Shown one piece after another: positions 1 to 62,942 of a stretch of DNA of 62,942 nucleotides (its first letter is position 1; the number at the start of each line of letters is the position of its first letter). Origin of the DNA: Minisyncoccota bacterium. Its GTDB lineage: Bacteria > Patescibacteriota > Minisyncoccia > Phycocordibacterales > Phycocordibacteraceae. The notes under the pieces are model-generated. The model searched no databases. It saw nothing but the letters and a program-made list of their open reading frames with translations, and had not been told where the DNA came from. Location of the stretch: contig JBAZRE010000004.1 in NCBI GenBank assembly GCA_041663025.1, positions 1 through 62,942 of the forward strand, written 5' to 3'. The position numbers were made by a program, and so were the translations under genes.

Positions 1-1
1 T

Positions 2-1672
2 CTCGCACCTGATTATAAGAAGATGTATGTGCCTCTTGTTATCTTAGATCGAGGTACGGCACAAATTGGCGATAAAGTGCTCGCGCGTCTTGTCAGCTGG
101 GATGCAGATAAAGAATACCCACTCGGCACTATTGAAGAAGTTATCGGTAAAGCTGGAGTGCACGAGACCGAGATGCGCGCCCTCGCGCTCGGGCAAGGAT
201 TCTCGAGCGACTTCCCTCCCAGTGTTGTCGCCGATGCAAAATATCTTGAAGAACACGGTCGCGCGATGCTCATCGAAGAAGCTTCTAATCCGAAGCGACG
301 AGATATGCGTGACGCTCCCACCTGCACTATCGATCCATTTGATGCAAAAGACTTTGATGACGCCCTCTCGGTGAGGGCGATTGCGGATGGCAAGATAGAA
401 GTCGGTGTGCATATTGCCGACGTCTCCTTCTTCGTGAAGCCCGGTAGTGCGCTTGATAATGAGGCTGTTGAGCGCGCCACGAGCGTCTATCTGGTTGACC
501 GCACGATCCCCATGCTCCCTGAAATACTTTCGACTGATCTCTGCTCGCTGAAGCCTGATGAAGATCGTCTCGCGGTCTCTGCTATCTTCACGCTCGATGC
601 AGAGGCAAATGTTGAGGATGTCTGGTTCGGCGAGACGATTATCCATTCTGACAAGCGATTCACTTATGAAGAGGCACAAGGAGTGCTCGACACCGGCAAA
701 GGCATCTTGCATACAGAACTTTCGCTGCTCTTTGACCTATCAAAAAAGATTCGCACGCGACGTGTCGCGCGCGGTGCTGTTGAGTTTGATACTGCTGAGG
801 TAAAGGTTGAATTGGATGCTGAAGGACGACCAATCGCTATCCGTTTGAAGCAACAGCAGGCGACAAATCGCCTCATTGAAGACTTCATGCTCCTCGCCAA
901 CGAGGCCGTAGCGAAGCATCTCTCGAAGCTCACCAAGAATGGTGGACCTCACTTTGCTTCACTATATCGTATTCACGATGTGCCCGATGCAGATCGTATC
1001 GAGAATCTCATGAACCTATTGCGCGTCATGGGCTACCATCTAAAAACATCTGGGGACGGCAAAGTAACTGGTGCGGAATTAAACAAACTCATGGACGAGG
1101 TAAAGGGTAAGCCCGAGGAATATCTGGTGAAGATGGCAACACTACGCTCGATGAGCAAAGCAATCTACACTACAAAAAACATCGGCCACTTCGGTCTCGC
1201 CTTCGACTTCTACACTCATTTCACTTCTCCAATCCGCCGCTATCCTGACCTCGTGATTCATCGACTCGTGAAGGCGCACGCGGGTGGCGATCCCATCACT
1301 CCGGCAGAGATGCAAGAGTTTGATACACTCGCGATCCACGCTTCTGAGAGAGAAGTTGCTGCTTCAACTGCCGAACGCGATTCGATCAAGATGAAGCAGG
1401 TGGAGTTCCTCGCGGGCAGAATTGGTGAAGAATTTGACGCGGTTATCTCCGGCGTCACCGAGCGCGGTCTCTACGTCGAAGAAAAGGGGACCCATGCCGA
1501 CGGTATGATTCGCGTCAAAGATGTCGGTAATGACTATTTTGAATACGACGAGAAGCACTATCGCCTCATCGGCAAGCGCACTGGCAAATCGTACCAACTC
1601 GGCGACCCCATACGCGTCAAGCTCGCCGCTGCTCGCCTCGCTGAAAAAGAACTGGATTTTATCCCCGTTTAG
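2..1672 (+). CDS. rnr: Exoribonuclease R / RNase II family (RNB domain + C-terminal S1), 5'-partial
   Basis: ORF 23..1672, with the frame open back to the window edge (LAPDYKK precedes the first ATG). RNB-type motifs DPFDAKDFDDALSV and HFGLAFDFYTHFTSPIRRYPDLVIHR; S1-like C-terminus. Confidence 0.85.
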   Translation, partial: LAPDYKKMYVPLVILDRGTAQIGDKVLARLVSWDADKEYPLGTIEEVIGKAGVHETEMRALALGQGFSSDFPPSVVADAKYLEEHGRAMLIEEASNPKRRDMRDAPTCTIDPFDAKDFDDALSVRAIADGKIEVGVHIADVSFFVKPGSALDNEAVERATSVYLVDRTIPMLPEILSTDLCSLKPDEDRLAVSAIFTLDAEANVEDVWFGETIIHSDKRFTYEEAQGVLDTGKGILHTELSLLFDLSKKIRTRRVARGAVEFDTAEVKVELDAEGRPIAIRLKQQQATNRLIEDFMLLANEAVAKHLSKLTKNGGPHFASLYRIHDVPDADRIENLMNLLRVMGYHLKTSGDGKVTGAELNKLMDEVKGKPEEYLVKMATLRSMSKAIYTTKNIGHFGLAFDFYTHFTSPIRRYPDLVIHRLVKAHAGGDPITPAEMQEFDTLAIHASEREVAASTAERDSIKMKQVEFLAGRIGEEFDAVISGVTERGLYVEEKGTHADGMIRVKDVGNDYFEYDEKHYRLIGKRTGKSYQLGDPIRVKLAAARLAEKELDFIPV

Positions 1673-1680
1673 TTTCCTTT

Positions 1681-1710
1681 GTGAATTATGGACATCGTAA
1701 GTCCATAGAT
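1681..1710. repeat. REP-like hairpin family A, copy 1 (30-nt unit GTGAATTATGGACATCGTAAGTCCATAGAT; stem TATGGAC/GTCCATA at 1687..1707)
   Basis: Identical 30-nt unit recurs at 2398..2427. Perfect 7-bp stem with a 7-nt loop. Lies 8 nt after the rnr stop codon. Confidence 0.85.
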
Positions 1711-1726
1711 GCGCTATGCTGTGGAT

Positions 1727-2401
1727 ATGGAACTTTGGCATGCGCTTAATCGCGGAGTAGACGGACGAGATTTATTCATGGACGATCGTGATCGTCTCCG
1801 CTTCATTCATGATCTTTACGAATTTGACGACACAGAACCTGCCAATCCAAACGTCGGCTATCACTTCAAATCTATGGACATCGTAAGTCCATATATCAAT
1901 AAACGGTCACGGACTCGTCTCGTTGAAATCCACGGTTGGTGTCTGATGAAAAATCATTATCATCTTCTTATGTCTGAGCTTATGGAGGGCGGTCTTTCAC
2001 TTTTTTTGCGAAAATTGAACGTTGGGTATGCAAAATCGTTCAACGAAAAATATGGACGGGTCGGGACTCTGTTCCAAAGCCGTACGAAAAAGATACTTAT
2101 CGAGAATGACGCACACTTTAATTACATTCTCCATTATATTCATCTCAATCCACTCGATTATCTTGCCGGAGCAGAGGCATGGAGAGAACGCAGTCATGCT
2201 GGAATTGCGAATGCCAAAGATGCTTTGAATTATCTTGAGCAATATCGCTGGAGTAGTTATCTGGATTATGCAGGACAAAAGAATTTCCCTTCAATACTCA
2301 CAACGTCGATTTTCAAAGACGCGCTTGGAAATTACTCGCAATCTCTTGAGGAATATCTAGTCGGAGTGACGGAAGATCAAGAATTATTGCGCTTTGAGTG
2401 A
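1727..2401 (+). CDS. RAYT-like HUH/Y1 transposase (COG1943 / IS200-like family), paralog A
   Basis: ORF 1709..2401; the likely start is the MELWHALNRG ATG at 1727, which aligns with paralog C. HUH motif NHYHLL, Tyr motif HYIHLNPL, N-terminal WHxxNRG...LF.DDxDRxRF. The TGA stop lies inside hairpin unit 2398..2427. Confidence 0.8.
   Translation: MELWHALNRGVDGRDLFMDDRDRLRFIHDLYEFDDTEPANPNVGYHFKSMDIVSPYINKRSRTRLVEIHGWCLMKNHYHLLMSELMEGGLSLFLRKLNVGYAKSFNEKYGRVGTLFQSRTKKILIENDAHFNYILHYIHLNPLDYLAGAEAWRERSHAGIANAKDALNYLEQYRWSSYLDYAGQKNFPSILTTSIFKDALGNYSQSLEEYLVGVTEDQELLRFE
1873..1893. repeat. Family A hairpin, internal copy inside the RAYT-A ORF (encodes MDIVSPY)
   Basis: TATGGACATCGTAAGTCCATA is identical to the flanking hairpins and is read in-frame. 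Confidence 0.85.
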
Positions 2402-2427
2402 ATTATGGACATCGTAAGTCCATAGAT
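2398..2427. repeat. REP-like hairpin family A, copy 3 (same 30-nt unit as 1681..1710)
   Basis: 30/30 identity to 1681..1710. Overlaps the RAYT-A stop codon. Confidence 0.85.
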
Positions 2428-2430
2428 ACC

Positions 2431-2463
2431 AAAAAAGAATTGGATTTTGTGCCTACCGTATAG
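2431..2463 (+). other. Relic or second copy of the rnr 3' end (KKELDFVPTV*)
   Basis: aaaaaagaattggattttgtgcctaccgtatag compared with the rnr end gaaaaagaactggattttatccccgtttag (EKELDFIPV*). The two sit on either side of the RAYT-A cassette. Confidence 0.6.
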
Positions 2464-2474
2464 AAACCAATCTT

Positions 2475-2756
2475 CTATCTAATAATCCAAAAAGCAATTA
2501 GTCCAGCTATCACAAGTAGCGAAATAATTATTAAAGCTTCTCTACTTTTTGTCTTATTTTCTATTGAGATTGGTGGTTTGGGATTTGAACGGGCTTCAAC
2601 AATTTCAGAAATACCCGCCGTGATCAAAAAGAAGACTAGTGCTACAAATATCGCCACTGGACCGAAGTTAAACCCAACTGGTCCTCCAGGATTTACGATA
2701 GTGAGAATGATTGAGGCTAGAAGAAGTACAAAGGCGACACTTTTGATTATGAGCAT
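2475..2756 (-). CDS. Small integral membrane protein (hypothetical)
   Basis: 93-aa ORF with three hydrophobic helices. Confidence 0.55.
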   Translation of the reverse strand: MLIIKSVAFVLLLASIILTIVNPGGPVGFNFGPVAIFVALVFFLITAGISEIVEARSNPKPPISIENKTKSREALIIISLLVIAGLIAFWIIR

Positions 2757-2799
2757 GATATCTTGAGTTATCTAGATTCTAGTGAATAAATTCTAACAT

Positions 2800-5010
2800 T
2801 CATTTCGCCACGGCGACGGCTTCGTCAAATTTGACGGAGAGGAGCTTGGAGACGCCGTCGCCACCCATCGTGACGCCATAGAGGATACTGGTGCGACTCA
2901 TGGTCTCACGGTTGTGAGTGATAACGATAAGCTGAGAGCGCTTCGCGAGATTCTCAATCATGTCTCCATAACGGCGGCTGTTTGCCTCGTCGAGCGCGGC
3001 GTCGGTCTCATCGAGAATAAGGAATGGCGGCGGGTTCACTTGGCTCATCGCGAATATGAGCGCGATAGAGGTGAGCGCACGCTCGCCGCCTGAGAGCTGC
3101 ATCAAAGAGCGTACTTTTTTCTTTGGCAGATTGACCGCTATCTCTATACCTGCGCGTTCTTTCTCTTTTGGCTCATCGCCAAAACTTTCTTCCCTCCCCT
3201 CGTCGTCTGACTCATCTAGATCTTCGCTCTCTTCGAGAGTTAGGCGTGCACTCCCGCCATCAAACATAAGCGCGAAGTATTCGCTAAACGAGGCATTCAC
3301 TCTGGAGAGTCCTTCTGAGAAGTGCTTTGCAAGTTCAGTATCCAAATCGTGAATGAGCGCGCCCAATCCTGCCGCCGACTTTGCCAGATCCTCCAACTCA
3401 ACAGAGAGGAACGTCTCACGTTCGGAAACTTCTTTGTGTTCTTGTCGAATATCCTCGCCCATTCCTCCCGCCTCTTCCAAACGAATCTTCATGCGCTCAA
3501 GTGCGCGCTTACGATCTTCTTGGGTCTTCCTTTCTTCTTCTGGCATCTGCGCAAGCGGTTCATAAGAAATCGCACTTGTCCCAGCGAGAGCAAGCACTTC
3601 ACCCTTATCACGCTCGAGCTCCTCGGCAAGCAAAGAGAGTTCATATTCACGCGCAATGCTTCTCGCCATTTCCCCTTCTTCGTGCGCTTTCGCTTGTGCA
3701 GAATCAAGAATATGACGCCTAATCTCGCGACCAGTTTCTTCCAAAGCGAGCATGGCTTCGCGCGCCCTAGATCGCGCGAGCTCTGCTGCCTCCAACTTAG
3801 CCGAAAGTTCTGTGAACTTTTCAGCGAGGGCGGCGCTCTTCTCCTCGAGCGGATAAACTGCGCGTTCCTCTTCATCGAGCAGATTGTCATTCGGCGAGAC
3901 AAAGCGCGAGACGAAGTTCGCTACAGCTATCTTCACCGCTTCGAGTGCAGCTGCTGCCTTTTCGATGGTATGCGCTGAGTCGACTTGTTTTCCAACTTCA
4001 TCAGCGAGTGAGGTGAGATCAGCACGCGGCACCTTCGCGTATGGTTCGCGCGCGATAGTTGTTGCGCGCCGCTTCACTTCTGCAAGTGCTCCCTCGACAC
4101 GGCCAATATCTCGTGACAGCGCAGCACGTTCAGCAGATATTTCTGATACTTCATGTTCCGCCTTCTTCAACGCTTCAGTACGCTTGACTGTTTCTTGATC
4201 TGCAGAGTTCGGATCCGCGATTCGGTCAAGTTCAGCACTTGCGATCGCAAGACGCTCATTCGCATTACGTTTCTCTTCTGCGACCTTTACCTTCTCGTGC
4301 GCCAAGTATGCGTCCTCGATTGCGAAATAGGTTTGCGCTGAGCCAACAAGCTCATTTCGCAATGCATCAGCGCGCTCGAGCTTCTTTACCTGACCTTCAA
4401 GAAAGCGGAGATGCGGCGCGAGTTCTCGCCGGAGCGAATTTATTTGTGCAATATTCTCTTCGGTCTTCTCGAGTTTCTTCTGTGCCTCTTGCTTCTTAAA
4501 TTCGTACACCTTTAGCCCGAGTGCATCCTCAAGCATCGCACGTCGATCACGATTTGACGCGAGCAGTATCCGATCTGCCTCGCCTTGAGAAATAATATGG
4601 TGACCCGTCTCGCCGATATTGGCTCCAGCGAGCAACTCTTCAATATCACGTAAACGCACCCGTGAACCATTGATGGAATATTCACTCGTGCCATCACGAA
4701 AGGCGGCACGCTCAATTGCTACTTCATCAAAGTCGATCTTGAATTGTCGGCGAGCATTATCAAAGACGATAGAGACCGCCGCGCGATTCGCACGCGGCAT
4801 TGAATGTGAACCGTTAAAAATGAGATCCTCCGCGCGCTTGCCGCGCATACTCTTCATTGACTGCTCGCCGAGCGCGAAGCGGAACGCTTCGGCGACATTA
4901 CTCTTACCCGAGCCGTTTGGGCCGACAATTGCCGTCGTCGCATTCGAAAAGTCCAAGACCGTCTTCTTGGCGAACGACTTAAACCCGACTATTTCAAGCC
5001 GCTTCAGCAT
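2800..5010 (-). CDS. smc: SMC-family chromosome segregation ATPase, unusually short (736 aa, no recognisable hinge)
   Basis: N-terminal LEIVGFKSF...GPNGSGKSN Walker A; RRAMLEDALGLKVYEFKKQEA; C-terminal LSGGERALTSIALIFA...LILDETDAALD signature and Walker B. Confidence 0.8.
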   Translation of the reverse strand: MLKRLEIVGFKSFAKKTVLDFSNATTAIVGPNGSGKSNVAEAFRFALGEQSMKSMRGKRAEDLIFNGSHSMPRANRAAVSIVFDNARRQFKIDFDEVAIERAAFRDGTSEYSINGSRVRLRDIEELLAGANIGETGHHIISQGEADRILLASNRDRRAMLEDALGLKVYEFKKQEAQKKLEKTEENIAQINSLRRELAPHLRFLEGQVKKLERADALRNELVGSAQTYFAIEDAYLAHEKVKVAEEKRNANERLAIASAELDRIADPNSADQETVKRTEALKKAEHEVSEISAERAALSRDIGRVEGALAEVKRRATTIAREPYAKVPRADLTSLADEVGKQVDSAHTIEKAAAALEAVKIAVANFVSRFVSPNDNLLDEEERAVYPLEEKSAALAEKFTELSAKLEAAELARSRAREAMLALEETGREIRRHILDSAQAKAHEEGEMARSIAREYELSLLAEELERDKGEVLALAGTSAISYEPLAQMPEEERKTQEDRKRALERMKIRLEEAGGMGEDIRQEHKEVSERETFLSVELEDLAKSAAGLGALIHDLDTELAKHFSEGLSRVNASFSEYFALMFDGGSARLTLEESEDLDESDDEGREESFGDEPKEKERAGIEIAVNLPKKKVRSLMQLSGGERALTSIALIFAMSQVNPPPFLILDETDAALDEANSRRYGDMIENLAKRSQLIVITHNRETMSRTSILYGVTMGGDGVSKLLSVKFDEAVAVAK

Positions 5011-5024
5011 TACCCACTATTGTA

Positions 5025-5726
5025 TCACCAGTTCATCTTATCGAGACCTGATTGCGCAGCTGCTTGTTCTGCCTCCTGCTTACTCTGCCCTTCTCCACGA
5101 GCTATTTCTTCTTTGCCGATGAAGATGCCGACAGTGAAGAGCTTTGCGTGATCGGGGCCTTCTTCAGAGAGTGTCTCGTAGCGCGGCGTTGTACTTTTCT
5201 TTTCTTGTGCGGATTCTTGGAAACGACTCTTGGCGTCTTGGTATGAGCGTTTGGAAATAACACTGTCGATCTTACTATAGAGATTCTTTGCAATAAACGC
5301 CTCAGCGGCGGCATAGCCAGAATCAAGGTAGAGCGCCCCGATAAGAGCCTCAAAGGCATCGGCAAGTATCACGTCGCGCGCGCGACCAGTATCCTTGGCT
5401 TCACCCTTCGAGAGCAATAAATACTCATTGATGCCGATTGATTGTGCACTCTCGGCGAGCGAGACGGTGTTCACCAGAGCTGCGCGATACGCAGTGAGGT
5501 CACCCTCTGGCTTAGCGGGGAATTTTTTGAAGAGAAAGTCGGTCGTCGCGAGCTCGAGTACCGCGTCACCGAGAAATTCTAACCTCTCATTATGCGAACC
5601 AGCATAGTCTCTGTGCTCGTTTAAATAGGAGCGGTGCGTCAACGCCTCGATAAGTAGATCGAGGTTATTAAACGAAACACCGAGCTGTTGTGCAAACGAT
5701 GCGAAATCAGGCATGAATGAAAGCAT
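5025..5726 (-). CDS. rnc: Ribonuclease III
   Basis: ALTHRSY...NERLEFLGDAVLEL signature followed by a C-terminal dsRBD-like region. Confidence 0.9.
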   Translation of the reverse strand: MLSFMPDFASFAQQLGVSFNNLDLLIEALTHRSYLNEHRDYAGSHNERLEFLGDAVLELATTDFLFKKFPAKPEGDLTAYRAALVNTVSLAESAQSIGINEYLLLSKGEAKDTGRARDVILADAFEALIGALYLDSGYAAAEAFIAKNLYSKIDSVISKRSYQDAKSRFQESAQEKKSTTPRYETLSEEGPDHAKLFTVGIFIGKEEIARGEGQSKQEAEQAAAQSGLDKMNW

Positions 5727-5817
5727 AGCATTGTAAAGTGTGTGGTCAATAAATGATTCAGGCCCCGCGTACTGCGAGGCCTGTGGTTCTATTTTTCAGC
5801 AAAAATTATTTTCGTCT

Positions 5818-6264
5818 TCAGATCCCATGGGTCTTCCGGCCGACAGGATAAGAAGTGAGCCACGCAACTCCGTTTGAGAACAAGCAAAATATAAACTTGT
5901 CGATCGGATTCATAAGCGTATAGTAGCGGCGATGTTCGTCTCCATGGAATTTAATCACAGCACGTGGTGCTCCCTCTGCGGGGCAGAGATTGCCAATTCT
6001 TCCGGCCTTTTCCCATAGGCGCTCATCTGATGGTTGGCGAGAGAAAAGGTCACCGACCTCGCAACACAAGAGATTGAGCTTCTTGGGCTCCGGCGAAATT
6101 GATGCGTTGAATTCGTCTGATCGGATTATCTTTTCTGCATTTGGTGTCACTCTGATGTCCATCATGCCGGAAAGTATCTGATCACCTGATCTACTTAACC
6201 CGATTTCAATTGGTATTACCTGTTGTTTAACCGTGTTCACAATCTTCCTCGCTTCTCGTGCCAT
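5818..6264 (-). CDS. Hypothetical protein
   Basis: 148-aa ORF filling the gap between nusB and rnc on the same strand. No motif recognised. Confidence 0.5.
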   Translation of the reverse strand: MAREARKIVNTVKQQVIPIEIGLSRSGDQILSGMMDIRVTPNAEKIIRSDEFNASISPEPKKLNLLCCEVGDLFSRQPSDERLWEKAGRIGNLCPAEGAPRAVIKFHGDEHRRYYTLMNPIDKFIFCLFSNGVAWLTSYPVGRKTHGI

Positions 6265-6386
6265 CTCTTCCCTCCATTTTCTTTTATTTTTCTGCCGCCA
6301 AACGGCGTTTGAAGCTTCGTCAACGTGACGCAGCTACAGTACATCCGAAAAGGATGATACGCCAAGCCTATTTTTTGTCAAATCGA

Positions 6387-7286
6387 CTACGCCCGCGCGC
6401 CTGATTGATCGAGAAGCTTCTGCACAGCCGCAGTCACGATCGGCAACATGTCATCATAGAAATTGAGGTCGATAATGTCCTTCAAGCGAAACCATTTTGC
6501 ATCATCGAGTCCACCACTCTTCTTGAGCGCGAGTGGCTCAAAGTCGCATGAGGCGAGATAGAAGCAAACATGCTTACGCACCTTCCCCTTCTCTGGATGC
6601 GAAGCAATATATTCATTCTCACCAATTCGGTGCTCCACTCTTGCATCAAGACCAAGCTCTTCTTTGATGATGCCTGCGACGCCAATCTCTGGCGTAGCGC
6701 CATCTGCAATGTGACCCTTTGAGAGCGTCCATCGGCCGAATACGTCATGCACGAGTGCGAGATAATATTGCCCGTCATGTTTGGCATACACAATGGCGCC
6801 GCCCATGTTCTCTATCGGTAATTCCTCGCGCCGTGTCTTTTTTTCTCCATGCTCATCTTTGCCTGGCTCGCCGAGTTCTTTATAAACTGCACCAAGAACA
6901 CCGTTCACAAAGCGGCCAGACGAGTCACCGCCGAATGTCTTGGCGAGTTCTATTGCCTCATTGATTGCCACCTTTGCCGGCACCTGGGTGCGATCGGCGA
7001 AGAGGAGCTCATAGAGCCCGAGACGTAGGATATTGCGATCGATCGGAGCAATACGCTCAAGTGACCATTCGGGTGCAGCCTTCTCGATGATCAAATCAAT
7101 ATCATTTTTCTTCGCGAGTGTGCCGAGGAGGAGACGTTCCATAAAAGGATGATCGACGTCGTCACCACCAAATTCGGCAACGTTGCGCGCGAGGATAGTG
7201 ACGGCATCTTTATCCAACGCGTGAGTGGTGTCCCACTCGAAGAGCGTCTGGAGAACGACTGAGCGCGCTAAGTGTCTATTCGCCAT
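6387..7286 (-). CDS. nusB: NusB antitermination factor fused to a C-terminal Nudix-fold domain
   Basis: N-terminal half is NusB-like (LRLGLYELLF...AINEAIELAK.FG...FVNGVLG). C-terminal half is Nudix-like (GGAIVY...WTLSKGH...IIKEELGL). Confidence 0.75.
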   Translation of the reverse strand: MANRHLARSVVLQTLFEWDTTHALDKDAVTILARNVAEFGGDDVDHPFMERLLLGTLAKKNDIDLIIEKAAPEWSLERIAPIDRNILRLGLYELLFADRTQVPAKVAINEAIELAKTFGGDSSGRFVNGVLGAVYKELGEPGKDEHGEKKTRREELPIENMGGAIVYAKHDGQYYLALVHDVFGRWTLSKGHIADGATPEIGVAGIIKEELGLDARVEHRIGENEYIASHPEKGKVRKHVCFYLASCDFEPLALKKSGGLDDAKWFRLKDIIDLNFYDDMLPIVTAAVQKLLDQSGARA

Positions 7287-7358
7287 GGAAAGATCTATAT
7301 CACTAGAGTAGCAAGAGGTTGCAGTTGTGCAACTCGCATATGTGCAAAAGCACGAGAG

Positions 7359-7423
7359 AGTCGCTTGTTGCAGCGACTGGCTGACTCATTCTGATGAGGC
7401 CCGAAGGAGCAAAAGAAGCGACT
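7359..7423 (-). repeat. Conserved 40-nt core (7373..7412) enclosed by a long imperfect stem, copy 1; possible structured RNA or complex terminator 3' of rpmF
   Basis: Core is 40/40 identical to 23050..23089. The flanking arms (extending to about 7345..7438) are mutually complementary but unrelated to the arms of copy 2. Confidence 0.6.
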
Positions 7424-7432
7424 TCCTCGTGC

Positions 7433-7786
7433 TTATACCCCGCCTCCGAATCCGCTACGCGCCTTGGGACGAGTTGCCGTTGCGACTTTACCAGAAATGC
7501 CTTTTGAACTTTTTGCGTCAGCATTCGCATGCTCTTCATGTGCGTGCTCATGCGCATTCTTCGCGGCCGGCTCAGTGTCTGGGCCCTTAACCTTTGGCCC
7601 CTTCGCAACCTTCACCTTCGGAGTGAAGATTTGCTTACCACGATACATGCCCGTCGCCTCATCGAGATGGTGCGGGAGGCGGAGATTGCCGCTTTCGGCA
7701 TCCTTAACAATATTGGTGTTTTTGAGCGCGTGGTGAGACCGACGATTGCGGGTGTGACCACTCGTATGGCGCATGCGAATTGACAT
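7433..7786 (-). CDS. rpmF: 50S ribosomal protein L32 with a long K/A/H-rich C-terminal extension
   Basis: [16 protein letters not shown]...[22 protein letters not shown] resembles bL32. 117 aa, against about 57 aa for a typical L32. Confidence 0.75.
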
Positions 7787-7807
7787 GCAGCTACCCTACC
7801 ACATGAT

Positions 7808-7844
7808 GTAAAAAAACAAAAGCGCCCTTAACAAAAGGCGCTTT
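7808..7844 (-). terminator. Rho-independent terminator (minus strand)
   Basis: Hairpin AAAGCGCC-loop-GGCGCTTT at 7818..7844, followed on the minus strand by TTTTGTTTTTTT. Confidence 0.6.
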
Positions 7845-7863
7845 CTGTCCAAAAACTTAAGGG

Positions 7864-8064
7864 TCAAGACTTGATGTCTAGGGTTCTAGTGTCAACTTTA
7901 AAACGATATTCACCGCAAGGGCAGGCTCTTTGTTCCAATGTGCGCAAACACAATGGATCGCACGAGTGACACGGCGGAAACAACTTACTTCTCTTCGTTA
8001 ATATTGCAGTTGCCATCATTCCAATTTTTTCCGAACTCAGATCGTGTGACGCTGCCTCAAGCAT
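7864..8064 (-). CDS. Small Cys-rich protein (hypothetical, possible zinc-binding)
   Basis: 66-aa ORF preceded by AAGGGGAGG 7 nt upstream of the ATG. Contains CHSCDPLC...CPCGEY. Followed by the terminator at 7808..7844. Confidence 0.45.
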   Translation of the reverse strand: MLEAASHDLSSEKIGMMATAILTKRSKLFPPCHSCDPLCLRTLEQRACPCGEYRFKVDTRTLDIKS

Positions 8065-8137
8065 ACTAAGACCTCCCCTTAAGAAAGAACCGGTTTTTGT
8101 CCAAACCCCCTGTTCGGACCCAGAGTGTTATATAACT

Positions 8138-8740
8138 CTAATTCGCCGGCAAGTCAATATGTATGAAAGATTTCCTGTGGATAGCACACAGACCATATTT
8201 CTTTAGCGCCTCATAATGTGCCTTCGTACCGTATCCTTTGTGCTTCTCAAAGCTATATTCTGGATATGTTTTAGCGAGCTCGAGCATGAGTCGATCTCGT
8301 GAGACTTTTGCGGCAATAGAAGCAAGCGAGATAATCGGGATAAGCTCATCGCCATTGATGACAGTTTCTTGAGAATATTCAGGTGGTGCATATAAAGACC
8401 CGTCAAGCAGAATGTGGAAGTTTGTGGAAGTCGGACTTCCACAGGTTATGCCGTTTATTCCGCGTGCGACTGCTCGGCGAATGACGACTGCAATACCTTC
8501 TCTATCAATACTTTCAGCACTTTCAAACTCAACAACAAAACGCACCTCACCTCCTTCGGCACGCTTCTCGAGCATCTCAAATATTGCTTCGCGTTTCTTC
8601 TCTGAAAGCTTCTTAGAATCTGCGACGTCAGGGAACTCTTTCGCCACGTCAAGTCCCTCTGACACGGCCACTACACCTACTGATACCGGCCCCGCCAAGG
8701 GCCCCCGCCCTGCTTCGTCTACCCCAATCACGAATCTCAT
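8138..8740 (-). CDS. rnhB: Ribonuclease HII
   Basis: VIGVDEAGRGPLAGPV motif; 200 aa. Confidence 0.9.
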   Translation of the reverse strand: MRFVIGVDEAGRGPLAGPVSVGVVAVSEGLDVAKEFPDVADSKKLSEKKREAIFEMLEKRAEGGEVRFVVEFESAESIDREGIAVVIRRAVARGINGITCGSPTSTNFHILLDGSLYAPPEYSQETVINGDELIPIISLASIAAKVSRDRLMLELAKTYPEYSFEKHKGYGTKAHYEALKKYGLCAIHRKSFIHIDLPAN

Positions 8741-8746
8741 GCAGAG

Positions 8747-8756
8747 AGTATATACT
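8747..8756. promoter_or_regulatory. Palindromic AGTATATACT forming overlapping divergent -10 boxes for rnhB and dnaE
   Basis: TATACT lies 7 nt upstream of the dnaE ATG (8764). Its reverse complement TATACT lies 6 nt upstream of the rnhB ATG (8740). Confidence 0.45.
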
Positions 8757-8763
8757 GAGGTCT

Positions 8764-11700
8764 ATGGCAAGCCGATTTATCCACCTCCACACCCACTCTC
8801 ACTATAGCTTCTTGCAGGCACTACCGAAGGTTGAGGACTTGGTGGAGAAGGCAAAGAAAGAAGGCATGGACGCGATTGCGCTCACCGACACCGGCAACAT
8901 GCACGGCGCGATCGAATTTTATAAAGCCGCCACGGCTGCAGGCGTGAAGCCGATTCTCGGCGTTGATGCCTATCTCGCACCACACTCTCGCCACGGGCGT
9001 GACAAAAATGTTGACGCAAAGCGATCACACATTGTCTTGCTGGCAGAAAATAACGTAGGCTACAAAAATCTCCTCGCACTCGTGACGAAGTCATGGGTTG
9101 AAGGGTTCTATGAGCGGCCACGCATGGACAAAGAATTATTGCGTGAGCATCACGAAGGGATCATCGCGCTCATCCCATCATTTGCCGGTGATGTCGCACA
9201 ACTCCTGCGTGCTGGAGACAGAGATGGAGCCGCGGCGGCGCTTGAAGAATTCAAACAGATATTCGGTGCAGAAAATGTCTTTCTTGAGATCACTCACCAT
9301 CCCAAAGTCGCCGGACACGAAGCTTTGCAGCAACATATAATCACCCTTGCTCATGCAAGCGATACGCCGCTTGTAGCGCAGCACGACGTGTATTACTTAG
9401 AGCCAGACGATCGTGCACCGACCGAGATTATGCGACGCATCCAATTGGGCAACGCGCAACACGCCAATGAAGACGAGGATTTTTCTTTCATCAGTGAGGA
9501 GACTGCAGAAAAGCTTTTTGCCGACACGTCAGAAGCGGTGATGAATTCACGCCATATTGCCGATCGCTGCAACCTTTCCTTTGAACTCGGGAAGTGGACA
9601 TTCCCTTTCGTCCCAGTATCACAGGGATTCAAAAGCCATGATGATGAACTCCGCGCAAAAGCGTATGCCGGCATTCCTTCGCGAGGTCTCGAAGAAACAA
9701 AAGAAGTTATCACGCGCATTGAGTATGAACTAAACATTATCATCGGCAAAGGATTCGCGGTCTATTATCTCATCGTCGCCGACCTACTGCGTTTCGCCAA
9801 GAACACCGGCATCCTCACCACGACCCGTGGCTCAGCGGCAGGATCTCTTGTTGCCTATCTTGTCGGTATTACCAACGTAAATCCGCTTTTCTATAAACTT
9901 CCCTTCGAGCGATTCTTGAATCCTGAGCGACCCAAAGCACCAGATATCGACATGGATATGGCTGACAATCGCCGCGACGATATGATCGCGTATGCCAAGC
10001 AGAAATATGGTGAAGACCGTGTTGCTCAGATCGGCACTTTCGGCACCATGATGGCGAGAGCGGCGGTGCGCGACGTTGCACGCGCGCTTGGCCACTCCTA
10101 CACCACCGGCGATCGCATCGCGAAGCTTATCCCGATCGGCTCGCAAGGATTCCCAATGACGATTGATCATGCGCTTGAGCTTGAACCAGATTTGAAGGCG
10201 CTCTATGACGAGGATGACGAGTCACGCGAAGTAATCGATCTGGCAAAACGCATTGAGGGCTGCGTGCGGCACGTCGGTGTCCACGCGGCGGGCATTGTCG
10301 TCGCACCAACGCCGCTTATCGAATGGACACCGATACAGCCCGACCCCAAGGGCACCGGCAAGCTCATCACGCAATATGATATGTACTCTATTACTGATGA
10401 GTATGGCGGCGTGGGGCTCCTCAAGTTTGACTTCCTTGGTATCAAAAATCTCGCGATTCTTGCAGACGCTGTTACTCGTGTGAAAGAAACGAGAGAAATT
10501 ATTGTTGATATTGAGAATGTCCCCATTGATGATGCGAAAACATATGAGATGCTGGCGCGTGGCGAGACCGAGGGCGTCTTCCAATTAAACGGCTCCGGTA
10601 TGACTCGCTGGCTCAAAGAATTGCGGCCAACTTCTATCCATGATATCAACGCCATGGTCGCACTCTATCGCCCAGGGCCGATGGAAACTATTCCAAATTA
10701 TATTGAGCGTAAGCATAATCCAAAACTCATTCATTATCTGGATCCACGGATGAAAGAATATTTGGATTTCTCGTATGGCATTCTGGTGTATCAAGACGAC
10801 GTGCTCTTGACTTCTATCAAGCTCGCCGGCTATTCGTGGCTCGAGGCAGACTCTCTGCGTAAGGCGATGGGTAAAAAGATTCCTGCAGTCATGCAGAAGG
10901 AAAAAGAAAAATTGTTGAAGGGTTTTATGGAATACGGCAAACTCTCCAAGCAGTTGTCCGAGAAATTGTGGGAGCTGATTGAGCCCTTTGCTGCTTACGG
11001 ATTCAACAAGGCGCACGCCGCAAGCTATGGCAAAGTCGCCTATCAGACTGCCTATATGAAGGCGAACTATCCGGTTGAATACCTCGCGGCGCTCCTCACC
11101 GCCGACTCAGGCGACACCGAGCAAATCGCGATCTTTGTCGCCGAAGCTCTGCGCATGGGCATCAAGGTATTGCCGCCGGATGTGAATGAAAGCGGCACAG
11201 CGTTTACCGTAGTACACGCAGAATTAGCTCGCGCAGATGGATTCATCGAGGGGGCTCCGCAGCGTGACGACGCGAGGACTGAGCAATTTCTTAGTAAAGA
11301 AATTGCGTACCCCGAGAGGAATTCGTCAAGTGAGCTTAACGCCATTCGTTTCGGGTTGTCATCAATCAAAAACTTCGGAGACGGGATTTCAGAAGCGATT
11401 ATTTCTGAGAGAAAAGCGAACGGCTCCTTCAAGACACTCTCTGAATTCTTATCAAGAGTCGGATCAAAGAATCTCAATCGCAAATCACTTGAATCACTCA
11501 TCAAATGCGGTGCGCTCGATTCACTTAACCCCTCGCGCGGGACACTACTTGAGAACATCGAGACGCTTCTCTCCTATCACCGAGAAGCAACGGCCGTTGC
11601 GCCACAAGATTCTCTCTTCGGCGCAGTTATGACCCTACCGGAGCTCGTCTTACCAGCAGGCAAATCAATTTCACTTCTCGACAAACTCGTGTGGGAAAAA

Positions 11701-12051
11701 GAGCTGCTTGGCATCTACATCTCTGGACATCCGCTCGACGCGCACAATGGCATGGTGGAGAAGGCGAAACTCTCTATCACAGAGATCAAAGCAGATCCTC
11801 AACAAGGCAGACTTCTTATTCTGCCGGTACTCGTAGTCTCCGTGCGCGCCTTCCTCACCAAGAGCGGCGAAAAGATGGCGTTCATTAAACTGGAGGACAA
11901 GACAGATTCTATTGAAGCAGTTGTCTTCCCAAAACTTTTTAAAGAACACTCGGCCATCCTCACCCCGGGCGCCTGCCTACTCGTGAAGGGCAAAGTTTCT
12001 ATTAGGAATGGCGAAACCACTCTCGCGATTGAAGAACTCAAACTACTTTAA
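8764..12051 (+). CDS. dnaE: DNA polymerase III alpha subunit
   Basis: PHP domain HLHTHSHYSFL; 1095 aa with typical DnaE layout; OB fold at the C-terminus. Confidence 0.92.
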   Translation: MASRFIHLHTHSHYSFLQALPKVEDLVEKAKKEGMDAIALTDTGNMHGAIEFYKAATAAGVKPILGVDAYLAPHSRHGRDKNVDAKRSHIVLLAENNVGYKNLLALVTKSWVEGFYERPRMDKELLREHHEGIIALIPSFAGDVAQLLRAGDRDGAAAALEEFKQIFGAENVFLEITHHPKVAGHEALQQHIITLAHASDTPLVAQHDVYYLEPDDRAPTEIMRRIQLGNAQHANEDEDFSFISEETAEKLFADTSEAVMNSRHIADRCNLSFELGKWTFPFVPVSQGFKSHDDELRAKAYAGIPSRGLEETKEVITRIEYELNIIIGKGFAVYYLIVADLLRFAKNTGILTTTRGSAAGSLVAYLVGITNVNPLFYKLPFERFLNPERPKAPDIDMDMADNRRDDMIAYAKQKYGEDRVAQIGTFGTMMARAAVRDVARALGHSYTTGDRIAKLIPIGSQGFPMTIDHALELEPDLKALYDEDDESREVIDLAKRIEGCVRHVGVHAAGIVVAPTPLIEWTPIQPDPKGTGKLITQYDMYSITDEYGGVGLLKFDFLGIKNLAILADAVTRVKETREIIVDIENVPIDDAKTYEMLARGETEGVFQLNGSGMTRWLKELRPTSIHDINAMVALYRPGPMETIPNYIERKHNPKLIHYLDPRMKEYLDFSYGILVYQDDVLLTSIKLAGYSWLEADSLRKAMGKKIPAVMQKEKEKLLKGFMEYGKLSKQLSEKLWELIEPFAAYGFNKAHAASYGKVAYQTAYMKANYPVEYLAALLTADSGDTEQIAIFVAEALRMGIKVLPPDVNESGTAFTVVHAELARADGFIEGAPQRDDARTEQFLSKEIAYPERNSSSELNAIRFGLSSIKNFGDGISEAIISERKANGSFKTLSEFLSRVGSKNLNRKSLESLIKCGALDSLNPSRGTLLENIETLLSYHREATAVAPQDSLFGAVMTLPELVLPAGKSISLLDKLVWEKELLGIYISGHPLDAHNGMVEKAKLSITEIKADPQQGRLLILPVLVVSVRAFLTKSGEKMAFIKLEDKTDSIEAVVFPKLFKEHSAILTPGACLLVKGKVSIRNGETTLAIEELKLL

Positions 12052-12053
12052 AT

Positions 12054-13316
12054 ATGCTATATTCTGGGGATATGGATACACCAGAAGGTAAAGATAATGA
12101 CCACAAGAAGCTCGGCAAGGAGCTTGATTTATTTGCTTTTTCAGACGCCGTCGGTAAAGGACTCCCACTTTTCACCCCAAAAGGCGCAACAATCCGCCGA
12201 GAGTTAGAGCGTTTTATTATTGATGAAGAATTGAAACGCGGTTATCTGCACGTCTACACACCTGATATCGCCAAGCTTGATTTGTATATAAAAAGTGGCC
12301 ACTATCCGCACTACAAAGACTCAATGTACGCACCGATTGAAATAGACAACGAGCAATTCATGCTCCGCCCGATGACCTGCCCACACCATTTTGAATTGTA
12401 TTTGCGCAAGCCAGTGAGCTATCGCGAACTCCCCATGCGCATCGCCGAGCTCGCAAAATTGTATCGGTATGAACAGTCAGGTGAGCTGATGGGCTTGCAA
12501 CGCGTCCGCACCTTCTGCCTTGCCGATTCGCACATCATCTGCGCTTCTGAGGAGCAAACGGTGAGTGAAATCGGTGGTGCGCTCGACCTCATTGAATACG
12601 TCACTTCAGTCTTCGGTCTTACTCTTGATATTGATTATCGCTATCGCCTCTCGCTGGGAGACAGGTCAAACAAAACAGACAAATATCATAAAGATGACGC
12701 TGGGTGGGAAAAGGCCGAAGGACTGTTGCGCGAACTCATGCAAAACCGCGGATCAAAGTTTGAAGAAGCCAAGGATGAGGCGGCATTCTATGGACCGAAG
12801 ATAGATGTCCAGATGAAGAACGTAAACGGAAAGGAAGACACGGCATTTACTGTCCAGTACGATCTCTGCATGCCGGAACGTTTTGATCTTGTGTACATCG
12901 GCGAAGACGGCGAGAAACATCGCACGTTTGTTGTCCATCGCTCTTCTATCGGAGCTATTGAGCGCATTATGGCGTTCTTGATTGAGAAATATGCTGGCGC
13001 ATTCCCGCTCTGGCTCGCACCGGTACAGGCCAAGGTGTTGAGTGTGTCAGAAAAGCATGCAGATTATGCGGCAGAAGTTGTAGCGATGCTCAAAGCCGCG
13101 AATATCCGCGTTGAAGTTGATAACTCAAACGAGTCGCTCGGCAAGAAGATCCGTGCCGCGAAGATGGAAAAAATTCCCTACCTCCTCGTCGTCGGCGATG
13201 CCGAAGTCGCTGCCTCAACAGTCACCGCCGAAAGCCGCGATGCGGGCAAACTCGATGCTATGCCTCTCGTCGACTTCATCGCTCGCGCAACTGAAGAAAT
13301 CGAAAATCGAAAATAA
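12054..13316 (+). CDS. thrS: Threonyl-tRNA synthetase, short form lacking the N-terminal TGS and editing domains
   Basis: RPMTCPHH and HRSSIGAIERIMAFLIE...FPLWLAP motifs plus a C-terminal anticodon-binding domain. Only 420 aa. Confidence 0.85.
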   Translation: MLYSGDMDTPEGKDNDHKKLGKELDLFAFSDAVGKGLPLFTPKGATIRRELERFIIDEELKRGYLHVYTPDIAKLDLYIKSGHYPHYKDSMYAPIEIDNEQFMLRPMTCPHHFELYLRKPVSYRELPMRIAELAKLYRYEQSGELMGLQRVRTFCLADSHIICASEEQTVSEIGGALDLIEYVTSVFGLTLDIDYRYRLSLGDRSNKTDKYHKDDAGWEKAEGLLRELMQNRGSKFEEAKDEAAFYGPKIDVQMKNVNGKEDTAFTVQYDLCMPERFDLVYIGEDGEKHRTFVVHRSSIGAIERIMAFLIEKYAGAFPLWLAPVQAKVLSVSEKHADYAAEVVAMLKAANIRVEVDNSNESLGKKIRAAKMEKIPYLLVVGDAEVAASTVTAESRDAGKLDAMPLVDFIARATEEIENRK

Positions 13317-13320
13317 CAAA

Positions 13321-14367
13321 CTAAAAATTGATTTCCTTTGTAGAACCATCTTCGAAGATGCTGATCTCTTGAAGTTTTTTATCTGATGTTAATGTACTGC
13401 TGGCGATAATCCCGCTGTATATCACTTCGATTTTTTGTAATGTACTGGTGGCTGAAATATAAATGTGTCCTTGATCAAACACCAGCGTAGTACTGTCTTT
13501 TATGTTTTTAATTGTTTCTAACGAAGAAACATCATTCGGGCAGGCACTATACGTGGTGATCAAATTTTTGTGAAGTTCATAAACTGTCGTTAATCTTTCT
13601 CCTCGAGCATTAAACAAGTATTTGTTTTCCTGCAAATCGTTCCCGTAACAAAAACGACTATTCGCCGTAGGCAACACAGTTTTGTCATCAGAACAATGTA
13701 CACTGAAATTTTGTGTCGGAGTTGTGCTACTTATAGCGTTACTAGGAAATAATTTGTTGTAAAGTTTTTTTGTTACCAGAGAATCTGCTATCCCTAGGAA
13801 ACGAGCGTTGGAAATGTTTTCATCCGCAAAAGAATATTTGCTATCGTACCAACCGTTCTGATCGTTAGCGGTTTCAGGATGAAATATGTACGTTGAATTC
13901 TTGATGCTATCCGACAATTCAATTTTGCATGTAACTTCTAAATTTCTACAAGAAGCTGGCGTGTCATATTGACAAGAGGGTCCCGCATTATTACCACCAG
14001 GCGTTATTTGGTCTTCGTATGCTTGTGTAGTGGTCGCTACAGTCGGTGTCGTTGTGGTAGTGAGTGACGGCAATGTAATGAGACCATATGAATACGCCGC
14101 ATAGGCGCCTCCGGCGCCGAGGAGAAGCAGGATGAGGATAATCACCGTCGCCCACATGCCTTTATGGCTGCGAGAAGCAGCAGGTGGAGTGGCTGCTTGT
14201 GCGGTATGTTCACTTTCAATCGCAAAAAACGCGTCGTCTAAATCCTGCACGTTCCATCCTTTGGCAGAAAGGTTCTGTTTAATAACATCCTTAGCAATCC
14301 CCGCCCCTAATTGTTGGCGTATATAGGTCTGAAGTTCAGGTGTGATCATACCCATATTAAAACACAC
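13321..14367 (-). CDS. Membrane-anchored extracytoplasmic protein (hypothetical)
   Basis: 348-aa ORF: short N-terminal cytoplasmic segment, one TM helix (WATVIILILLLLGAGGAYAAY), Thr-rich linker, Cys-containing ectodomain. Confidence 0.65.
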   Translation of the reverse strand: MCFNMGMITPELQTYIRQQLGAGIAKDVIKQNLSAKGWNVQDLDDAFFAIESEHTAQAATPPAASRSHKGMWATVIILILLLLGAGGAYAAYSYGLITLPSLTTTTTPTVATTTQAYEDQITPGGNNAGPSCQYDTPASCRNLEVTCKIELSDSIKNSTYIFHPETANDQNGWYDSKYSFADENISNARFLGIADSLVTKKLYNKLFPSNAISSTTPTQNFSVHCSDDKTVLPTANSRFCYGNDLQENKYLFNARGERLTTVYELHKNLITTYSACPNDVSSLETIKNIKDSTTLVFDQGHIYISATSTLQKIEVIYSGIIASSTLTSDKKLQEISIFEDGSTKEINF

Positions 14368-14408
14368 CTTTGCCTATCAATTTCTAAAAATCCACCATCG
14401 CGAGCCTT

Positions 14409-14429
14409 TATCAAGGTGAGACCTTGATA
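14409..14429. repeat. REP-like hairpin family B, copy 1 (TATCAAGG-TGAGA-CCTTGATA)
   Basis: Perfect 8-bp stem with a 5-nt loop. Identical copies at 14458..14478 and 15173..15193. Confidence 0.85.
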
Positions 14430-14457
14430 TTCACCACTACAGTAATTACCGAGGCAT

Positions 14458-14478
14458 TATCAAGGTGAGACCTTGATA
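14458..14478. repeat. REP-like hairpin family B, copy 2
   Basis: Identical 21-mer, 10 nt upstream of the RAYT-B start. Confidence 0.85.
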
Positions 14479-14488
14479 TAATTACACT

Positions 14489-15172
14489 ATGCCAAACCGA
14501 GATCCTTTTGGAGTTGATGAATGGTATCACTGTTATAATCGCGGCGTTGATAAGAGGACAATTTTTGAAGATGCGGGAGACTATAACCGATTTATGTTGT
14601 TATTGTTCCTAGGGAACAGTCCTGAGCCTATTCACATAGCAAACCTGAAAGATCCAAATTTGCATATAGTGCTCAAGGATCCGTCGATAGAATACGGGGA
14701 GCCATTGGTAGAAATAGGTGCGTATGTTCTTATTCAAAACCACTTTCATCTCCTCTTAAAAGAGGTTAAAGAGGGCGGTATTGCGACATTCACACAGCGA
14801 ATTTTTACCGCATATACCATGTATTTCAACAAGAAAAATGAAAGAACTGGAGCACTCTTCGGTGGAGCCTTTAACTCTCGACATCTTGATGATGATCTCT
14901 ATCTCAAACAAGTTGTCTCCTACATTCACCTGAACACTGCAGAACTTTTTGATCCAAAATGGAAAAATGGTCTGGGAGATCTCAAAAAGATTGAAGAGGG
15001 AGTGTCTAAGTATCCTTATTCGAGTCTCCCTGACTTTTTAGGTCAGAAGCGTCCTGAACGAAAGATACTTGGCGACTCTATTTTTGAGTTGTTTGAAACA
15101 ATCCCGACATTACAAGAAATGATTAGGGACGCCAATGCATATTACGCAGAGCACCCAAAGAGTGACATGTAA
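14489..15172 (+). CDS. RAYT-like HUH/Y1 transposase (COG1943 / IS200-like), paralog B
   Basis: WYHCYNRGVDKRTIFEDAGDYNRF, HUH motif NHFHLLL, Tyr motif SYIHLNTA; 227 aa. Confidence 0.8.
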   Translation: MPNRDPFGVDEWYHCYNRGVDKRTIFEDAGDYNRFMLLLFLGNSPEPIHIANLKDPNLHIVLKDPSIEYGEPLVEIGAYVLIQNHFHLLLKEVKEGGIATFTQRIFTAYTMYFNKKNERTGALFGGAFNSRHLDDDLYLKQVVSYIHLNTAELFDPKWKNGLGDLKKIEEGVSKYPYSSLPDFLGQKRPERKILGDSIFELFETIPTLQEMIRDANAYYAEHPKSDM

Positions 15173-15193
15173 TATCAAGGTGAGACCTTGATA
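15173..15193. repeat. REP-like hairpin family B, copy 3
   Basis: Identical 21-mer that abuts the RAYT-B TAA stop. Confidence 0.85.
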
Positions 15194-15197
15194 TTTT

Positions 15198-15227
15198 TTA
15201 AAGGTCGACTGTCGCAAGTTTGGCGTT
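15198..15227 (-). other. Second, synonymously recoded copy of the last nine gyrB codons plus stop (NAKLATVDL*)
   Basis: Minus-sense aacgccaaacttgcgacagtcgacctttaa compared with the gyrB end aatgcaaagcttgctacggttgatctttag. Same peptide; 7 of 9 sense codons differ only at the third position. Confidence 0.7.
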
Positions 15228-15229
15228 TG

Positions 15230-15245
15230 TCCGCCAGCTGGCGGA
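15230..15245. repeat. Perfect 16-nt palindrome TCCGCCAGCTGGCGGA between the gyrB stop and the recoded copy
   Basis: Read directly from the sequence; it occupies most of the 28-nt spacer. Confidence 0.8.
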
Positions 15246-15255
15246 GGATGAAGGA

Positions 15256-17322
15256 CTAAAGATCAACCGTAGCAAGCTTTGCATTACTTTGAATGAAACT
15301 TTTACGTGCGGCGACGTCGGTACCCATGAGGATATCGAAGATACGATCGGCTGCCTCAGCATCTTCAACGTTGACGCGCTTTAGGACGCGGCGTTCTGGG
15401 TTCATCGTGGTCTCCCAGAGCTCGCTCGGATTCATTTCGCCGAGACCTTTGTAGCGCTGAATATTTACTTTTGTTGCTTTTTTTGCAGCTACTACTTCCT
15501 CTGCCGCTTCGTCTGAAGATTCGGCCTCATCACCCTCGCTAATCAACACCACCTCATTTGCTGCGGCACCAAACTCCTTCAAAACTGCTTCTTTTTCTTT
15601 ATCAGAATAGGCATACGCGCTCGCCTTCCCCTTCGTTATTTTATAGAGCGGCGGTTGGGCGATATATACAAACCCACCATCTATAATTGGCTTAAAATGT
15701 CTATACAAAAGAGTTAGGAGAAGCGTGCGGATGTGCGCGCCATCGACGTCAGCATCAGTCGCGATGATGATCTTGTGATAGCGCAGCTTCGAGAGGTCAA
15801 AGACGTCGCCGATGGCGGTACCCATGGCGACAATGAGCGCACGGATCTCGACCGACGCGAGCATGCGATCAAGGCGAGCGCGCTCGACGTTGAGGATCTT
15901 ACCGCGCAAAGGCAAGATTGCTTGTGTGCGGCGATCTCTGCCCTGCTTGCTCGATCCGCCGGCCGAGTCTCCCTCCACAATGAAGAGTTCACCCTCTTCG
16001 GCGCTCTTGGTCTGGCAGTCTGCTAGCTTACCTGGCAAAGTCATGCCCTCAAGTGCGCCCTTACGCAGCACAGAGTCCTTTGCTGCCTTTGCTGCCTTGC
16101 GCGCCTTCAATGCGAGCGAAACTTTATTGATAATAGCGCGTGCATCATCTGGATTCTCCTCAAGAAATGCCGCGAGCGCCTCACCGAAGACGGTTGCAAC
16201 CGCGCCCTGTGCTTCAACAGAACCAAGCTTCGCTTTGGTCTGTCCTTCAAACTGAATCTCAGCAAGTTTTACCGACACGACAGCAGTGATGCCCTCAAGC
16301 ACATCATCACCAGTGAAGTTTTCGTCCTTTTCTTTCAAAATATTCGAATTCCTGCCATAGGTGTTGAGCGATCGTGTGAGCGCTGTCTTGAAGCCAGTGA
16401 TATGCGTACCGCCCTCAGCGTTGTAAGTATTGTTTGCGAAGGCAGTGATGCGTGAGACGATATCGTCGACATATTGGAAGGCGACTTCGACTGAAACCTT
16501 ATCGATCTCGCGATCGATATAGAAAATGTTTTTGTGCACCGGCGTCTGATGCTTGTTGTGGAATGCGACGAGCGACTTGAGGCCGCCTTCAAAATAAAAG
16601 GTTGTCGATGGGACGCCGAGATTTTGTTCACGCAAGAAAACGGTCTCGGTCTCAAAGGCGTCTTTGTTATTATGCGCATCAACTATCGAGATGCGCACAC
16701 CCTTCACCAAGTACGCCTGCTGGCGCAGATGCGCGACTATCTTTTCCAAATTCCATTCAATACCCTCCTTAAAAATAGTCGCGTCTGGTTTGAAGAGAAC
16801 AATCGTGCCATGTTCTTTGCTGGTGCCAATTTTCTTTACCTTGTGAATTGGTTTACCAATTTTATATTCCTGCACGTGCATGCCGCCGTCTTGATGCACC
16901 ACAACCTTGGTGTGCTCCGAGAGTGCGTTCACCACAGATGCGCCAACGCCGTGCAAGCCTCCAGAGACCTTATATGCCTCATTATCAAACTTACCGCCTG
17001 CATGAAGCGTCGTCATGATCGTTTCCAACGCAGAAACTTTTGTTTTGGGATGAATACCAACCGGAATACCATTGCCATTATCGGCAACGCGCACATAGCC
17101 ATCAGGCAGGAGCGCTACCTCAATGTCGTCACAGCGTCCGACCATCGCCTCGTCGCGTGCGTTGTCGAAGATCTCCCAGACCAAGTGATGCAGGCCATCG
17201 GGCCCAGTCGTGCCGATGTACATCCCCGGGCGCTTGCGCACCGGCTCGAGCCCCTCGAGGACGGTAATAGACGAGGCATCGTACGCCTTCTTTTTAGGTT
17301 CTTTTTCAGGGGTTTTAGGCAT
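15256..17322 (-). CDS. gyrB: DNA gyrase subunit B
   Basis: SSITVLEGLEPVRKRPGMYIG and Toprim EGDSAGG motifs; 688 aa. Confidence 0.93.
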   Translation of the reverse strand: MPKTPEKEPKKKAYDASSITVLEGLEPVRKRPGMYIGTTGPDGLHHLVWEIFDNARDEAMVGRCDDIEVALLPDGYVRVADNGNGIPVGIHPKTKVSALETIMTTLHAGGKFDNEAYKVSGGLHGVGASVVNALSEHTKVVVHQDGGMHVQEYKIGKPIHKVKKIGTSKEHGTIVLFKPDATIFKEGIEWNLEKIVAHLRQQAYLVKGVRISIVDAHNNKDAFETETVFLREQNLGVPSTTFYFEGGLKSLVAFHNKHQTPVHKNIFYIDREIDKVSVEVAFQYVDDIVSRITAFANNTYNAEGGTHITGFKTALTRSLNTYGRNSNILKEKDENFTGDDVLEGITAVVSVKLAEIQFEGQTKAKLGSVEAQGAVATVFGEALAAFLEENPDDARAIINKVSLALKARKAAKAAKDSVLRKGALEGMTLPGKLADCQTKSAEEGELFIVEGDSAGGSSKQGRDRRTQAILPLRGKILNVERARLDRMLASVEIRALIVAMGTAIGDVFDLSKLRYHKIIIATDADVDGAHIRTLLLTLLYRHFKPIIDGGFVYIAQPPLYKITKGKASAYAYSDKEKEAVLKEFGAAANEVVLISEGDEAESSDEAAEEVVAAKKATKVNIQRYKGLGEMNPSELWETTMNPERRVLKRVNVEDAEAADRIFDILMGTDVAARKSFIQSNAKLATVDL

Positions 17323-17349
17323 AAAAATAGCCGCTTTTCGGTTACCTCT

Positions 17350-17358
17350 AGTATAGCA
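17350..17358 (-). promoter_or_regulatory. Extended -10 promoter element TGcTATACT upstream of gyrB
   Basis: Minus-strand TGCTATACT about 27 nt upstream of the gyrB ATG. Confidence 0.4.
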
Positions 17359-17386
17359 TATTTTGAGGTGTTTTGCCCCTTAAAAA

Positions 17387-19183
17387 CTACCGAACTTCAT
17401 AACCTTTTTCTGCCAGCGCAGCAGTGACTTTTTGCATAATTTCGTTCACTTCTTCATCGGTCAGCGTGCGGTCGAATGATTGGAACACGAGCCGGAAGGC
17501 GAGTGATAACTTCCCTTCTTTTTCAAAGCGATCAAACTGGTCGAGACGTACCAAAATCGCTCCCGCATTATCTTGAATGATGAATTTCGTAAACCCATCA
17601 TCAGTGCCGACCGACGACCAGAAGGCGATGTCGCGCGTGATAAATGGATAGATTGAAAATGGCTGATACATGCCGAGCTGATACTTCTGCGGCTCGTAGT
17701 TCGCGTCATCTTGTATCGCGGGCAGATCTGACACCGGTTCTGAAGTTTTGATTTCGAGTTTCTCTTCATCTTTTGTAAACACAGTTCCTATTTCAAAAAG
17801 CTTCGGTTTCTCTCCCGGCGCGAGCACCAGCGGCGCGACATACTTCGCGCGCTCCATCGCCTCTTTCATATTTTCATCCAAGCTGGTGCGCAGTGCTGGT
17901 TTTGCTTTATCGAGCGGATTCGCCAATATGATGTCGCCCTTCGCGGCAAATGACTGGGTGGAGATCTCGGTGAAGCCGCGATCAATAAGAAAGTCTTTCA
18001 CTTTTTCTATTCCCTTATATCGAGCTTGATCCGGCATGTAGGACGTCGTACGTCCTACATTAGAAATCGGAAGTTCTGCTGCAGGGAGGCGATCATAGCC
18101 GAGGATGCGCCCAACCTCTTCGACGATGTCCTCGGGTATCGTGAGGTCGGTGCGTTCGAATGGTGGAGTGATCTCGAATGTTTCGTTTTTTTCTGAGTAG
18201 GGAAGTCCGAGGCGGCTAAAAACTCCCTCCATCTCTGCTTTTGTAAAATCTGAACCGAGGATGTTGTTTATCTTCTTGAGAGAGACACTCACCTTCTGCT
18301 CCTGCACAGAGCGAGCTGGATACTCATCAACAATCCCTATGACTTCCCCACCGGCGATTTCAGAAATAAGTGCGAGGACATCGCGCATGCCGTAGGCCGC
18401 GAGCTCGGGCGATGGCCGGTTTTGAAACCGAAGTGACGCATCAGTCACCAGTTTGAGCGACTGCGCTGCGCGACGAATAGTAGTGCCATCAAAATTTGCC
18501 GATTCAATAATAATGTCAGTGGTAGTCTCGTTAATTTCTGCCGCCTTACCTCCCTTCACACCCGCAATGCCGATTGCACTGTCTGCATTGGCATCAGTGA
18601 TGAGCAACACATTCTTCGGCAACACATATTCTTCACCCGATAGAATCGTCATGGTCTCACCATCTCTCGCATCGCGAACCTTGATTGCATACGCATCATT
18701 TTCTTTTTTCAGTTTTGCCGCATCAAAAGCGTGCAGCGGCTGGCCAATGTTGAGCATCACATAGTTTGTCGCATCGACGACATTGTTTATCGAACGCTGC
18801 CCCACTGCCTCGAGCGCTTCGCGCAGCCAATCAGGCGATGGTCCAACCTTTACATCCTTCATGAGTGCTCCCATATACCGTAAGCACTTTTTTTCATCTT
18901 CAATCTCTACCTTCAAATAAGGGTTTACGAGACCCTTATTTTCAACTGGCGTGCGGAGGGGATCGCTCTTCATTGGTATATTCAAAATCGCAGAGAGTTC
19001 TTTAGCGATGCCGCGATGACAGAGACAATCTGCTGCGCGATTTGGCAATACGTTCAGATCAAGCAAATCCCCTTTTCTTTCTTCTATTTCAAATGCATGA
19101 AAAGTGAATGCATCGTCTGTCTGCTCTGCCGGAGGCAATGGTTGATCAAAATATGTCTGAAGCCATTTTAGTGAGACTTTCAT
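17387..19183 (-). CDS. pheT: Phenylalanyl-tRNA synthetase beta subunit (short form, 598 aa)
   Basis: MKVSLKWLQTYF start, B3/4 and B5 regions, C-terminal FDX-ACB-like domain. 4-nt overlap with pheS. Confidence 0.85.
   Translation of the reverse strand: MKVSLKWLQTYFDQPLPPAEQTDDAFTFHAFEIEERKGDLLDLNVLPNRAADCLCHRGIAKELSAILNIPMKSDPLRTPVENKGLVNPYLKVEIEDEKKCLRYMGALMKDVKVGPSPDWLREALEAVGQRSINNVVDATNYVMLNIGQPLHAFDAAKLKKENDAYAIKVRDARDGETMTILSGEEYVLPKNVLLITDANADSAIGIAGVKGGKAAEINETTTDIIIESANFDGTTIRRAAQSLKLVTDASLRFQNRPSPELAAYGMRDVLALISEIAGGEVIGIVDEYPARSVQEQKVSVSLKKINNILGSDFTKAEMEGVFSRLGLPYSEKNETFEITPPFERTDLTIPEDIVEEVGRILGYDRLPAAELPISNVGRTTSYMPDQARYKGIEKVKDFLIDRGFTEISTQSFAAKGDIILANPLDKAKPALRTSLDENMKEAMERAKYVAPLVLAPGEKPKLFEIGTVFTKDEEKLEIKTSEPVSDLPAIQDDANYEPQKYQLGMYQPFSIYPFITRDIAFWSSVGTDDGFTKFIIQDNAGAILVRLDQFDRFEKEGKLSLAFRLVFQSFDRTLTDEEVNEIMQKVTAALAEKGYEVR
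18036..18060. repeat. Family C palindrome inside pheT (ATGTAGGACG-TCGTA-CGTCCTACAT), read in-frame as VGRTTSYM
   Basis: 10-bp arms identical to those of the copies around RAYT-C. Confidence 0.85.
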
Positions 19184-19917
19184 AACGGCTTCTCATTAAA
19201 TGCATGATTAAAACGAATATCGCCCGAATAAAATGGCCGTATATCAGGGACGCCATATTTGACCATGATGAAACGTTCCAAGCCAGGACCAAAAGCAAAT
19301 CCTTGAATCTTTTCTGGATCAAGTCCTGCGTTGCGTAACACGTTTGGATGCAACATTCCCGCGCCGCCTGTCTCGAGCCATTTCCCTTCTTTCCCAGGAG
19401 GTTGGAACCAAACATCAATCTCGATACCTGGTTCAACAAAGGGGAAGAAGCTTGGACGAAAACGGGCTTGAGTATTTGGTCCGAGAAATTCCTTATAGAA
19501 ACGCGTCAAAGTCCCCTTGAGATGGGCGAGCGTCACCACGCCGGTTGGACCAACTGCAAACCCGTCAAATTGATAAAACTGCGCCTCGTGCGTCGCATCA
19601 GTCGCTTCATTACGAAAGACTTTTCCGGGACTTAACATTCGTTTCGTGGTCTCGCCATTCTTCGCCATCTTCTCGAGTTCGCGAATAGTGACGGAAGTAT
19701 CGTGCGTCCTAAGAACCTTACCTGGATGATCCTTGATCCAAAAAGTATCTTGCATATCGCGCGCTGGATGGTCGGCAGGGACATTGAGCGCACTGAAGTT
19801 GTACCATTCTGTCTCGAGTTCTGGGCCAGAAGCGATATCAAATCCCATCTGGCCAAAGATGTCAGCAATGTCGCGAATGGCAATCGTGATCGGGTGAAGT
19901 CTACCTTGTTGGCTCAT
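19180..19917 (-). CDS. pheS: Phenylalanyl-tRNA synthetase alpha subunit (short form, 245 aa)
   Basis: Class II core motifs FRPSFFPFVEPGIEIDV and GAGMLHPNVL. The usual N-terminal coiled coil is absent. Confidence 0.88.
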   Translation of the reverse strand: MSQQGRLHPITIAIRDIADIFGQMGFDIASGPELETEWYNFSALNVPADHPARDMQDTFWIKDHPGKVLRTHDTSVTIRELEKMAKNGETTKRMLSPGKVFRNEATDATHEAQFYQFDGFAVGPTGVVTLAHLKGTLTRFYKEFLGPNTQARFRPSFFPFVEPGIEIDVWFQPPGKEGKWLETGGAGMLHPNVLRNAGLDPEKIQGFAFGPGLERFIMVKYGVPDIRPFYSGDIRFNHAFNEKPL

Positions 19918-19945
19918 TCTTAAAATATAGCAGCAAAAAGGTAAA

Positions 19946-21202
19946 ATGTGCTATAGTTGTGCCAATATGAGCCCTGAGATGTTGGCATACCCTTTCCTCC
20001 TTATCGCGATATTCTTCGAATCGTTTATTCTCGTGACGCTGATCTCGAAGCCTGCTATGACAGCGAGAAAGCGTGTTCCAGGTGATAAGACCCTCTCGGT
20101 TGCTGTCATTGTGCCTTGCTATAACGAGGCAACCACAGTTGCGAAAACATGCGAATCGCTCTTGGCGCTTGAATATCCAAAAGAACTCCTCGAAATTATT
20201 CTCGTTGATGATGGTTCCACTGACGCGACGCCAACTGCCATGACACACTTCGCCTCGCATCCGCAGGTGCGCATTATTCGCAAAGAAAACGGTGGAAAAC
20301 ATACCGCGCTTAACGCTGGCATTGCTGCTACTCATGCCGAAATTGTCGGATGTCTCGATGCTGATTCGTTTGTTGAGTCGGATGCCCTTCGCGAAATTAT
20401 CCCTTGCTTTGCAGACGCGCAAATTGCTGCGGTGACTGCGGCGATGTCGGTGCATCATCCAAAAACTTTCATCCAGCATATGCAGAATGCCGAATACATC
20501 TTCGGTATTACACTCCGACACGCTCTTGCTTCGATCAATGGACTCTACGTTACGCCTGGACCTTTTTCCTTCTATCGACACAGCATTATTGATGAGCTTG
20601 GCGGATTCAGACATGGTCATCAGACCGAAGATATGGAAATGGCACTCCGCATTCAACAAGCGGGATATGGGATTGAGAACGCACCGCGCGCTCGCGTCTA
20701 CACCAAGGCACCAAGCACGCTCGGAAAGTTATTGAAACAGCGTACCAGATGGACTACCGGTTTTCTCCGCAATATTTTGGGTGAATATCGCGGACTTGTA
20801 GGCAACCGTTGGAATGACGCACTTGGTGTACTCGTCCTACCGACTGCACTCATTGCCGTAGGGAGTAGCATTCTCCTATTCTCAACTACAGTCTTTACCT
20901 TTACACGCAACGCTATAACTGCGTTAGAGATTCGAGCTGGAATCCCAATCTCGTATGTATTCTCGGCGCACCGGTCGTTTGATTGGTTTTATTTCCCTAC
21001 AAGTGTCTATCTGCTTCTTGGGGCCGCAACGCTGATGATCTCGCTTTTCCTCATCACAATCGGTAAGCACATCTCAAAAACCCCCGGGAACCTTACGCTC
21101 GGTTTTATTTCGTATACATTGCTCTATGGCCTTGTCGTACCTCTCTGGCTCCTGCGCGCCACGGTCGACGTTACTATTGGCAAACATCGTCAATGGCGTT
21201 GA
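19946..21202 (+). CDS. Membrane-embedded family 2 glycosyltransferase (processive synthase type)
   Basis: VIVPCYNE, VDDGSTD, LDADS and QRTRW motifs, flanked by TM helices. Confidence 0.8.
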   Translation: MCYSCANMSPEMLAYPFLLIAIFFESFILVTLISKPAMTARKRVPGDKTLSVAVIVPCYNEATTVAKTCESLLALEYPKELLEIILVDDGSTDATPTAMTHFASHPQVRIIRKENGGKHTALNAGIAATHAEIVGCLDADSFVESDALREIIPCFADAQIAAVTAAMSVHHPKTFIQHMQNAEYIFGITLRHALASINGLYVTPGPFSFYRHSIIDELGGFRHGHQTEDMEMALRIQQAGYGIENAPRARVYTKAPSTLGKLLKQRTRWTTGFLRNILGEYRGLVGNRWNDALGVLVLPTALIAVGSSILLFSTTVFTFTRNAITALEIRAGIPISYVFSAHRSFDWFYFPTSVYLLLGAATLMISLFLITIGKHISKTPGNLTLGFISYTLLYGLVVPLWLLRATVDVTIGKHRQWR

Positions 21203-21212
21203 AATATTTTGT

Positions 21213-21878
21213 ATGCCACTCGTCACTAGAAATGCACTGATAGCCCTCGGCATTACGCTTGCGCTCGCTGGCACAGTTGCGTACGCCATTAATTATTTGA
21301 ATGATGCGCGTATTGCCGAGCTTGGGGCAATAGAAGATCAGCTCTCCATCGATACCCTCTCCCTTGATACGCAATTTTCCCTTCTTGAGGCGGCTCCCTG
21401 TGAGAGTGCTACATCCTCGACCGTGTTAACCAGTGAACTATCGGATCTTGGTGATCGCCTTTCCTATACTGAAAACCTGCTCGGCAAGGACAACGCGCAA
21501 GTAATACGCCTCAAGAAACAATACTCATTGCTTGAAATCCGTGATTACCTAATTACCAAAGAGCTCGCTGCCGCATGCGGCACGAAGCCAGTGACTGTTC
21601 TCTATTTCTACAGCAATGCTGGCGACTGTGCAGATTGCGCCAAAGCTGGTTATGCACTTTCCTATTTACACACCACCTATCCGGCATTGCGCGTCTATTC
21701 GTTCGACTATACGCTCGACCTCGGCGCCCTGAAGACCCTCATCGCCGTCACCAAGGTGAGCGGACCATTGCCCGCCTTCGTCATTAATGGGAAGCACTCA
21801 TACGGCTTCACCTCCCTCGCTGACCTTGAGAAGCAATTCCCGAAGGGCGCACTTTCTACGACTACCCCAAGCAGATAA
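21213..21878 (+). CDS. Membrane-anchored protein with a possible thioredoxin-like CxxC motif (hypothetical)
   Basis: ORF 21126..21878. The ATG at 21213 avoids overlap with the GT2 gene and opens a TM helix. CADC motif in ...VLYFYSNAGDCADCAKAG. Confidence 0.55.
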   Translation: MPLVTRNALIALGITLALAGTVAYAINYLNDARIAELGAIEDQLSIDTLSLDTQFSLLEAAPCESATSSTVLTSELSDLGDRLSYTENLLGKDNAQVIRLKKQYSLLEIRDYLITKELAAACGTKPVTVLYFYSNAGDCADCAKAGYALSYLHTTYPALRVYSFDYTLDLGALKTLIAVTKVSGPLPAFVINGKHSYGFTSLADLEKQFPKGALSTTTPSR

Positions 21879-21926
21879 TCACGACATTTAAACGTTTCAA
21901 TATTTAACTATTTAAATTTCAATCAG

Positions 21927-21999
21927 AGCCGCCTCCCCGATTCGGACGGGGGACCTTCGCTTTACAAAAGCGTTGCTCTACCAACTGAGCTAAGGCGGC
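21927..21999 (-). tRNA. tRNA-Thr (anticodon UGU), no encoded CCA
   Basis: Hand-folded cloverleaf GCCGCCT/TA/GCTC-AGTTGGTA-GAGC/A/ACGCT-TTTGTAA-AGCGA/AGGTC/CCCCG-TCCGAAT-CGGGG/AGGCGGC/T. One A:A mismatch in the anticodon stem; T-loop reads TCC rather than TTC. Confidence 0.8.
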
Positions 22000-22004
22000 A
22001 ATCT

Positions 22005-22412
22005 TTAATATATATCAGGTACTTCGGGCGGTGTCGCTTTGAGCTGCTCCTTAAAATCAGACAGGGTCTGCACAAACTCTCGCGAGCTCTCGCGTGGCGG
22101 AGCGCTCACCGAGTGCTCCGCGCGCAGGTGTCGGACAGCACGCGTTAAGAGGCGTTCTACAGCGCGCACTGCCAGAAGCGAGATATGCACACTATCATGC
22201 GCAACACGCTCCGCGAAGTGGCGAGTGAGTTCAGACAAGAACGCGACGAAGTCAACGTGCGTTATGACGAATTCAACACGCTCGACACCCTCATCTAGAC
22301 GCACCCGCTGCGTAGCAAAGAGGCGCATTCCGCGTCGTGCCTCATAACCGGTAAGTGCGAAGAATCCGACGAGAAGTGCGAGTGGAATGAAGATTAGTAT
22401 GAGATATGTCAT
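22005..22412 (-). CDS. Membrane-anchored hypothetical protein
   Basis: 135-aa ORF with an N-terminal TM helix, immediately downstream of tsf. Confidence 0.55.
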   Translation of the reverse strand: MTYLILIFIPLALLVGFFALTGYEARRGMRLFATQRVRLDEGVERVEFVITHVDFVAFLSELTRHFAERVAHDSVHISLLAVRAVERLLTRAVRHLRAEHSVSAPPRESSREFVQTLSDFKEQLKATPPEVPDIY

Positions 22413-22417
22413 TGTGA

Positions 22418-22999
22418 TTAGCGAGCAGAGATGCGGACAAACGAGGTCATCTCGATACGCTCTCCGAACTTCTGCGTAGCTTCGTTCAAAAGATCGTGCA
22501 CGGTCTTTGTTTCATCCTTGATGAAAAATTGGTCAAGAAGTACCTGGTCGCGGAAGTAGCTCGCAATCTTCCCCTCCATAATCTTCGCCTGCATATCGGC
22601 TGGCTTGCCCTCTACTTCTTTCTGAAATACCGCTGTCGCTGCATCTCTCGCTTCGCTCGGGATCTCCGCATCCGTCCCATATTTGGGATCGGTCGCAGCG
22701 ACTTGCATCGCGAGCTCGCGCGCAAGCGCGACGAATTCTGGATTCTTCGCAACGAAGTCGGATTCGCATGAGAGGAGCACCATCGCGCCAATGCTCCCTT
22801 CATGCACATAGTTCCCTATGATGCCAGCCTTGAGTGTGCGCTCTGCTTTCTTCTCAGCAGCTTCGGCTGAACGCTTTTTGAGAATAACCTCGGCCTGGGC
22901 TAGATCTCCGCCGGCCTCTTCAAGCGCCTTTTTGCACTGCATGACAGACACACCTGTCGCCTCGCGTAATTGTTTAATGCTTTCAGTCGTGATTTCCAT
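22418..22999 (-). CDS. tsf: Elongation factor Ts (short form)
   Basis: MEITTESIKQLREATGVSVMQCKKALEEAGGDL (UBA-like N-terminus). Start taken at the internal ATG 22999 of ORF 22418..23023. Confidence 0.88.
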   Translation of the reverse strand: MEITTESIKQLREATGVSVMQCKKALEEAGGDLAQAEVILKKRSAEAAEKKAERTLKAGIIGNYVHEGSIGAMVLLSCESDFVAKNPEFVALARELAMQVAATDPKYGTDAEIPSEARDAATAVFQKEVEGKPADMQAKIMEGKIASYFRDQVLLDQFFIKDETKTVHDLLNEATQKFGERIEMTSFVRISAR

Positions 23000-23032
23000 A
23001 GTGGTGTAAAAATAATAGCACACAAAACGACG

Positions 23033-23103
23033 GGAATTCAGTTTTCTCTGCGACTGGCTGACTCATTCTGATGAGGCCCGAAGGAGCAAGAAAATTGAAT
23101 TCC
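23033..23103 (-). repeat. Conserved 40-nt core (23050..23089) enclosed by a 15-bp stem, copy 2; 3' of rpsB and 5' of tsf
   Basis: Core is identical to 7373..7412. Arms GGAATTCAGTTTTCT and AGAAAATTGAATTCC pair with one mismatch. Confidence 0.6.
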
Positions 23104-23109
23104 AGCCGT

Positions 23110-23808
23110 TTACGCAACCTGCCCTTTCTTAAATGCCCCAGTGAGCTCCGCGAGAATAAGCCGCACCGTCTCGCGAGATGCATCATTTGCAACAATCGGA
23201 TACGCCGCATCGGTCAGATCACAATCTGAGCTCATGATAGCGATAATTGGGATACCAGCGTCATTTGCCTCCTTGACCGCATGCTTCTCATGCTTCGTAT
23301 CAACGACAACGAGTGCATCCGGGCGCTTTGTGAGTGTGGTGAGGCCGTCGAGTCGTATCGTGAGCTTATCCTTCTCTCGCTCAAGCTTCACTACTTCTAG
23401 CTTCGTGTGCTGCTTCGCAAGCGTTCCTGCGGCCGACTTCTCAGTGAGCTCGGCAAGTCGATCAACGCGCTTCTTGATCTCGCTCCAGTTAGAGATGGTG
23501 CCACCGAGCCAGCGCGCTGCGACAAATGGTGCAGAAATCTCCTCTGCCGCCTTCTTCACCAACGCGGCAATCTCGACTTTCCCACCGACGAAAAGAATCG
23601 TCTTACCATCTTTCGCGAGTGTCTCAAGGGCAGCCTTTGCTGCCTCGAGCTGTCCGGTTGTCTGCACCAAATCAATAATCTCCTGTCGCCCTTTTGTCCC
23701 CACGAGAAAAGGCTTCATCGACGGGTGCCGGCGACTTTTCACCTGCGCGAAATGCGCCCCTGTGTCAAAGAGGCGCCTCAACTCTGCCGTGTCATTCACT
23801 GCTGCCAT
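23110..23808 (-). CDS. rpsB: 30S ribosomal protein S2
   Basis: LFDTGAHFAQ...RRHPSMKPF; 232 aa; canonical rpsB-tsf order. Confidence 0.9.
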   Translation of the reverse strand: MAAVNDTAELRRLFDTGAHFAQVKSRRHPSMKPFLVGTKGRQEIIDLVQTTGQLEAAKAALETLAKDGKTILFVGGKVEIAALVKKAAEEISAPFVAARWLGGTISNWSEIKKRVDRLAELTEKSAAGTLAKQHTKLEVVKLEREKDKLTIRLDGLTTLTKRPDALVVVDTKHEKHAVKEANDAGIPIIAIMSSDCDLTDAAYPIVANDASRETVRLILAELTGAFKKGQVA

Positions 23809-23951
23809 TATTTGGCTACTCTACCCTAAACTCCGCTTGGATGCAAGCGTCGTAAATCCGAAATCTCAAGCACGAAATACGAAATGAATTTAAATTTTTA
23901 AACTTTTGAATTTTGGTGCTTGTTTGTTATTTCGTGCTTCGAGCTTAGTGC

Positions 23952-24707
23952 TTATGCCGAGGCGTTGCGAAGAGCCTCAATGAGGTCATCGATACCGCCC
24001 AGCATTATCTTGGGTAGGTTGTGCCACGATTCTTGTAGGCGATGGTCGGTGACGCGATCTTGCAGATAGTTATAGGTGCGGATTTTTTCCGAACGATCAC
24101 CGGTGCCTATCTGCGCCTTGCGCTCGGCCGCATGCTCCTTCGCTTCCTTCTCTTCGTGCAATTGTTCAAGCTTCGCGGAGAGAATCTGCATCGCCTTCTC
24201 GCGGTTCGCCAGCTGACTGCGCTCGCTTGAAGAGCGCACGTCAATGCCCGTTGGCTTGTGGACAAGCCGCACCGCCGTCTCAACCTTGTTCACATTCTGC
24301 CCACCAGCGCCACCAGAGCGGGTGAATTGCATCTCAATATCTGCAGGATTTATTTCTATCTTTGATTTATCGCGAATCGGCAAAACTGCAATCGATGCGG
24401 TGGAGGTGTGGATGCGGCCCGTTTTCTCGGTCAAGGGCACACGTTGTACCCGATGCACACCGGTCTCATATTGGAGCGCATCATACGCATCAGAACCCGC
24501 GATCTCGAGTGTGAGTTCATCGATGGTGCGTGTCTTCCATCCACGGTGCTCAGCATACTTTTGATACATCTCCTTCAGGTCATGAGCGAAGATATTTGCT
24601 TCATCACCGCCCGCGCCAGCACGCAGCTCCATCACCACAGCGATCGGTGATGCGCTCGTGTTTTCTTTTTTTTCTTTTTGGCTTTTTAAATACTCTGCGT
24701 AGTCCAT
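23952..24707 (-). CDS. prfA: Peptide chain release factor 1, short form lacking most of domain 1
   Basis: [17 protein letters not shown] (PxT-type tripeptide) and [17 protein letters not shown] (GGQ). 251 aa. Confidence 0.8.
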
Positions 24708-24719
24708 AAGCCAATGTTA

Positions 24720-24759
24720 GGACATCTGATGTCCAAATGCACGGGGACATCGGATGTCC
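24720..24759. repeat. Tandem pair of 15-nt palindromes GGACATCNGATGTCC, each followed by AAAT
   Basis: Copies at 24720..24734 and 24745..24759, between the rpmE stop and the prfA start. Confidence 0.8.
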
Positions 24760-24767
24760 AAATCCAG

Positions 24768-25016
24768 TTATTTCTTCTTTGCCGCGCGCTGCTTAAAGCG
24801 CTCAACCCGACCAGTCTTATCAAGCATGCGATCCTCGCCGGTGTAGAAAGGGTGCGACTTGCTGGAAATTTCTACCGTCATCTTCGGATATTCCTTACCC
24901 TCAAACTTCGTTGTTTCGGTCGTCCGGATGGTTGAGCCAATAAGAAACTGCGCGCCAGAGGCGAGATCTTCAAATACGACAGGGCGATACCCTTCCGGAT
25001 GGATGTCCTTTTTCAT
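24768..25016 (-). CDS. rpmE: 50S ribosomal protein L31 (type B, no CxxC)
   Basis: [15 protein letters not shown]...SKSHPFYTG. Confidence 0.88.
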
Positions 25017-25070
25017 GTCCGAAGAATACCATGCGCCCTGTAGATACGCCAGTATGAGCTTCGCCTGAGC

Positions 25071-26402
25071 TCAAATACTTATTCTAGACAGACCCGAGAG
25101 ATTGCCCGCCTCAATGCTGTTGAGGAACGAATTAAATTCGCCTGACGACCCGAGCGGAACGAAATATTCTCTTACGGTTGTATTGTTGATACACTCGGAA
25201 CCGAATCTAGTAATTGAGTATTTGCCAGAGCCGACCTTCGGCTGTACAGGATTATCAGGTGTCGGCACTTCGTTACGTAGCGTACTGCCACTACAAGGAC
25301 AGCTCGCGTCTGATGGCGTGATAGCGTTGCAAATACCGCCCACGATTGTGCCAGTACTCGTCTGCCCGCATACATTAGCGTCTGAAGTGCATGGAACTGG
25401 AACATCCACCGTGACAGTCACCGACTGCATGGCCGAAGTACCGCCGGCGCCGGTGCATTGGAATTCGAATGTGGTATCAGAGGTAAGATGGTCAGTTAAG
25501 CCGCTCCCATTTAAACTGTCGCCTGTTGGAGATGTGAGATTAGACCACGGACCGTATGCTGTGCAGCTCGTAGCATTCGTGGAGCTCCAGGTGAGGGTGG
25601 AACGGCCGTTATATGCGACTGGATTAGGAGAGACAGTGATCGAGGCGGTTGGGACAGGCGGTGGAGAAGAAGTGCCGGCGATGCAACGAACTGAAAAACC
25701 GGAATTAAAATTATAGCTATTACTCGTGAGCGAAGCACTGCTGGAGATATAATACACAAAGGCAATTATTGTACCAACGGTAGGCGGGCCAAATATTGTG
25801 CTTGACCAGTATAAACCGATACTGTATGCGGGATTGGCTATCTGTGCACCCCCTTGATTCCTGCCACCAGCTGATGGCAATTTTAAAACTGAACTATAAG
25901 CTTTATCTGCACTATTAATGCCCTCACCTATTCTAACCGCCGCCCACTCATCTTGTGTTGGTACGCGGAAACCGTTTGGACATGGGTTATTTATATTAGT
26001 TGCTGGTTGCCATAGATCAAAATACATAGGGTTAAGCCACGTTCCAATTCCAGAAATTATAAATTTATTGTGTCCTGGAACATAACTTGAACTCACTGTG
26101 TTGATTGTGGAACTCGTGACAACCTGGTGGCCATCTGTTAACCTTCCCCATTGATATCTATAACCATAAGATAGAGGATCATTCTTATTATTAGCAACTT
26201 GCGATGCTCCAAGATTACGGTCAAGCCAACATTTACCATCACCGGCCATGACTAAACCGTAGGTATTTGTATCCGGAGCTTTGCCCTGCACCGTGCCCGA
26301 ACAGGCAGCCAAGGCGTCTGGCGCCACAGAGAAAAAAGCTATGACTGAAAATAAAATCAACCAGTGGCTTTTAGTTTTGGTTTTGTTTGTTTCGGTGAAC
26401 AT
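25071..26402 (-). CDS. Secreted protein: FISUMP-like (Fibrobacter succinogenes major paralogous) domain + Ig-like module + shared C-terminal module
   Basis: Signal-peptide-like N-terminus; CWLDRNLGA...YGYRYQWGR; TLTWSSTNATSC; C-terminal CSGSTLRNEVPT...GKYSITRFG module shared with 30094..31677. Confidence 0.7.
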   Translation of the reverse strand: MFTETNKTKTKSHWLILFSVIAFFSVAPDALAACSGTVQGKAPDTNTYGLVMAGDGKCWLDRNLGASQVANNKNDPLSYGYRYQWGRLTDGHQVVTSSTINTVSSSYVPGHNKFIISGIGTWLNPMYFDLWQPATNINNPCPNGFRVPTQDEWAAVRIGEGINSADKAYSSVLKLPSAGGRNQGGAQIANPAYSIGLYWSSTIFGPPTVGTIIAFVYYISSSASLTSNSYNFNSGFSVRCIAGTSSPPPVPTASITVSPNPVAYNGRSTLTWSSTNATSCTAYGPWSNLTSPTGDSLNGSGLTDHLTSDTTFEFQCTGAGGTSAMQSVTVTVDVPVPCTSDANVCGQTSTGTIVGGICNAITPSDASCPCSGSTLRNEVPTPDNPVQPKVGSGKYSITRFGSECINNTTVREYFVPLGSSGEFNSFLNSIEAGNLSGLSRISI

Positions 26403-26416
26403 TTTACCATATGAGG

Positions 26417-27610
26417 TTAAAACTCCTGGAAGCTTGAAGGGAGATTCACCGTAACTGATTTGCTAACCGGAGAGCCATTGGTCTGACACGTGATGGTGAA
26501 CACAGTCCGTCCAGTGATTGGGTCAGATACAATATCCGTGCCGCTGAGACCATTTTTCCATGCAGTGCCATTTTGCGTCACTGCACAACTCAGTACCTCA
26601 AGCGATGTCCACGTTATTTTTGAGGTTGAGCCGGATGGTACTCGCATCGGGTTTGCGCTGATAGAAACATTCGGCTGCGTCACAGTTACGGTCACATTAG
26701 AAGGAGATGATGGCGTGTCGTCAGAACTATAACAAGTGATCGAATAGGCCGATGTGGCAGATGGACTTACCGATACACCCGTACTGTTAGCGGCCGCAAC
26801 ATGTGTCATTGGATCGTTTGCAAATATGCAGTACGTCGCATTCGTAGAACTCCACGTCAATGTTGCCGATTGACCGTTGTCGATGGTCGCCGCGCCCGCG
26901 CCATTGACGAGGAGTGAGGCGGTTGGAAGGAACACGTCGCATGCTGGTGGGTTGGTTGCGCCATTGCTACACGCTCCACTCGTACATCCCTCGAAACAGG
27001 TGACGCAACTACTCTCATTCCAGAATAATGGATCGGCACAGGTGTTGCAGGTTGGATAATTGTTTGCACCGTTTACACACGCCATCGCTTCTGCCACGAC
27101 GCCATATCCCGACCCACTCCAAGAAATCCATCCAACTACGTCAGAGCCCCAAGAATATCCTGCGGCGGCATTTGCGGTGAAAGTGACGCTTGGTGACCAA
27201 GGACCGGATAATTTTATCCACCCGTCCCAGCCGCTTCCGTTCGCAGAAAGTGCCTTTGCCCAGCCGGTTACCGCTCCGGTGCTGGTGTTGAGATTCGGCT
27301 GTGTCGTGCACCCAGATTCCGGACATCCTGAAGTCTCGTTAAAAGAGATCCAGCCGATATTATCGCTCCACGCGTAGCCAGAAAAATTACCTGTGCTCGC
27401 GTTGATGTTCACGCCATAATCCACCGCACTGCCGTCAGAAATATTGTTAAAAGAGATCCAGCCGACAGTATCGCTCCACGCATAGCCGGAAACATTTTGA
27501 CCTGCACCCGCATGAGCAGTAGGGATTTGCAACCACTCTTCTTGACGAATACCCACTACAAAAACGAGTGTGGCGAGCAGCACAAGAGTAAGGGCGAGAC
27601 GTTTATTCAT
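26417..27610 (-). CDS. Secreted repeat protein (GYAWSDxxGWISF repeats + Ig-like modules)
   Basis: Signal-peptide-like N-terminus; three SGYAWSD..GWISFN-type repeats; ATLTWSSTNATYC module. Confidence 0.65.
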   Translation of the reverse strand: MNKRLALTLVLLATLVFVVGIRQEEWLQIPTAHAGAGQNVSGYAWSDTVGWISFNNISDGSAVDYGVNINASTGNFSGYAWSDNIGWISFNETSGCPESGCTTQPNLNTSTGAVTGWAKALSANGSGWDGWIKLSGPWSPSVTFTANAAAGYSWGSDVVGWISWSGSGYGVVAEAMACVNGANNYPTCNTCADPLFWNESSCVTCFEGCTSGACSNGATNPPACDVFLPTASLLVNGAGAATIDNGQSATLTWSSTNATYCIFANDPMTHVAAANSTGVSVSPSATSAYSITCYSSDDTPSSPSNVTVTVTQPNVSISANPMRVPSGSTSKITWTSLEVLSCAVTQNGTAWKNGLSGTDIVSDPITGRTVFTITCQTNGSPVSKSVTVNLPSSFQEF

Positions 27611-27981
27611 GGCGCTTTTTGTTGCATGGCATCAAGCAGTTTCTGCTTTTCGTCTGGAGAGACGACTGGGGCGGGGGCGGCAGCTGCCGCGCCCTTCTTC
27701 ACCGCCGCGGTGGTAGAAGCCGGTTGAGACATCTGATCAAATAACTTCTTTTTTTCTGCATCAGACGTAACAGTCGTTGTGGCTTGCCTCGACATTTCGT
27801 CAAAGAGTTGTTGCCGCATCTCCGCGGGAGTCTTGGCCGCACTTCCCTGATACCACTTCCAAGCGAAAACAGCGGCGGCAATCGCGAGAACGATCAAGAG
27901 AATCACCGCAAAGAGTTTCAATAGATGCTTGCTACGCATCCCCACTTCCGGCTGTTGCATGTATCCGTCAGGAACATTCAT
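27607..27981 (-). CDS. Membrane-anchored hypothetical protein
   Basis: 124-aa ORF with one TM helix. 4-nt overlap with the downstream gene. Confidence 0.55.
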   Translation of the reverse strand: MNVPDGYMQQPEVGMRSKHLLKLFAVILLIVLAIAAAVFAWKWYQGSAAKTPAEMRQQLFDEMSRQATTTVTSDAEKKKLFDQMSQPASTTAAVKKGAAAAAPAPVVSPDEKQKLLDAMQQKAP

Positions 27982-27984
27982 TGT

Positions 27985-30051
27985 TTATTTTTGCTCGAGC
28001 GCCTTTATTCTCGCTTTTAGATCTTCAATTTCCTTCTGCTGCGCCTTCACCGCCTCAATCAATGGACCGACGAGATTCCCGTATTGCACGGACTTGAGCC
28101 CAGTTGATGGATTAGTACTCACCAGGTCTGGATATACTTGCTCTACTTCTTGGGCGATAACGCCGACACTTGGTGTGCCGTCCTTCAACCAGTTAAACTC
28201 TACACCGCGAAGTTTGAGCACATTATCCAACGCATTTGGGAGTGTTTGAATATTCGTCTTGAGCGATGCGTCAGATGGATAAAGGAAGGATGTGGCCTGT
28301 ATATCGCCGTTTACTTGAAGCTTATATGCCGGATTATTCGTCCCGATGCCAACGAAGCCGCCGGATGCAATTCTCATCACTTCTGTATTATTGGGACTAA
28401 ACGTCATATCAACTCCAGCAACGCTGGAAAGTTCCAAGGTATTTTGTCTCCCGCCTGCGAATGCTGTTCCTATATAACTTACATAGCCTCTGCTGGCACC
28501 GCCTTCCGCGAAGATGATTTGGTTGTAAGATGATGTCGTTGGATGGTCTAATTTTATTGCTTTAGCATTGCCATAAACGTCAAGCGATTCGCTCGGACTC
28601 GCCGTCCCGATGCCAACGTTACCAGTTAGGAGTGAATTGCCTGTGACGAAGAAATTGCCATTGGCAGTTGAGCTGCTGCCATCGCTCGTGATAGTAGAAT
28701 TCCCAAGAGTAGTTCCGTTCGGCGTGTAGCGGGGGACGTAACCAACCGTGCCAGAACCTCCTATAGTCCCTCCGCCCGATGTAATGCAAGTGCCGTTCAC
28801 CTTGAAGCAGCCAGTCACATTGACATCGCCAGCGACATCAAGCTTATATGCCGGACTCGCTATCCCGATGCCGACTTTGCCGTCTGCCACCCTCATCACT
28901 TCACCATTATTCACGAAAAATGTTAATACGTTGGCGTTTCTTGTCCATATTCTATCAGTTCCATCGCCCATCGGCCCAATAACAAGATTCCCACCGTCAG
29001 CGTTAAACGACTGCGCATTGACTCCCCCATTCACGTTTAGTTCGCCACCGAGGGACACGCTTTTATCGGTGTTGAAGATGGCGCTGTAGGTGGCACAGTT
29101 GACAGACGCACAAATCTTCACTGGCCCTGAGACGCGGTAATTTATTTCAAGAGGATCGCCTGTTACGCCTGTATTTAGTGTGTCTATGTATAGATCAACG
29201 TTTTTTACTCCGTACGTTGTGTCTCCTCCGAAACCAATAACCGAGCTGGCATTCATCGTCCCGCCGGCGAGAGAGAGTGTGGAGCCCGATGCGGCAATAC
29301 AGGTGCCATTCACCTTGAAACAGCCCGTCACATTGACATCGCCTGCGACATCAAGCTTATACGCCGGGCTCATCGTCCCGATGCCGACTTTGCCGTCTGT
29401 TATCGTCATCACTTCAGCATTATTCACCAAAAACGATAGAGGAGTTGTATCTCTTGTCCAAACTCTATAGGTTCCGCTGACTGGGCCAACAACAAAATTC
29501 CCGTTTGCGATGCTGAATGATGCCGCGTTAACGGTACCGTTCACATCCAGTTTGTTTGTCGGGCTCGCTATCCCGATGCCGACGTTGCCGCTTGCCTTTA
29601 ATACGGTCAGGACATCTGAATTTGTTCCAAAACTATATAAGTTAAAGTTACTGTTCCCTATACCTCTCGTGCCAGCCAACCAATCCATCGTTGATCCAGT
29701 AGTGTATTTGATGGTAGCGCCTTCAGAAGCCGTAGGTCTGATCAACGATATCTGTGGGTCGACTCCACTCAAAGAACTTATAGTGAGCATGCTTCCCGGA
29801 ACCGCCGTACCGATGCCGACGTTGCCGAATGGCACCGAGAATCCAGTCGCAAACGTTCCGGCGGCATTCACCATCAGGTTGCCGTCTTTGCTCTGGAAGG
29901 TGTTGCTCACGTTGATTGGCGCATCGACATTCCCACTCGGCGGAGCAGAGGTTGGGCCAGTCCACGCATAGATCGTGCCGGCGAAGGCGAAGAGTCCGAT
30001 GGCGACGACGGTTATCTGGGCGACTTTGATGTATGAGTTTGTGTGGTTCAT
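27985..30051 (-). CDS. Tail-fibre-like surface protein with a C-terminal S74 / endosialidase intramolecular-chaperone-like domain
   Basis: N-terminal anchor then AWTGPTSAPPSGNV; repeated GNVGIGT modules; C-terminal DASLKTNI...LRGVEFNWL...GVIAQEVEQVYPDLV...LVGPLIEAVKAQQKEIEDLKARI. Confidence 0.75.
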   Translation of the reverse strand: MNHTNSYIKVAQITVVAIGLFAFAGTIYAWTGPTSAPPSGNVDAPINVSNTFQSKDGNLMVNAAGTFATGFSVPFGNVGIGTAVPGSMLTISSLSGVDPQISLIRPTASEGATIKYTTGSTMDWLAGTRGIGNSNFNLYSFGTNSDVLTVLKASGNVGIGIASPTNKLDVNGTVNAASFSIANGNFVVGPVSGTYRVWTRDTTPLSFLVNNAEVMTITDGKVGIGTMSPAYKLDVAGDVNVTGCFKVNGTCIAASGSTLSLAGGTMNASSVIGFGGDTTYGVKNVDLYIDTLNTGVTGDPLEINYRVSGPVKICASVNCATYSAIFNTDKSVSLGGELNVNGGVNAQSFNADGGNLVIGPMGDGTDRIWTRNANVLTFFVNNGEVMRVADGKVGIGIASPAYKLDVAGDVNVTGCFKVNGTCITSGGGTIGGSGTVGYVPRYTPNGTTLGNSTITSDGSSSTANGNFFVTGNSLLTGNVGIGTASPSESLDVYGNAKAIKLDHPTTSSYNQIIFAEGGASRGYVSYIGTAFAGGRQNTLELSSVAGVDMTFSPNNTEVMRIASGGFVGIGTNNPAYKLQVNGDIQATSFLYPSDASLKTNIQTLPNALDNVLKLRGVEFNWLKDGTPSVGVIAQEVEQVYPDLVSTNPSTGLKSVQYGNLVGPLIEAVKAQQKEIEDLKARIKALEQK

Positions 30052-30093
30052 AAGTGATATTTATTTTTTAAGTATAGTATAAAAGAAACTGTT

Positions 30094-31677
30094 TTAATTA
30101 CTTATTAGATTCAGCGCCGGAAACCTATTACCAGTTCCGAAGTTGTTTTTGAATAAATCAAATTCATCTGGCGACCCGAGCGGGGCAAAATATTCCAGAT
30201 CACCTGAATTGTCGAAGCAATAAGAAGTGCCAAATCTAGTAACCGAATATTTACCTCTTGGGCTCACCTTTGGCTGCACATCACTCGGACTTGTTGGCAC
30301 TTCGTTACGTAGTGTGCTGCCGCTACATGGTTGTGTGGGTTGCCCGGCAAGAAGAGCGTAACAATCATCCTTTGCACCTGGTGCGGGAGTAACGTCTACA
30401 CAGTCATATGTATGATAAGCCCCACAGGAGTCGCCGTGGTCACTACCAATGCAGGTGCTCTCTCCTTCTTGTATCTGCCCATTGCAGGTATAGGGAGCTC
30501 CGCACGCAAATACAGTTCCAGCAGTATTGTTATACGATGGACATTGATATGACCTCACTGTTGGAGCATTCCCAACACAAGACCAATTCCATGGGCCAGA
30601 ACCAGTGACAGTGGTAGGCGTGCCTTTGTCGGGTTCGCAAAGACCCATAGTCGGTGCAGAAGTCAAAGATGCTCCATTTATTGCCGAGCCGCAAACACCG
30701 TCAACTCTACAATAAGGCGTGGCGGTCTTAAGCGGTCCAACGATAGCATTACCAATAGTATGATAATCAATGGAAGGGAAAATTACATCTACTGCGTTGT
30801 CTTTATTTAAAAATTTATTTGCGCCCGGGACACTACAACTAGGGCAATCAGGCCCAAGGTAAGACCCTCCTCCTTCTGAGGTGTCGTATAGAATTGAACA
30901 ACCTGCAATTCCATCTAATGCAGGAGTGGAGCCAGTGTAGTAATCCCCTAAGATTTTTGCCACATAGGCGACATACGAATTACCAGGGATTGTCTGGTCG
31001 ACGAATGTGCAGGTATTGCCTATGCAGAATGTTGAGGCTTTGGCGGTAATTATTATTTTACTCGTGTTATCTGGACCGTAGTGATAAATACTTCCCATAT
31101 AAGTTCTCTCCGAATTAAGAGTATCGTACAGTGTGAAACCATTACCGGCTTCATTTTTGATTTGGTTTATAAACCAGTCATTGAGAGTCGCTTGATCGCT
31201 GCTTGCTGGGATGGTAAAACGATAAATCGCGATGCTTCGGTCAGCCTCGTTAAAACTGGTGTCTGGAATGCAGCTGTTGTTAACATTCAGTTGTGGAATA
31301 TAAAAATGAATCGACTGACCATATCTGCAACTATTCGTTGCAGAAGACACAATTGCCACTGATACACCTCCGGATGAACCGACTCCGCAAATAAACCCTG
31401 CATAACAGGCAACGGCAGATAAGAGAGGATCCCCACCGGTGAATGTTGACGCCACAATTATAGTGCCGAGATTGCCGGTAAGATTGCTGAATGAGCCACC
31501 GATTATAAGCACTGGCGATATGATTGCTAGGGTGACTGACACCAGACCCACGGTAAAAACGTCTGCAATAAACCCAAGCACTCCGCCAGCATGAGCCGTA
31601 GGTGGTGCCCACACTGAAGAAACAGTTATCGCTACAAGCAGAAATAAAACAAAAAACTTTTTTTTAAATAAATCCAT
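30094..31677 (-). CDS. Secreted Cys-rich protein with the shared C-terminal module
   Basis: Signal-peptide-like N-terminus. C-terminal CSGSTLRNEVPT...GKYSVTRFG...EYFAPLGSPDEF module is homologous to the end of 25071..26402. Confidence 0.65.
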   Translation of the reverse strand: MDLFKKKFFVLFLLVAITVSSVWAPPTAHAGGVLGFIADVFTVGLVSVTLAIISPVLIIGGSFSNLTGNLGTIIVASTFTGGDPLLSAVACYAGFICGVGSSGGVSVAIVSSATNSCRYGQSIHFYIPQLNVNNSCIPDTSFNEADRSIAIYRFTIPASSDQATLNDWFINQIKNEAGNGFTLYDTLNSERTYMGSIYHYGPDNTSKIIITAKASTFCIGNTCTFVDQTIPGNSYVAYVAKILGDYYTGSTPALDGIAGCSILYDTSEGGGSYLGPDCPSCSVPGANKFLNKDNAVDVIFPSIDYHTIGNAIVGPLKTATPYCRVDGVCGSAINGASLTSAPTMGLCEPDKGTPTTVTGSGPWNWSCVGNAPTVRSYQCPSYNNTAGTVFACGAPYTCNGQIQEGESTCIGSDHGDSCGAYHTYDCVDVTPAPGAKDDCYALLAGQPTQPCSGSTLRNEVPTSPSDVQPKVSPRGKYSVTRFGTSYCFDNSGDLEYFAPLGSPDEFDLFKNNFGTGNRFPALNLISN

Positions 31678-31711
31678 AGAATCTATCTAGCTGCTCTATA
31701 TATTGTAGATA

Positions 31712-31966
31712 TCATGTAATTATGTAGTGAGGTAAAATTCCTTTACCTTGGAGCCATGGACCTATCCACAGAGTGGCTGCAATAAACCAGGCAACTGCAA
31801 AAATAGCGATAAGAATGCCCTCTTTCCTACGATCCTTCTCTAACGCTAAAGCAATACCATAAATTAAACCGACCGCCACATTAGAAATCGCTGCCACAAT
31901 CCCAATCCAGAACCACTTGCGCCACAGACCGAATTGACTATTTGTTGAAAAGTTTGGATCATCCAT
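31712..31966 (-). CDS. Small membrane protein (hypothetical)
   Basis: 84-aa ORF with two or three TM helices; first gene of the minus-strand surface operon. Confidence 0.55.
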   Translation of the reverse strand: MDDPNFSTNSQFGLWRKWFWIGIVAAISNVAVGLIYGIALALEKDRRKEGILIAIFAVAWFIAATLWIGPWLQGKGILPHYIIT

Positions 31967-32027
31967 ACTGACAGTATATCACTCACCTACTCAATCGCTT
32001 TGGGCGAGTTATCAACAGTGCACAAAC

Positions 32028-32070
32028 CTATAAAACAAGAAGCCCCCCTTCAATCGCTTGAAGAGGGGCT
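32028..32070 (-). terminator. Rho-independent terminator after the metalloprotease gene
   Basis: Hairpin AGCCCC(C)CTTCAA-TCGC-TTGAAG(A)GGGGCT followed on the minus strand by TTCTTGTTTT. Confidence 0.65.
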
Positions 32071-32104
32071 AAAGAGCTGGTGATTCCATCGTAACCTCTG
32101 TTTC

Positions 32105-33349
32105 CTATTGTAATTTGAGTTCGAGAACGTACGTATATTTATTTGCCTCATCGTTCTGGAAGTAAGCCATTTCCAGATCGACAGAAGTATATACGGCCCC
32201 TGCTAACTTCTCGCCCCGATATGCCTTCACTCCTTTGGCATCCCATGGGTCATTGTTTATTATTTTTGCCATTCCGTTTACGTCGGTGGAGAGCGTTTGC
32301 AACACGGTCTCCATGTTCTTGGCAATGACGACGTCAGAATAACCGGTGTTGTCGTACCATATTCCGCCATAGACTATGACCGTAGCGTTTGGGACCGGCG
32401 CGCCAGAAGTGTCAACAACCTTGACCCAAGGTTGTACCAAGTTATGTGCGGCAAACATAACCCCGACAACACTCAATTGGTGATTAGCATTATGGCTAAT
32501 AAACCAACTGTTGAACGGCGAGAACTTGTACTCCTGGATGTTGTACTTCCACACGTCTGAACTGCTCATGGGGTCTTGAGAGAACTGCGCCTTGAAGTTC
32601 AGATCTAATGTTGGCAGTGTACCGCTCTTGTCAGAGCATACCAAGCCGTACCATTCTGGCGCTCCCAACCCAAGTGTGTGACCAAGTTCATGCAACAACG
32701 TAGAGAGCTTTACGTAGTAGGAGCTCAATCCGTTGACTGCTTTTGGTAGGTTATCAATGCCGAGCAGAATGGTGTTTGTCGTTACTTCAGCGATGAGAAT
32801 AAACCCGTATGTCTTCCCATTGATGTAGTTCGTGCCGGCGAGGCCAGTGGATCCCTGGAAAAATTTCGGTAGATTCCCTCCATCTGGTTGAGTCCAATAC
32901 ACCACTGTTGTTCCGCCAACATATGGATTCCCGATGAACTTATTGTCGTAGAAGTAGTCGGGCGTGGTTCTGATGGTGTCGAGTGCCGCCGCGTTTGCAT
33001 AGGTAATAACCTTGCCTAACGCATAACGCTTCTTGCACTCCGGATCCTTCGCCAACACGGCATTAATGTCCGCGACTATCTGTCGAACATTGGTCTCCAA
33101 TTCTGGATGAATATCGGCAAAATCCTTGTTCACCAAGAAGTTGATAGTCTCGGTCAGATCGCTGGCCGGGACTGGGGAAAGAAAAATGTTTGTTTTCGTT
33201 CCAGGAACTGTTGTAGATACCGTTGGAGTAGTAATCGGAGTAACCGTTAGTGTGGATTTACCTCCATCACTTCCGCCGCCCCCGCAACCAGACAACAAAA
33301 ACAACATAATCACAACACACACAATTCTTTTCATCGCACGTACTTTCAT
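32105..33349 (-). CDS. Lipoprotein with a zinc-metalloprotease HExxH motif
   Basis: Lipobox LLSGC; HELGHTLGL motif; 414 aa. Confidence 0.65.
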   Translation of the reverse strand: MKVRAMKRIVCVVIMLFLLSGCGGGGSDGGKSTLTVTPITTPTVSTTVPGTKTNIFLSPVPASDLTETINFLVNKDFADIHPELETNVRQIVADINAVLAKDPECKKRYALGKVITYANAAALDTIRTTPDYFYDNKFIGNPYVGGTTVVYWTQPDGGNLPKFFQGSTGLAGTNYINGKTYGFILIAEVTTNTILLGIDNLPKAVNGLSSYYVKLSTLLHELGHTLGLGAPEWYGLVCSDKSGTLPTLDLNFKAQFSQDPMSSSDVWKYNIQEYKFSPFNSWFISHNANHQLSVVGVMFAAHNLVQPWVKVVDTSGAPVPNATVIVYGGIWYDNTGYSDVVIAKNMETVLQTLSTDVNGMAKIINNDPWDAKGVKAYRGEKLAGAVYTSVDLEMAYFQNDEANKYTYVLELKLQ

Positions 33350-33481
33350 TGCACTTCCCTCCTTCCTTTCAATGTTTTAGGGTTATATCTCTATTTTTTG
33401 TCTCTGTCAGCGAACGACAATCTATTGATTAGTATACGTTATAAGTAGAAACATAGCAAGACCCAGAGGTGCACTGCTACA

Positions 33482-34960
33482 ATGAGGAATATGTGGCTGC
33501 CGGTCGTGTCTGCCCTCGCGGGCATTGTCGTCTTCTTGCCGATGAATTTTTATCCGGCGGCTTTCGTCTTTCTCATTCCACTTTTTATCTTCTTCTTGCG
33601 AGAAGAGAAGCTGTGGCGACTGGTTGTTGGGGCTCTTTTATTCCGCTTGATCTTCTCCATGGGTACAGTTTATTTTACTCTTGAGCCAATCCTCTGGATT
33701 TCTTCTCTTCTCATTTTTTGCGGCCTGCCTCTCTCAATCTTCTTCTTCAAAAGACTCATCTTCAAATTTGCGGACACGGAGTGTCCGCAAATTCCTACCT
33801 CCTGCTCCTGCCTCCTGCTCGTTTCCTTGCCTTTCTTATGGACCTTCTTTGACCTCGCGCAAGCGCAGTATTCTCTTGCACCGATTTATATCGCCAGCGC
33901 CGGCAACGCACTCGGCTCTTCGCCATTTCTTGGGCTGGCAGCTCTCGGCGGGTTCGTCGTGCTCACTTTCTTCGTCGTGCTCATCAACTCACTTCTCGCA
34001 ATTCTTGTTCTGATCTGGCGGCGAAACCCCCAAGTTGCTTGGGGGTTTCGCCGCCAAGTGATTTATGTTCTGATTGCAATTATTGTTCTCCTTTTTGCTG
34101 GCTGGCAAATTGCAAGCTTCGAGCTGCGCCAGAATGCCATTGCTTATGCCGCCCTGCCGAACTCAATCAACATTGCCGCCATTTCTACCAATGGAACACT
34201 TGCTGTCGACCAGCTTGCACAACTCACACAAGAATTGGCCGGCCAGCAACTTGATCTCATCATCTTCCCCGAAGATATCCTCAACCAGCATGTAGGACGT
34301 CCGACGTCCTACATGCTGGGAAACAGCTCGACTGCTGTGTTTCAAGATCTTGCGAAAGAACTTAGCACAAATGTCCTCGCGAGCTACGACACGCTTCAAG
34401 GTACTACCAGCACATTAAAATATGGCTCGACAATCTTGTTTGACCAACAAGGAAGCATTGCCGGCATCCACAACAAAAACCGCCTCACATTCGCAGGCGA
34501 ATACTGGCCTTTCGGCAATTGGCACCCGTCTTTTTACGACTGGCTGAAGACACGGAATCCGAGCATTGGAACCTATGCAATCTTTGACCAGAAGAATGCA
34601 GACACTCCGGGCGAGCAGAATCTGCTCTCATTGGCGCTCGGAGAAAACACCGTGTCTTTTGCCGCACCCATCTGCTTGGAGATTCACTATCCGACTGATT
34701 TGGCAGCATACCGAACGCAAGGCGCGCGCTTCATAATCAACCCTTCAAGTAATCGCTGGATCGGCGGTGGTCTCTCGCATTTCTTATATCTCACAACCAA
34801 TGTAAAAAAAATAGAAAGTGTTGCTCTCCAACTGCCGATTATTTCAAGTGGCGTTGATGACTTCGCCGGCATTATTCTTCCGAATGGACAATCACAGATG
34901 CTTCCCTACCAAACAACTGGCAAAACCTACAACGTATTTTTCGGCACTGTCAGATATTAG
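33482..34960 (+). CDS. lnt: Apolipoprotein N-acyltransferase-like protein (polytopic N-terminus + CN-hydrolase domain)
   Basis: Multiple TM helices followed by IIFPEDIL (Glu), HNKNRLTFAGEYWPFG (Lys) and APICLEIHY (Cys), which resemble the Lnt E-K-C triad contexts. Confidence 0.65.
   Translation: MRNMWLPVVSALAGIVVFLPMNFYPAAFVFLIPLFIFFLREEKLWRLVVGALLFRLIFSMGTVYFTLEPILWISSLLIFCGLPLSIFFFKRLIFKFADTECPQIPTSCSCLLLVSLPFLWTFFDLAQAQYSLAPIYIASAGNALGSSPFLGLAALGGFVVLTFFVVLINSLLAILVLIWRRNPQVAWGFRRQVIYVLIAIIVLLFAGWQIASFELRQNAIAYAALPNSINIAAISTNGTLAVDQLAQLTQELAGQQLDLIIFPEDILNQHVGRPTSYMLGNSSTAVFQDLAKELSTNVLASYDTLQGTTSTLKYGSTILFDQQGSIAGIHNKNRLTFAGEYWPFGNWHPSFYDWLKTRNPSIGTYAIFDQKNADTPGEQNLLSLALGENTVSFAAPICLEIHYPTDLAAYRTQGARFIINPSSNRWIGGGLSHFLYLTTNVKKIESVALQLPIISSGVDDFAGIILPNGQSQMLPYQTTGKTYNVFFGTVRY
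34286..34318. repeat. Family C palindrome, 33-nt perfect copy inside the lnt-like gene (encodes HVGRPTSYM)
   Basis: CAGCATGTAGGACGTC-C-GACGTCCTACATGCTG, read in-frame. Confidence 0.88.
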
Positions 34961-36306
34961 AATCCACTTAGGATGTCGATCTCCTGCTGGAAGTCCTTGG
35001 CGAATCGCATCACATTGTCACCATACGGAGCAAAAGCAGGAGTCTTATAATAACTACCGGCAAAATATTTTAGAGCTGCTGTGCGTTCTGCAGTAGGCGT
35101 TTGTGTGGCAGCACCGAGGTCCGTCATATAAAGCGCGATGGCGGTAAACGCGTCTAGATTGTTCCATGGGTTCGCTGGAGAACCCACATGTCCGGCGAGC
35201 TTCGCGATGCGATATTGGTAAGACGTCCAGGTGGAGGGGATAAATTGCGCCGGACCCATCGCACCGCCGTAGCCAGTGGATTGCGGACACGAAACAGGCA
35301 TGGAGAATGGATCAAGTCCTAGTGCTGCGGTGATCGCCATGAATGGATCCACGTCGCGAGTTGGCTTCATTACGCCTCTGAAAATGGTGCCTGTATTCTT
35401 GCCCTTGCCGTCTCCCTTGTTGGGAGAATTCGTGAGGAGGCATTGACCAACGTTTGCACCAAGATTGGTCTCCTGCTTGAGGATGCCAAGAATGAATGCT
35501 GGACGAATACCAGTGGCAGCTCCCGCCTGCTTCGCGAGCGTGACAGCCGTCGGGAACGGTATCTGCCCACCACCGCCAGCGAGGGCGAAAAGCTCGGTGC
35601 GAATCTGTGCGGCAGTCTTCTGGCTGGTGGCGATAAGCTTCTGGTAGTTCGCCTCAAGACCCTTGGTCTGTGTGAGGAGATGTTGTTTCTGTGCCTCCTG
35701 AGTTTGTACCGCCTGTTTGGCGACTTGTGCAACCTGACGCAATTGTTGCTGCTCTGCCACGCGCGCCTGCAATGCCTCCTTCTCCGCCTCGGTCGAAACA
35801 CTCGTTTGTTGGATCTGATTGAAAGAATCTGCAAGTGAACTCTTTATAGATACAAAGGCATCGAGATCGCTGAAGAAACCCGAGACATCCTGTGAGCCAA
35901 GCGCAACACTAACAACCGAATAATCATCAAGCATCTGCGTTTGACGAAGTATCTGCGCGAGCGACTCTTTCTCTGCGGCAAGCTGTTTCGAGAGCGAGGA
36001 GAGCGTATTATTCCGCACCCCAATATCGCCGTTTAGCTTCGTGATGGTCAGTGTGATTGCTTGGATCTGAAGTTGTGTTTTCTTGATCTCGGCATTGAAG
36101 GCATTGATCTGTGTCTGAAGTGTTTGGTGTTGGTTTTGTGCAACATCAAGGAGCTTTTGCTGGTCTGCAATTTGACTCTCGAGCTGATTGAGCTGGTTCT
36201 GAAGGTCTTGTTGACGTTGTGAGACCGCTTGCGCAGCATCCTGAGCGTGCGCCCAGACGGGAACGCAAATGAGAACGCAGAAAGTAAGAAGAATAAACCG
36301 ACGCAT
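34957..36306 (-). CDS. Secreted coiled-coil protein with a C-terminal lytic-transglycosylase-like domain
   Basis: Signal-peptide-like N-terminus, about 220 aa of Q-rich coiled coil, then ILKQETNLG...GAMGPAQFIPSTW (MltB/SLT-like). Confidence 0.6.
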   Translation of the reverse strand: MRRFILLTFCVLICVPVWAHAQDAAQAVSQRQQDLQNQLNQLESQIADQQKLLDVAQNQHQTLQTQINAFNAEIKKTQLQIQAITLTITKLNGDIGVRNNTLSSLSKQLAAEKESLAQILRQTQMLDDYSVVSVALGSQDVSGFFSDLDAFVSIKSSLADSFNQIQQTSVSTEAEKEALQARVAEQQQLRQVAQVAKQAVQTQEAQKQHLLTQTKGLEANYQKLIATSQKTAAQIRTELFALAGGGGQIPFPTAVTLAKQAGAATGIRPAFILGILKQETNLGANVGQCLLTNSPNKGDGKGKNTGTIFRGVMKPTRDVDPFMAITAALGLDPFSMPVSCPQSTGYGGAMGPAQFIPSTWTSYQYRIAKLAGHVGSPANPWNNLDAFTAIALYMTDLGAATQTPTAERTAALKYFAGSYYKTPAFAPYGDNVMRFAKDFQQEIDILSGF

Positions 36307-36321
36307 TGCCGGTTTATTTTA

Positions 36322-36960
36322 TCATGCCGCTGGTGTTTCTTCGGCTTCCTCCTTACCCTTCTTCTCAACCTCAATCGAGGCGATATCCGCTGGTGCAACA
36401 ACTTCTTCCTTCTCTTCAACAACCTCTTGCACGAGCGCGACAACTTCTTCTGGCTCAGTGACGAGCGCGACACCTGAAGGGAGCACCAAATCTCTAGCGT
36501 GGATCTGGTCGTCGACTGCCACAAGTACTGAAATATCAACCTCGATATTGTGTGGGAGCGACATCGGATCTGCCTCCACCTCAATTTCATGGAGTACCTT
36601 CACGAGGTTTGCTCCAGCCTCAACTGCTGGTGACTCACCAACGAATACGAGTGGAATAGCGACTTCAACCTTCTCGCCCTTCGTAATTGCATAGAAATCG
36701 ACGTGGCGCGGGTGGTTCGTCAGCGGATCATAATCAACATCGTGAATGAGCGTAGGGAGCGCTGCGCCAATACCAGCGAGTGAGATAACCGTCGCTTCGC
36801 CAGCTTCCTTCAGAACCTTTTCAAAAGCAATTGCTGGTATCGTAATCGGCGTCGCCTTGTGGTGTGCACCATAAACAACTCCAGGGATAGAGCCCGCGCG
36901 GCGGATTACCGCCGCGCTCGCGCCGTCTTCGGTTCGCTTCTCAACTTGCAGAGTCAACAT
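36322..36960 (-). CDS. rplY: 50S ribosomal protein L25 / general stress protein Ctc form
   Basis: LTLQVEKRTE...RRAGSIPGVVYG followed by an acidic C-terminal tail. ATG at 36960 preferred over the TTG at 36969. Confidence 0.8.
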   Translation of the reverse strand: MLTLQVEKRTEDGASAAVIRRAGSIPGVVYGAHHKATPITIPAIAFEKVLKEAGEATVISLAGIGAALPTLIHDVDYDPLTNHPRHVDFYAITKGEKVEVAIPLVFVGESPAVEAGANLVKVLHEIEVEADPMSLPHNIEVDISVLVAVDDQIHARDLVLPSGVALVTEPEEVVALVQEVVEEKEEVVAPADIASIEVEKKGKEEAEETPAA

Positions 36961-37015
36961 GTCGCCCAAGTATGCCGCATCTCACCATTTTCCGCAACCT
37001 GCCGTAACTTTCCCA

Positions 37016-37040
37016 ATGTAGGACGTCCGACGTCCTACAT
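37016..37040. repeat. REP-like palindrome family C, copy upstream of RAYT-C (ATGTAGGACGTC-C-GACGTCCTACAT)
   Basis: Perfect 25-nt palindrome, 18 nt upstream of the RAYT-C start. Confidence 0.88.
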
Positions 37041-37058
37041 GAATGGTATGATTGAAGT

Positions 37059-37736
37059 GTGGAACTTTACCATGTGATAAACAGAGGGGTTGAGGGGCGT
37101 AATATTTTTCTTGATACGCAAGATTATTCGCGTTTCGTTCATGATCTTTATGAGTTCAATGACACTGCTCCAGCACTTGAATTCAATCATGCAATCTCTC
37201 GCGGTTCAAATGTAGGACGTCCGACGTCCTACATTCGTAAACGACTCGTAGACATTCATGGTTGGGAATTGATGAAAAACCATTTCCACCTTTTGCTTTC
37301 GGAGTGTATCGAAAATGGAATAACACTCTTCTTAAGTAAGATGAGTGGTTATGCGAGATACTTCAACGAACGACACGAGCGACATGGACATCTCTATCAA
37401 GGAAAAACAAAGAAAATACTTATCGCGCAGCAAGAGCATTTTCTTTATGCGCTTCATTATCTTCATTTAAATTCTCTTGATTATCTTCCTGGCGCAAAGA
37501 AGTGGCGTGAACGTGATAAAGGCATGATATCGGATATACCGAAAGCACTGGACTACCTCCAAAATTATCGTTGGAGCAGTTATCCAGACTATTGCGGCAA
37601 AAAGAATTTTCCATCAATCCTCACTACATCGCTTTTTGCTAATGCCTTTGGCACTGATTATGCATCTGCTCTGAAAGAATATCTGACGGATCGAATTACC
37701 AATGAAGATTTAGAATACATAGAATTTGAGCCGTAG
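37059..37736 (+). CDS. RAYT-like HUH/Y1 transposase (COG1943 / IS200-like), paralog C (GTG start)
   Basis: (M)ELYHVINRGVEGRNIFLDTQDYSRF, HUH motif NHFHLLL, Tyr motif HYLHLNSL. Closest to paralog A. Confidence 0.8.
   Translation: MELYHVINRGVEGRNIFLDTQDYSRFVHDLYEFNDTAPALEFNHAISRGSNVGRPTSYIRKRLVDIHGWELMKNHFHLLLSECIENGITLFLSKMSGYARYFNERHERHGHLYQGKTKKILIAQQEHFLYALHYLHLNSLDYLPGAKKWRERDKGMISDIPKALDYLQNYRWSSYPDYCGKKNFPSILTTSLFANAFGTDYASALKEYLTDRITNEDLEYIEFEP
37209..37233. repeat. Family C palindrome inside the RAYT-C ORF (encodes NVGRPTSY)
   Basis: Identical 25-mer, in-frame, at the position homologous to the family A hairpin inside RAYT-A. Confidence 0.88.
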
Positions 37737-37740
37737 AATC

Positions 37741-37765
37741 ATGTAGGACGTCGGACGTCCTACAT
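37741..37765. repeat. Family C palindrome downstream of RAYT-C, overlapping the fba stop codon
   Basis: ATGTAGGACGTC-G-GACGTCCTACAT. The last fba codon (ATG) and TAG stop (37760..37765) lie inside it. Confidence 0.88.
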
Positions 37766-38752
37766 TAGAACTGAGGAGAGTTTGGAGAGACGAGAGAGGA
37801 AAGCGGCGCGAGCAGCAGGAATGTTTTCTTCTTTCCCTCTCCAGAGTGCAAGTGCCTCTTCTTGAATGGCACGTGAGTAAGAAAAGGTCATTGGCCACGG
37901 GGCGTTAACTTCTTTCGCTCGACGGATTATCGCAGACAAGTTGTCTGTTGCCTGATCAGGCGTCTGCCCTCCAGAGAGAAAGACGATACCAGCCACTTGT
38001 GACGGGATACTCGCGACGAGTGCCGCAACAGTATCTTCGGCAACTTCTTCTGGTGTATCTTTCTTCTTGTTTTCATTGCCCGAAAGCGCCATAGAGGTCT
38101 TCACGATCACGCTGGCGCGGTCAACTGAATGTTCGGCAAGTACTGAAAAGAGTGTCTGCATCGTCTTTTCAATGGCTGCACGTGCACGCATGCGACTATG
38201 CTTCCCTTCAAGCAGTACTTCTGGCTCGAGAATAGGCACGAGACCACCCGCCTGTGCCTCCTTTGCATAATTCGCGAGCCGTTTCGCGTTCTCGTGGATC
38301 GCCATATCACTGGGCAGATGATCGCCGTCAATGCGAATAATCGCGCGCCACTTGGTAAAGATCGCACCTTGTTTCTTATATAGTGCGAGTCGTTCAGGAA
38401 GATCAAGAAGACCTTGGGTGATGAGCTCTTGCGGACTATCTTGGAGCGGCTCGGTGCCGAGATCAACCTTCACCCCCGGCAAGATGCCACGAGTCGCAAG
38501 CGATTTTGAAAATAATTTCTTATCATTTCCCTTCTGAAGAAGCGTTTCCGAAAAAAGTATGACCCCTGAGAGATATTTTTCGATTCCCTCGGTGCCAATG
38601 AAGAGATCGCGATCTTGCCGACGCATCTCTGCACTCGCGGGAATGCCATATGAAGCGAGGCGCGTTGTCGCGGAGTGCACACTCTCATCTGCAGCAAGAA
38701 TCCCTTTGCCGGATTGGAATAGTGAACGCGCCGTTGCGACAAGATCAGTCAT
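37760..38752 (-). CDS. fba: Fructose-bisphosphate aldolase, class I
   Basis: GKGILAADES motif; 330 aa. Confidence 0.75.
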   Translation of the reverse strand: MTDLVATARSLFQSGKGILAADESVHSATTRLASYGIPASAEMRRQDRDLFIGTEGIEKYLSGVILFSETLLQKGNDKKLFSKSLATRGILPGVKVDLGTEPLQDSPQELITQGLLDLPERLALYKKQGAIFTKWRAIIRIDGDHLPSDMAIHENAKRLANYAKEAQAGGLVPILEPEVLLEGKHSRMRARAAIEKTMQTLFSVLAEHSVDRASVIVKTSMALSGNENKKKDTPEEVAEDTVAALVASIPSQVAGIVFLSGGQTPDQATDNLSAIIRRAKEVNAPWPMTFSYSRAIQEEALALWRGKEENIPAARAAFLSRLSKLSSVLM

Positions 38753-38806
38753 GTATCAAAGTATAACCCTTTATACTTCATACTTTATACTTTATACTCT
38801 ATTCAT
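38753..38806. promoter_or_regulatory. Divergent fba / PfkB-kinase control region with a tandem TATAC(T) array
   Basis: CCCTTTATACTTCATACTTTATACTTTATACT at 38768..38798. TATACT lies 8 nt before the kinase ATG and, on the reverse strand, 7 nt before the fba ATG. Confidence 0.5.
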
Positions 38807-39796
38807 ATGGACTTCATCGCAATAGGAGATACGGTTGTTGACGAATTTATCAGACTTAAAGAAAAGGAGGCAGAGGTGCAGTGCGATACCAATAACGAGA
38901 ATTGCACCATCTCAATGAAGTGGGGCGATAAGATCCCCTACGACTTTACCGTCATGGTGCCGGCCGTCGGGAATGCAGCAAACGCGGCGGTCGCCGCCGC
39001 GCGCCTCGGTCTCTCTGCTGGATTCATTTCAAATGTGGGCAAGGATCATTATGGCGAAGAAATTCTCGCGACATTCTCACACGAAGGTGTTGACACGCGC
39101 TACATTGCCGTCAACGACGGCATCCCGACAAATCACCATTACGTGCTTTGGTACGGCGCCGAACGCACAATCCTCATCCGCCACGAAGCATATCCTCACG
39201 TCATCCCAGAAGGGTTTGTGGCGCCAAAGTGGCTGTATCTCTCCTCGCTTGGCGAACATTCTGAAGCATTTCATACCGAACTCGCGCAGTGGTTACACGA
39301 GCATCCAGAGACCAAGCTCGCTCTACAACCTGGCACGTTTCAGATAAAAATGGGTAGGGAGAAACTCTCTGAACTCTATGCCGCGACTGAGGTAATCGCA
39401 TGCAATAAAGAAGAGGCTGAACGCATTCTTGAGTGTGGCGAAACAGATGTGAAAGAACTTCTAGAAAAAATGCATGCCCTCGGCCCTAAGATAGCCATCA
39501 TTACCGACGGCCCAAATGGCGCGTACGTTTCAGATGGCAACGAAATGCTCAAAGTGCCGATGTATCCTGACTCGAAGCCGCCCGTGGATCGCACAGGTGC
39601 TGGCGACGCAATGACATCAACGTTTGTCATCGCACTCGCGCTCGGCAAGTCGCTCCGCGAGGCGCTCCTCTGGGGACCGGTAAACTCAATGTCGGTTGTG
39701 CAGGAGATTGGTGCACAAAAGGGGCTTCTAACGCGCCAAGCACTTGAAGCATTTCTCGCTGAAGCCCCTTCGACATACACTGTTACCGCACTATAG
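38807..39796 (+). CDS. PfkB-family carbohydrate kinase
   Basis: DRTGAGDAMTSTF (GAGD) motif; ribokinase-like length. Confidence 0.78.
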   Translation: MDFIAIGDTVVDEFIRLKEKEAEVQCDTNNENCTISMKWGDKIPYDFTVMVPAVGNAANAAVAAARLGLSAGFISNVGKDHYGEEILATFSHEGVDTRYIAVNDGIPTNHHYVLWYGAERTILIRHEAYPHVIPEGFVAPKWLYLSSLGEHSEAFHTELAQWLHEHPETKLALQPGTFQIKMGREKLSELYAATEVIACNKEEAERILECGETDVKELLEKMHALGPKIAIITDGPNGAYVSDGNEMLKVPMYPDSKPPVDRTGAGDAMTSTFVIALALGKSLREALLWGPVNSMSVVQEIGAQKGLLTRQALEAFLAEAPSTYTVTAL

Positions 39797-39911
39797 CGAA
39801 GTTGATTATAAAAGTATTTGAGTACGCAACGTTGACGATAATCATGCTCGCTACCGCCCCAATGATAGTGATAAGCAGTACGGCAAAATACGAGTTTATT
39901 TGGTGGTTCAT
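39783..39911 (-). CDS. Possible 42-aa hydrophobic peptide, translationally coupled to tkt (ATGA overlap)
   Basis: Hand-translated MNHQINSYFAVLLITIIGAVASMIIVNVAYSNTFIINFAIVR. Its ATG overlaps the TGA of 39908..40897. Below the ORF-track size cutoff. Confidence 0.3.
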   Translation of the reverse strand: MNHQINSYFAVLLITIIGAVASMIIVNVAYSNTFIINFAIVR

Positions 39912-40897
39912 GCGCGGGTAATAAATGCACGTATCGCATCGACAATAGAAGACTCATCGAGCCCATAATGTTCCAAAAGCTCCTGTGGAGAACCCGACTG
40001 GCCAAACTGATCGTCAATGCCGAGCCGCTTCAGCGGCACCGGATGATGCTCTGCAAGAAATTCTGCAACTGCACTCCCGAAGCCGCCTGCGATCTGATGT
40101 TCCTCAATGGTAATGACGCGGCTCGCGCGCTTCGCCGCCGCGAGGAGCGCTTCAGTATCGAGCGGTTTGATAGTAGGCATATGCATCACGATGGATTCGA
40201 CACCGCCCTCGGCGAGCGCGCGAGCCGCGAGGAGCGCCGTATGGCTCAGTAAGCCGGTTGATAGAATCGCAACCTGTGGCGCGTCCGAATCCCAGAGCGT
40301 GAGCGCCTTCCCTATTTCAAATGGCGTTTCTGATGTGGTGAAAGTCGGCGTCGCCGCGCGACCGAAGCGGATGTAGACAGGACCATCGGTCTTCGCCGCA
40401 GCAACAACCGCCTTACGCGCCTCCTCTGCATCCCCGGGAGCGAGCACGATCATATTCGGCAGCATGCGCATCATGCCGATATCCTCGAGCATCTGATGTG
40501 TTGCGCCATCGGGACCAACCGACACTCCTGCGTGCATGCCGCACACCTTAACCGGCACCTTGTTAAGCGCGATGGTCGTACGAATATGTTCATAATTGCG
40601 ACCCGGGTTGAACGCGGCATAACTCGCGATAAAAGGAATTTTCCCGACTGCCGCCATGCCACTCGCAACTGCTGCCATGTTTTGTTCTGCAACGCCCATT
40701 TCAATAAAACGTTCTGGAAATTCTTTCTGGAACCAGTCGGCGCGAGTACTCTCTGCGAGATCGGCACAGAGCACTACTACGCGCGCATCAGCTCTCCCGG
40801 CTTCAACTGTTCCCGTCCCAAACCCATCGCGCGTCGGCGCTTGCTCGATATCATCCGCGAATACTTTTGCGGAGAGTTTTGCATCTTGGTTAAGCAT
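39908..40897 (-). CDS. tkt: Transketolase, C-terminal (pyrimidine-binding) subunit
   Basis: Split-tkt organisation; FIEMGVAEQNM motif. Confidence 0.88.
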   Translation of the reverse strand: MLNQDAKLSAKVFADDIEQAPTRDGFGTGTVEAGRADARVVVLCADLAESTRADWFQKEFPERFIEMGVAEQNMAAVASGMAAVGKIPFIASYAAFNPGRNYEHIRTTIALNKVPVKVCGMHAGVSVGPDGATHQMLEDIGMMRMLPNMIVLAPGDAEEARKAVVAAAKTDGPVYIRFGRAATPTFTTSETPFEIGKALTLWDSDAPQVAILSTGLLSHTALLAARALAEGGVESIVMHMPTIKPLDTEALLAAAKRASRVITIEEHQIAGGFGSAVAEFLAEHHPVPLKRLGIDDQFGQSGSPQELLEHYGLDESSIVDAIRAFITRA

Positions 40898-41735
40898 GGC
40901 GGATTTCTTTTAGAAAACGCTCTCCTTCTTCAGCTGTCGGCGGCTTGCCGTGCCAATGATAATCACCTTCTATTTCTGGCACTCCCTTGCCGGAGATGGT
41001 GTGCGCGATAATCAATGTCGGCTTCTCGCTAATCGCCTTCGCCTCGTCGATTGCTGCAATAAAAGCCGCGATGTTGTGCCCATCAACTTCAAGCACGTGC
41101 CAATTGAATGCACGGTACTTATCCGCAAGCGGCTCAAGCGGCATGACGTCTTCTGTTGTCCCATCAATCTGGATATTGTTGCGATCCATGATCGCCGTCA
41201 GATTTGAGAGTTTATTTTTCCCGATGAACATCGCTGCCTCCCACACACTTCCTTCTTCTTGTTCGCCATCGCTCATGAGGCAATAGATGCGAGGTTGAAA
41301 ATTGGGGATTGAAAATTGAAAATTCTTAAAAGCATACGCCATGCCAGCTGCTTGCGAGAGACCTTCGCCAAGAGGCCCTGAAGTCGTCTCGATCCCTGGT
41401 AGTAGGAGACGGTCTGGGTGCCCTTGCAAGCGGCTGCCGAACTTCCGCAGGGTGATACATTCGGAAACGGAGAAATAGCCCGCGTGCGCCATCGCGGCAT
41501 AGAGCACAGGGCAAATGTGGCCGTTAGAGAGTATGAGTCGATCACGTTCTTCCCACTCTGGATTCTTAGGATCGTGATTGAGAATATGAAAATAAAATGC
41601 CGCAAAAATATCCGCCATGCCGAGAGGGCCAGCAGTGTGCCCACTACCTGCCGCGACAAGCATTTTGATTATCGTCTCACGGATGGATGTTGCGTGTTTT
41701 TCGAGCGTGCGTGTTTGTTCATCGGTCAGAGCCAT
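40890..41735 (-). CDS. tkt: Transketolase, N-terminal (TPP-binding) subunit
   Basis: GSGHTAGPLGMADI...SNGH...GDGEQEEG motifs. 8-nt overlap with the C-terminal subunit gene. Confidence 0.88.
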   Translation of the reverse strand: MALTDEQTRTLEKHATSIRETIIKMLVAAGSGHTAGPLGMADIFAAFYFHILNHDPKNPEWEERDRLILSNGHICPVLYAAMAHAGYFSVSECITLRKFGSRLQGHPDRLLLPGIETTSGPLGEGLSQAAGMAYAFKNFQFSIPNFQPRIYCLMSDGEQEEGSVWEAAMFIGKNKLSNLTAIMDRNNIQIDGTTEDVMPLEPLADKYRAFNWHVLEVDGHNIAAFIAAIDEAKAISEKPTLIIAHTISGKGVPEIEGDYHWHGKPPTAEEGERFLKEIRHA

Positions 41736-41737
41736 TT

Positions 41738-41771
41738 CCCCATTATACCTTATACTTTTCCCCTTTATACT
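41738..41771. repeat. TATAC-type repeat block (CCCCATTATACCTTATACTTTTCCCCTTTATACT)
   Basis: Homologous to 43855..43886. Contains the reverse-strand TATAAT 6 nt before the tkt-N ATG. Confidence 0.7.
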
Positions 41772-41773
41772 TT

Positions 41774-42490
41774 TTAAACGCCGTACGGGCTTTGTAACTC
41801 CTCAAACGCCTCGACAATGGCCACAGGATCTTTTGCACGCGCCAGAGCGGAGCCGATGATGAGATTCGTCACGCCAAGCGCGATGAGTTCTCTCGCATTT
41901 TCAAGCGAGATACCACCATCGACTTGCAAAGGAATCTCCGGATGACGACTGTGGAATACACGCACCTTTTCCAAAACACGCCGATCGAAGGGCTGTCCTT
42001 GCCGACCTATTTGCGCGATGCCCATAAACTGCACATATGAAATTTGTTCGAGACACGGCTCGATGATGGCGAGGTCACTCGTAATGTTAAGTGCGAGACC
42101 GAATGAGACGACAGACCCATACTGCCTCTCTGCGTACGAGAAAAGCCGTGGTAAATCGGTTGTACTCTCGGCATGGAAGGTGAGTCGTGTCGCACCAAGT
42201 GCGAGCCACGCGGCGGCGGCATGCTCTGCATCGAGACACATGAGGTCAATCTCATACGCCAGGTCGTGGAGTCGCGGAAGCATCTCCCCTTTTTGCGCCA
42301 TTACGTCAAGCTCTGAGGACTTGCCCTTCGTAGCCTCGGCGAAGAAGGGCCACGATGCTGGTGTTGCGAAGCGACCGTCAACTACATCGATCTGTACTCG
42401 GTTGATTGAAGGAATCCGGGAAAACAATGAGAGTTTCTCCTCGAGATCTTTCTGAGAAGAAGGGAGCACTGCCGGAACGACGAGGCTCAT
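41774..42490 (-). CDS. rpe: Ribulose-phosphate 3-epimerase family protein
   Basis: IDVVDGRFA...VDGGISLENA...IIGSAL barrel motifs. ATG at 42490 chosen to avoid overlap with the pilin gene. Confidence 0.6.
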   Translation of the reverse strand: MSLVVPAVLPSSQKDLEEKLSLFSRIPSINRVQIDVVDGRFATPASWPFFAEATKGKSSELDVMAQKGEMLPRLHDLAYEIDLMCLDAEHAAAAWLALGATRLTFHAESTTDLPRLFSYAERQYGSVVSFGLALNITSDLAIIEPCLEQISYVQFMGIAQIGRQGQPFDRRVLEKVRVFHSRHPEIPLQVDGGISLENARELIALGVTNLIIGSALARAKDPVAIVEAFEELQSPYGV

Positions 42491-42521
42491 GCCGGTAGTA
42501 TAGAACAGAAAAAAGGTTACG

Positions 42522-43013
42522 TTACCAACCTGATGCGCCGGGCGTATAGACTGCACATGAATTAGCGCGAAAGGGATCAGGGATCTTCGTCGTCCCAATC
42601 GGGCCTGTGCAATCGACTGAGCCAGCAGTACAGCTGTAAAACATAAACTTGTAGTTTATGGCAGTTCCTGCATAGGTGTAGCAACAGGTGCTGTTACTGA
42701 AATTCATTTGCGAGTCGGTGGGCAAAACAGCAATGTAGGTCGGGGCGAGACCGGGGATATATTCCCCAGCGGTCCAGAAGTTACTGCATTTATTTCTGAA
42801 AGTACCAGAACCCCCCGTTACAGGATAACTTCCATTCGTCGAATAATACATCTCGAGCGCTTGTTGTACACTGATTAAATTAGAGAGTCGTTGTGCGTCA
42901 TATGCCTTGGTGCGTGCGGAATTAAGCGAGGCCAACACAATAGAAGAAAGAAGCCCTATGATGGCAATGACCACCAAGAGTTCTATGAGCGTAAATCCCC
43001 TTCTTGGATTCAT
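42522..43013 (-). CDS. Type IV pilin / pseudopilin-like protein
   Basis: Prepilin cleavage/methylation motif RRGFTLIELLVVIAIIGLL. Confidence 0.85.
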   Translation of the reverse strand: MNPRRGFTLIELLVVIAIIGLLSSIVLASLNSARTKAYDAQRLSNLISVQQALEMYYSTNGSYPVTGGSGTFRNKCSNFWTAGEYIPGLAPTYIAVLPTDSQMNFSNSTCCYTYAGTAINYKFMFYSCTAGSVDCTGPIGTTKIPDPFRANSCAVYTPGASGW

Positions 43014-43204
43014 TTTATGAAGACGGGCGCGACAAACGCGAGGATTGTCGCGAGTACCGCTATTCCCAACAAAACATACTGCGCTCCCTTATCGGTTGAA
43101 GCAAGACCGGTGGCGAACACAAGTCGTGTGAGAAACGACTTTTGCTCTGTTTGGTAGACGGGCTGCGGTTGGGATTCTTCGTTAAATTCAATATTTCCTG
43201 CCAT
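43010..43204 (-). CDS. Small membrane protein (hypothetical)
   Basis: 64-aa ORF with one TM helix. 4-nt overlap with the pilin gene. TATAAT 8 nt upstream of the ATG. Confidence 0.5.
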   Translation of the reverse strand: MAGNIEFNEESQPQPVYQTEQKSFLTRLVFATGLASTDKGAQYVLLGIAVLATILAFVAPVFIK

Positions 43205-43264
43205 GGTAGTTAATTATACAATGTTCAATTTACAGTTTACAATCAATTCACAATGTTTCAAAAA

Positions 43265-43320
43265 CTGAAAATTATGTACTTGAAAATTCATTGTAAATTG
43301 AAAATTGATGTTTGAAAATT
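43265..43320. repeat. Array of four (C/T)TGAAAATT 9-mers spaced 14-18 nt
   Basis: Copies at 43265, 43280, 43298 and 43312. The last copy overlaps the rpiB stop codon. Confidence 0.75.
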
Positions 43321-43801
43321 AGAATTTAGCTAGGCGGCGCGCATGGCGTGGCGAGTCTGAAAAAGGTGTCTCGAGGAATATGCGAACGGCTTCGTCGGCA
43401 TCCTCTCCTGATACGAAGCGCGCGCCGATGGTGAGCACATTCGCATTATTGTGTCGTCGCGGGAGACGCACCGCGTCAAGACCGTCTTCGGAGCGGCCGC
43501 CTTCGATATCGAGCGCCGCTGTTACCTGGCGTGGACCATAGAAGACCGCGGCGCGGACGCCGCGAACTCGATTCGCCGCCATCGCCTCACCTTGCCCGCT
43601 ACCGCCGATGATGACGCCGCGCACGTCTGGCTCGGCAGCTACGCGCTCTGCGAGTGGTGTCACATAATCTGGATAATCATCGTCAGGATCTTGTGCGAAC
43701 GATCCCAAATCCTCCACGTCATATCCGAGGGTGCTGATATGTTCAACAAGCGCGTTCTTGAGCGCGAATCCGGCGTGATCAGCTGCGAAGAATACCTTCA
43801 T
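43319..43801 (-). CDS. rpiB: Ribose-5-phosphate isomerase B
   Basis: MKVFFAADHAGFALKN...; RpiB/LacAB length. Confidence 0.88.
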   Translation of the reverse strand: MKVFFAADHAGFALKNALVEHISTLGYDVEDLGSFAQDPDDDYPDYVTPLAERVAAEPDVRGVIIGGSGQGEAMAANRVRGVRAAVFYGPRQVTAALDIEGGRSEDGLDAVRLPRRHNNANVLTIGARFVSGEDADEAVRIFLETPFSDSPRHARRLAKF

Positions 43802-43808
43802 TGCTGGA

Positions 43809-43886
43809 AGTATAAGGTATAAAGTATGAAGTATAAAGGGCTGAATTCTGGATTCCCCTTATACCTTATACTATTCCCTTTATACT
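43809..43886. repeat. Inverted pair of TATAC-type repeat blocks between gap and rpiB
   Basis: Reverse strand of 43809..43840 reads CCCTTTATACTTCATACTTTATACCTTATACT, almost identical to 38768..38798. 43855..43886 matches 41738..41771. Confidence 0.75.
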
Positions 43887-44941
43887 ATCGCCGCAGTGGC
43901 GATGACGTGACGCACGAGCGATTCTGCATATCCCATCTCATTATCATACCAGGCGAGCACCTTCACGAGATTTCCATCGACCACGCGCGTCATGCCGAGA
44001 TCGGCGATAGAGGCATAAGGCTCGCCGACGATATCGCTCGATACGAGATCATCATCGGTCGTTTTGAAGATGCCCGCCCAGCGCGGGTCGGCCTCGGCAC
44101 GACGAAGCGCGTCATTGACCTCTTCGCGCGTAGTCGGCCGCTTCGCGATAAAGGTGATATCCGCGATAGACCCTGCCGCCACCGGCACGCGTAATGAGAT
44201 CCCGTCAAACTTCCCCGCGAGCGATTCATATGCCTGCGTCACTGCGGTCGCAGCACCGGTCGATGTCGGCACGATATTCATCGCTGCCGCTCTGCCCTCC
44301 TTCATATCCTTCTTTGCTGGACCATCGACGATAGACTGGCTCGCGGTGTAGGCATGTGTGGTGGAGAGTATCGCCTTCTCGATCCCGATGGCTTCATCAA
44401 GAATCGCGATGACTGGGCTCGCGGCGTTGGTGGTGCAGGAGGCGTTGCTGGTTATCTGACACGTCGCGAGTTTTTCCTCATTCACCCCCATTAATACAGT
44501 TTCTCCCCCGTCACCATGCGCGGGTGCAGAAATAACCACGCGCTTAGCGCCCGCATCAATATGCGCATGCGCCTTCTCATAGTCAGTAAAAAATCCTGTG
44601 GACTCCACCACGACATCAATCGCGAGATCCTTCCACGGCAGGTTCGCGGGCTCTTTCTCCGAAAAGAACTTCACCTCCTTCCCATCAATCAGCAAGGTGA
44701 CTCCTCGCATCGAGGTGTCTCCTTGCGCATTTTGTGGATGTCTGACATCCACAGAGAAGGGTGCCCGCCCATACACCGTGTCATATTTGAGCAAATACGC
44801 GAGATTCTCGAGCGAGCCGAGATCGTTCACCGCGACAATCTCAATATCGCTTGCCTCGCCGACAGGCGGGCGCCCATGCGCAAGCCGCGCAAACGCTCTG
44901 CCTATCCTCCCGAACCCGTTAATAGCAACGCGAATAGCCAT
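43880..44941 (-). CDS. gap: Glyceraldehyde-3-phosphate dehydrogenase
   Basis: INGFGRIGR and SNASCTTN motifs. Confidence 0.92.
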   Translation of the reverse strand: MAIRVAINGFGRIGRAFARLAHGRPPVGEASDIEIVAVNDLGSLENLAYLLKYDTVYGRAPFSVDVRHPQNAQGDTSMRGVTLLIDGKEVKFFSEKEPANLPWKDLAIDVVVESTGFFTDYEKAHAHIDAGAKRVVISAPAHGDGGETVLMGVNEEKLATCQITSNASCTTNAASPVIAILDEAIGIEKAILSTTHAYTASQSIVDGPAKKDMKEGRAAAMNIVPTSTGAATAVTQAYESLAGKFDGISLRVPVAAGSIADITFIAKRPTTREEVNDALRRAEADPRWAGIFKTTDDDLVSSDIVGEPYASIADLGMTRVVDGNLVKVLAWYDNEMGYAESLVRHVIATAAIV

Positions 44942-44997
44942 AGAAGCAGAATTTAGAATAGAGAATAAAGAATATAGGTCACGCCCTCTAGTATACC

Positions 44998-45366
44998 CTA
45001 AGAGAAACGTCTACTGCTAGAAATCAAGGCACTCAGTATCTTATTCACTTGGAGCAACATATCCTCGATCTCTGAATAGTCGCCGGACGCTATGTAGTGT
45101 AGATCTCGTGCAATGAGACACTGACTCTCTAATTCGGTTAGCGAACCCCTCGCGATTGAGTAAAACTGCACCTTCTCCTTATAAGAATTTCGGCTGAAGC
45201 CCTCAGCAATATTTGACGGGATAGAGACAGCTGCTCGGCGCATTTGATTCACTATCCCGAACAATTCTTCTTTAGGAAAATTCTTTGTCAAAAGATATGT
45301 TTTGATTACCAGCTCATGAGATTTCTTCCATGCGTTTAAATCCTTAAATGTTCGTATTTTCTCCAT
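44998..45366 (-). CDS. Four-helix-bundle protein (23S rRNA IVS protein / Avd-like family, PF05635-type)
   Basis: FKDLNAWKKSHELV...RAAVSIPSNIAEGF.R....KVQFYSIARGSLTELESQ. Confidence 0.8.
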   Translation of the reverse strand: MEKIRTFKDLNAWKKSHELVIKTYLLTKNFPKEELFGIVNQMRRAAVSIPSNIAEGFSRNSYKEKVQFYSIARGSLTELESQCLIARDLHYIASGDYSEIEDMLLQVNKILSALISSSRRFS

Positions 45367-45436
45367 GTTTGGTTCAGAATTTAGAAGTTAGAATTTTGAA
45401 TTTAGCTTCATTCTATATTCTTTATTCTGCGTTGCA

Positions 45437-47857
45437 TTAGCGGGATTTGGTGGAGCCAAGCTTGTAGAGCTGGGTGATCTCTGTTGCGGAGAGAGCGCGG
45501 TTATAAACACGGACATCGTCGATTTTGCCTACTGGCAGATTACCACTAAAAAGTGGCGATATATAAAACGGATTGTCATCAGCAACCATGTTGGCAGTTT
45601 CTGCTGGTGCCGTAAGTGTTCGGTCTACACCATTTACATAAACACGGATGGTGTCATTATTGCTGTCAAAAACACCGACTACGTGATACCAGGCATTTGG
45701 CGGGAAACTTGCTACTGAATAGTGATTCTTCCATCCCCCGGAACTAATCACAGCTACGAAAGCGCTGCTCTGATACCAGAGGCCGTAGTTAGCTGCGCTG
45801 GTGCCTTTGCCTGCGATTATTCTCCAGCTACTATTATTCACTGTCGGATAAAACCAGAGTGAAAGTGTTTCAGCTCCTACCCCATCTAAAGAATTATTCG
45901 TGTCGTTAATAGTTATTTGATCATCCACGCCATCAAGCTTGAGGGCTTGGCCGATTTTGCCGACGGTGGGAGAAGTGGTGGTGGACATTGAGATAAGCTG
46001 TCCGTTATTCCCCCCTATAACATCATTTGTCTTCCCAGTAGCCCAATTAGTATTCGGCCCGTCAAAGGTCCAGTTTGCGACGAGGCCAGAGGTGAGAGAT
46101 TTGGTCGGCGAAACAGCGACCTTCGCGGCACCGAGCTTGTAGAGCTGGGTGATCTCGCTTGCCGATAGCGCGCGATTGTAGATGCGGACTTCGTCGATGA
46201 GGCCGTTAAAACGATAATTATTGGCTGTGCTGGGGATTAGGCGACCAATCCAAAGTAAATTATTTCCTGCTGCGCTGCCACCAGAAGTTTCTGTGCCAAG
46301 AGAAACCGAAATTCCATCAATATACAATTGGGCCGTACTTCCGTCATAAGTACCGATTACATGATGCCATTTATTGTCGTCTAAATCGCTTCCCGATGAA
46401 GTCTTATATTTTTGACTTCCATAAACAACTATCGGTTTTCCAGTAGCATTAAGCCCTATCTCTCTTCTATTACCAGAACTGTCTGTATATGCCACTATTC
46501 CTGCCCAAGTTGATACTGTGCCTGATACCTTGATCCATGCGCTCATAGTATATGTGCTATTTTCATATCCTGTCCCCGTAATATAATCATTCACTCCATC
46601 GAACTTTAATCCCTGACCAATTTTGCCAACGACAGGAGAGGTAGAGGTGGACATTGAGATAAGCTGCCCGGTGTTTGTTCCTGCTGAATCAGTAGTCTTG
46701 CCAGTCGCCCAATTAGTATTTTTGCCATCGAAGGTCCAGTAGCCGACGAGGCCTAAGGTGAGAGATTTGGTGGGCGAGACGGCGATCTTGGTGCTGACGC
46801 TACTCACGACCGGTGCAGGTTCTTCGCTCCCCCACGTGCTATTGGCCGGCTCGGTGGCAACAATTTTACGAATCAGCGCGAAATCCCATTCATTAGAAAC
46901 TGCTTCGAGATAACCACCGGTATTTAAAGCCATATAGCCAGCACGCCCACCGCGCGTCCACGAATACCAAGTACCATCGTCAAAGCGACCAACTACATCA
47001 GTACCGTTATAGTAAATTTCTTCTGTATACCAAGTGTTAGCTAGAAATGTTCCGCCATTGTCTGTGCCCCAAGCCAGTGCGTCGTCCAAAAATTGATGTT
47101 TATTCTTACTTGCAAAATCATGCAGAAGATAATTTAAACCTTGTCCGTCTGCGACGGTAGTTTTTATGCTTAAGCCAATTCGCTGATCAGCTCCGCTGCC
47201 TCCGGTTATCCGATAACGTGCTCGCATGGCGACATTGTCTCCGGTCTGGCCCGTGCCGTTAACATCGGCAATAATTTTATTAGGATCTTTGTTTGTCGTG
47301 GCGGCTGTTAAAATTCCACCGGATTGAGAGGTGCTATCAACGTTATACGTTGTCCACTTATCAAGATCTAGGCTGGCGCCAGAAAAATCATCAAAAAACA
47401 AAAAAGTGTTGGCGCCGTTTGAGCCGCTGGTGGATTGGCCGGCATTGCCGTAATAAATATAAATATTTTGGTTAACAGTACTTAAATCAGCCGCGACTTC
47501 AACCCAAAAGACCGCATTGTCGCTGTCGGTTTTTGATTCTATCCAATAGTCTAGGGGGGTTGTCTCATCACTCGCCGTAAACATGACATCCGCAAAATCC
47601 GTCCGGCTGTGACTATCAAGATACACATCCCCAACGCTATCCGAGCCAGAACCATAATGCGCAGTTATCTTCATCTGATAATTGGTACCTGCCCCTGTGG
47701 CTGCATTGATAGTGTGCGATTTGCGATACGCCCACGAAGAGTTGTACCAGGCAGCCTCGGCCTGCGCTGGCAGAATGAAAAAGAGTAGTATGGGTATTAA
47801 AAAATATGCGATCCGCTTCTTAGAGCGATATACATGGTTATTTGCAGATTTTTTCAT
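45437..47857 (-). CDS. Secreted DUF2341 + LamG (concanavalin-like) repeat protein
   Basis: AWYNSSWAYRKSHTI (DUF2341-type start). Two LamG-type modules ending in IDEVRIYNRALSASEITQLY and IDDVRVYNRALSATEITQLY. Confidence 0.75.
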   Translation of the reverse strand: MKKSANNHVYRSKKRIAYFLIPILLFFILPAQAEAAWYNSSWAYRKSHTINAATGAGTNYQMKITAHYGSGSDSVGDVYLDSHSRTDFADVMFTASDETTPLDYWIESKTDSDNAVFWVEVAADLSTVNQNIYIYYGNAGQSTSGSNGANTFLFFDDFSGASLDLDKWTTYNVDSTSQSGGILTAATTNKDPNKIIADVNGTGQTGDNVAMRARYRITGGSGADQRIGLSIKTTVADGQGLNYLLHDFASKNKHQFLDDALAWGTDNGGTFLANTWYTEEIYYNGTDVVGRFDDGTWYSWTRGGRAGYMALNTGGYLEAVSNEWDFALIRKIVATEPANSTWGSEEPAPVVSSVSTKIAVSPTKSLTLGLVGYWTFDGKNTNWATGKTTDSAGTNTGQLISMSTSTSPVVGKIGQGLKFDGVNDYITGTGYENSTYTMSAWIKVSGTVSTWAGIVAYTDSSGNRREIGLNATGKPIVVYGSQKYKTSSGSDLDDNKWHHVIGTYDGSTAQLYIDGISVSLGTETSGGSAAGNNLLWIGRLIPSTANNYRFNGLIDEVRIYNRALSASEITQLYKLGAAKVAVSPTKSLTSGLVANWTFDGPNTNWATGKTNDVIGGNNGQLISMSTTTSPTVGKIGQALKLDGVDDQITINDTNNSLDGVGAETLSLWFYPTVNNSSWRIIAGKGTSAANYGLWYQSSAFVAVISSGGWKNHYSVASFPPNAWYHVVGVFDSNNDTIRVYVNGVDRTLTAPAETANMVADDNPFYISPLFSGNLPVGKIDDVRVYNRALSATEITQLYKLGSTKSR

Positions 47858-47868
47858 GGTGCTGCAGA

Positions 47869-48600
47869 TTACTTATTCTTATCCACAGATGCCTTCGAGG
47901 TACTTGACTCCTCAATCGCCTTTGCTACAATTAACCCTGTTAACGTCGCCCCGGCCGAAAGGTCGGGGTTTGTCGTTACTCCATATTCTACCCACTCTCT
48001 AATTAATTCGAAAAAGATGTGGTTTTTAAGACGAAGCTCCCACGCCATATTTTTTTTGTAACCCATAAATATGATGTGTTTCCCACGCGCGGCCACATAT
48101 TTTTCAAGTGCGAGATAATCGCTGTCACCACTCACAATAATCGTAGCATCTACAGCCTCAATATTCTCCACAACGTCCACCGCAAGATCGACATCAATAT
48201 CTCCTTTTTTTATTTCTCTTTTCTCCTCATCACTCCAGATATATTTCATCGGTTTTTGACACACGGTAAATGCCATGGAAGCTTTTTGTATGTGTGTCAG
48301 TGTTTTTGCATAATTCGAGTCATCCTCACGTGGGACAACAATGTGGTAATTGATGAATGAGAGATTACAAGCGTGGGACAGCAAATTTTTCAATTTGCCG
48401 AAATCAATGCGCCACCCAATTCGCGCGGATGTATGGTATAGATTCCCTGCGTCAATAAACACGCCGATACACGGTTTTGTGTTTTTAGGCACAGAGACCT
48501 TGCTTTTGATGAGTTTGTTGATCATACTGTATGTAGAGATCGCCCGATGGGGGTGAGGGAGAGCACTTCCCAAGATTCTCGTTGCTGTGACGAAGTGCAT
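47869..48600 (-). CDS. NYN-domain (LabA-like) protein
   Basis: IGVFIDAGNLYH...GDIDVDLAVD...IVSGDSDY motifs. The true start may be the internal ATG at 48525. Confidence 0.7.
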   Translation of the reverse strand: MHFVTATRILGSALPHPHRAISTYSMINKLIKSKVSVPKNTKPCIGVFIDAGNLYHTSARIGWRIDFGKLKNLLSHACNLSFINYHIVVPREDDSNYAKTLTHIQKASMAFTVCQKPMKYIWSDEEKREIKKGDIDVDLAVDVVENIEAVDATIIVSGDSDYLALEKYVAARGKHIIFMGYKKNMAWELRLKNHIFFELIREWVEYGVTTNPDLSAGATLTGLIVAKAIEESSTSKASVDKNK

Positions 48601-48670
48601 ACATCAGCATAAAACGAGCATCCCCACCGGTTGACCTCACTATTCCATCGATCAAAATCTTTTTCCATAC

Positions 48671-50764
48671 TTACTTGAAAATCACGTTGCGTTTGAAGAT
48701 GAGGTTCTTGAGGAAGATAATGGGTGAGACATTGGGTAGGACCGGAGCCACCGGACACGCCCCACTCACCCATCCATTCCCAACAAAGTTGTAATCATTT
48801 GTTGAGTTTGTGACATACCACGTGGTATCAGGAGTCGCCTTGACTCTTGAAATATCAAGATAATCACCGCAAATTGTCCCTCCCCCCGCCTTAGCTAGAG
48901 TAGAAGTTGCCGCAGTTATTGTCCCAATAGTGATATGACTTCCACTCGTCCCTAGTAGCGTAGCTGTTGTTGTTGTGGAAATGGTATTAGCCGTGAACAG
49001 TATCGTCCTCCCTGCATCCACCTTAAAGTCATTAAAAGTATTTGAGCCTGAAAATAGGACAGCATAAGCTCCTGTCGTATTGTTCCAAAAGTTATTATAC
49101 GTTTTACTTCCGCCAGTAAAAGGTCTAGCGGCAGTGAGAGTGCTAATTAATTTGATAGTGGATTGCTCTGCATAAAAATTTAGATTTGTAACTGTAGCTA
49201 GATACCATAAATTGTCAGCACTTCCAGCAATAGTCCACGTTCCGCTTCCCATATATATACTGCGAGGATAGGTGCCACTTCCATCAAAATACCCAATAGT
49301 AACATTCTGGTCATTTGCATCAAAAATTCCAGAACCTATGGTAAGTTTTCTATTATTACCTAAGCTAAGAGCATCCATTAGCGTATATCCACCGTCTGAG
49401 GCATAAATTCTCAAACTCATTCCACTAGGAAAAGTTTTTCCATTACTTGTGAACTGGTGTTGCCCTCTTCCTTTCATATCAAGAGTGAAACCACTGCTAC
49501 CCGTTAAAGCTGTAGAGCTTGAAAAAGTGAAATTGCCAAATGCAGTTGTGGAAAGTGAACCCATAGCCCAAGTTTGACCTATTACCTCACTCCAATCAAT
49601 GTTTGCTCCAAGGCGTTGAACTGTACTTGTAATTGTCTTTCCTGACCCAGTGAAAGAAGCATTATCAAAAACTACATTGTCGTGACATAAAGGCACTCGT
49701 CCCAGCCCTCCTGCTCCACCAGAACCTAGATACCAGTGACCAGAATCACCCCAATTACCCGTATCAGCATACCAATAGAGCGTCGTGGAGGCGGTAAAGG
49801 CGGCATCTCCTAATGATTTAAAAGAGTTTCCACCGCAATTACCCGAACCACCAGTAGCTGCTGATAAATCCCAGCTCGCGGCTCCCGCTCCGGTGATGTC
49901 CATAAAATCAGCATTGGTAGCCGAAACGTTTGCGGCAGTAATAGTGGCTGGTGAGCCGCCACCAGCAGAGATATTTGAATAAACGAACGCTCTTGTAGTA
50001 GAAGAAAACCCATTTATGACGAAATTATTGTCAACCGTTAAACCAGAGATTGAAAACTGTCCCAGTATACCTTGATTGTTTCCAGCGGTTGAACCAGTAA
50101 CGGTTAAATCATAAAAAGCATTAGACCCTGTAAATGAAGTGCTGCCAGATATAGTAGTTCCCAATCCCGCCAACTCTACTTCTTGATTATTAGCATCAAA
50201 GCTTCCGACAGATCTTGCGAGAGTTAAAGCAGTTGTAGAAACAAGGTTCTTAAAAGTAAGTTTATCTGCTAGTTGGAGAGTCCCTGCTCCGTTAATAGTA
50301 AAGTTCCTAACGGTTAGCTCTACTCCATTAGACGTGAGTGTTTTAGTTGTTCCTGTTGGAGGACGAAAGGTAAGAGTTGAAGAGGCAGTCCATATGGCGC
50401 CTGAAGCTAAAGACATTGATCCATACACATCTACCGCTGTGGAGACGGTAACTCCCGTTGAAGCCAAAGTAACCACCCCAGAAGCTGGATTCCCTAATGT
50501 AAAGTCTGAAGAGGTAGCAACGGTATTTAGCGTTACTGTATAAGAGTTTGCACTGGAGTTGGTATCAAAAATAACATTTGTTGTGGTGGTAGGCATTGGT
50601 GCTGCAGCGGCTGGTGAGTTGCCAGAATTGTATGACCAGTGATTTGTCGCATCAGACCAGTTCCCTGAACCTCCATACCAATAGTTCGTAGCGTGCGCTG
50701 GTGAGGCGAAGAAGAAGATAAACACTATGAGAAGTAATTTATTGAATTTGTTCATTGATTCCAT
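48671..50764 (-). CDS. Secreted T/S/G-rich repeat protein, probably beta-helical (hypothetical surface protein)
   Basis: Signal-peptide-like N-terminus; 697 aa of low-complexity T/S/G/N repeats. Confidence 0.6.
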   Translation of the reverse strand: MESMNKFNKLLLIVFIFFFASPAHATNYWYGGSGNWSDATNHWSYNSGNSPAAAAPMPTTTTNVIFDTNSSANSYTVTLNTVATSSDFTLGNPASGVVTLASTGVTVSTAVDVYGSMSLASGAIWTASSTLTFRPPTGTTKTLTSNGVELTVRNFTINGAGTLQLADKLTFKNLVSTTALTLARSVGSFDANNQEVELAGLGTTISGSTSFTGSNAFYDLTVTGSTAGNNQGILGQFSISGLTVDNNFVINGFSSTTRAFVYSNISAGGGSPATITAANVSATNADFMDITGAGAASWDLSAATGGSGNCGGNSFKSLGDAAFTASTTLYWYADTGNWGDSGHWYLGSGGAGGLGRVPLCHDNVVFDNASFTGSGKTITSTVQRLGANIDWSEVIGQTWAMGSLSTTAFGNFTFSSSTALTGSSGFTLDMKGRGQHQFTSNGKTFPSGMSLRIYASDGGYTLMDALSLGNNRKLTIGSGIFDANDQNVTIGYFDGSGTYPRSIYMGSGTWTIAGSADNLWYLATVTNLNFYAEQSTIKLISTLTAARPFTGGSKTYNNFWNNTTGAYAVLFSGSNTFNDFKVDAGRTILFTANTISTTTTATLLGTSGSHITIGTITAATSTLAKAGGGTICGDYLDISRVKATPDTTWYVTNSTNDYNFVGNGWVSGACPVAPVLPNVSPIIFLKNLIFKRNVIFK

Positions 50765-51140
50765 CTAATTGCGCCTGCAATTCATCAGCTTGTCTTTGCA
50801 ACTCTTCTTTCGTCGGAACATAGGGCGGAGCTGCTTTTGCTGCCTTAATAGTCTTGAGCCAGTTATCAACTCTCGCTTTCTTATCAGCTGCAATGTCAGC
50901 AGGAGTCTTTGCCGCCCACTGCTCGGGTGTGTAGTAGATAGAGTCATTAAATTGTCCCTCTGGTGTATTTTCACTAATCTTGACTTGAATAGAAGCCTGA
51001 TTATCAGGGCCTTTGTTAAAATTCTCTTGTAGAAAGGCGGAAGTTTTTTGCTCCTCCACCTTCAGTTTTGAATTAAATTGAATCACCTCGCCTATGATGA
51101 TGGCAATTAATACTCCGACGATGATTGCGAATCCTTTCAT
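50739..51140 (-). CDS. Membrane-anchored hypothetical protein
   Basis: 133-aa ORF with an N-terminal TM helix. Confidence 0.5.
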   Translation of the reverse strand: MKGFAIIVGVLIAIIIGEVIQFNSKLKVEEQKTSAFLQENFNKGPDNQASIQVKISENTPEGQFNDSIYYTPEQWAAKTPADIAADKKARVDNWLKTIKAAKAAPPYVPTKEELQRQADELQAQLDGINEQIQ

Positions 51141-51213
51141 GGCGTTGTAGTTATAGTAGACATAATATCAGAAGCGGTTATCCACACTGTGAAATATGAG
51201 TCGAAATCTTTTT

Positions 51214-52284
51214 TCATAGTGTTGTTTTTTTACCCTTCCTCTTCTCGGCTATCTTCTTCACTTCTCGGTCAAAATCAGAAATGTAGTTTTTATCTTGTTT
51301 AATGCGATATTTTTCATATTCGCCCTCTGCCAAAGCAACTGCTACTTCGTGCGAGATATTTCCATTGTCCCTCAAGATGTCCCATTCATTGAACTGCAAG
51401 AAGGCATCTAGCTTCTCCACCCAATCCTTCATCTGCATCGCAATACCTTTTTGCGCTTGCATCTCGGCATAATCCAAATACATCGTTACGATTCTGTTGA
51501 GCCCATTTAATTCTTTTTCATCCAGATAATTTTTAGCAATCGCCACATCAGTTATCCTGATCGCTCCTTGGGGAGAATTTTTCCACGTGGTAAGTCCCAT
51601 GTTCGGTTTCGCACTTCCGACTCTTTTATAAACAATCTCTGCCGCAGTTTGACCGGATATAGCGAAGTGCATTTTATTCTGCACCGTGGCGAAGAATTGC
51701 TTTGTGATTTCTTCATTCGGATCATAATCAATGCTGCACTCTGCATAAATGTCAGTAACTTTTTGGTAAAATCTCCGTTCGCTGGAACGGATATTTCTAA
51801 CCCGTGCCAGTTGTTCTTCAAAATAATCCTTGCCAAAGATATTGTGCGGGTCTTTCAGTTTTTCGTCATTCATCGTAAAACCCTTGATGATATATTCTCT
51901 CAATCTCTCGGTCGCCCAGATGCGGAATTGTGTGGCTTTCTTGCTGTTCACTCGATAGCCGACAGAAAGAATCGCGTCGAGATTGTAGAATTCTATGTCC
52001 CTTTCAACCTGTCTTTGACCTTCTTTTTGAACTTGTGCAATTTTTGCACTAGTTGATTTCTTATCCAATTCTCTCTCTTCAAAGATATTTTGCAGATGCT
52101 TCGTTACGACGCTTCTCTCAATTCCAAAAAGTTCGGCGATTTTGGCCTGCGTTAGCCAGATATTTTCGTTATGGAGAAATATCTCAACCTTAACCTTTCC
52201 GTTCGGTGTGGTATAGAGCAAAAATTCTGTAAAACTATTTTGTTTTACTAATTCCCTTTTTGTCATTTTTTTGTTTTTAATCAT
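51214..52284 (-). CDS. RhuM-family protein (virulence-associated or DNA-binding; often on mobile elements)
   Basis: IWLTQ..IAELFG...V.KHL.NIF...EL...ST.AK...VQ.EG.R.V.R.I..YNLD.ILSVGYRVNS..ATQFR.WAT is typical of RhuM. Confidence 0.75.
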   Translation of the reverse strand: MIKNKKMTKRELVKQNSFTEFLLYTTPNGKVKVEIFLHNENIWLTQAKIAELFGIERSVVTKHLQNIFEERELDKKSTSAKIAQVQKEGQRQVERDIEFYNLDAILSVGYRVNSKKATQFRIWATERLREYIIKGFTMNDEKLKDPHNIFGKDYFEEQLARVRNIRSSERRFYQKVTDIYAECSIDYDPNEEITKQFFATVQNKMHFAISGQTAAEIVYKRVGSAKPNMGLTTWKNSPQGAIRITDVAIAKNYLDEKELNGLNRIVTMYLDYAEMQAQKGIAMQMKDWVEKLDAFLQFNEWDILRDNGNISHEVAVALAEGEYEKYRIKQDKNYISDFDREVKKIAEKRKGKKTTL

Positions 52285-52308
52285 GAAATTTTAAGTTATT
52301 CGGCTTTT

Positions 52309-55300
52309 TCATGTTGTAGCTGACGTGTCAGCAGGCACGACATCAGCTCCGACGCTTTCGGTCGGAGTCCCGACTTCTGACGTCGGGACAGGAGGCGGAG
52401 CCGCGGGAGCAGTGGGTTCGACAGTCTCACCGTGAATGACGGTGATGAGGCGCGAGGCGGTGCCGATATTCCCTGCCGCATCGGTCGCGGTGTAGGTGAG
52501 GGTGTAGAGTCCGGCGGTTGAAGTATCGACTGTGCCCGTCACGATCGGCATTATTGATCCATCTGTGTCATCAGCTGCAGTCGCGCCAGGATCGGTGAAG
52601 ACATCGCCAACGGTAATCTGCATCGCTGCATCTCCATTGAGCGTTACCACGGGCGATACCGTATCCGGATTTAAGGTTTGATCCAGCTGTAGCGGGATCG
52701 AACCTTGGTTATCGGAATCAGTCTGACTTCCACCCGCGCCCGAATCCGAAGCGCCAACAATGACCGAGCGCATCGCAGTCGAGCTATTCCCTGCCGCATC
52801 CTTCGCTTCATAGGTGATGAGATAGGTCGTCGGGCTAGCAGTGTCTATCGTCGCTGTAGAAACCTCTTGTTGCACACCATTTATATAGGTAGTGACCGAA
52901 GGATTATTGTCGATATCATCGACAACTGTCACACCTGGATCGGTGAACGTATCACCGACCGAGAGGCGCACCGGATTGTCACCGAGCAGAGTAATCACTG
53001 GCGGCGTCGTATCTCTTTCATTGGAAATTGAAAATTGTGAATTGGAAATTTCTGGCGGCGTGCTCGTCGCCACCTGACCCTCGGTCTGGACGAGGAAGTA
53101 GTCGAAGGAGACGTCGCTCTCTTGTGGCGCAGAGAGCACGAGCTTGAAAGATCCCTCCTTCTTGTCGCTGATGAACCACGAGCCCGTGGTTGAGGCGGTC
53201 AACGTCACGAATATCTTGGTTGTCGGCTTCACGTAGGCGTTCTCAACCTGCGCGACGGTGTTGCCGGCGAGAATGTTGACTGTACCAGCAGAGCTGCTGC
53301 CCTCAGAATTGGTCGCGGCGACGAATCGGTCGGCAATCAGCGTGCCAAACTGCGCGATGCCATTGCTTATGAACACTCCGAATGCGTTAAACGCGCTTGC
53401 GAGTGTTGAAGTGGAGAAGGTAACTGGTGAGTCGCTCGCTGTTGAGACTTCACCATTCTCGAGCGCGGAGACGCGCGCCTCAAGCGAGGTGAGGCGCATC
53501 TCGTGTGCATCAACCTTCGCCGCGAGATCATACACACCAGAGAGCGTGTAGGTCGCGAGCTTGTAGATATCAACGCCATTGCCGTCGGCCGTCAGAACAT
53601 CTGGAGATGTAGTGGAAGCAAAACCTCCAAGTAGACTTGAGATGTCACCTCTGACTGGCACAATAAATTCGTTTGCACTAACCGCACCGCTCACGTTGAA
53701 AGCATCCAGACTTAATTTATCAATCGATTGTTTGACCATCGCCTGCACTTGATCTTCAATCTTCATATTGGCGACGCGGTCTGCGACCATGCTCTCAACC
53801 TGTTCAACCACCAAGCTCTTGTTGCGACGAGAAATCAACACATTAATTTTGCCTTCGCCCTCTGCCAATGGCTCGAGCGCGACGCCCACAGTCGGATCGC
53901 CCGGATCAGCGCGCATCACGTATCCCGGCGTTGAAGATGCCGCGGTGAGCGAGTCGCCGGATATGATTGGCCCATTCTCCGCGCTCACGAACGCCGGAAT
54001 CTGACCGAGCATAGCGATGAGCTTGTAGTTCGGATTATTTTTATATTCCTCCTTCGCGTTCCCGATGAAGCCCGGCTTTGTGGAGACGATGCCCATCAGA
54101 TTATTATCCGCAGCACGATCGCAACGCTTCACCGCATTCTTCTGGCTCGTGTCAACACAGACTGCCTCGCCAGATTTCAAATCGATGTCGTCAGTGTAGA
54201 AATATTCGGCGTAGTCAGCGCTGCCGGACTGCAAGGCGACCGGGCTGTAGATACTGCCGTCAGCGCGCACATCGCCGTAGCCGGTAACACGGAAGATGGC
54301 GCCGGACGTCGTGGTGGAAATAACGAATGCATCAGAATTATCGGTTACGCTACTCACCACCGACAATCTGGCATATGGGCTGGTGGTGCCGATGCCCACA
54401 TTACCCAAAGAATCAATGACCATCGCCTGATCGCCGCCGCCGATAGTGGTGGTGGCGTTCGTTACCGATGGCGCGATGGTCAACCCGCCCAAGCTGTTAA
54501 CGGTAAAGTTCGCATAATTGGTGGTGTCATATGCCAACGTCAGCTGGGCGCCGACGCTTGAGGCGATAGAGAGTCGCGACATCGGCGAGCTCGTGCCGAC
54601 GCCGACATAGCCGCTGCTTAAAATCGTAATGTCTTCGCCCGATGTTCCATTCCCCATGCTAAATCTGCCGCTATGTTCCCATATTCTAAAGTCCGCATCT
54701 TCACCGCTTGCATCGTTAAAGTCTATAAGTCCGCCAGAACTGCCATAGAGCTGCATGCCCGCATAACTTGAGATTATCCCCAAGAAAGCTCCTTGAGCAG
54801 TCGGCATATTGCCAGTCCCAAGATCTCCAACTACATGGAGAGGTGAGAGTGGATCTGCCGTCCCGATGCCGACGTTCCCGCTTGTTTGTTGAACCACAAA
54901 TTTATTCGTTCCGATGGTCAAACCATTAGCAAAGGTTGATGTCGCCGTACCAGAACTCAAGCCGAGAGATCCGTCGGTAGAAGAGATTCCTGTGCCCGTG
55001 AGATACAGCGAGCCAGTACCGACCTTCAAAGTACCCATGACGTGCAGATTGTTCTCAATGGTTGAGGTCCCTGTCCCGCCCACATAGAGTCTGCCCGATG
55101 TGGAGAGAGATTCGGCAGGCGAGGTGGTGCCAATTCCGACGTTTCCATTCGCCAACACGGTCATAAAGGTTGAAGTGGCCGTACCGTTGGTGGTTGAGGC
55201 AATCGTGAAGAGCGGCGTGTTGGCGGCGGTGGTTCTGGAGTTTGAAATGGAGAGAAGAGAACCAGGGGTCGTAGAGCCCAAACCAATTCGGCCGGTGGCG

Positions 55301-58300
55301 AAGTCACCGTAGATGAGTGGAGTGGTGGAGGAGTTGGCAAGATAGAACTTGTTAGAGCCGGTCTCGAAGTAGCCAGCCTCATTGCCAATGAAGACGTTGC
55401 CAGAACCAAGAGCGCTAAAACCGGCCGACATGCCCAAGGCAACATTATAGCTACCGGTCTGGTTATTAAATAAACTACCCGCGCCAAAAGCGGTATTTAC
55501 TTGACCGGTAGTGTTATTCGGCAAAGCGAGAAATCCAAAAGCAGAATTATTTTCCCCGGTGGTATTTAAGTTAAGTGCATTACCGCCGAAAGCGCTGTTG
55601 TAGGAGCCGATTGTATTGGACAGAAGGGCATCACTTCCAAACGCATTGTTATAACTACCTGTTGTGTTTGATCCGAGAGCACCAGCTGTATCACCTGTAC
55701 CAAAAGCGTTGTTATAGCTACCCGTGCTATTAGAGCCTAGACTGGAGCCACCAAAAGCGCTGTTGTAGGAGCCGACGGTATTAACTCCCAAAGACATCAT
55801 ACCAAAGGCGCTATTGGCATTACCATTGGAATATTCCAAAGCCATTCCGCCGAAAGCACTATTTGAAGAGCCAGTTGTATTCGATTCAAATGCGCCTGCA
55901 CCAACCGCGGTATTGAACAGACCAGCAACTGTACCTCCATCCGGCATATTGCTCATGCCGGCGTTAGCACCGATAAATATATTGGTGTTCCAACCCAACG
56001 TGTCAGCGCCCGAGCTCCTCATTTCAAAACCAGTAGTGCCATCAGAATTTAAGAGAGTGAAGACAGGACTGGTTTGGGTAAGTTTCTTAACTGAAATAGC
56101 GTCAATGTATCCGTCGAAGTCTGTACTTGGGGTAAATATAAGATTGTCGGTGGTTTGGGCGGTAACAACCTCATACACATATCCTCCATCGACAATAGAA
56201 TAAGAATTCTGGCAATCAGTTCCGCCAAGAGAGCAGGTAACTGTACCCGTGCCGTTGAGTGTCTCTATGTAGAATGTAATCACATACGTCTCTCCGGCGA
56301 CTGCAGAAACATCCTGTTCTAGAGTCGCGATATTGCCCGGCGTATGCACCTCCCAATCATTGACTCCATCATATGACCAGCCGGCGCCAACGGTCCAGCC
56401 GGTATCGTTGGTGTTAAAACTGCCGTTAGTAACTTTTTCTGTGCCAAGTGTGGCTTCGGTGTTGGTGCCTTGGATAGATAGCTTAGCGGCTGGTGCAGAT
56501 GTGCCAATCCCTATATTCCCATTCGCCAAGACGGTCATGAAGGTTGAGGTTGCCGTTCCGTCGGTTGTAGAAGCAATGGTAAAGAGCGGCGTGTTGGCGG
56601 CAGTGGTTCGTGAGTTAGAAATGGAGAGAAGTGAGTACGGAGACGTTGTGCCAATTCCGACGAGACCGAGATTCACCATGTTGAGACCACCAGCATCGTT
56701 GCCCGCGCCGAGAGTTGAGGCGAGAGTATCGATGACATTTCCGCCAGCGCCTCCACCAACGCACGTTCCATTGATTGAGAAGCAACCACCATTCATGAGA
56801 TCAATACCCTTCGCATAGGAGGTGGTGGTGGCGTTGTCGAAGAAGTTCCAGCCGGTGCCGGTGCCGCCGATAGAGAGAAGTGAGCCTGGAGAGGTGGTGC
56901 CGATACCTACATTCCCGCCGTTCGTAACGATGAAGTTCGTTGCAGTTGATGACCCGACCACAAATTGCGGCGTGCCAGCGCCAAGGGCGTTCCCATTGAT
57001 TGAGAGCAAACCCCAAGGCGAGGTGGTGCCGAATCCGGCAAGGCCGTTATCTTGAAGCTTGAACAATGTCGTTGACGCGCTGTTCGCGAATTCAACCGTG
57101 GTGCTACTTGTCGAGCTCCGACCGAAGACGTTGAACATTGCGGTTGGCGGCGTTGAAGATCCGATGGTGACACCGTTTGAATAGGTGGAGCTCGCTCCGT
57201 CAGACAATCCATAGACCATTATCATGGGGTTGCCGCCGAGGTATGCGGTGTAGGATTGCGGGACACCCGCCACGACTGTATCGATAGGTACATCAGTCCA
57301 CTGAACCATACCTGCATTCGTGTCAAATGATTGCGTGCCGGAGATCAGGCTGCTGATTGATGTCTCGCCAGTCGAGAAGTCGCTGACGAATGCACCGCCG
57401 TTCACACTCAAGCCGCCTGCGAAAGTCGAGGTAGCGGTGGCGTTATCAGCATTGAAGTTCGCTCCGGCGATGAGGCCGCTGACTGAGAGGAGCGCATACG
57501 GCGAGGTGGTGCTGACACCGAGATAGCCGTTTGGATCAATCGTGAGCGCCGACATTGAGGAGGTGGCGAAAGTTAGCGGGCTGGAAGTAGCTATATAAAG
57601 GTATCCTCCGGCATTGCGGAATGTCCATTTGTTTGACGAGAGCGATGAATCGCCGAGCGCGAATTGCGGAGCCGTTGAGGTTGAAAGTTGGAATAGCCAT
57701 TGTGGAGTGGTTGTGCCGATGCCAAGATACGTGCCCGTGTCGTAGATCAGAGAATTATTGAAGGTACTGCCTCCCCATTTTGGCAGATAATTGGTAGTGA
57801 GAGATGAAACCGTGGTGGAGCCGAGAAGACCGAGAGATGAAGTGGCGGTGAGTGTGTATCCGCTGGAAGCGTTGCCGAGGAGGAGTTGACCGTAGGATGG
57901 CAGAGATGTTAATCCAGTGCCGCCATACATCACGCCGATGGAGGTGGTGGCTTGCCAAGTTCCGTTGGCAACGCTGATTGGGCCGTTCAAAGCAGATGAG
58001 TTAAGACCCGTGCCTCCATAGACATTGCTGATGGCAGTGCCATTCCAGATTCCCTCTTTCACCGTGCCAGTTGTGTCAATGCGGAATGCGTTGCCGGCAG
58101 TGCCGACTGAGAAGAGTGAGAATGGTGATGTGGTGCCGACACCGAGATTACCATTGATAGCCAAGCCGCCCTGATACAGATTGTTTGGCGGAGTGATATT
58201 CGAATCTGCTTTGCCAGAGGTCATTACCGCTGAAGCGGTATTAGCGACGGCGACAAATGTGCCATTGCCGTAGGCGACTCCCTGCCATGTATCGGCAGGA

Positions 58301-61300
58301 GAGGTTCGGAGTTTCCAAGTTGCGCCATCGGGAGAAGTCATGACGAAGTTATCAGAACTGACCGCGACATATAAACCGTTACCGTAGGTAACTGAATTCC
58401 AGACATTGCTCGTAGCACCTGCGTGACCCGTCCACGCTGTGCCATTGGGCGAGGTCATGACAACATTTGCCCCGCCGTCAGTCGAGACTGCGACGAAGAG
58501 GCCGTTGCCGTAGGTGACAGACTTCCACCAACCAGACGCGCCGAGACCAGCTTGTGGTGTCCATGTCACTCCGTCAGGTGAAGTCATAACTCTGTTATCA
58601 CCAGAGAGAGCGACGGCGACGAAGAGGCCGTTGCCGTAGGTGATGCCCTGCCAGCTGTTGTCCTCGGCACTTGCTTGGAGTGCCCATGTGATGCCGTCGG
58701 GAGAAGTCATCACATGATTGGCTCCGCCGTCACTCGAGACCGCGACGAATGTTCCGTTGCCATATGTGACAGACTTCCAATTGTTCGCGGCGGCTGCAGT
58801 TCTGCTGGTCCAGGTGGCGCCGTTTGGCGAAGTCATGACGAAGCCGTCAGTAGAGACTGCGACGAAGAGACCGTTACCGTAGGTGACTGAGCCCCATATC
58901 TTATCTGCGGCGCTTGTTCTCGTGGTCCAATTGATGCCGTCGGGCGAAGTCATGACTCCTGTGCTAACGCCAGACGTAGATGAGGCAACAGCGACGAAGA
59001 GGCCGTTGCCGTATGTGATGCCCAACCACTTGTTGCTCACCGAAGCAGTTCGCGCCGTCCACGATGTTCCCTTTGAAATGATGTTGCCAACGACCTCTAA
59101 CTTCTCTCCCGGGGTCGCCGTGCCGATGCCGACCGTGCCATCATTTTTCACGATGAATTGCGTTGTCGTTGCAAATGATGCAACGCTCGAGAGCTGGAAG
59201 AGCGGCGCACTGCCATCATTCACACCAGCGACATCGAGAATCGCCAGAGGAGAAGTTGTGCCGATGCCGAGATTCGTGCCGACGTTGTTGTAGAGATTTG
59301 AGCCAGAAGAAGTCCAATAGTTCGTACCTTCAATCCCGGTGAGTGTCGAGCCATCAAATGACAATCCAGTACCGACGACGAGTGACTTGATGAACGATGA
59401 GCCGTTACCGACGAGGATGCCGCCGAGTGGTGTGCTTGATGCAGTACCACCCGAGCTGATGCCAAGCGCAGAAGCTAATGTGACAGCACCGTTGGAGCTA
59501 ATGGCGAGTGCTGGGATGGTGCTGGTGGCATAGGCATCAGAGCTCGTACCTATATATAGGTTCCCGCCCATCGAGGAGAAGAGCCAGTGCTTGAGGTTGG
59601 CTCCTGCACCCGAGTCGGACAAAGCAATTTGAGCCTTACCTCTTGAGGCGACTTGGAGATTCCATGCTGGGGTGGTGGTGCCTATACCGACATTACCGCC
59701 TCTTTGGAGATACATGACATTACCACCGTTAGCTGACAACCCAAGATTACTGCCCGTGCCATCATCATATCTATATAGACCAGTATTGTTTCCACTATGA
59801 AATGATATCCCAGGTGCTGACGCAGTTCCGTCTCCAAAATATGCGACTCCACCATTTACATCCAACTTCGCCCCGGGATTCGCCGTCCCAATCCCCACAT
59901 ACCCATTCGCGAGGACGGTCATGAAGGTTGAGGTCGCAGTGCCATCGGTTGTTGAAGCGATAGTGAAGAGCGGCGTGTTGGCGGCGGTTGTTCTGGAGTT
60001 GGAGATGGAGAGGAGTGAGTATGGTGAAGTAGTGCCGATGCCGACGTTGCTCGCGCTTGAGATAAAGAGCGTTGAAGTGCCGATGGCGGTGTTCGCGCTG
60101 CTGAAATATGCAATCTGGCCAAGGGAGCCAGAGAGAGTGGCGGATCCGCCTCCGCCAAAAGTTGAAGTTGCCACATAGTCATAACCAGTGCCGGCGGCGT
60201 TGCCTACCAGCACTTGCCCGTACGCCGGCAGAGCGGAAACGCCGGTACCACCTGAGCTGATGCCAAGCGCAGAAGCCAGAGTGAGTGCACCATTGCTGTT
60301 GATGGAAAGTGCCGGGATGGTTGAAGTGGCATATGAATCAGAAGATGTGCTGATGTAGAAGTTGCCGCCCATGGATGAGAAGAGCCAGTGCTTGAGGTTT
60401 GCTCCGGCGGACATATCCGAGAGGGCGAACTGCGTTTTGGTACTTGAGGCGATTTGGAGATTCCATTGCGGCGTCGTGGTGCCGATGCCTATGACGCCGG
60501 AGGGATTGGAAACAAGCGCGGTTGAAGTCGCCGGAAGCGTACCGAAGATGATACCGCCAATGTTTAACTGGTTGTTACCAGTGGCGTTTGGGAAGAAAGT
60601 GTTGTAGCCAATTCCAATATTATTGCCTCCACTGGTGAGGTTGCTTACAGTGTCTACATTTGCTCCCAAGAGAATGTTGCCAAATCCTGTACTTACCTCA
60701 CGACCTGCTTGGTAACCTATTAACGTATTGTAGTCAGAGCTGTTTCCGGACTTTAGACCTGCGCCGAGACCGATATATACACCTCCTTGAGTCGTAATGG
60801 GACCGCTCCACGCTCCTCCAGCAGTATTCCCGATTGCCACCCCGTTAGTCATATTGTTGTAGTTGGCAGCTGTAGCACCGATCGCTACACTGTTTGAACC
60901 TGTAGTATTTGTTAACAATGCAGAAGAACCAATCGCCGTATTTGAAGTGCCAGAAGTATTCGCTGTAAGGGCATTCGCTCCAATTGCTGTATTACCGATA
61001 CCAGTATTCGCTGTAAGCGCCTTATACCCAATAGCGGTTAAAGACAAATTCGGACCTGGGCTTGTAGTAGCGGTATTCCCGGCAGAAAAACCAAAAATGG
61101 TGGAGGAATTTGTTGTCGACGCATAGCCAAGCAAAAGGCCGTCTTGGCGGTAACCAGAGTATTGATTAACGTTGATGAACCCTGCTACGTCGAGTTTATA
61201 ATCGGGCGCCGACGTCCCAATCCCGAGATTTCCAGTTGATGAGATGAAGATTGTTGAGGTTGCTTGCGCGACACCAGCATCATTGCCGACCAAGAAGTTC

Positions 61301-62942
61301 CCTTTTGCGAGTTGGTTGGTTTGAGGCGTATAGCCGAAGAGTGAAGATGATGCGATTGCATAGGTTGTGCCATTGTTGGCGGCAACGAGACCGGTGAAGG
61401 AGGCGAGGACTGGAGCGGTGGTGAAGGTCTGTGTTTGTGACCAGGTGTTTGGTGTTGTGGTGCCGAAGGCGAGGGAGACCGCGTGAGATGCGCCAGCTGA
61501 TACTATGACCGGATATGTGCCACTAATGGTGACAATACCAGTGTTAGTGACTGTGAAATTCGGATATGTGCCGGTCACGTTGATGCCGGCGCCATTTGCA
61601 AGAGCGACAGTTTGATCAGGCGCGGTGTTGGTGATGGTGAGACCAGAACCAACCACAGCACCGGTGCCACTGATAGAAATGCCGGTGCCATTTGAGACGG
61701 TTGACGTGCCAACATTGGCAAACGTATTCGCACCAGAGAAGTATGGGATGTTGCCGATGACTGCATCGGTTGATGTGGAGAGGCCGTTGAATCCAACAGT
61801 TGCACCTGAGAGTGTGATGGGCCAAGCGGTTGAAATGGTGGCTTGTTTTGCATTCCACGTTGCTGCTGATGCGATGCGATCATCTGCGAGTGTTCCGATC
61901 CAGTATGGTGTGAAGAGATGTTCGGTGCCATTTGAGACGATGGTCATGCCGAGGTTGGTGTCGGCAGTTGATGTTGCGAGTGTTTGAGTGGAGCCGGTGA
62001 GGCCGGTGTGGAAGTTGTCTCCGAGGGTTTGGATGGCGGCGGAGAGTGGTGTATAGCCGAAGAGTGAAGATGATGCGATTGCATAGGTTGTGCCATTGTT
62101 GGCAGCAACGAGACCGGTGAAGGAGGCGAGGACTGGTGCGGTGGTGAAGGTCTGTGTTTGTGACCAGGTGTTTGGTGTGGTGGTGCCGAATGCGAGGGAG
62201 AAGGTTGTCGCAGGACCGATGAGAGAACCGGCACCGGAGATCTGAAGAGGATAAGTGCTGATGGGAGCAGAGGTTGCAACATTGGCGAAGGTATTAGCAC
62301 CAGAGAAGTATGGGATGTTGCCGATGACGGCATCTGTTGATGTTGAGAGACCGCCGAATGATAAAGATGATCCGGAAATGGAAAGGGGGAATGATGTGGT
62401 GAGGTTTTGGATCGAAGAAGAAGCGACCCATGCTGGCACCCCATCACTCATAGCGAGAATGTATCCATTCGTTCCTGCATTGATGGAACCGAGTGTGTTA
62501 GTGCCGCTGAAATATGGGAGTGCGTTTGCTGCACCTGTATACAGAGAAGAAGTGGCGATTGAGAGTGTAGGAGATGAACCGAGTGTGGACCAGATGCCGC
62601 CCGTTGAAAGGCCAAGACCAAAGGTTGGCGTGGAGGTCGCGACGCCATAGACACCTGAGGTGCCATTTGATACGAGAAGATTGCTTGAAGAAGGTTGGCT
62701 AGTGGTGGCAAGACCGGTCCATGTGAGAGAACCGCCGGTGCCGATATAGGTGAAGGAACCGGAGAACGGTGCTGATAATGAGAGTGAAGATGTGGCAACA
62801 TTGGCGAAGGTATTAGCACCAGAGAAGTATGGGATGTTGCCGATGACTGCATCGGTTGATGTGGAGAGGCCGTTGAATCCAACAGTTGCACCTGAGAGTG
62901 TGATGGGCCAAGCGGTTGAAATGGTGGCTTGTTTTGCATTCC
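52309..62942 (-). CDS. Giant modular surface protein (>3,540 aa), 5'-partial
   Basis: ORF 52309..62451; by hand translation the same frame has no stop from 62452 to the window end. Modules: GN(V/I)GIGT tail-fibre-like repeats; YadA-head-like NSAFG repeats (about 55400..55930 and 60600..61060); WxxVTYGNGxFVAV repeats (about 58200..59060); CBM-like module (about 56080..56450); ADYAEYF segment (about 54200); two Ig-like C-terminal domains (about 52440..53010). Confidence 0.85.
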   Translation of the reverse strand, partial: NAKQATISTAWPITLSGATVGFNGLSTSTDAVIGNIPYFSGANTFANVATSSLSLSAPFSGSFTYIGTGGSLTWTGLATTSQPSSSNLLVSNGTSGVYGVATSTPTFGLGLSTGGIWSTLGSSPTLSIATSSLYTGAANALPYFSGTNTLGSINAGTNGYILAMSDGVPAWVASSSIQNLTTSFPLSISGSSLSFGGLSTSTDAVIGNIPYFSGANTFANVATSAPISTYPLQISGAGSLIGPATTFSLAFGTTTPNTWSQTQTFTTAPVLASFTGLVAANNGTTYAIASSSLFGYTPLSAAIQTLGDNFHTGLTGSTQTLATSTADTNLGMTIVSNGTEHLFTPYWIGTLADDRIASAATWNAKQATISTAWPITLSGATVGFNGLSTSTDAVIGNIPYFSGANTFANVGTSTVSNGTGISISGTGAVVGSGLTITNTAPDQTVALANGAGINVTGTYPNFTVTNTGIVTISGTYPVIVSAGASHAVSLAFGTTTPNTWSQTQTFTTAPVLASFTGLVAANNGTTYAIASSSLFGYTPQTNQLAKGNFLVGNDAGVAQATSTIFISSTGNLGIGTSAPDYKLDVAGFINVNQYSGYRQDGLLLGYASTTNSSTIFGFSAGNTATTSPGPNLSLTAIGYKALTANTGIGNTAIGANALTANTSGTSNTAIGSSALLTNTTGSNSVAIGATAANYNNMTNGVAIGNTAGGAWSGPITTQGGVYIGLGAGLKSGNSSDYNTLIGYQAGREVSTGFGNILLGANVDTVSNLTSGGNNIGIGYNTFFPNATGNNQLNIGGIIFGTLPATSTALVSNPSGVIGIGTTTPQWNLQIASSTKTQFALSDMSAGANLKHWLFSSMGGNFYISTSSDSYATSTIPALSINSNGALTLASALGISSGGTGVSALPAYGQVLVGNAAGTGYDYVATSTFGGGGSATLSGSLGQIAYFSSANTAIGTSTLFISSASNVGIGTTSPYSLLSISNSRTTAANTPLFTIASTTDGTATSTFMTVLANGYVGIGTANPGAKLDVNGGVAYFGDGTASAPGISFHSGNNTGLYRYDDGTGSNLGLSANGGNVMYLQRGGNVGIGTTTPAWNLQVASRGKAQIALSDSGAGANLKHWLFSSMGGNLYIGTSSDAYATSTIPALAISSNGAVTLASALGISSGGTASSTPLGGILVGNGSSFIKSLVVGTGLSFDGSTLTGIEGTNYWTSSGSNLYNNVGTNLGIGTTSPLAILDVAGVNDGSAPLFQLSSVASFATTTQFIVKNDGTVGIGTATPGEKLEVVGNIISKGTSWTARTASVSNKWLGITYGNGLFVAVASSTSGVSTGVMTSPDGINWTTRTSAADKIWGSVTYGNGLFVAVSTDGFVMTSPNGATWTSRTAAAANNWKSVTYGNGTFVAVSSDGGANHVMTSPDGITWALQASAEDNSWQGITYGNGLFVAVALSGDNRVMTSPDGVTWTPQAGLGASGWWKSVTYGNGLFVAVSTDGGANVVMTSPNGTAWTGHAGATSNVWNSVTYGNGLYVAVSSDNFVMTSPDGATWKLRTSPADTWQGVAYGNGTFVAVANTASAVMTSGKADSNITPPNNLYQGGLAINGNLGVGTTSPFSLFSVGTAGNAFRIDTTGTVKEGIWNGTAISNVYGGTGLNSSALNGPISVANGTWQATTSIGVMYGGTGLTSLPSYGQLLLGNASSGYTLTATSSLGLLGSTTVSSLTTNYLPKWGGSTFNNSLIYDTGTYLGIGTTTPQWLFQLSTSTAPQFALGDSSLSSNKWTFRNAGGYLYIATSSPLTFATSSMSALTIDPNGYLGVSTTSPYALLSVSGLIAGANFNADNATATSTFAGGLSVNGGAFVSDFSTGETSISSLISGTQSFDTNAGMVQWTDVPIDTVVAGVPQSYTAYLGGNPMIMVYGLSDGASSTYSNGVTIGSSTPPTAMFNVFGRSSTSSTTVEFANSASTTLFKLQDNGLAGFGTTSPWGLLSINGNALGAGTPQFVVGSSTATNFIVTNGGNVGIGTTSPGSLLSIGGTGTGWNFFDNATTTSYAKGIDLMNGGCFSINGTCVGGGAGGNVIDTLASTLGAGNDAGGLNMVNLGLVGIGTTSPYSLLSISNSRTTAANTPLFTIASTTDGTATSTFMTVLANGNIGIGTSAPAAKLSIQGTNTEATLGTEKVTNGSFNTNDTGWTVGAGWSYDGVNDWEVHTPGNIATLEQDVSAVAGETYVITFYIETLNGTGTVTCSLGGTDCQNSYSIVDGGYVYEVVTAQTTDNLIFTPSTDFDGYIDAISVKKLTQTSPVFTLLNSDGTTGFEMRSSGADTLGWNTNIFIGANAGMSNMPDGGTVAGLFNTAVGAGAFESNTTGSSNSAFGGMALEYSNGNANSAFGMMSLGVNTVGSYNSAFGGSSLGSNSTGSYNNAFGTGDTAGALGSNTTGSYNNAFGSDALLSNTIGSYNSAFGGNALNLNTTGENNSAFGFLALPNNTTGQVNTAFGAGSLFNNQTGSYNVALGMSAGFSALGSGNVFIGNEAGYFETGSNKFYLANSSTTPLIYGDFATGRIGLGSTTPGSLLSISNSRTTAANTPLFTIASTTNGTATSTFMTVLANGNVGIGTTSPAESLSTSGRLYVGGTGTSTIENNLHVMGTLKVGTGSLYLTGTGISSTDGSLGLSSGTATSTFANGLTIGTNKFVVQQTSGNVGIGTADPLSPLHVVGDLGTGNMPTAQGAFLGIISSYAGMQLYGSSGGLIDFNDASGEDADFRIWEHSGRFSMGNGTSGEDITILSSGYVGVGTSSPMSRLSIASSVGAQLTLAYDTTNYANFTVNSLGGLTIAPSVTNATTTIGGGDQAMVIDSLGNVGIGTTSPYARLSVVSSVTDNSDAFVISTTTSGAIFRVTGYGDVRADGSIYSPVALQSGSADYAEYFYTDDIDLKSGEAVCVDTSQKNAVKRCDRAADNNLMGIVSTKPGFIGNAKEEYKNNPNYKLIAMLGQIPAFVSAENGPIISGDSLTAASSTPGYVMRADPGDPTVGVALEPLAEGEGKINVLISRRNKSLVVEQVESMVADRVANMKIEDQVQAMVKQSIDKLSLDAFNVSGAVSANEFIVPVRGDISSLLGGFASTTSPDVLTADGNGVDIYKLATYTLSGVYDLAAKVDAHEMRLTSLEARVSALENGEVSTASDSPVTFSTSTLASAFNAFGVFISNGIAQFGTLIADRFVAATNSEGSSSAGTVNILAGNTVAQVENAYVKPTTKIFVTLTASTTGSWFISDKKEGSFKLVLSAPQESDVSFDYFLVQTEGQVATSTPPEISNSQFSISNERDTTPPVITLLGDNPVRLSVGDTFTDPGVTVVDDIDNNPSVTTYINGVQQEVSTATIDTASPTTYLITYEAKDAAGNSSTAMRSVIVGASDSGAGGSQTDSDNQGSIPLQLDQTLNPDTVSPVVTLNGDAAMQITVGDVFTDPGATAADDTDGSIMPIVTGTVDTSTAGLYTLTYTATDAAGNIGTASRLITVIHGETVEPTAPAAPPPVPTSEVGTPTESVGADVVPADTSATT
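55144..55275. repeat. Intragenic near-identical repeat (LLSISNSRTTAANTPLFTIASTT.GTATSTFMTVLANGN), copy 3 (approximate bounds)
   Basis: Same peptide and very similar DNA at about 56516..56650 and 59903..60035. Confidence 0.7.
56516..56650. repeat. Intragenic near-identical repeat, copy 2 (approximate bounds)
   Basis: See 55144..55275. Confidence 0.7.
59903..60035. repeat. Intragenic near-identical repeat, copy 1 (approximate bounds)
   Basis: See 55144..55275. Confidence 0.7.
61328..61478. repeat. Approx. 150-nt intragenic repeat (AFGTTTPNTWSQTQTFTTAPVLASFTGLVAANNGTTYAIASSSLFGYTP), paired with 62050..62200
   Basis: Only a handful of mismatches by eye. Confidence 0.75.
62797..62942. repeat. 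Approx. 145-nt intragenic repeat, paired with 61711..61856 (a related shorter copy at about 62270..62350)
   Basis: The last approx. 125 nt are identical by eye. Explains the duplicated off-frame ORFs 61575..61931 and 62448..62939. Confidence 0.75.

Follow-up and report, generated by a model that had tools for sequence, protein, structure and literature searches.

A family of palindromic elements with a conserved centre and locus-specific arms in Kaiserbacteria, probably of insertional origin

Two hairpins of 87 nt, sharing an identical core, were analysed in the window, i.e. the whole stretch of 62,942 nucleotides from a Minisyncoccota contig. With moderate confidence, both are interpreted as copies of palindromic insertion elements of about 83-94 nt, which are RPE/MITE-like and specific to the Kaiserbacteria/Paceibacterota of the Candidate Phyla Radiation (CPR). 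Among the observations behind this interpretation is that, in related species, the whole hairpin is either present or absent at a given site. The design of these elements, in which a conserved centre is enclosed by variable arms, is unusual for the class of palindromic elements.

The two window copies and the element family

The 40-nt core GCGACTGGCTGACTCATTCTGATGAGGCCCGAAGGAGCAA is found at positions 7373-7412 and 23050-23089 with 40/40 identity, as reported in an earlier note made from the sequence, and none of 100 shuffles reproduced this match. A third copy was detected in the window neither with sub-patterns of the core allowing up to three mismatches nor with the covariance model. The coordinates of both copies and of the neighbouring genes are given in Table 1. 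The closing arms, previously described as 15 bp with one mismatch, are real but longer: they measure 22 nt in copy 1 (7348-7369 and 7413-7434, 86% complementary) and 23 nt in copy 2 (87% complementary). They are indeed locus-specific, yet arms of different copies are not wholly different: most copies have TTTTCT/AGAAAA next to the core, and the arms found at orthologous sites are recognisable as diverged homologues. The plus and minus strands of both hairpins, whether treated as RNA or as DNA, fold much more stably than shuffles, with z values from -3.8 to -5.2.

Table 1. Features of the window related to the two element copies (strand "." where none is assigned)
Feature	Position	Strand	Basis or remark
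nusB-NUDIX fusion gene, downstream of copy 1	6387..7286	-	Pfam PF01029 and PF00293
Copy 1, complete 87-nt hairpin, L32-nusB spacer; 2-nt overlap with L32 stop codon 7433-7435	7348..7434	.	Inverted repeat; covariance-model match 83.1 bits
Copy 1 conserved centre (40-nt core 7373-7412 inside)	7370..7412	.	
rpmF-like gene (L32p with C-terminal extension), upstream of copy 1	7433..7786	-	Pfam PF01783
tsf (EF-Ts), downstream of copy 2	22418..22999	-	Pfam PF00889
Putative extended -10-like box TGCTATTAT, 12 nt upstream of tsf ATG, just outside the element	23012..23020	-	Reading of the sequence
Copy 2, complete 87-nt hairpin, rpsB-tsf spacer	23025..23111	.	Inverted repeat; covariance-model match 89.7 bits; fold z -4.5 to -5.2
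Copy 2 outer arm, tsf side, AAACGACGGGAATTCAGTTTTCT	23025..23047	.	Pairs with 23089-23111: 20 Watson-Crick, 1 G·T, 1 A·C, 1 other mismatch
Copy 2 conserved asymmetric centre: linker, CGACTGGCTGA, inner hairpin, GCCCGAAGGAGC	23048..23088	.	28 invariant columns among 21 type-A copies
Copy 2 inner hairpin, 5 bp with 4-nt loop, CTCAT TCTG ATGAG	23062..23075	.	Covariation
Copy 2 outer arm, rpsB side; 2-nt overlap with rpsB stop codon 23110-23112	23089..23111	.	
rpsB (ribosomal protein S2), upstream of copy 2	23110..23808	-	Pfam PF00318, E = 2.9e-60
Empty divergent aldolase / sugar-kinase spacer of the window genome	38753..38806	.	Filled in L001, L012, L014 and L064

The placement of both cores between a ribosomal protein (r-protein) gene and the next gene of the operon, rpsB/tsf and rpmF/nusB respectively, was confirmed, the Pfam matches establishing the gene identities. 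The T-rich tract that had been noticed after the element exists in both window copies, where UUUU lies 3' of the hairpin on the coding strand, but it is not conserved in the orthologous L005, L010 and L015, and a consensus terminator scan called neither of the two window sites. The hairpin and U4 following the rpsB and rpmF stops may well pause or terminate some of the transcription, or shield the 3' end of the upstream mRNA; such an effect on the operons of the window would be an incidental, lineage-specific by-product. Concerning the box upstream of tsf, TGnTAnnAT-like boxes occur at the same position in L103, L104, L105 and L107, and the scan for -35/-10 consensus sequences made no call at TGCTATTAT.

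No named RNA family had been recognised in the earlier note, in agreement with the Rfam scans. The sole Rfam 15 match above the gathering threshold in the window is a tRNA (21927-21999), and permissive scans of both loci returned just spurious miRNA-hairpin matches caused by the long stem. Elsewhere in the window, the GC-skew minimum near 52 kb stems from one 3380-aa gene and not from an origin; an origin-proximal or parS-like role was thus discarded, the skew flip being explained by this single giant gene. A location of the copies next to rRNA genes was likewise discarded, the apparent ORF-free stretches of 1.2-1.6 kb being an artefact of ORF picking and no rRNA being found. The window genome also tolerates perfect palindromes in frame inside another gene.

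Pattern scans of the GTDB species genomes and of the JGI metagenomes, in which the inner hairpin was left unspecified, yielded 28 non-redundant genuine copies, all hosted by Kaiserbacteria / Paceibacterota / Minisyncoccia MAGs or metagenomes. The same scans also gave chance matches inside coding DNA of unrelated phyla. As the DNA search patterns fix 19-21 bases of the core, the uniformity of the family is overstated, and variant and decayed cores appear when sampling is done by protein. The elements possess an outer stem of 15-26 bp and an asymmetric centre of about 45-50 nt, in which CGACTGGCTGA and GCCCGAAGGAGC flank a small hairpin, and they have no coding capacity of their own. Their near-constant length (83-94 nt) indicates that the hairpin acts as a unit. 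TTTTCT/AGAAAA adjoins the centre in most copies and is semi-conserved over 6-7 bp.

Two types of core were distinguished: in type A, the insert has 14 nt and consists of a 5-bp hairpin with a UCYN loop, whereas CCAAGTCNNCGCRGG, of 15 nt, takes its place in type B. On either side, both types have CGACTGGCTGAC and GGCCCGAAGGAG in common. The junction-proximal CGACTGG...GRGGAGC is kept even in type B and in shortened derivatives. The covariance model, built from 21 type-A copies, gave scores of 38-92 bits over all the copies. Neither a small ORF nor a start site in the core (AAGGAG with a start codon; ATG in the hairpin) is conserved, and both candidates were rejected. Likenesses of the core to SRP, boxA or anti-Shine-Dalgarno sequences found no support from any tool and were dropped. 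As for viral contigs, no exact match to the core was found and the two relaxed matches were due to chance; a phage vector was therefore rejected.

Occupied and empty sites

At least eight kinds of sites are occupied. Among the spacers, rpsB-tsf holds eight copies and one chimeric copy, L32-nusB two, and the divergent spacer between an aldolase and a PfkB-type kinase gene four, while a further tandem-gene spacer is occupied in L077. Other copies lie in frame within genes, namely inside tsaD, inside a class-V aminotransferase gene, where the insert splits the Pfam match, and in the N-terminal R/G/S-rich tail of the DEAD-box helicase encoded downstream of rplU. The occupied places are 'safe' ones: spacers between a stop and the next start, divergent spacers, and variable surface loops or tails of proteins. 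In-frame insertion in tolerant regions, as known from RPEs, was thus observed in the TsaD loop, the class-V aminotransferase and the DEAD-box helicase tail. This spread over unrelated genes and spacers is the very situation that the earlier note had named as speaking against a structured RNA.

Where the element lies in a coding region, its core is read in no fewer than four combinations of frame and orientation (SFGPHRNASASR, APSGLVRTSQPVAS, RLADQ..AGPEG and RLADSFRGGPKER), which indicates that the nucleotides are conserved and not a protein. The ORFs stay open across species despite the 1-base difference between types A and B and the varying arm lengths; the coding copies are therefore translated rather than removed. 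In the helicase orthologue of L098, the centre and its linkers are inverted relative to the gene, and the frame is nevertheless open, the hairpin variant present there avoiding an in-frame TGA that the common variant would bring. Between the aldolase and kinase genes, the element occupies the gap separating two TGnTAnnAT boxes, which face outwards and lie within a few bases of their respective ATGs. These boxes were read by eye; boxes of this kind are not called by the -35/-10 consensus tool. At this site, the element is probably untranscribed from the flanking promoters.

Orientation is the same at orthologous sites in 8/8 rpsB copies and 7/8 helicase copies, and the sense strand is the plus strand in tsaD and in L098. 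Together with the diverged but homologous arms found at these sites, the shared orientation favours long vertical inheritance over recent movement.

The distribution among relatives was analysed site by site. For TsaD, 120 orthologues (69-78% identity) were compared over the loop running from PGGP to PRPM, whose length ranges from 20 to 51 aa, the minimal loop being present in about 25 of them. Six of the 120 contain the element, and several have derivatives of it that are shortened; in many, the loop is filled by other inserts, with flanks that look like translated palindrome arms. The filled site of P0002 is 48 nt longer than the matching empty site of P0057, itself a weak hairpin, to whose native codons the two arms of P0002 can be aligned. 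The derivative in P0040 has a strong stem and a centre shortened by 12 nt, of which only CGACTGG...GAGGGAGCC is kept.

For the rpsB-tsf spacer, six Tsf orthologues of 76-84% identity were picked without reference to the motif. Their spacers measure 1, 33, 43 (with a 6-bp hairpin), 80, 125 and 141 nt, and the covariance model found no copy of the element in any of them. The three longest hold hairpins with 20-bp stems and different centres; for the rpsB-tsf hairpins of L104-L106, no homology with the core was detected by the covariance model. By eye, those of L104 and L105 have fragments in common with the core.

Concerning the aldolase/kinase spacer, it is empty in the window genome and in L107. 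The canonical core peptide is present in 8 of 120 helicase orthologues and a consistent variant, SFGSHRNAPASR, in about 15; in the DNA of the latter the inner hairpin is degraded and the arms are perfect (20/20). Most of the 120 helicase orthologues lack the element, including close relatives of carriers. In a neighbour-joining tree of RpsB and Tsf, the states of occupancy are interleaved with weak support, only the grouping of the window genome with L005 reaching 96%; this tree is too poorly resolved for counting gains and losses.

The earlier note had also considered a small inserting element. Presence/absence and the in-frame insertions support this part of the proposal in spirit, but a simple MITE is not borne out, as neither conserved terminal repeats nor target-site duplications were found and conservation resides in the centre instead of the ends. 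The number of copies, one or two per MAG as counted with a strict pattern in incomplete genomes, differs from that of active MITEs or RPEs and counts against insertion.

Pairing, conservation and competing explanations

Watson-Crick pairs number 533 in the solid outer helices of the family, as compared with 18 G·T, 15 A·C and 17 other mismatches, plus six gaps. A hand tally for the transcribed strand, where this is known, arrived at some 12 G·U and 19 A·C. In the inner hairpin, compensatory double changes affect three of the five pairs, 99% of the cells are paired, none of them by G·U, and the covariation was matched by none of 500 shuffles. In RNA helices under selection, G·U is tolerated and A·C is not. 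Similar numbers of G·U and A·C, combined with an inner hairpin free of wobbles, thus point to pairing of both the stems and the inner hairpin at the DNA level, and correction of quasipalindromes by template switching predicts the same pattern. To describe the stem as a compensatory change, as was done previously, is apt, with the qualification that the pattern fits DNA-level better than RNA-level pairing.

The rpsB-tsf copies allow conservation to be compared within one locus. While EF-Ts is 73-83% identical and four-fold degenerate sites 33-58%, the arms are 26-59% identical and the 52-nt central block 85-100%, with 52/52 identity between the window and L015. Under neutrality no such matches would be expected at orthologous sites, and positions left free by the search patterns are conserved too, which implies constraint or turnover acting on the centre in the lineages that retain it. 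An inert relic should not show such conservation of the core; some ongoing constraint, whether host function or turnover, is required.

For the preferred interpretation, that of palindromic insertion elements, the following course may be envisaged. The element would enter as DNA without duplicating its target site, for which single-strand/hairpin or template-switch/recombinational copying would fit better than a cut-and-paste DDE transposase. The complementarity of the stem would then be upheld at the DNA level, by quasipalindrome correction or by selection on the DNA hairpin, and, in the explanation that we favour, the centre would be conserved via a sequence-specific trans-acting factor reading the folded single strand, either the mobilisation machinery of the element or a host factor. 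No transposase or partner protein was identified as mobilising enzyme. A more specific design, which would be a hitherto undescribed one for mobile or domesticated DNA, can be offered tentatively, although we think it unlikely: an asymmetric centre of about 50 nt would be recognised and selected where a hairpin of single-stranded DNA exposes it at its tip, on a drifting stem corrected at the DNA level. This centre would be read, moved or inverted by a lineage-specific and strand-specific enzyme, for example a recombinase or a nuclease of the HUH type, and thereby kept near-invariant among genomes with saturated silent sites.

A real though minor possibility is that of a domesticated host element, in which the centre, exposed on the DNA or RNA hairpin, would be the putative binding site of a lineage-specific host factor, for example one involved in replication, repair or chromosome organisation. 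Its copies would be individually dispensable, hence their patchy distribution. At orthologous positions inherited vertically, the nucleotides of the core are strongly conserved in comparison with neutral sites, which are saturated; this speaks for the explanation, and the site-by-site conservation of orientation, the low and stable copy number and the retention of CGACTGG...GRGGAGC in type B and shortened derivatives are consistent with it. Likewise, cores decay in some lineages where the arms persist, as expected after loss of a partner. However, the analysis found no candidate for such a factor, a host signal would be oddly placed in the coding regions of essential genes, and no positional logic emerged, the skew flip in the window being that of a giant gene. 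Moreover, the corresponding sites of sister lineages contain unrelated hairpins, and the element is wholly absent from many close relatives.

The structured RNA of r-protein operons suggested in the earlier note, i.e. a cis-acting element read on the minus strand as a terminator, attenuator, RNase III site, stabiliser or protein-binding site, is now considered quite improbable, even though several features had made it attractive. In the window, the stop codon of an r-protein gene marks the start of either copy, and U4 comes after the hairpin on the coding strand. Five of the six kinds of transcribed sites have the minus strand as sense strand; this strand bears a C(UUCG)G motif, and the folds are highly stable. 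Against the RNA stand the kinds of sites that are not r-protein operons, which form the majority: copies in frame in tsaD, the aminotransferase and the helicase, and copies between divergent gene starts. Both orientations are used, the plus strand being sense in tsaD and L098, and the sense strand shows no enrichment of wobble pairs. In addition, orthologous copies do not keep the U-tract, the terminator scan was negative, no Rfam family matched, and in close relatives rpsB-tsf spacers of 1-43 nt are without such a hairpin. A regulatory RNA of r-protein operons was rejected on these grounds.

It is highly improbable that the hairpins arose in place by template-switch (quasipalindrome) mutation, only their shared centre being spread by gene conversion and nothing being mobile. 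The DNA-like mismatch statistics agree with such an origin, as do the arms of the filled tsaD site aligning to native codons of an empty site with a weak hairpin, and both the window and its relatives have many palindromes, perfect or nearly so, whose loops are tiny and some of which lie inside genes. Yet the entire 83-88 nt or so is extra in comparison with the empty sites at rpsB-tsf and in the helicase gene, total length is constant, and the inner TTTTCT/AGAAAA arms are common to several loci. An identical centre of about 50 nt at eight unrelated kinds of sites would still require a copying mechanism.

Finally, a small self-cleaving ribozyme or another known RNA family is almost certainly not involved: the hammerhead-like CUGAUGAG on the plus strand, followed in the window copies by a GAAA-like sequence next to the closing stem, corresponds to one arm and the loop of the small covarying hairpin (CCGATGCG, CTGACGAG and CCGGTGGG in homologues), CUGAUGA is not conserved (homologues read CCGAUGCG, CUGACGAG and CCGGUGGG, and type B has no such motif), and no hammerhead, twister, pistol, hatchet or other Rfam match was obtained even at E <= 10; for the known classes, the ribozyme reading is already refuted.

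Significance and comparison with known systems

These results dispose of a tempting false lead, according to which the rpsB-tsf and rpmF operons would possess a new regulatory RNA. They also document, for the CPR, 'selfish DNA' of the RPE type within protein-coding genes; full-text searching of the literature returned no description of the motif or of palindromic in-frame elements in CPR/Patescibacteria. Reduced CPR genomes tolerate long palindromes inside essential genes. An ultra-conserved centre with co-evolving arms raises the question of what reads the centre, and the design offers a natural system for studying the maintenance of palindromes. On the practical side, exact repeats of about 50 nt can produce chimeric joins in metagenomes and spurious 'insertions' in alignments of CPR proteins.

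In described features, the element resembles RPEs. These are elements of about 100-150 bp, belonging to about ten families with tens of copies per genome, each with a conserved peptide (PMC10969869). In both cases, small non-coding palindromes of reduced genomes occur in intergenic regions and in frame in housekeeping genes, show presence/absence variation, and add a peptide to a tolerant region of unrelated housekeeping proteins (PMC10969869). The present element differs by its smaller size (about 87 nt), its one or two detected copies per genome, the lack of a conserved peptide, and its conserved centre with locus-specific arms. The likeness is one of features, common descent not being expected because the host phylum is unrelated.

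Long in-frame inverted repeats, with both pairing and coding preserved, are described for functional mitochondrial genes of nematomorphs (PMC6649704). Stringent pairing alongside coding is shared with these palindromes, which differ in that they repeat native coding sequence perfectly, have no conserved centre in common and do not form a dispersed family.

Like intrinsic terminators, the window copies place a hairpin right behind a stop codon, with UUUU after it on the coding strand. The element is distinguished from terminators by a 'loop' of about 41 nt, 20-bp stems containing A·T pairs, an unconserved U-tract, and its coding and divergent sites.

Bacterial MITEs such as Correia/nemis, ERIC and SPRITE are likewise short, non-autonomous elements that form hairpins, lie mainly between genes and are often situated just after a gene or before a promoter. 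Correia elements can invert, and their transcripts are cut by RNase III (PMC10969869); a single inverted copy, that of L098, was found in the present family. Small size and presence/absence polymorphism were observed for the element, with one or two copies per MAG as counted with a strict pattern in incomplete genomes, which is far fewer than for MITEs. The latter are defined by target-site duplications and by terminal inverted repeats conserved from copy to copy, whereas the terminal repeats of the element are not conserved between copies. No target-site duplication was found, the best flanking direct repeat averaging 2.4 nt vs. 2.1 nt for random sequence.

In REPINs, which are mobilised by RAYT (HUH) transposases, the arms are the REP sequences and are conserved, while the loop varies; REPINs are strictly extragenic and reach hundreds of copies. 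REP/REPIN sequences and the present element are both hairpins, probably act as single-stranded DNA and need no classical target-site duplication. In their architecture they are opposite, the element having a conserved centre, variable arms and intragenic copies.

Inverted and chimeric copies of the element

Two copies of the hairpin element depart from the usual arrangement. At the L21-helicase site, where the element lies in frame in the DEAD-box helicase tail after rplU, the copy of one species (locus L098, about 2059-2094 when numbered in the direction of the core) has its centre and linkers in the opposite orientation to that of seven orthologues. The frame is still open, and a hairpin variant (CTCCTTCCGAGGAG) does away with an in-frame TGA. 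Either the segment between the arms has inverted, or the element inserted here independently. As for the copy at locus L025 (core 1412-1447), it is chimeric, with one arm of the aldolase-site type and the other of the rpsB-site type, a broken outer stem and the gene order rpsB - element - aldolase. Copies may have recombined to give such a structure, whether a circle or the junction of a duplication; alternatively, it could be an assembly chimera over the ~50-nt exact repeat. In the window itself, the divergent aldolase|sugar-kinase spacer (38753-38806) is devoid of the element, and tandem TATACTT-like repeats are found in its place.

Other hairpins in the rpsB operon and in the window

Large hairpins also occupy the rpsB-tsf spacer of related species. 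Those of L104 and L105 share short fragments with the element core in their centres (TTGCTC..GGCCTC; GCTCC..GGGCC..AAGTC), and they may be decayed relatives of the element; the covariance model of the element detected neither of these two hairpins. In the window, the release-factor-rpsB spacer has a long hairpin of its own, whose AT-rich centre of 38 nt is unrelated to the element core, so that successive spacers of the rpsB operon each carry a different hairpin.

Features in the window and in related loci
Feature	Location	Strand	Description
Hairpin, rpsB-tsf spacer, related species	L104 9876-10000		20-bp stem
Hairpin, rpsB-tsf spacer, related species	L105 9860-10000		20-bp stem
Hairpin, rpsB-tsf spacer, related species	L106 3142-3221		20-bp stem
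Second long hairpin, release-factor to rpsB spacer	window 23868-23939		17-nt arms AAGCACGAAATACGAAA / TTTGTTATTTCGTGCTT
Lnt-like gene	window 33482-34960	+	hosts two perfect in-frame palindromes
Perfect palindrome 1, Lnt-like gene	window 34016-34056		19-bp arms, 3-nt loop
Perfect palindrome 2, Lnt-like gene	window 34285-34319		17-bp arms, 1-nt loop
Long inverted repeat	window 43225-43308
Long inverted repeat	window 14409-14478
NusB	window 6387-7286		C-terminal NUDIX hydrolase domain fused
Single 3380-aa ORF	window 52309-62451	minus	Ig-like surface domains

The two palindromes of the Lnt-like gene encode the peptides ...WRRNPQVAWGFRRQ... and ...QHVGRPTSYMLG..., and the peptide 'RPTSY' was also seen in hairpin-like TsaD inserts of other species. 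Concerning the two further inverted repeats, one is an AT-rich 29-nt pair and the other consists of two TATCAAGGTGAGACCTTGATA units, each 21 nt long and self-palindromic. The 3380-aa ORF displays an atypical GC skew, resembling an origin-like skew switch.

Core motifs and adjoining gene starts

On the plus strand of the core (23066-23088 and equivalents), tandem G·A/A·G pairs (CGAC/GGAG) are possible beside the outer stem, as is a C-GAA-G mini-hairpin, while the minus strand has C(UUCG)G at the same position. The former motifs are unusually stable as DNA and the latter as RNA; with stable motifs on both strands, they do not decide which strand matters. Many genes adjoining the element (L001, L012, L014, L064 and the helicase loci L002, L050, L095 and L098) start just 6-12 nt past a TGnTAnnAT-type box, without a Shine-Dalgarno sequence, a pattern suggestive of mRNAs that are leaderless or nearly so. 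Across about 120 orthologues, the N-terminus of the helicase keeps the sequence MQ[VI]GRWNHQS.

The TsaD loop as an insertion hotspot

Among the 120 TsaD orthologues (P0001-P0120), the loop bounded by PGGP and PRPM forms a hotspot where a number of distinct hairpin-like in-frame inserts occur, namely GFVNP..GFTKP, TSDVL..MSKF, SNLNASSQGSTLEF, RLPDLGLG and DQTAGFGSGN. Loop length reaches 51 aa vs. a baseline of 20 aa, and the P0014 loop holds two near-perfect palindromes side by side.

Follow-up and report, generated by a model that had tools for sequence, protein, structure and literature searches.

Organization of the locus

The window (the whole 62,942-nucleotide contig that was analyzed) carries six minus-strand genes, g6 to g1 (Table 1), with intergenic gaps of 34, 42, 3, -4, and 14 bp in that order. 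The sequence-only reading had described six packed or overlapping minus-strand open reading frames whose products all carry a signal peptide or a membrane anchor. The frames are present exactly as described, and an N-terminal hydrophobic 19-mer was found in 6/6 products, with three such segments in g5 and two in g6. A strong intrinsic terminator-like hairpin lies at the g7/g6 boundary, and judging from the sequence it is probably the upstream boundary of the g6–g1 transcription unit; a terminator search within g6–g1 gave no convincing candidate. Two samples of groundwater, one from 2018 and one from 2022, carried identical locus sequences. The GC3 of g1, g5, and g6 was 0.38–0.43 (g5, 0.38; g1, 0.43) versus 0.51–0.56 for g2–g4. 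With this differing composition, g1, g5, and g6 could merely be neighbors in a dump site for surface genes.

Table 1. Features of the g6–g1 locus and its surroundings (positions in the window)
Feature	Position	Strand	Description
rpmE	24768-25016		Insert flank
Variable insert	25017..34956	.	9.9 kb; holds lnt, lipoprotein gene g7, and g6–g1; delimited by synteny with 20 relatives
g1	25071..26402	-	443-aa exported protein
g1 C-terminal module	25074-25265	-	Residues ~380-443; same module as in g5
g2	26417..27610	-	397-aa GW-repeat protein
g2 GW-repeat domain	27056..27520	-	Residues 31-185; GYAWSD.xGWISFN, four copies
g3	27607..27981	-	124-aa bitopic membrane protein; 4-bp overlap with g2
g4	27985..30051	-	688-aa MAT-like fiber precursor
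g4 S74 chaperone and terminal coiled coil	27985..28275	-	Residues 593-688; PF13884
g4 signal peptide and base	29707..30051	-	Residues 1-115; ..IYA↓WTGP, then WTGPTSAPPSGNVDAPINVSNTFQSKDGNL..GNVGIGT
g5	30094..31677	-	527 aa, exported, Cys-rich
g5 C-terminal module	30097..30285	-	Residues 465-527; GKYxVTKFG..C..N..YFxPLGSxxEFxxF..LxGL
g6	31712..31966	-	84 aa, two hydrophobic helices; first gene past the terminator
Intrinsic terminator-like hairpin	32041..32070	-	g7/g6 boundary; 13-bp stem and T-run, strong
SLT-domain gene	34957-36306		Conserved; insert flank

The S74 fiber protein

In the g4 product, a signal peptide and a conserved N-terminal base precede a six-repeat shaft, and the C-terminal part is an S74 intramolecular chaperone. 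By sequence inspection, its export signal comprises hydrophobic residues 6–24 together with IYA↓W, an A-x-A-like site kept in the family, so g4 is predicted to carry a Sec-type signal peptide and not a prepilin signal. The same type of base, with the pattern WTxP..PPxxN, is common to many proteins of 150–800 aa in relatives. The shaft contains six GxVGIGxxxPxxxL repeats, which are visible in the DNA too, and it was aligned by phmmer (E 8.5e-5) to Bdellovibrio Bd1334 (PDB 8OML), a MAT (mosaic adhesive trimer) fiber structure (PMC10769870).

The S74 domain named in the sequence-only reading was borne out by a match to Pfam PF13884 over residues 593–644 (59.5 bits; cut-off, 22), and a whole-genome profile scan (64.5 bits) placed a single S74 copy in the genome. 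Whether the Ser-Lys dyad is retained had been left as a question; S593/K598 is intact, within SDASLK (residues 593–598, nt 28258–28275), and SDxxxK is retained in 118 of 120 g4 homologs. This SDASLK aligns with SDRRIK of S16 gp37, and the S74 region as a whole aligns to S16 gp37 and MYRF chains. A cleavage site is predicted before Ser593. More than 3300 homologs of g4 were found, many of them named 'tail fiber domain-containing protein' in CPR bacteria, on contigs of up to 1.7 Mb.

The GW-repeat protein and the linkage of g4, g3, and g2

In g2, a signal/anchor helix is followed by the GW-repeat beta domain, then by a Cys-rich linker and two Ig-like domains; the C-terminal tail is FQEF, and no other open reading frame of the genome ends in FxEF. 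The GYAWSD..GWISFN repeats picked out earlier were confirmed, and they characterize a large family with at least 2746 homologs, in whose alignment W, G, and Y columns are invariant; no Pfam model matches them. The AlphaFold model of g2 has a pLDDT of 84, and that of the GW-repeat domain alone a pLDDT of 85.5 and a pTM of 0.82. Structure searches with this domain gave no match, the best E being 0.02 against the PDB and 0.17 against viral folds, and they revealed no structural relative pointing to a binding function. The g3 protein contains KKLFDxMSQ-type repeats. Genes similar to g3 hold the same position at L040, L064, L048, L055, and L056 and are divergently oriented at L042/L044, and they were detected at only about one third of the GW loci.

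The order of one or more base-bearing fiber genes, a small transmembrane protein gene, and a GW protein gene is repeated at L040, L041, L042/L044, L032, and L064. Among the 20 loci of relatives with g2-like (GW) genes, 13 have an adjacent gene matching the base HMM (P ~7e-12 against chance, a rough binomial estimate); three of the seven without one are cut by contig ends. Of 300 genomes sampled across the phylum, 14 carry the base, 32 carry GW, and nine carry both (Fisher P 8e-7), and in five of these nine the two genes are no more than 5 kb apart on the same strand. In many CPR genomes, this core order is flanked by housekeeping genes. The g4-g3-g2 trio is a sub-block that occurs across Patescibacteria, with statistically strong gene linkage.

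The g1, g5, and g6 proteins and a shared C-terminal module

In g5, the signal peptide is followed by a hydrophobic, Gly-rich region and a conserved domain at the center, and the protein closes with a C-terminal module. Only five homologs were found among 5.8 billion clusters, and none in 60 relatives. The g1 protein ends in this module too, preceded by a FISUMP-like domain (residues ~44–241), a single Ig-like domain, and a Cys-rich linker. The earlier assignment of a FISUMP domain corresponds to a sub-threshold match: g1 aligns with PF09603 (27.9 bits, E 3e-6, nearly the whole profile covered) and TIGR02145 (30.8 bits, E 4e-7), but both scores are below the curated thresholds of 33.9 and 41.65. 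No homolog of this N-terminal half was found in the 60 relatives.

The C-termini of g1 and g5 share 56% identity over ~80 aa. A search of 1.84 billion representatives with the module gave 12 hits, of which the true ones fall at the very end of the protein, and the module looks like a domain of ~60 aa that closes the protein. LPXTG-, PEP-CTERM-, and GlyGly-CTERM-type sorting signals are absent from the module and from the FQEF tail of g2, these C-terminal parts having no hydrophobic segment. The module sample comprised five proteins at four loci, three of which were informative, and in all three informative contexts the module-bearing proteins adjoin an S74 fiber gene. One such protein (P0134) is encoded directly upstream of an S74 fiber gene that is followed by g3-like and g2-like genes (L064), and another (P0135) directly downstream of one (L065).

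At L016, L062, and L063, a g6 homolog (52–57% identity) immediately precedes a g5-like gene, so that the g6-g5 pair is seen at these three loci and in the window, usually near an Lnt-like gene. The order lnt, g6, g5, base protein at L062 is that of the window, while at L016 and L063 the pair lies beside Lnt and lipoproteins without a fiber gene.

A variable chromosomal site

The cluster is part of an insert between a conserved SLT-domain gene and rpmE (Table 1). SLT directly abuts rpmE at 9/20 loci of relatives, and seven genomes of the same genus have other inserts of 5–10 kb at this site, with cargo that is mainly exported or membrane-anchored proteins. In other species the cargo includes pilins and enzymes. 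The full six-gene set was found in none of the 60 relatives. The g6–g1 cluster is a species-specific filling of the variable SLT-rpmE site. The idea that the set would be syntenic in relatives did not hold: the six genes are not one conserved unit, and both g5 and the FISUMP-like half of g1 are missing from the 60 relatives. What is conserved is its sub-blocks (g4-g3-g2, module protein with S74 fiber, and g6-g5), which recur in other lineages.

Phage or cellular origin

A prophage or tailocin remnant, in which g4 would be a leftover tail-fiber gene and its neighbors decayed phage genes, could account for the matches of g4 to 33 PHROGs tail-fiber or baseplate families and to 726 phage records, for the insertion of the locus into a variable site, and for the atypical GC3 of g1, g5, and g6. 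However, a Pfam scan of the larger open reading frames (at least 150 aa) of the 62.9-kb contig found no capsid, portal, terminase, integrase, or lysis gene and no tail tube, sheath, or baseplate neighbor of the cluster, and the 666-kb genome has no match to the HK97 capsid (PF05065) or the tail sheath (PF04984). Because phage structural genes are absent from the frames scanned on the contig and these capsid and sheath matches from the genome, the prophage reading was rejected, and we regard it as extremely improbable. Other evidence points the same way. The PHROGs hits were clear for g4 only (g2 and g3 were marginal, E ~2e-4), and g1, g5, g6, and g7 gave none. All phage matches to g4 start from residue 76 on, so that residues 1–75 are left uncovered and no match spans the N-terminal base, and the GW-repeat partner g2 has no phage match in sequence or fold either. 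Moreover, every open reading frame is intact and has an export signal, the contig flanks of the cluster are housekeeping genes, and the same gene order lies among housekeeping genes in many CPR genomes. These results support a chromosomal cell-surface locus that uses a phage-tail-fiber module, in agreement with the sequence-only reading, which had noted the lack of phage genes nearby and proposed a cellular surface apparatus with a recruited fiber module.

If the locus is cellular, its genes might still be unrelated surface genes collected in a recombination hot spot, with g4-g3-g2 as the sole functional unit and g1, g5, and g6 acting alone, for example as adhesins or Lnt-linked clients of the lipoprotein pathway. 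The absence of the six-gene set from every relative, the differing GC3 of g1, g5, and g6, the g6-g5 pairs without a fiber gene (L016, L063), and the unrelated cargo of other species are all consistent with such a collection. Against it, module proteins flank S74 fiber genes wherever the context is informative, L062 repeats lnt, g6, g5, and a base protein, L064 repeats a module protein, S74 fiber, g3, and g2, and the genes of the window are 3–42 bp apart or overlap, without a convincing internal terminator. We consider this collection unlikely. A further possibility is that the fiber does not stand free on an envelope anchor of its own but that the GW protein mounts it as an adhesin on the tip of a type IV pilus or some other filament. 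In another family (L033), the SLT-rpmE site is filled by pilin genes. At L032, a pilin gene is located ~6 kb upstream of the fiber-GW gene group, and at L016 a pilin-like gene is beside a g6-like gene. However, the open reading frames scanned in the window included neither pilin nor pilus-assembly genes, and the signal of g4 appears to be of the Sec type and not that of a prepilin. We consider a pilus accessory very improbable.

Comparison with known systems

The sequence-only reading had matched the set to no named system, but the fiber does resemble one, the MAT fibers of Bdellovibrio bacteriovorus, whose S74 subgroup (e.g., Bd3182) is the closest system (Caulton et al. 2024, PMC10769870). 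MATs are a chromosomal multi-member family in a bacterium that lives on other bacteria, and all share a conserved beta-rich N-terminal domain of ~130 aa, for which the anchor in Bdellovibrio has not been established (PMC10769870). Like MATs, g4 has a conserved N-terminal domain after its signal peptide (a likeness seen in the arrangement), a long shaft with VG.G...P...L-type repeats that aligns to Bd1334, and a C-terminal S74 chaperone with SDxxxK. Bdellovibrio is a diderm predator, whereas g4 belongs to a CPR bacterium of the monoderm type; the genome of the latter has one S74 copy versus 13 in Bdellovibrio, and the g4 gene is linked to GW-repeat, small membrane, and C-terminal-module proteins, none of which are described for MATs (PMC10769870).

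Phage fibers and tailspikes with the PF13884 chaperone (K1F endosialidase, T5 pb1, S16 gp37) share the S74 domain, the Ser-Lys dyad, and a repeat-rich shaft with g4. In contrast to these, g4 has no virion context, and its N-terminus is a predicted Sec signal and a cellular base with no baseplate-attachment domain. For the C-terminal module only, S16/T2-type gp37-gp38 and cohesin-dockerin offer a possible analogy, in which exchangeable binding proteins sit on a small docking element and a constant scaffold; this likeness is functional only and is drawn from gene adjacency.

A model for the locus

The explanation that we favor, and hold to be fairly probable, is a surface-fiber locus of a Kaiserbacteria-type CPR bacterium, in which a Sec-exported fiber display module of the MAT kind and docked accessory proteins form a modular system at a variable site. 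It builds on the gene structure, the domain identities, the intact dyad, the non-phage context, the variable-site location, and the gene linkage. We infer that Sec would export g4, which would trimerize starting from its C-terminal S74 intramolecular chaperone; the chaperone would then cleave itself off before Ser593 via the Ser593/Lys598 dyad. The mature g4 would be a fiber of ~560 residues with beta-helical repeats as in Bdellovibrio MATs and phage tail fibers. Gene adjacency suggests that its non-phage base (WTGPTSAPPxGN..) may be held at the envelope by g2 and g3. Since module proteins elsewhere adjoin S74 fiber genes, the C-terminal module of g1 and g5 may dock variable proteins (FISUMP/lectin-like g1, Cys-rich g5) onto the fiber apparatus, and g6 could be a small membrane partner of g5. 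The role of the locus is probably attachment to a host cell or another surface, and the swapping of cassettes at the SLT-rpmE site would change its specificity.

Gene organization and transcription

The six minus-strand open reading frames called in the sequence-only reading, named g6 to g1 in transcription order, are all present exactly where it had placed them. They are as tightly packed as described, with successive spacers of 34, 42, 3, -4, and 14 bp, and a hydrophobic segment opens each of the six products, in agreement with the claim that they carry signal peptides or membrane anchors. The genome is 666 kb in 14 contigs, and the window is one complete contig of 62,942 bp.

Coordinates and products of the features discussed
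Feature	Position	Strand	Description
RF1 (prfA)	23952-24707	-	251 aa
g1	25071-26402	-	443 aa
g2	26417-27610	-	397 aa
g3	27607-27981	-	124 aa
g4	27985-30051	-	688 aa
g5	30094-31677	-	527 aa
g6	31712-31966	-	84 aa
Hairpin	32070-32041	-	strong, terminator-like; 3' of lipoprotein gene g7, upstream of g6
Lnt-like gene	33482-34960	+	
DUF2341 + LamG surface protein	45437-47857	-	806 aa
RhuM-family gene	51214-52284	-	
Giant open reading frame	52309-62940	-	>3,500 aa, continues past contig end

Since a strong hairpin stands between g7 and g6 and no convincing terminator was found inside g6 to g1, a single transcription unit is plausible but only predicted. Because the hairpin 3' of g1 has no T-run, read-through from g1 into rpmE is possible. 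The only runs that contained the locus were two groundwater DNA metagenomes from separate studies (2018 and 2022), and the locus was identical between them. g2 and g5 share P-T-A-H-A-G at the predicted signal-peptidase site.

The S74 fibre

The S74-like domain attributed to the g4 product was confirmed: residues 593-644 matched Pfam Peptidase_S74 with 59.5 bits (threshold 22). The domain opens with SDASLK (S593, K598), which fits the Ser-Lys dyad pattern SDxxxK, and this pattern is kept in 118 of the 120 best g4 homologues. The shaft contains GxVGIGxxxPxxxL six times (residues 76, 155, 220, 391, 477, and 565); at the DNA level there is a 54-nt repeat in six copies and a 143-nt duplication. When g4 was searched against PDB sequences with phmmer, the repeats aligned with 8OML/8ON4 and the S74 region with phage S16 gp37 (6F45) and MYRF (7DC3). 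8OML is Bd1334, a mosaic adhesive trimer (MAT) fibre of Bdellovibrio (PMC10769870). g4 has more than 3300 homologues. The contigs that carry them reach 1.7 Mb, and the homologues with names are annotated as "tail fiber domain-containing protein" in Falkowbacteria, Paceibacterota, Peregrinibacteria, and further CPR groups. We read the g4 fibre as a new S74 fibre of the MAT type, a kind already generically annotated in CPR genomes.

An open reading frame at 15256-17322, also of 688 aa, was considered as a g4 paralogue and rejected, as it is gyrB and the same length is coincidental. The giant open reading frame at the contig end combines fibre-type repeats like those of the g4 shaft with a bacterial Ig-like domain (PF16403) at its C-terminus; it probably encodes another surface fibre of this genome, one much larger than g4. 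In both groundwater metagenomes, short contigs of other organisms pile up at 28600-29840, with a summed depth of up to about 100x versus about 8x for the locus. Over about 20 nt, the DNA for the GxVGIGxxxP repeat is near-identical in many members of the community, and such similarity would make recombination among fibre genes easier. Apparent joints and the 100x depth at 28.6-29.8 kb are not rearrangements of the locus, since they come from short contigs of other members that share the repeat-coding DNA.

Phage or cellular origin

A phage-type fibre could belong to a prophage or a tailocin, and g4 does have clear matches to PHROGs families. It was the only one of g1 to g7 that did, and we found no match to an HK97-type capsid or tail sheath anywhere in the genome. 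No capsid, portal, terminase, or integrase genes had been noticed nearby, and none turned up among the larger open reading frames (150 aa or more) that were scanned across the rest of the contig. They were mostly housekeeping genes (RNase R, SMC, RNase III, NusB, DnaE, tRNA synthetases, GyrB, PheST, EF-Ts, S2, RF1, L31, L25, and glycolysis and pentose-phosphate enzymes), together with other large surface proteins. We thus rejected the prophage or tailocin reading. A tblastn search of g4 against 50,697 phage records matched 726 of them, and in none of the 12 best places listed does the match start before residue 76, where the first shaft repeat stands. The GW domain of g2 (GYAWSD..GWISFN repeats) had no match in phages, whether in sequence or in fold. 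Phages thus share the shaft and chaperone of g4, while its N-terminal segment, the base, is cellular, as are the partner proteins.

The base, the small membrane protein, and the GW protein

No significant Pfam or NCBIfam match was found for g2, g3, g5, or g6. g2 had been called a repeat protein, and indeed the repeats of its family, which has at least 2746 members in a collection of 5.8 billion clusters, have invariant W, G, and Y positions; the family ends in a conserved F-x-E-F. On four metagenome contigs (L040, L041, L042, and L064) and in one genome (G022, locus L032), the one or two genes ahead of a g2-like gene encode a g4-type N-terminus, that is, a signal peptide followed by A|W-T-G-P-T-x-x-P-P-x-x-N..AP-[IL]-N..Q-x-K-x-G. 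In between there is usually a small membrane protein of g3 type, which repeats both the 4-bp overlap and the ...EKQKL[FL]DAMQQK end. Some of the base-bearing proteins at these loci have an S74 end, and many are merely 190-340 aa and have none.

Base-bearing genes were tagged with an HMM, as regex tagging had missed several. A tagged gene adjoins 13 of the 20 GW loci located independently in relatives (P ~7e-12 against chance, a rough binomial estimate). Among 300 Patescibacteria genomes sampled evenly, 14 had a hit to the narrow base profile, 32 to the GW domain, and 9 to both (Fisher P 8e-7); in five of these nine, the two are at most 5 kb apart on the same strand.

The AlphaFold2 model of g2 (54-sequence alignment) had a mean pLDDT of 84. 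This check, proposed in the sequence-only reading, gave an N-terminal helix, an all-beta domain spanning residues 40-175, a Cys-rich linker with little order, and a pair of Ig-like domains; the PDB matches were to generic tandem Ig folds. The GW domain modelled alone gave a confident model (pLDDT 85.5, pTM 0.82) that had no significant neighbour in PDB or BFVD, the best in PDB being hemophilin (E 0.02, TM 0.46), and on this predicted fold we treat it as an uncatalogued beta domain. g1 and g2 have in common Ig-like domains of the 'TLTWSSTNATSC' type. A C-terminal sorting signal was considered for the FxEF end of g2 and for the C-terminal stretch of g1 and g5, and rejected, as there is no terminal TM helix and g2 is the only open reading frame in the genome that ends in FxEF. 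In relatives, membrane-anchored proteins of 600-850 aa next to rpmE (L032 7445-10003; L021, L023, L024, and L030) end with the two Ig-like domains of g2, and at least the L032 protein also ends in F-x-E-F. This Ig-Ig(-FxEF) ending has the appearance of a transferable C-terminal cassette.

The C-terminal module and the g6-g5 pair

The FISUMP domain claimed for g1 corresponds only to a match below the curated cut-offs. g1 and g5 have about 80 C-terminal residues in common, with 56% identity. When 1.84 billion representatives were searched exhaustively with phmmer for this C-terminal module, only 12 matches came up. The top one (P0127, 19 stretches) was discounted because it is an unrelated Ig-like tandem repeat with a short APLGS..EY..F motif, and P0005 and P0006 align to other parts of g5. 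The genuine module proteins (P0131, P0134, and P0135) carry it at the extreme C-terminus, like g1 and g5. At L064, 40 bp separate P0134 from a base+S74 fibre gene (414 aa) downstream of it, and g3-like and g2-like genes come next, which repeats the g5-g4-g3-g2 order of the window. At L065, P0135 begins 2 bp past a 328-aa base+S74 fibre gene. The fourth module locus (L066) is a 3-kb contig and uninformative on neighbours.

Only five g5 homologues were found among 5.8 billion clusters. At three loci (L016, L062, and L063), a g6-like gene (52-57% identical) is upstream of a g5-like gene, with an Lnt-like gene and/or lipoprotein genes near. L062 has the order of the window: lnt, g6-like, g5-like, base-bearing protein, TM protein. 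The six genes are not conserved as a single unit; sub-blocks recur separately (the base/TM/GW trio, module protein with S74 fibre, and g6-g5).

A variable site between SLT and rpmE

The syntenic region was fetched from 20 relatives with RF1 as the anchor. The backbone tktN-tktC-pfkB-fba-L25-SLT-rpmE-prfA-rpsB-tsf is conserved. The SLT-domain gene abuts rpmE directly in nine genomes, and in two the spacer is about 1 kb, in one of them two type IV pilin genes. Seven same-genus genomes have differing 5-10-kb inserts, chiefly of exported or membrane-anchored proteins; here the insert is 9.9 kb (lnt, g7, and g6 to g1). These inserts resemble ours at the domain level only, in Ig-Ig-FxEF C-termini, and L032 is the only one in which a base-bearing gene adjoins a g2-like gene. 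The check in relatives thus does not support a conserved set of six genes: none of 60 relatives has a homologue of g5 or of the FISUMP-like half of g1, and the filling of the site is variable. A position in a site that varies among species of a single genus is what diversifying selection for surface recognition would be expected to give. GC3 is 0.38-0.43 for g1, g5, and g6, 0.51-0.56 for g2-g4, and 0.54-0.60 for the backbone.

The Lnt-like gene belongs to the variable insert, and 40 relatives lack its close type. In two other species, the same site holds distant Lnt-like genes (24-26% identity; L028 6403-7992 and L029 8824-10350), which also adjoin lipobox proteins. The fibre/GW module has a second recurrent location between uvrB and uvrA (L042/L044 of G009; L040). 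In a single observation, the SLT-domain gene of G009 is gone from the L25-rpmE site (L020) and immediately precedes the fibre module in the uvrB-uvrA interval (L042/L044), so this gene may also be linked to the module.

RF1 is only 251 aa long and begins 60 nt past rpmE. Some same-genus relatives have equally short spacing (L020, L025, and L027), and others, e.g., L022, have about 290 nt extra between rpmE and the aligned part of RF1. The genus may thus have short and long RF1 forms, with most of the N-terminal domain expected to be missing from the short one. The DUF2341 + LamG protein and the RhuM-family gene are flanked by the sugar-metabolism genes on one side and by the giant fibre gene on the other.

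Proposed function and implications

The locus had been said to match no named system. This does not hold for the fibre, which we read as of the MAT type, but the linked GW/anchor genes, the module-bearing accessory proteins, and the variable-site location were described in no paper that we found, and no paper found on S74 or tail-fibre proteins in CPR describes the module. Bdellovibrio uses self-cleaving fibres of this kind for prey recognition; for g4, cleavage is predicted. In Bdellovibrio Bd3182, the S782A mutant blocks processing, and what holds the N-terminal part of the MAT is stated as unknown (PMC10769870). By analogy with Bd3182 and with S74 phage proteins, we propose that g4 would be exported, fold as a trimer starting at the C-terminal chaperone, and cleave itself before Ser593. 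Its constant base would have to be held at the cell surface, and obvious candidates for this are the GW protein and the small bitopic protein, because both families travel with the base in CPR genomes. Because the module, at the three informative loci, associates exclusively with S74-type fibre genes, gene linkage also suggests that it may dock the variable proteins g1 and g5 to the fibre or its mount.

A broader reading, which we put forward tentatively and consider rather doubtful as a whole, is that Patescibacteria have a three-tier, plug-and-play surface display. A g3-type membrane tether and a g2-type GW-repeat socket would hold the constant base of Sec-exported, phage-derived, S74-matured trimers. 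A docking module of about 60 residues, not recognised before, would clip unrelated lectin-like (g1) or Cys-rich (g5) proteins onto these fibres. The kit would sit in recombination hot spots (SLT-rpmE and uvrB-uvrA), making host specificity exchangeable cassette by cassette.

These claims are open to tests with recombinant proteins and need no culture. To our knowledge, apart from type IV pili in Saccharibacteria, little has been learned of the means by which ultrasmall CPR bacteria recognise their hosts and stay attached to them. The locus gives a concrete list of candidate parts for this, namely a fibre, two conserved candidate mounting proteins, and a rare docking-type module, and the two mounts could also hint at the anchor of MAT fibres.

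Follow-up and report, generated by a model that had tools for sequence, protein, structure and literature searches.

A GTAG-tagged, REP-type palindrome probably inserted in frame beside the predicted active site of an Lnt-like gene in a Patescibacteria genome

The perfect palindrome that lies in frame in an Lnt-like gene of this Patescibacteria contig is best explained, with a probability that we put at roughly three in four, as a REP-type, GTAG-tagged element cognate to the RAYT-like gene at 37059-37736, which forms an 11-codon loop insertion in a protein that most likely still works as an enzyme. The palindrome belongs to a dispersed family, here called family C, with five copies in the window (the whole stretch of 62,942 nt that was analysed), three of which are arranged as a REPtron around and within the transposase gene. 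The 11 extra residues occupy a variable loop that is modelled with low confidence, the catalytic residues on either side are intact, and the intragenic copies of the family are strongly biased toward a single reading frame. Seen against the family as a whole, the copy in the Lnt-like gene is one ordinary member of the family C population.

The palindrome and its copies in the window

The initial annotation of this DNA, made from the sequence by inspection, had reported a perfect, in-frame family C palindrome of 33 nt at 34286-34318, which reads CAGCATGTAGGACGTC-C-GACGTCCTACATGCTG in the window sequence. The palindrome is real, and its pairing runs one base further on both sides, giving a perfect 17+1+17 structure of 35 nt at 34285-34319. 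Within it the family C core occupies the 25 nt from 34290 to 34314 and has the form ATGTAGGACGTC-N-GACGTCCTACAT; the family unit can be written GTAG-GACGTC-N-GACGTC-CTAC, and both strands read alike. Translated in frame, the palindrome specifies Q269-HVGRPTSYM-L279, in the context (N)QHVGRPTSYML(G), immediately 3' of the residues IIFPEDILN. Folding predicts a very stable hairpin, at -19.7 kcal/mol (z = -10.5) for the single-stranded DNA and -30 kcal/mol (z = -9.2) for the RNA.

When the window was searched with the core GTAGGACGTCNGACGTCCTAC, tolerating up to three mismatches, five matches were returned (at 18038, 34292, 37018, 37212 and 37743), four exact and one with a single mismatch, and no match was seen in the 100 dinucleotide-preserving shuffles that served as a control. 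The copy in pheT (gene at 17387..19183, minus strand) lies at 18036-18060, deviates from the core at its centre only and is read in frame as NVGRTTSYM. The remaining three belong to the REPtron: its left border at 37016-37040, 18 nt upstream of the RAYT-like start codon; a copy inside the RAYT-like gene at 37209-37235, read in frame as NVGRPTSYI (residues 51-59); and its right border at 37741-37765, 4 nt downstream of the RAYT-like stop. At 37760-37765 the ATG-TAG frame of this last copy supplies the final Met and the stop codon of a convergent aldolase gene. The description of the Lnt-gene palindrome as the longest of the family holds for its perfect arms, which are the longest among the five window copies.

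Palindromes of other kinds are also abundant in this DNA. With arms of at least 10 nt and one mismatch allowed, the window has 21 of them as compared to 2-8 after shuffling, an excess of about threefold. The Lnt-like gene itself contains two further perfect palindromes, one at 33765-33793 (13+3+13, read as KFADTECPQI) and one at 34016-34056 (19+3+19, WRRNPQVAWGFRRQ). Both fall in inter-helix loops; the former marks an indel site and the latter adds 7 residues relative to homologues. Neither these two palindromes nor the palindrome families A and B had further copies in 744 kb of related loci. The initial annotation had made no mention of these two palindromes or of the transposase gene 2.7 kb away.

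The RAYT-like transposase gene and its repeats

The gene at 37059..37736 (plus strand), 2.7 kb downstream of the Lnt-gene palindrome, encodes a protein of 225 aa with an H75-F-H77 motif and a candidate catalytic residue, Y134. By fold and motifs, the product is predicted to be a RAYT-like Y1/HUH transposase. It begins with MELYHVINRG, contains the stretches NHFHLLL and HYLHLN, and scores below threshold both against Y1_Tnp in Pfam (PF01797, 18.9 bits, cut-off 23) and against the REP-associated tyrosine transposase model of NCBIfam (NF047646, 18.6 bits, cut-off 80). H75, H77 and Y134 are nonetheless invariant in 26 sequences of its family. A profile of the family found no match among PDB sequences, and fold comparison alone succeeded: the structure model (mean pLDDT 58, 70-85 in the core) has the beta-alpha-beta-beta-alpha-beta-alpha core order of HUH Y1 enzymes, its best 28 PDB matches in Foldseek are all IS200/IS605/RAYT transposases (E 9e-5 to 3e-2), and it superposes on the E. 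coli RAYT-REP complex 4er8 with an rmsd of 3.8 A over 144 columns. Relatives of the protein number more than 1,600, with many at 70-80% identity, and the two Y1 genes of the window are 33% identical to each other. A repressor operator was also considered for the three copies at fixed spacing and was dropped, the ORF that they enclose being Y1/HUH-like and other copies lying inside unrelated genes.

A metagenome scan with the exact core ATGTAGGACGTNNNACGTCCTACAT returned at least 112 loci, a selection by core that inflates their apparent conservation; among the matches listed, many carry contig names that point to groundwater. Since the same 25-nt core is found in at least 112 independent metagenome contigs, the Lnt-gene palindrome is not an assembly artefact, and its recurrence in the window and in these loci bears out the REP-like family that had been proposed for it. 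Species-representative genomes, in a set that excluded the source genome and its close relatives, gave 12 matches of one site each, chiefly from Streptomyces, together with one Campbellbacteria genome.

About 15 loci among the metagenome matches listed show the same arrangement as the window, L25 - REP - Y1 gene with an internal REP - REP - class I aldolase, and the Y1 gene keeps its synteny in genomes with 45-80% identity between their other proteins. Such synteny is what would be expected of a RAYT and not of an insertion sequence. The internal family C copy keeps its position in the RAYT-like orthologues, where the peptide is mostly NVGRxTSYI, with NVGLPKSYI, DVGHPMSHI and NVGFPKPYI elsewhere. 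In three orthologous loci that were read at the DNA level, the repeat has a variant particular to the genome, shared by the copies before, within and after the gene, namely ATGTAGGATTTC-C-GAAACCTTACAT in L131 (an imperfect palindrome, identical in all three copies), ATGTGGGACATC-N-GATGTCCCACAT in L132 and ATGTAGGACTTC-N-GAAGTCCTACAT in L133. The repeat covaries with the transposase locus between genomes, and concerted changes of this kind link the repeat family with the transposase gene, which we take, from the sequence relationships, to be the cognate enzyme of family C.

Family C within genes

By its length, tag and dispersal the family fits the GTAG superfamily of REPs, which are GTAG-tagged palindromes of 20-40 nt in many dispersed copies; its 25-nt core bears GTAG on each strand and is present as 5 copies in 63 kb and at 112 or more metagenome loci. 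The extragenic location that is also expected of REPs does not apply to it: three of the five window copies, in the Lnt-like gene, pheT and the Y1 gene itself, and 100 of the 143 copies among the metagenome matches listed (about 70%) lie in long open frames. For the metagenome loci, coding status was judged by frames open for at least 40 codons on each side, rather than by gene calls; 71.5% of random positions in the same loci lie within such frames, a comparison which shows that family C does not avoid gene interiors. Copies occur in a 3231-aa open stretch and in many other unrelated genes.

The intragenic copies among the matches listed fall into 38 gene/site clusters, and in 36 of these the repeat is read in the frame that yields xVGRxTSYx (GTA GGA CGT NNN ACG TCC TAC). 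This frame is centre-symmetric, giving the same peptide in either orientation. The other open frame of the unit, which would read CRTSxVLH, is nearly absent, and the third opens with ATG TAG. The Lnt copy forms a singleton among the 38 clusters and so is specific to this genome within the sample.

Two sites in pheT illustrate how copies differ between relatives. The copy at 18036-18060 is present in the window and in L089 and absent in L065, L096 and L106, with a net gain of 6 residues. At the second site the core is present in L045, L065, L096 and L106 with no change in length, and the window has a degenerate palindrome there (GATGATGGGTTTACGAAATTCATCATT). Because the core is found at this second site without a length change, some family C copies may have replaced older palindromes by in-place conversion rather than having been inserted anew.

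The Lnt-like gene and the loop beside Glu264

The gene that carries the palindrome (33482..34960, plus strand) is an intact ORF of 492 aa with LNT_N and CN_hydrolase domains, both above their Pfam cut-offs (PF20154, 33.8 bits; PF00795, 44.4 bits). Against the lnt equivalog of NCBIfam (TIGR00546) it scores 93.6 bits with a cut-off of 132.9, and it is because this score lies below the equivalog threshold that we call the product Lnt-like; the NCBI label on homologues is "nitrilase-related carbon-nitrogen hydrolase". Its 115 non-self homologues come from Patescibacteria (Paceibacterota, Minisyncoccia and Kaiserbacteria-like). A single-sequence phmmer search of PDB sequences with the protein found no match, and a profile was needed; aligned to solved Lnt structures, the profile of a 24-sequence alignment places E264, K332, E340 and C398 opposite E267, K335, E343 and C387 of the E. 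coli enzyme. All four are invariant in the 24 sequences, and the window protein has counterparts of the complete Glu-Lys-Cys catalytic triad of E. coli Lnt (E267, K335 and C387), encoded on the plus strand at 34271-34273 (Glu264, in FPED), 34475-34477 (Lys332, in NKNRL) and 34673-34675 (Cys398, in ICLE). The AlphaFold model (pLDDT 81, pTM 0.84) finds only Lnt among its best 24 PDB matches in Foldseek (TM 0.56-0.68). The reading of the gene as Lnt-like, of IIFPEDILN as the context of the catalytic Glu and of a Glu-Lys-Cys set in the protein, as first made by eye, agrees with these comparisons.

The Glu264 codon lies 12 nt upstream of the palindrome as first delimited at 33 nt, or 11 nt from the 35-nt palindrome, and the insertion Q269-L279 starts 5 residues past the catalytic Glu. 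From the conserved NQ to the FQ of the next helix there are 8 residues in most homologues as compared to 19 in the window protein, so that the excess over most of the 23 homologues is exactly 11 residues, or 33 nt, in keeping with the insertion first suggested at this site. Among the homologues no close relative turned up with an allele free of the insertion. The nearest non-self homologue is 63% identical, so the 11-residue insertion is read from a distant alignment, in a loop that is variable anyway; across Lnt homologues the length of this loop differs, with insertions of up to about 20 residues in it in other homologues. In the structure model the catalytic Glu closes strand 259-264, the pLDDT is below 50 for residues 270-281 and a helix follows at 281-294, and the 11-residue loop is on the active-site side of the CN-hydrolase domain. 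Alignment and model together show the palindrome segment to be lacking in most homologues and predict it to be disordered.

The DNA of six homologues with extra residues in this Glu-adjacent loop was read for palindromes. One of them (L125, protein 59% identical) has a 23-nt palindrome, TGTTGGACGT-GGT-ACGTCCAACA, in the same loop, read as HVGRGTS, which is a family C variant with compensatory A>T/T>A changes on its two arms; another (L128) has a perfect 43-nt palindrome of unrelated sequence; and in the remaining four the loop insertions are without a palindrome.

Proposed origin and alternative explanations

We propose that a family C copy would have entered, or converted sequence in, the surface loop between the Glu264 strand and the next helix of the CN-hydrolase domain, which would have added 33 nt, or 11 codons. 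By analogy with TnpA(REP) of E. coli and S. maltophilia, the Y1 enzyme would bind the hairpin on single-stranded DNA, cut at CC/TAC (the slash marks the cleavage point) and spread or homogenise the copies. As nearly all of the genome is coding, REP-type elements for the most part come to lie in genes. Copies would last in permissive loops and in the symmetric frame, where they add the small polar peptide VGRxTSY, and those in other frames or at other sites would presumably have been removed by selection.

The alternative that survives best, which we consider unlikely, is that the hairpin has been selected to act in cis on the lnt-like gene or on its mRNA, serving, for instance, as a site of transcriptional or translational pausing, as a target of an RNase or as the binding site of a RAYT-derived regulator. 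The high stability of the stem (-30 kcal/mol as RNA) would suit such a role. So would the identity of the core at orthologous gene sites whose flanks are 61-81% identical, although this conservation is inflated, the loci having been picked by core match. All RAYT orthologues examined keep one intra-ORF copy and one copy 18 nt before the start, and in three homologues this Lnt loop holds a palindrome, different in each. Most Lnt homologues, however, do not have the loop insertion at all, and the same element is found in pheT, in the 3231-aa open stretch and in many other genes unrelated to lnt.

It is more improbable still that the insertion has inactivated the enzyme, leaving a recent pseudogene or a protein that has lost its N-acyltransferase activity. 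Insertion had initially been presented as having either been tolerated in a loop or inactivated the enzyme, and of these two outcomes the first is favoured, because the ORF is intact and the window protein keeps all 77 invariant columns of the 24-sequence alignment, E264, K332, E340 and C398 among them. The placing of the insertion on the active-site face, 5 residues past the catalytic Glu, and the presence of three palindromic insertions in one gene could be taken as signs of decay, but all three lie in loops, and the loop beside Glu264 is variable, predicted to be disordered and, in other homologues, host to insertions of up to about 20 residues. From the alignment and the model, the insertion has probably been tolerated and the enzyme probably works.

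Selection at the protein level for VGRxTSY as a peptide motif, with the palindromy of the DNA as a by-product, would account for the bias of 36 of 38 listed clusters to a single frame, but it is very improbable given that the same 25 nt occur at non-coding positions flanking the transposase gene, that the arms are complementary at synonymous positions, that both arms change together between genomes (R..T to L..K or H..M) and that the peptide is modelled as disordered in both the Lnt-like and the RAYT-like proteins. Equally remote is a local origin of the palindrome by template switching or quasi-palindrome correction with no mobile family, which could draw on the outer arms unique to the Lnt-gene copy and on the two other palindromes of the gene that are unmatched in the related loci, but is contradicted for the core by the other three exact window copies and the 112 or more metagenome loci.

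Local template switching or the correction of a quasi-palindrome could nevertheless account for the outer arms, and for the two further palindromes in the Lnt-like gene. According to the initial annotation, the complete REP unit might be marked by the extended arms CAGC/GCTG. This is not supported: the outer arms (CCAGC/GCTGG) are peculiar to the Lnt-gene copy, the other four window copies are without these bases, and flank sequences differ among the 114 distinct copies compared. Complementarity past the 25-nt core is frequent among these 114 copies, with pairing extended by at least 3 nt in 40 of them as compared to 1.8 expected, yet its sequence varies copy by copy. In the Lnt-like gene the left arm (AAC CAG, encoding NQ) is conserved ancestral sequence and the right arm falls inside the extra residues, which suggests that the right arm has been altered to pair with the left. 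Correction or repair templated by the hairpin would be a plausible cause of such copy-specific outer arms.

An extension of the proposed REP-type origin, which we offer tentatively and with the odds against it, is that this CPR RAYT/REP pair has been domesticated instead of being a passive parasite, that it both places and maintains identical intragenic hairpins in one frame and that it regulates itself through the intra-ORF and start-adjacent copies. In that event the hairpins within genes, among them the one next to the active site of the Lnt-like protein, would be maintained features, with possible roles as landmarks for replication or recombination, as translation pauses or as targets of continuing RAYT-driven gene conversion by which they stay perfect across species.

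Significance and relation to known systems

Work on REP/RAYT systems has dealt almost wholly with Proteobacteria, where they have been treated as extragenic, whereas here the repeats are mainly intragenic and are translated in a single frame. In an ultra-compact genome such an element can lie 5 residues from a catalytic residue with the reading frame unbroken. For annotation, the family accounts for short "xVGRxTSYx" insertions and length differences in CPR proteins, which are not to be taken as functional motifs or assembly errors. The conserved REP copy within the transposase gene, covarying with the flanking copies, offers a clean system in which to study RAYT-REP co-evolution.

The Rickettsia palindromic elements are the classic example of palindromes inserted in frame. 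One of them, RPE-1, is roughly 100-150 bp long and is not known to have an associated transposase gene. Elements of this kind resemble family C in behaviour only, as in-frame palindromic insertions; the family C unit is 25-35 nt, is found in a Patescibacteria-like genome and is unrelated in sequence. The Rickettsia elements, cited in PMC3733652, occupy numerous housekeeping genes without disturbing their frame, in a genome that is reduced, and the products are presumed to be functional.

GTAG-tagged REPs, REPtrons with perfect palindromes and intragenic REPs have all been described previously (PMC3333891, PMC8266576, PMC3733652). A conserved GTAG stands at the foot of the REP stem, and the anatomy of REPtrons is as in the window (PMC3337134, PMC3333891); in the group 3 REPtrons of S. 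maltophilia, perfect palindromes are directly preceded by GTAG (PMC8266576). The cleavage consensus of E. coli iREP-II fits GTCC/TACA of the window, a lead that comes from sequence likeness (PMC3333891). As in the REPtrons of S. maltophilia and E. coli, a short Y1/HUH gene lies between copies of a palindrome family of its own, the GTAG tag at the palindrome foot has CC/TAC on the complementary side, a second, different Y1 gene with a different palindrome family is present in the same genome, and synteny of the locus from genome to genome hints at vertical inheritance. Unlike those systems, family C has a GTAG that pairs with CTAC, so that one unit amounts to a REP plus an inverted REP, and its hairpin loop is only 1-3 nt; about 70% of its copies among the metagenome matches listed are intragenic and translated, and even the transposase ORF has a copy within it. 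The host also differs, being of a Patescibacteria (CPR) lineage, and the window protein scores lower than the curated thresholds for RAYT and Y1_Tnp.

Di Nocera et al. (2013) reported intragenic GTAG/CGTC REPs in Opitutus terrae, Rickettsia conorii and others (PMC3733652). Like family C, these lie inside genes for known proteins and were read as neutral insertions in loops or linkers. They are a minority in those genomes and are often dimers that encode 20-30 residues, whereas family C consists mostly of single units in one fixed frame that do not avoid gene interiors. The IS200/IS605 elements (IS608, ISDra2) share the transposase fold and have a gene flanked by subterminal hairpins, but they move as whole insertion sequences to new sites, whereas the Y1 gene of the window lies between L25 and the aldolase gene in many genomes and only the 25-nt hairpin is dispersed. 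A full-text literature search found no paper on RAYT/REP systems or in-frame palindromes in Patescibacteria/CPR. Set beside these known systems, the host lineage, the symmetric unit whose two strands both carry GTAG, the way in which most copies lie within genes and in a single frame, and the conserved, covarying copy inside the transposase gene appear to be new.

REP copies of the RAYT-like gene and of pheT

An in-frame REP lies at the same codon position in all of the RAYT-like orthologues that we examined, namely the Y1/HUH transposase gene of the window (gene 37059..37736, plus strand; REP at 37209-37235) and its counterparts in the related metagenome loci L131, L132 and L133. In these three loci the internal REP is a genome-specific variant, the same as the two copies that flank the gene in that genome, a pattern that suggests autoregulation or obligatory co-maintenance. 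A class I aldolase gene on the minus strand (37760..38752), convergent with the RAYT-like gene, takes its terminal Met codon and TAG stop from the downstream REP at 37741-37765, by way of that REP's ATG-TAG frame.

In pheT, a degenerate palindrome, GATGATGGGTTTACGAAATTCATCATT (17576-17602, minus strand), is read as DDGFTKFII, and four pheT orthologues carry the canonical core of family C (the GTAG-tagged REP-type palindromes) at exactly this site with a length difference of zero. The presence of one or the other palindrome at the same site and at equal length hints at palindromes being turned over or converted in place.

Other palindromes within open reading frames

Palindromes of family B are read in frame in RNase HII (TGTGGAAGTC-G-GACTTCCACA, 8423-8443, as CGSPTST) and in GAPDH (TGTGGATGTC-T-GACATCCACA, 44733-44753, as VDVRHPQ), the latter within a 12-residue insertion relative to the Thermus thermophilus enzyme (1vc2); the window holds no cognate transposase gene for this family. 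Two perfect palindromes, 13+3+13 (33765-33793) and 19+3+19 (34016-34056), occupy loop/indel sites of the Lnt-like gene and have no other copy in the window or in 744 kb of related loci; at the site matching the first, the homologue in L125 has two GGGGAAGTC-N-GACTTCCCC palindromes in its place. The 22-nt palindrome GCGCGGCGG-ATTA-CCGCCGCGC of the L25 gene (36896-36917, read AAVIRRA) is unchanged in L063, L077 and L125, and has the same arms but a TAAT centre in L050 and L069; it is probably a conserved peptide whose codons are complementary by chance. Very long open frames occur both in the window (3380 aa, 52309-62451, minus strand) and in the related locus L094, where a 3231-codon open stretch contains a family C copy.

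A second Y1_Tnp-like ORF

A second Y1_Tnp-like ORF (14489..15172, plus strand), which scores 17.8 bits in Pfam and shares 33% identity with the RAYT-like product, is bracketed by a palindrome family of its own, TATCAAGGT-GAG-ACCTTGATA (region 14409-15195), with two copies upstream (14409-14429 and 14458-14478) and one overlapping the stop codon (15171-15195). Since no dispersed copies of this palindrome occur within the window, the ORF and its palindromes may represent either a simple IS200-like unit or another REPtron.

What the first reader, a model, noticed from the sequence alone, without database searches (positions are those of the whole stretch)
37016..37765. RAYT-like cassette C carries its cognate palindrome in-frame in its own ORF, at the same position as in paralog A
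RAYT-C (37059..37736) is flanked by the perfect 25-nt palindrome ATGTAGGACGTC-N-GACGTCCTACAT at 37016 and 37741. A third identical copy lies inside the ORF at 37209..37233 and is translated as NVGRPTSY. Paralog A carries its own, different hairpin (1873..1893, translated MDIVSPY) at the homologous site. In both proteins the insert lies immediately before I(N/R)KR...(V/L)(E/D)IHGW and the HUH motif. Different hairpin sequences at the same structural position in two paralogs argue against a chance insertion. They suggest a functional coupling. One possibility is that the enzyme recognises a hairpin in its own gene or mRNA, for autoregulation or as an internal processing or origin site. The alternative is a shared permissive loop that is a strong insertion hotspot. 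I am not aware of this being described for RAYTs, but I cannot search the literature here.
Basis: partly seen in the sequence, partly recalled or inferred. Interest (0 to 1): 0.85.

Follow-up and report, generated by a model that had tools for sequence, protein, structure and literature searches.

The report
Transposase gene carrying its own target hairpin
A domesticated transposase-like gene of tiny groundwater bacteria carries, inside its own reading frame, a third copy of the DNA hairpin that flanks it, and across about 80 species the three copies change together, which has not been described for this enzyme class.

Summary
ORF C (37059..37736) has the 25-nt palindrome upstream (37016-37040), in frame inside (37210-37234, off by one from the report) and downstream (37741-37765). 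Paralog A has its own hairpin at the same three places.

In about 72 of 80 related loci from Patescibacteria genomes, an internal hairpin lies in the same protein loop and matches that locus's own flanking hairpins. It occurs in different sequences and reading frames. The C cassette sits at a fixed chromosomal site (L25 - gene - aldolase) in at least 22 species, so the three copies evolve in concert in place.

The protein has the fold of the E. coli REP-associated tyrosine transposase (RAYT). The insert lies in a disordered surface loop.

Other evidence favours a permissive-loop origin:
- The same palindrome is also in frame in pheT and lnt.
- The B clade has only sporadic internal copies.
- A few members have lost the internal copy and keep an intact gene.

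An mRNA role is disfavoured: pairing is strict Watson-Crick on both strands and the upstream copy lies in the promoter.

Best reading: a third cognate REP kept uniform with its flanks by the enzyme acting on its own locus. Autoregulation is possible but untested. This is a new variant of the REP-RAYT system.

The parts
37016..37040 (.). U: upstream copy of the cognate 25-nt palindrome of cassette C. It ends 18 nt before the start codon, directly upstream of the -10-like hexamer.
37047..37052 (+). -10-like hexamer TATGAT, ending 6 nt before the GTG start. This implies a leaderless or near-leaderless transcript.
   Evidence: A TATACT/TATAAT/TATGAT-like hexamer ends 6-8 nt before the start codon in 58 of 82 loci. 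There is no such positional preference in control windows. The two-hexamer sigma-70 scan did not call it.
37059..37736 (+). ORF C, a RAYT-like Y1 HUH enzyme of 225 aa. The HUH motif is H75-F-H77 and the catalytic Tyr candidate lies in HYLHLN (Y134).
37210..37234 (.). I: internal in-frame copy of the palindrome. Codons 51-59 read NVGRPTSYI, in the disordered loop between helix 20-34 and strand 64-71.
37741..37765 (.). D: downstream copy in reverse-complement orientation (centre G), 4 nt after the stop codon. Its right foot also supplies the last Met codon and the TAG stop of the convergent aldolase gene (37760..38752, -).
1688..1706 (+). Cassette A, upstream hairpin ATGGAC-ATCGTAA-GTCCAT.
1727..2401 (+). 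ORF A, paralog with 53% identity to C. The conserved MELWH start is at 1727; the longest ORF starts at 1709.
1874..1892 (+). Cassette A, internal in-frame hairpin, read (S)MDIVSPY(I). It lies in the same loop as in C but in another reading frame relative to the hairpin.
2405..2423 (+). Cassette A, downstream hairpin.
14409..14478 (+). Cassette B, two upstream copies of TATCAAGGTGAGACCTTGATA (14409-14429 and 14458-14478). The second abuts a TATAAT-like box.
14489..15172 (+). ORF B, a distant paralog (33% identity to C) with no internal hairpin.
15173..15193 (+). Cassette B, downstream hairpin, followed by a T run.
34290..34314 (.). Dispersed copy of the C palindrome (exact), in frame inside lnt (33482..34960, +). 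It is read HVGRPTSYM, just after the FPE motif of the CN-hydrolase domain. The palindrome is extended to 35 nt by CCAGC/GCTGG.
18036..18060 (.). Dispersed copy of the C palindrome with centre CGT/ACG, in frame inside pheT (17387..19183, -). It is read NVGRTTSYM, at the end of the B5 domain match (residues 298-363) and before the core-domain match (384-475).

Best explanation
The internal palindrome is a genuine third copy of the cassette's own REP-like hairpin. It lies in a disordered surface loop of a domesticated, vertically inherited RAYT-like Y1 HUH enzyme.

What is shown:
- The gene, its promoter-embedded upstream hairpin (U), the in-ORF hairpin (I) and the stop-adjacent hairpin (D) form one unit.
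- The unit stays at a fixed chromosomal site across many species.
- The three hairpins change together. They share compensated stem changes, shared defects and whole-loop flips.

What is inferred:
- The enzyme recognises all three as single-stranded DNA hairpins, on either strand.
- By cutting and rejoining at their feet (excision and re-insertion, or exchange between copies) it keeps them uniform.
- This is the same activity that seeds single 25-27-nt copies, in frame, into other genes such as pheT and lnt.
- The in-ORF copy probably began as such an insertion into a loop that tolerates any stop-free nine-codon insert. It persists because it keeps being renewed from, and exchanged with, the flanking copies.
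- Feedback on the enzyme's own expression is plausible, because U overlaps the promoter and I lies in the transcribed DNA. It is not needed to explain the data.
For: Family-wide and matched to flanks.
- About 72 of 80 GTDB loci, plus window cassettes A and C, have a hairpin in the 34 codons before HUH that recurs 7-78 nt before the start codon and/or within about 100 nt after the stop.
- Centred 21-mers: I matches its own U or D with at most 2 mismatches in 62 of 82 loci, against 3.4% of non-cognate pairs. Mean I-U distance is 4.5 against 9.3 in 10,000 permutations, whose minimum was 8.2.

The constraint is at the nucleic-acid level, not the protein level.
- The hairpin is read in different frames (NVGRTTSYI, MKDLGGLSF, MDIVSPY...).
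- 91.5% of stem cells pair, 11 of 13 pairs show double changes, and the covariation score is 0.593 against 0.156, with 0 of 500 shuffles reaching it.
- At protein level, 101 of 120 close homologs have a fully palindrome-compatible 9-mer there, against 6 of 23,537 windows elsewhere.

Fixed locus.
- L25 - gene - aldolase synteny holds in at least 22 species.
- In 21 of 25 of these orthologs I equals U and D (0-2 mismatches in 21 nt), while about 10 core variants exist between species.

Copying rather than independent selection for pairing.
- Identical defects are shared by all three copies. In L039, ATGTAGGATTTACGAAACCCTACAT has the same A.C mismatch three times.
- Loops differ only as exact reverse complements, and orientation is random.
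- In the window, U, I, D and the lnt copy share the derived centre C/G, while pheT keeps CGT/ACG.

Enzyme identity.
- The Foldseek top hit is 4er8_A, E. coli TnpA-REP bound to a REP, followed by the IS608 and ISDra2 transposases.
- HUH and Tyr motifs are present.

Permissive site: residues 35-63 are a loop with pLDDT below 50 at 39-53.

The REP colonises coding DNA, as seen in pheT and lnt.
Against: No biochemical evidence shows that this protein binds or cuts these hairpins.

Sequence scores to the curated RAYT and Y1 models are below their cut-offs.

Homogenisation could instead come from host recombination or replication template-switching between nearby short repeats.

Alternatively, it could come from selection by a co-evolving DNA-binding specificity. 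Nunvar 2010 (PMC2817692) proposed this for flanking REPs.

Some loci show I differing from U and D by a compensated pair (L003), or single-arm changes in one copy (L006, L009, L012, L023). Homogenisation is therefore not immediate.

About 8 of 82 genes have lost or decayed I and keep an intact ORF and matched U and D (L019, L043, L056...). I is therefore dispensable, at least in the short term.

I searched only the window for partial gene copies. The loci were not systematically searched for excision footprints, empty I sites or U-I / I-D deletion products.
Confidence: 0.55

Rival explanations
1. Autoregulatory operator set. The enzyme, or another factor, binds the palindrome at the promoter (U) and at an auxiliary site inside the coding region (I), and perhaps at D. 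It represses or blocks transcription of its own gene, as with the lac O2 and gal OI operators that lie inside coding sequences. I is kept by selection for tight control of a dangerous nuclease.
For: U sits immediately upstream of a conserved -10-like hexamer that ends 6-8 nt before the start codon, so it lies inside the polymerase footprint. The position of U (12-20 nt before the start) and the presence of I are conserved across the clade. I persists far longer than the dispersed copy in pheT, which is present in only about 8 of 120 orthologs. E. coli TnpA-REP is described as severely down-regulated and auto-inhibited (PMC3479197). The 9-mer encoded by I ends next to R60-K61-R62, which aligns with R44-D45-R46 of E. 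coli TnpA-REP, where R46 is part of the hairpin-binding surface.
Against: U-I spacing is loose (169-251 nt, no phasing). B-clade genes have the same promoter-embedded U without I. Losses of I leave intact genes. Y1 HUH enzymes bind single-stranded hairpins, not duplex operators. Nothing here measures expression.
Confidence: 0.22
2. Pure passenger. An old neutral in-frame insertion in a permissive loop, or repeated insertions into a hotspot, with no continuing interaction with the enzyme. The matches to the flanks reflect recent insertion or host-mediated gene conversion between nearby repeats.
For: The loop is disordered. In-frame copies lie in pheT and lnt. The same pheT site is occupied by different variants in scattered lineages. 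There are independent gains in the B clade, at the same loop (L158) and at another site (L111). The hairpin centre lies 51-81 nt from HUH and in two frame classes, which suggests re-seating. Peptide-level signal is patchy across 50%-identity representatives: 63 of 125 against about 18% expected.
Against: About 90% occupancy holds across a clade spanning 53-100% protein identity, at syntenic loci. Palindromy is perfect at synonymous sites, and changes are in lock-step with U and D. A static passenger would decay, as it has in L019, where I is a fossil of another hairpin type while U and D are perfect. Repeated insertion would lengthen the loop, but gene length stays at about 220-230 aa.
Confidence: 0.15
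3. mRNA hairpin. The internal stem-loop acts in the transcript, in translation attenuation, RNase III processing or mRNA stability, possibly bound by the protein.
For: I is transcribed, and a 12-17-bp stem would be stable. REPs are known to affect mRNA stability (background in PMC3733652 and PMC3479197).
Against: In the stems there are 5 G.T cells and 9 A.C cells among 616 cells, so pairing is equally strict on both strands. Loop orientation in the sense strand is random, CGT 20 against ACG 17. The matched U copy lies upstream of the inferred transcription start. D is followed by a T run in only 7 of 73 loci. There is no Rfam match.
Confidence: 0.05

Closest known systems
REP-RAYT systems (REP-associated tyrosine transposases; Nunvar 2010, PMC2817692; Bertels & Rainey 2011, PMC3116915; E. 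coli TnpA-REP structure 4ER8, PMC3479197)
   Same: The enzyme has the Y1 HUH fold, with 4er8_A as best structural match. The gene is single-copy, vertically inherited and syntenic. It is flanked by its own short palindromes, which co-evolve with it while keeping palindromy. Several paralogs in one genome each have their own repeat. A few dispersed copies and inverted doublets exist.
   Different: A third cognate copy lies in frame inside the ORF in about 90% of one large clade. E. coli rayT has REPs on both sides and none inside, and I found no report of an in-ORF REP. The repeats are perfect palindromes without a separate unpaired GTAG head. Flank orientation is random rather than always inverted. 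Copy number is very low, and dispersed copies lie inside genes. The protein has about 85 extra C-terminal residues and scores below the curated family cut-offs.
Intragenic REPs and Rickettsia palindromic elements (Di Nocera 2013, PMC3733652, which cites the Rickettsia work)
   Same: Palindromic repeats are inserted in frame in housekeeping genes and translated as extra loop residues. Here this is seen in pheT, lnt and the RAYT-like gene itself.
   Different: Those insertions are described as sporadic and spread over unrelated genes. Here one insertion is in the gene of the presumed mobilising enzyme, is position-conserved across a clade and co-varies with the flanks. The unit is only 25-27 nt.
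IS200/IS605 insertion sequences (IS608, ISDra2 TnpA)
   Same: The cassette is about 750 bp: hairpin, Y1 transposase-fold gene, hairpin. The fold matches 2a6o, 2vjv and 2xm3.
   Different: The cassette is not multi-copy or mobile, since its loci are syntenic. The two ends carry the same perfect palindrome, in either orientation, rather than distinct imperfect left and right ends. There is no tnpB.
Auxiliary operators inside coding regions (lac O2, gal OI) - an analogy from general knowledge only
   Same: The same palindrome lies at the promoter and again inside the coding sequence of the regulated gene.
   Different: There is no evidence for duplex binding or looping here. The spacing is not constrained, and the enzyme family binds single-stranded hairpins.

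Membership tests
REP-RAYT system | Y1 HUH fold with an HUH motif and a catalytic Tyr on a following helix | tested here: met
   The AF2 model (pLDDT 75) has 4er8_A as best PDB match (E 6.8e-06, probability 1.00). H75-F-H77 and Y134 in HYLHLN align with EHMHCIW and YIYINP of E. coli RayT.
REP-RAYT system | Sequence membership in the curated models (Pfam Y1_Tnp PF01797; NCBIfam REP_Tyr_transpos NF047646) | tested here: not met
   Pfam gives 18.9 bits against a cut-off of 23. NCBIfam gives 18.6, 41.5 and 26.6 bits against a cut-off of 80. Some homologs carry a precomputed PF01797 hit. This is a divergent relative, not a member by the curated thresholds.
REP-RAYT system | Gene flanked on both sides by its own short palindromic repeat | tested here: met
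   Window cassettes A, B and C. Most of the 160 related loci.
REP-RAYT system | The two flanking REPs are in inverted orientation (Nunvar 2010) | tested here: not met
   Orientation can be read only from the loop. U against D is the same in 19 loci and flipped in 27.
REP-RAYT system | Single-copy gene, vertically inherited at a syntenic site, co-evolving with its flanking repeats | tested here: met
   Synteny for C, A and B. Concerted variants in orthologs.
REP-RAYT system | The cognate repeat is abundant and dispersed in the genome (tens to hundreds of copies) | tested here: inconclusive
   Only 2 dispersed copies of the C repeat and none of A or B occur in 63 kb. A few occur in 8-kb flanks of other loci. 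Whole genomes were not examined.
REP-RAYT system | Conserved 5' GT(A/G)G head next to the stem, needed for binding and cleavage (PMC3479197, PMC3733652) | tested here: inconclusive
   Many C-type hairpins contain GTAG or GTGG (ATGTAGGAC, ATGTGGGAC), but as part of the stem. Others have ATGAAAG or ATGATGG. The commonest pairs are an ATG...CAT foot, and the G9-C21 and T13-A17 pairs are invariant.
REP-RAYT system | The enzyme binds and cleaves its REP as single-stranded DNA | not testable with these tools
   This needs purified protein and oligonucleotides.
IS200/IS605 insertion sequence | Mobile element present in several identical copies, with distinct left and right subterminal hairpins | tested here: not met
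   Each cassette type occurs once in the window and lies at syntenic loci in other species. Both ends carry the same palindrome.
Intragenic REP / RPE-type in-frame insertion | A repeat copy inside an ORF, in frame and stop-free, that is absent from most orthologs | tested here: met
   For pheT, about 112 of 120 orthologs lack it. lnt also carries an in-frame copy, though its orthologs were not compared. For the RAYT-like gene the copy is in frame, but it is present in most orthologs, so there it is not a sporadic insertion.

The most novel reading that the evidence does not exclude
The in-ORF hairpin is a selected cis-element, not a tolerated passenger. The enzyme recognises, and perhaps nicks, a hairpin extruded from its own coding DNA. 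This would give negative feedback on its own production, or provide the protected master copy from which the promoter copy, the terminator-side copy and the dispersed copies are renewed. Enzyme and substrate would then be inherited as one self-referential unit. The nine residues the hairpin encodes sit next to the hairpin-binding surface.
Probability: 0.3. Interest if true: 0.8.

Novelty: new variant of a known kind. Interest (0 to 1): 0.62.

Why it matters
How RAYTs act on REPs in cells, and why rayt genes are always flanked by their own REPs, is still unsettled.

This clade offers a compact natural system for that question. It has one enzyme and three cognate hairpins at fixed positions: one in the promoter, one in the ORF and one at the stop. 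About 80 species record how the hairpins change together.

The system makes several questions testable with short oligonucleotides and a small protein:
- specificity
- action in cis
- the mechanism that keeps the copies uniform
- possible self-regulation

It also shows that in gene-dense Patescibacteria genomes, REP-like hairpins of about nine codons live inside essential genes and reuse the same sites. That matters for annotating these genomes and for interpreting their 'extra loops'.

Tried and rejected
- Chance: rejected. Zero matches are expected in shuffles, and the permutation test agrees.
- A conserved protein motif rather than a DNA element: rejected. The same loop carries hairpins read in different frames with unrelated peptides. 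The core of paralog A's hairpin (GGAC-ATCGTAA-GTCC) is read as DIVSP, whereas similar cores elsewhere are read as GHRKS.
- A recently mobile IS-like cassette: rejected, because of synteny across species.
- D as an intrinsic terminator: only 7 of 73 are followed by a T run, and the terminator scan found none.
- A canonical two-hexamer sigma-70 promoter at C: not found. The promoter inference rests only on the conserved, fixed-distance -10-like hexamer.
- Known RNA family: no Rfam match to the hairpins.
- Sequence search of PDB with C: no meaningful hit. The relationship appeared only by fold.
- Helical phasing of U-I spacing: none, the range is 169-251 nt.
- Fixed orientation of the three copies: none.
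- A common target motif at insertion sites (I, pheT, lnt, U, D): comparison by eye of the five window copies gave nothing convincing.
- Partial or truncated gene copies ending at the hairpin, as possible products of cleavage at I: none in the window. The loci were not searched systematically for this.
- The peptide-level palindrome test on 50%-identity representatives has a high false-positive rate, 18% at 9 bp and 5% at 11 bp. It gives only a rough estimate of breadth.
Full report
**1. The observation**

The palindrome ATGTAGGACGTC-N-GACGTCCTACAT occurs five times in the window, where shuffles give none:
- 37016-37040, upstream of ORF C.
- 37210-37234, inside ORF C. This is one base to the right of the reported coordinates.
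- 37741-37765, downstream, with the central base complemented, so in the opposite orientation.
- 34290-34314, an exact copy.
- 18036-18060, which differs only in the centre.

ORF C (37059..37736, GTG start, 225 aa) reads the internal copy as NVGRPTSYI, immediately before RKRLVDIHGW and the HUH motif.

Paralog A (53% identity to C) has a different hairpin, ATGGAC-ATCGTAA-GTCCAT. It lies upstream (1688), inside at the homologous place (1874, read MDIVSPY) and downstream (2405).

A third paralog, B (33% identity to C), is flanked by TATCAAGGTGAGACCTTGATA and has no internal copy.

**2. What the protein is**

Sequence models recognise it only weakly:
- Pfam Y1_Tnp gives 18.9 bits against a cut-off of 23.
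- NCBIfam REP_Tyr_transpos gives 18.6-41.5 bits against a cut-off of 80.

An AlphaFold model built on 26 homologs has a mean pLDDT of 75. Its best match among solved structures is 4er8_A, the E. coli REP-associated tyrosine transposase bound to a REP hairpin. The IS608, ISDra2 and IS200 transposases follow. The HUH motif and the Tyr motif (HYLHLN) are conserved.

The model places residues 35-63 in an unstructured loop between helix 20-34 and strand 64-71. pLDDT is below 50 at residues 39-53. The nine residues encoded by the palindrome (51-59) lie in this loop.

A motif-anchored profile alignment puts R60-K61-R62, just after the insert, on R44-D45-R46 of the E. coli enzyme. R46 belongs to that enzyme's hairpin-binding surface (PMC3479197, read). 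This adjacency is an inference from a weak alignment.

**3. The internal hairpin is family-wide and matched to the flanks**

The family has 1621 relatives at E <= 1e-5. All named ones are Patescibacteria (Kaiserbacteria, Paceibacterota, Parcubacteria).

In the 120 closest relatives the loop peptide varies only in ways that keep a DNA palindrome: NVG..SYI, HVG..SNM, NVG..SHI, MSGRTTSRH, NVGFPKPYI. A codon-pair test finds 101 of 120 fully palindrome-compatible there, against 6 of 23,537 windows elsewhere in the same proteins.

I fetched 80 loci from GTDB species genomes.
- About 50 have a perfect stem of 7-24 bp in the 34 codons before HUH, with many different sequences and all three reading frames.
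- Most of the rest have an imperfect hairpin there.
- In nearly every case the same sequence recurs 7-78 nt before the start codon and within about 100 nt after the stop.

By my count about 72 of 80 loci, plus A and C of the window, have this triple.

On centred 21-mers, the internal copy matches its own upstream or downstream copy with at most 2 mismatches in 62 of 82 loci. Only 3.4% of non-cognate pairs match that well, and the mean cognate distance lies far outside 10,000 permutations.

On 56 distinct internal hairpins:
- 91.5% of stem cells pair.
- 11 of 13 pairs show changes on both sides.
- The covariation score is 0.593 against 0.156 in shuffles, with 0 of 500 shuffles reaching it.

A caveat applies: these windows were chosen because they fold.

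**4. Fixed loci and concerted change**

The cassettes are not moving.
- C lies between the ribosomal protein L25 gene and a class I aldolase gene in at least 22 other species.
- A follows RNase R in five species.
- B adjoins gyrB in four.

Among 25 syntenic C-orthologs, 21 have internal, upstream and downstream cores that agree within 0-2 of 21 bases. About ten different core variants occur between species, for example GTAGGACGT, GTTGGACGT, TCGGGACGT, GTAGGACTT, GTGGGACCT and GAAAGACCT. The three copies therefore change together, in place.

Co-evolution of flanking REPs with syntenic rayt genes is already known (Nunvar 2010, PMC2817692). The new element is that an in-ORF copy takes part.

Three details point to copying between sites rather than three independent selections for pairing:
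- Identical defects are shared by all three copies. In L039 the same A.C mismatch occurs three times.
- Loops differ between copies only as exact reverse complements, and orientation is random: U against I 25:24, D against I 27:20, U against D 19:27.
- In the window, U, I, D and the lnt copy share a derived centre, while the pheT copy keeps the CGT/ACG centre that is common elsewhere.

Intermediates exist. There are single-arm changes in one copy (L006, L009, L012, L023), and one locus (L003) where I differs from U and D by a compensated pair.

**5. DNA rather than RNA**

A -10-like hexamer (TATACT, TATAAT or TATGAT) ends 6-8 nt before the start codon in 58 of 82 loci. Control windows show no positional preference. 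The transcript is therefore probably leaderless. The upstream hairpin, which ends a few bases before this hexamer, lies in the promoter and not in the mRNA.

Other points against an RNA role:
- The stems are strict Watson-Crick: 5 G.T and 9 A.C cells among 616. They are equally good on both strands.
- The downstream hairpin is rarely followed by a T run, in 7 of 73 loci.
- No Rfam family matches the hairpins.

All of this disfavours an mRNA role. It fits single-stranded or cruciform DNA hairpins, which are the substrate type of Y1 HUH enzymes.

**6. Evidence for a permissive-loop origin**

The two dispersed copies in the window both lie inside essential genes. Both are in frame, and in the same reading frame as in ORF C:
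- pheT reads ELPIS-NVGRTTSYM-PDQ.
- lnt reads DILNQ-HVGRPTSYM-LGN.

Among 120 pheT orthologs, about 112 lack an insert. Seven or eight carry hairpin-type peptides at exactly this site, with different variants (DVGLSMSYI, KIGHPMSNI, HVGHPMSYM, DVGRSTSYI...). Their nearest relatives are mostly insert-free. The same site is therefore reused, or the insert is repeatedly lost.

In 80 metagenomic loci of the B clade the flanking hairpins belong to another family (CAAGG-N5-CCTTG, GAGGTTTAACCTC), and the ORF usually has no copy. The exceptions are:
- L158, with a copy in the same loop, read HRGLTSV.
- L111, with a copy in the C-terminal part.
- Three loci where the downstream copy overlaps the ORF end.

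In the A/C clade about eight genes have lost or decayed the internal copy and keep an intact ORF and matched flanks. In L019 the remnant is a fossil of another hairpin type.

The hairpin centre lies 51-81 nt before the HUH codon, in two frame classes. The position is conserved at the level of the loop, not of the nucleotide.

A rough peptide-level test on 50%-identity representatives of the wider family is positive in 63 of 125 at 9 bp, with about 18% expected by chance. At 11 bp it is positive in 30 of 125, with 5% expected. Some positives use B-type cores (EVQPL = GAGGTTCAACCTC). The feature is therefore patchy outside the A/C clade.

**7. Interpretation**

The most economical account has two steps.
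- The internal copy began as one of the in-frame insertions that this repeat makes. These repeats are 25-27 nt, and in the C-type palindrome only the ATG-TAG reading frame contains a stop. The insertion went into the one loop of the enzyme's own gene that tolerates it.
- In the A/C clade it has since been kept, and kept identical to the flanking copies, by the same process that maintains those copies.

I consider enzyme-mediated cutting and rejoining at the hairpin feet the most likely such process. It could work by excision and re-insertion at a reusable site, or by exchange between copies. It accounts for the shared defects, the loop flips, the site reuse in pheT and the fossil in L019. No step of it is shown here.

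Autoregulation through the promoter-embedded copy and the intragenic copy is a reasonable rival, or an added function.

A pure passenger reading does not explain about 90% occupancy, perfect palindromy and lock-step change over this depth of divergence.

**8. Comparison with what is known, and novelty**

This is a REP-RAYT-type system in fold, gene context, vertical inheritance and repeat co-evolution. By the curated sequence thresholds it is not a member of the family.

It differs from the described systems in:
- random flank orientation;
- a perfect palindrome without a separate GTAG head;
- very low copy number;
- dispersed copies that lie inside genes;
- above all, the conserved in-ORF copy.

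E. coli rayT has REPs on both sides and none inside. Intragenic REPs are known in other genes (PMC3733652). I found no report of one inside a rayt gene, nor any description of this system in Patescibacteria. The searched library does not hold all journals.

I rate it a new variant of a known kind, of real interest to people working on REPs and HUH enzymes. The function of the internal copy is still open.

Noticed in passing
window 18036-18060 (in pheT, 17387..19183 -) and 34290-34314 (in lnt, 33482..34960 +): Both dispersed copies of the C palindrome lie in frame inside essential genes and are read in the same frame as in ORF C (NVGRTTSYM and HVGRPTSYM). The lnt insert lies just after the FPE motif of the CN-hydrolase domain, and there the palindrome is extended to 35 nt.
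   Followed up: partly
pheT orthologs P0121-P0240: The same pheT linker site carries hairpin-encoded peptides of different variants in 7-8 of 120 orthologs. These are scattered among insert-free relatives, so the site is either reused for insertion or the insert is repeatedly lost.
   Followed up: partly
window 1640-1672 and 2430-2462; also L042, L047, L050, L053, L055, L075: The C-terminal tail of RNase R (..AEKELDF(I/V)P..*) is present on both sides of cassette A. In several species a longer copy of the tail (AAARVAEKELDFVPV*) lies downstream of the cassette. This suggests an old insertion into the 3' end of the RNase R gene with a duplicated tail. Why the second copy stays recognisable is unexplained.
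   Followed up: partly
window 37760-37765: The right foot of the downstream hairpin (CTACAT, read ATG TAG on the minus strand) supplies the last Met codon and the stop codon of the convergent aldolase gene (37760..38752 -). In many loci the downstream hairpin also supplies or overlaps the stop codon of the RAYT-like gene.
   Followed up: partly
window 37047-37052, 1716-1721 and 14477-14482; loci L001-L080: A -10-like hexamer sits at a fixed 6-8 nt before the start codon of these genes, implying leaderless transcripts. The upstream hairpin fills the spacer/-35 zone of the promoter.
   Followed up: partly
window 14409-14478; L026 and L062 upstream, L051 downstream; L008, L013, L058, L062 dispersed: Two copies of a cassette's hairpin lie side by side. 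The pairs in the loci are inverted, some overlapping by 2-4 nt at the feet, and resemble REPIN doublets. The window pair upstream of B is direct. Some dispersed doublets lie inside long open frames.
   Followed up: no
L111 875-889; L158 343-363: In the B clade two loci have a cognate hairpin inside the ORF. L158 has it in the same loop as the A/C clade, and L111 has it in the C-terminal domain (read FMSRFNLDMS).
   Followed up: partly
loci L001-L080: Each of the three sites has its own extra palindromic extension beyond the shared core: upstream ACCCATG..CATGGGT, internal CGAATG..CATTCG, downstream AATCATG..CATGATT. Stems reach 24 bp (L037) inside the ORF. Whether this reflects selection for stability or a symmetrising mutation process is unknown.
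   Followed up: no
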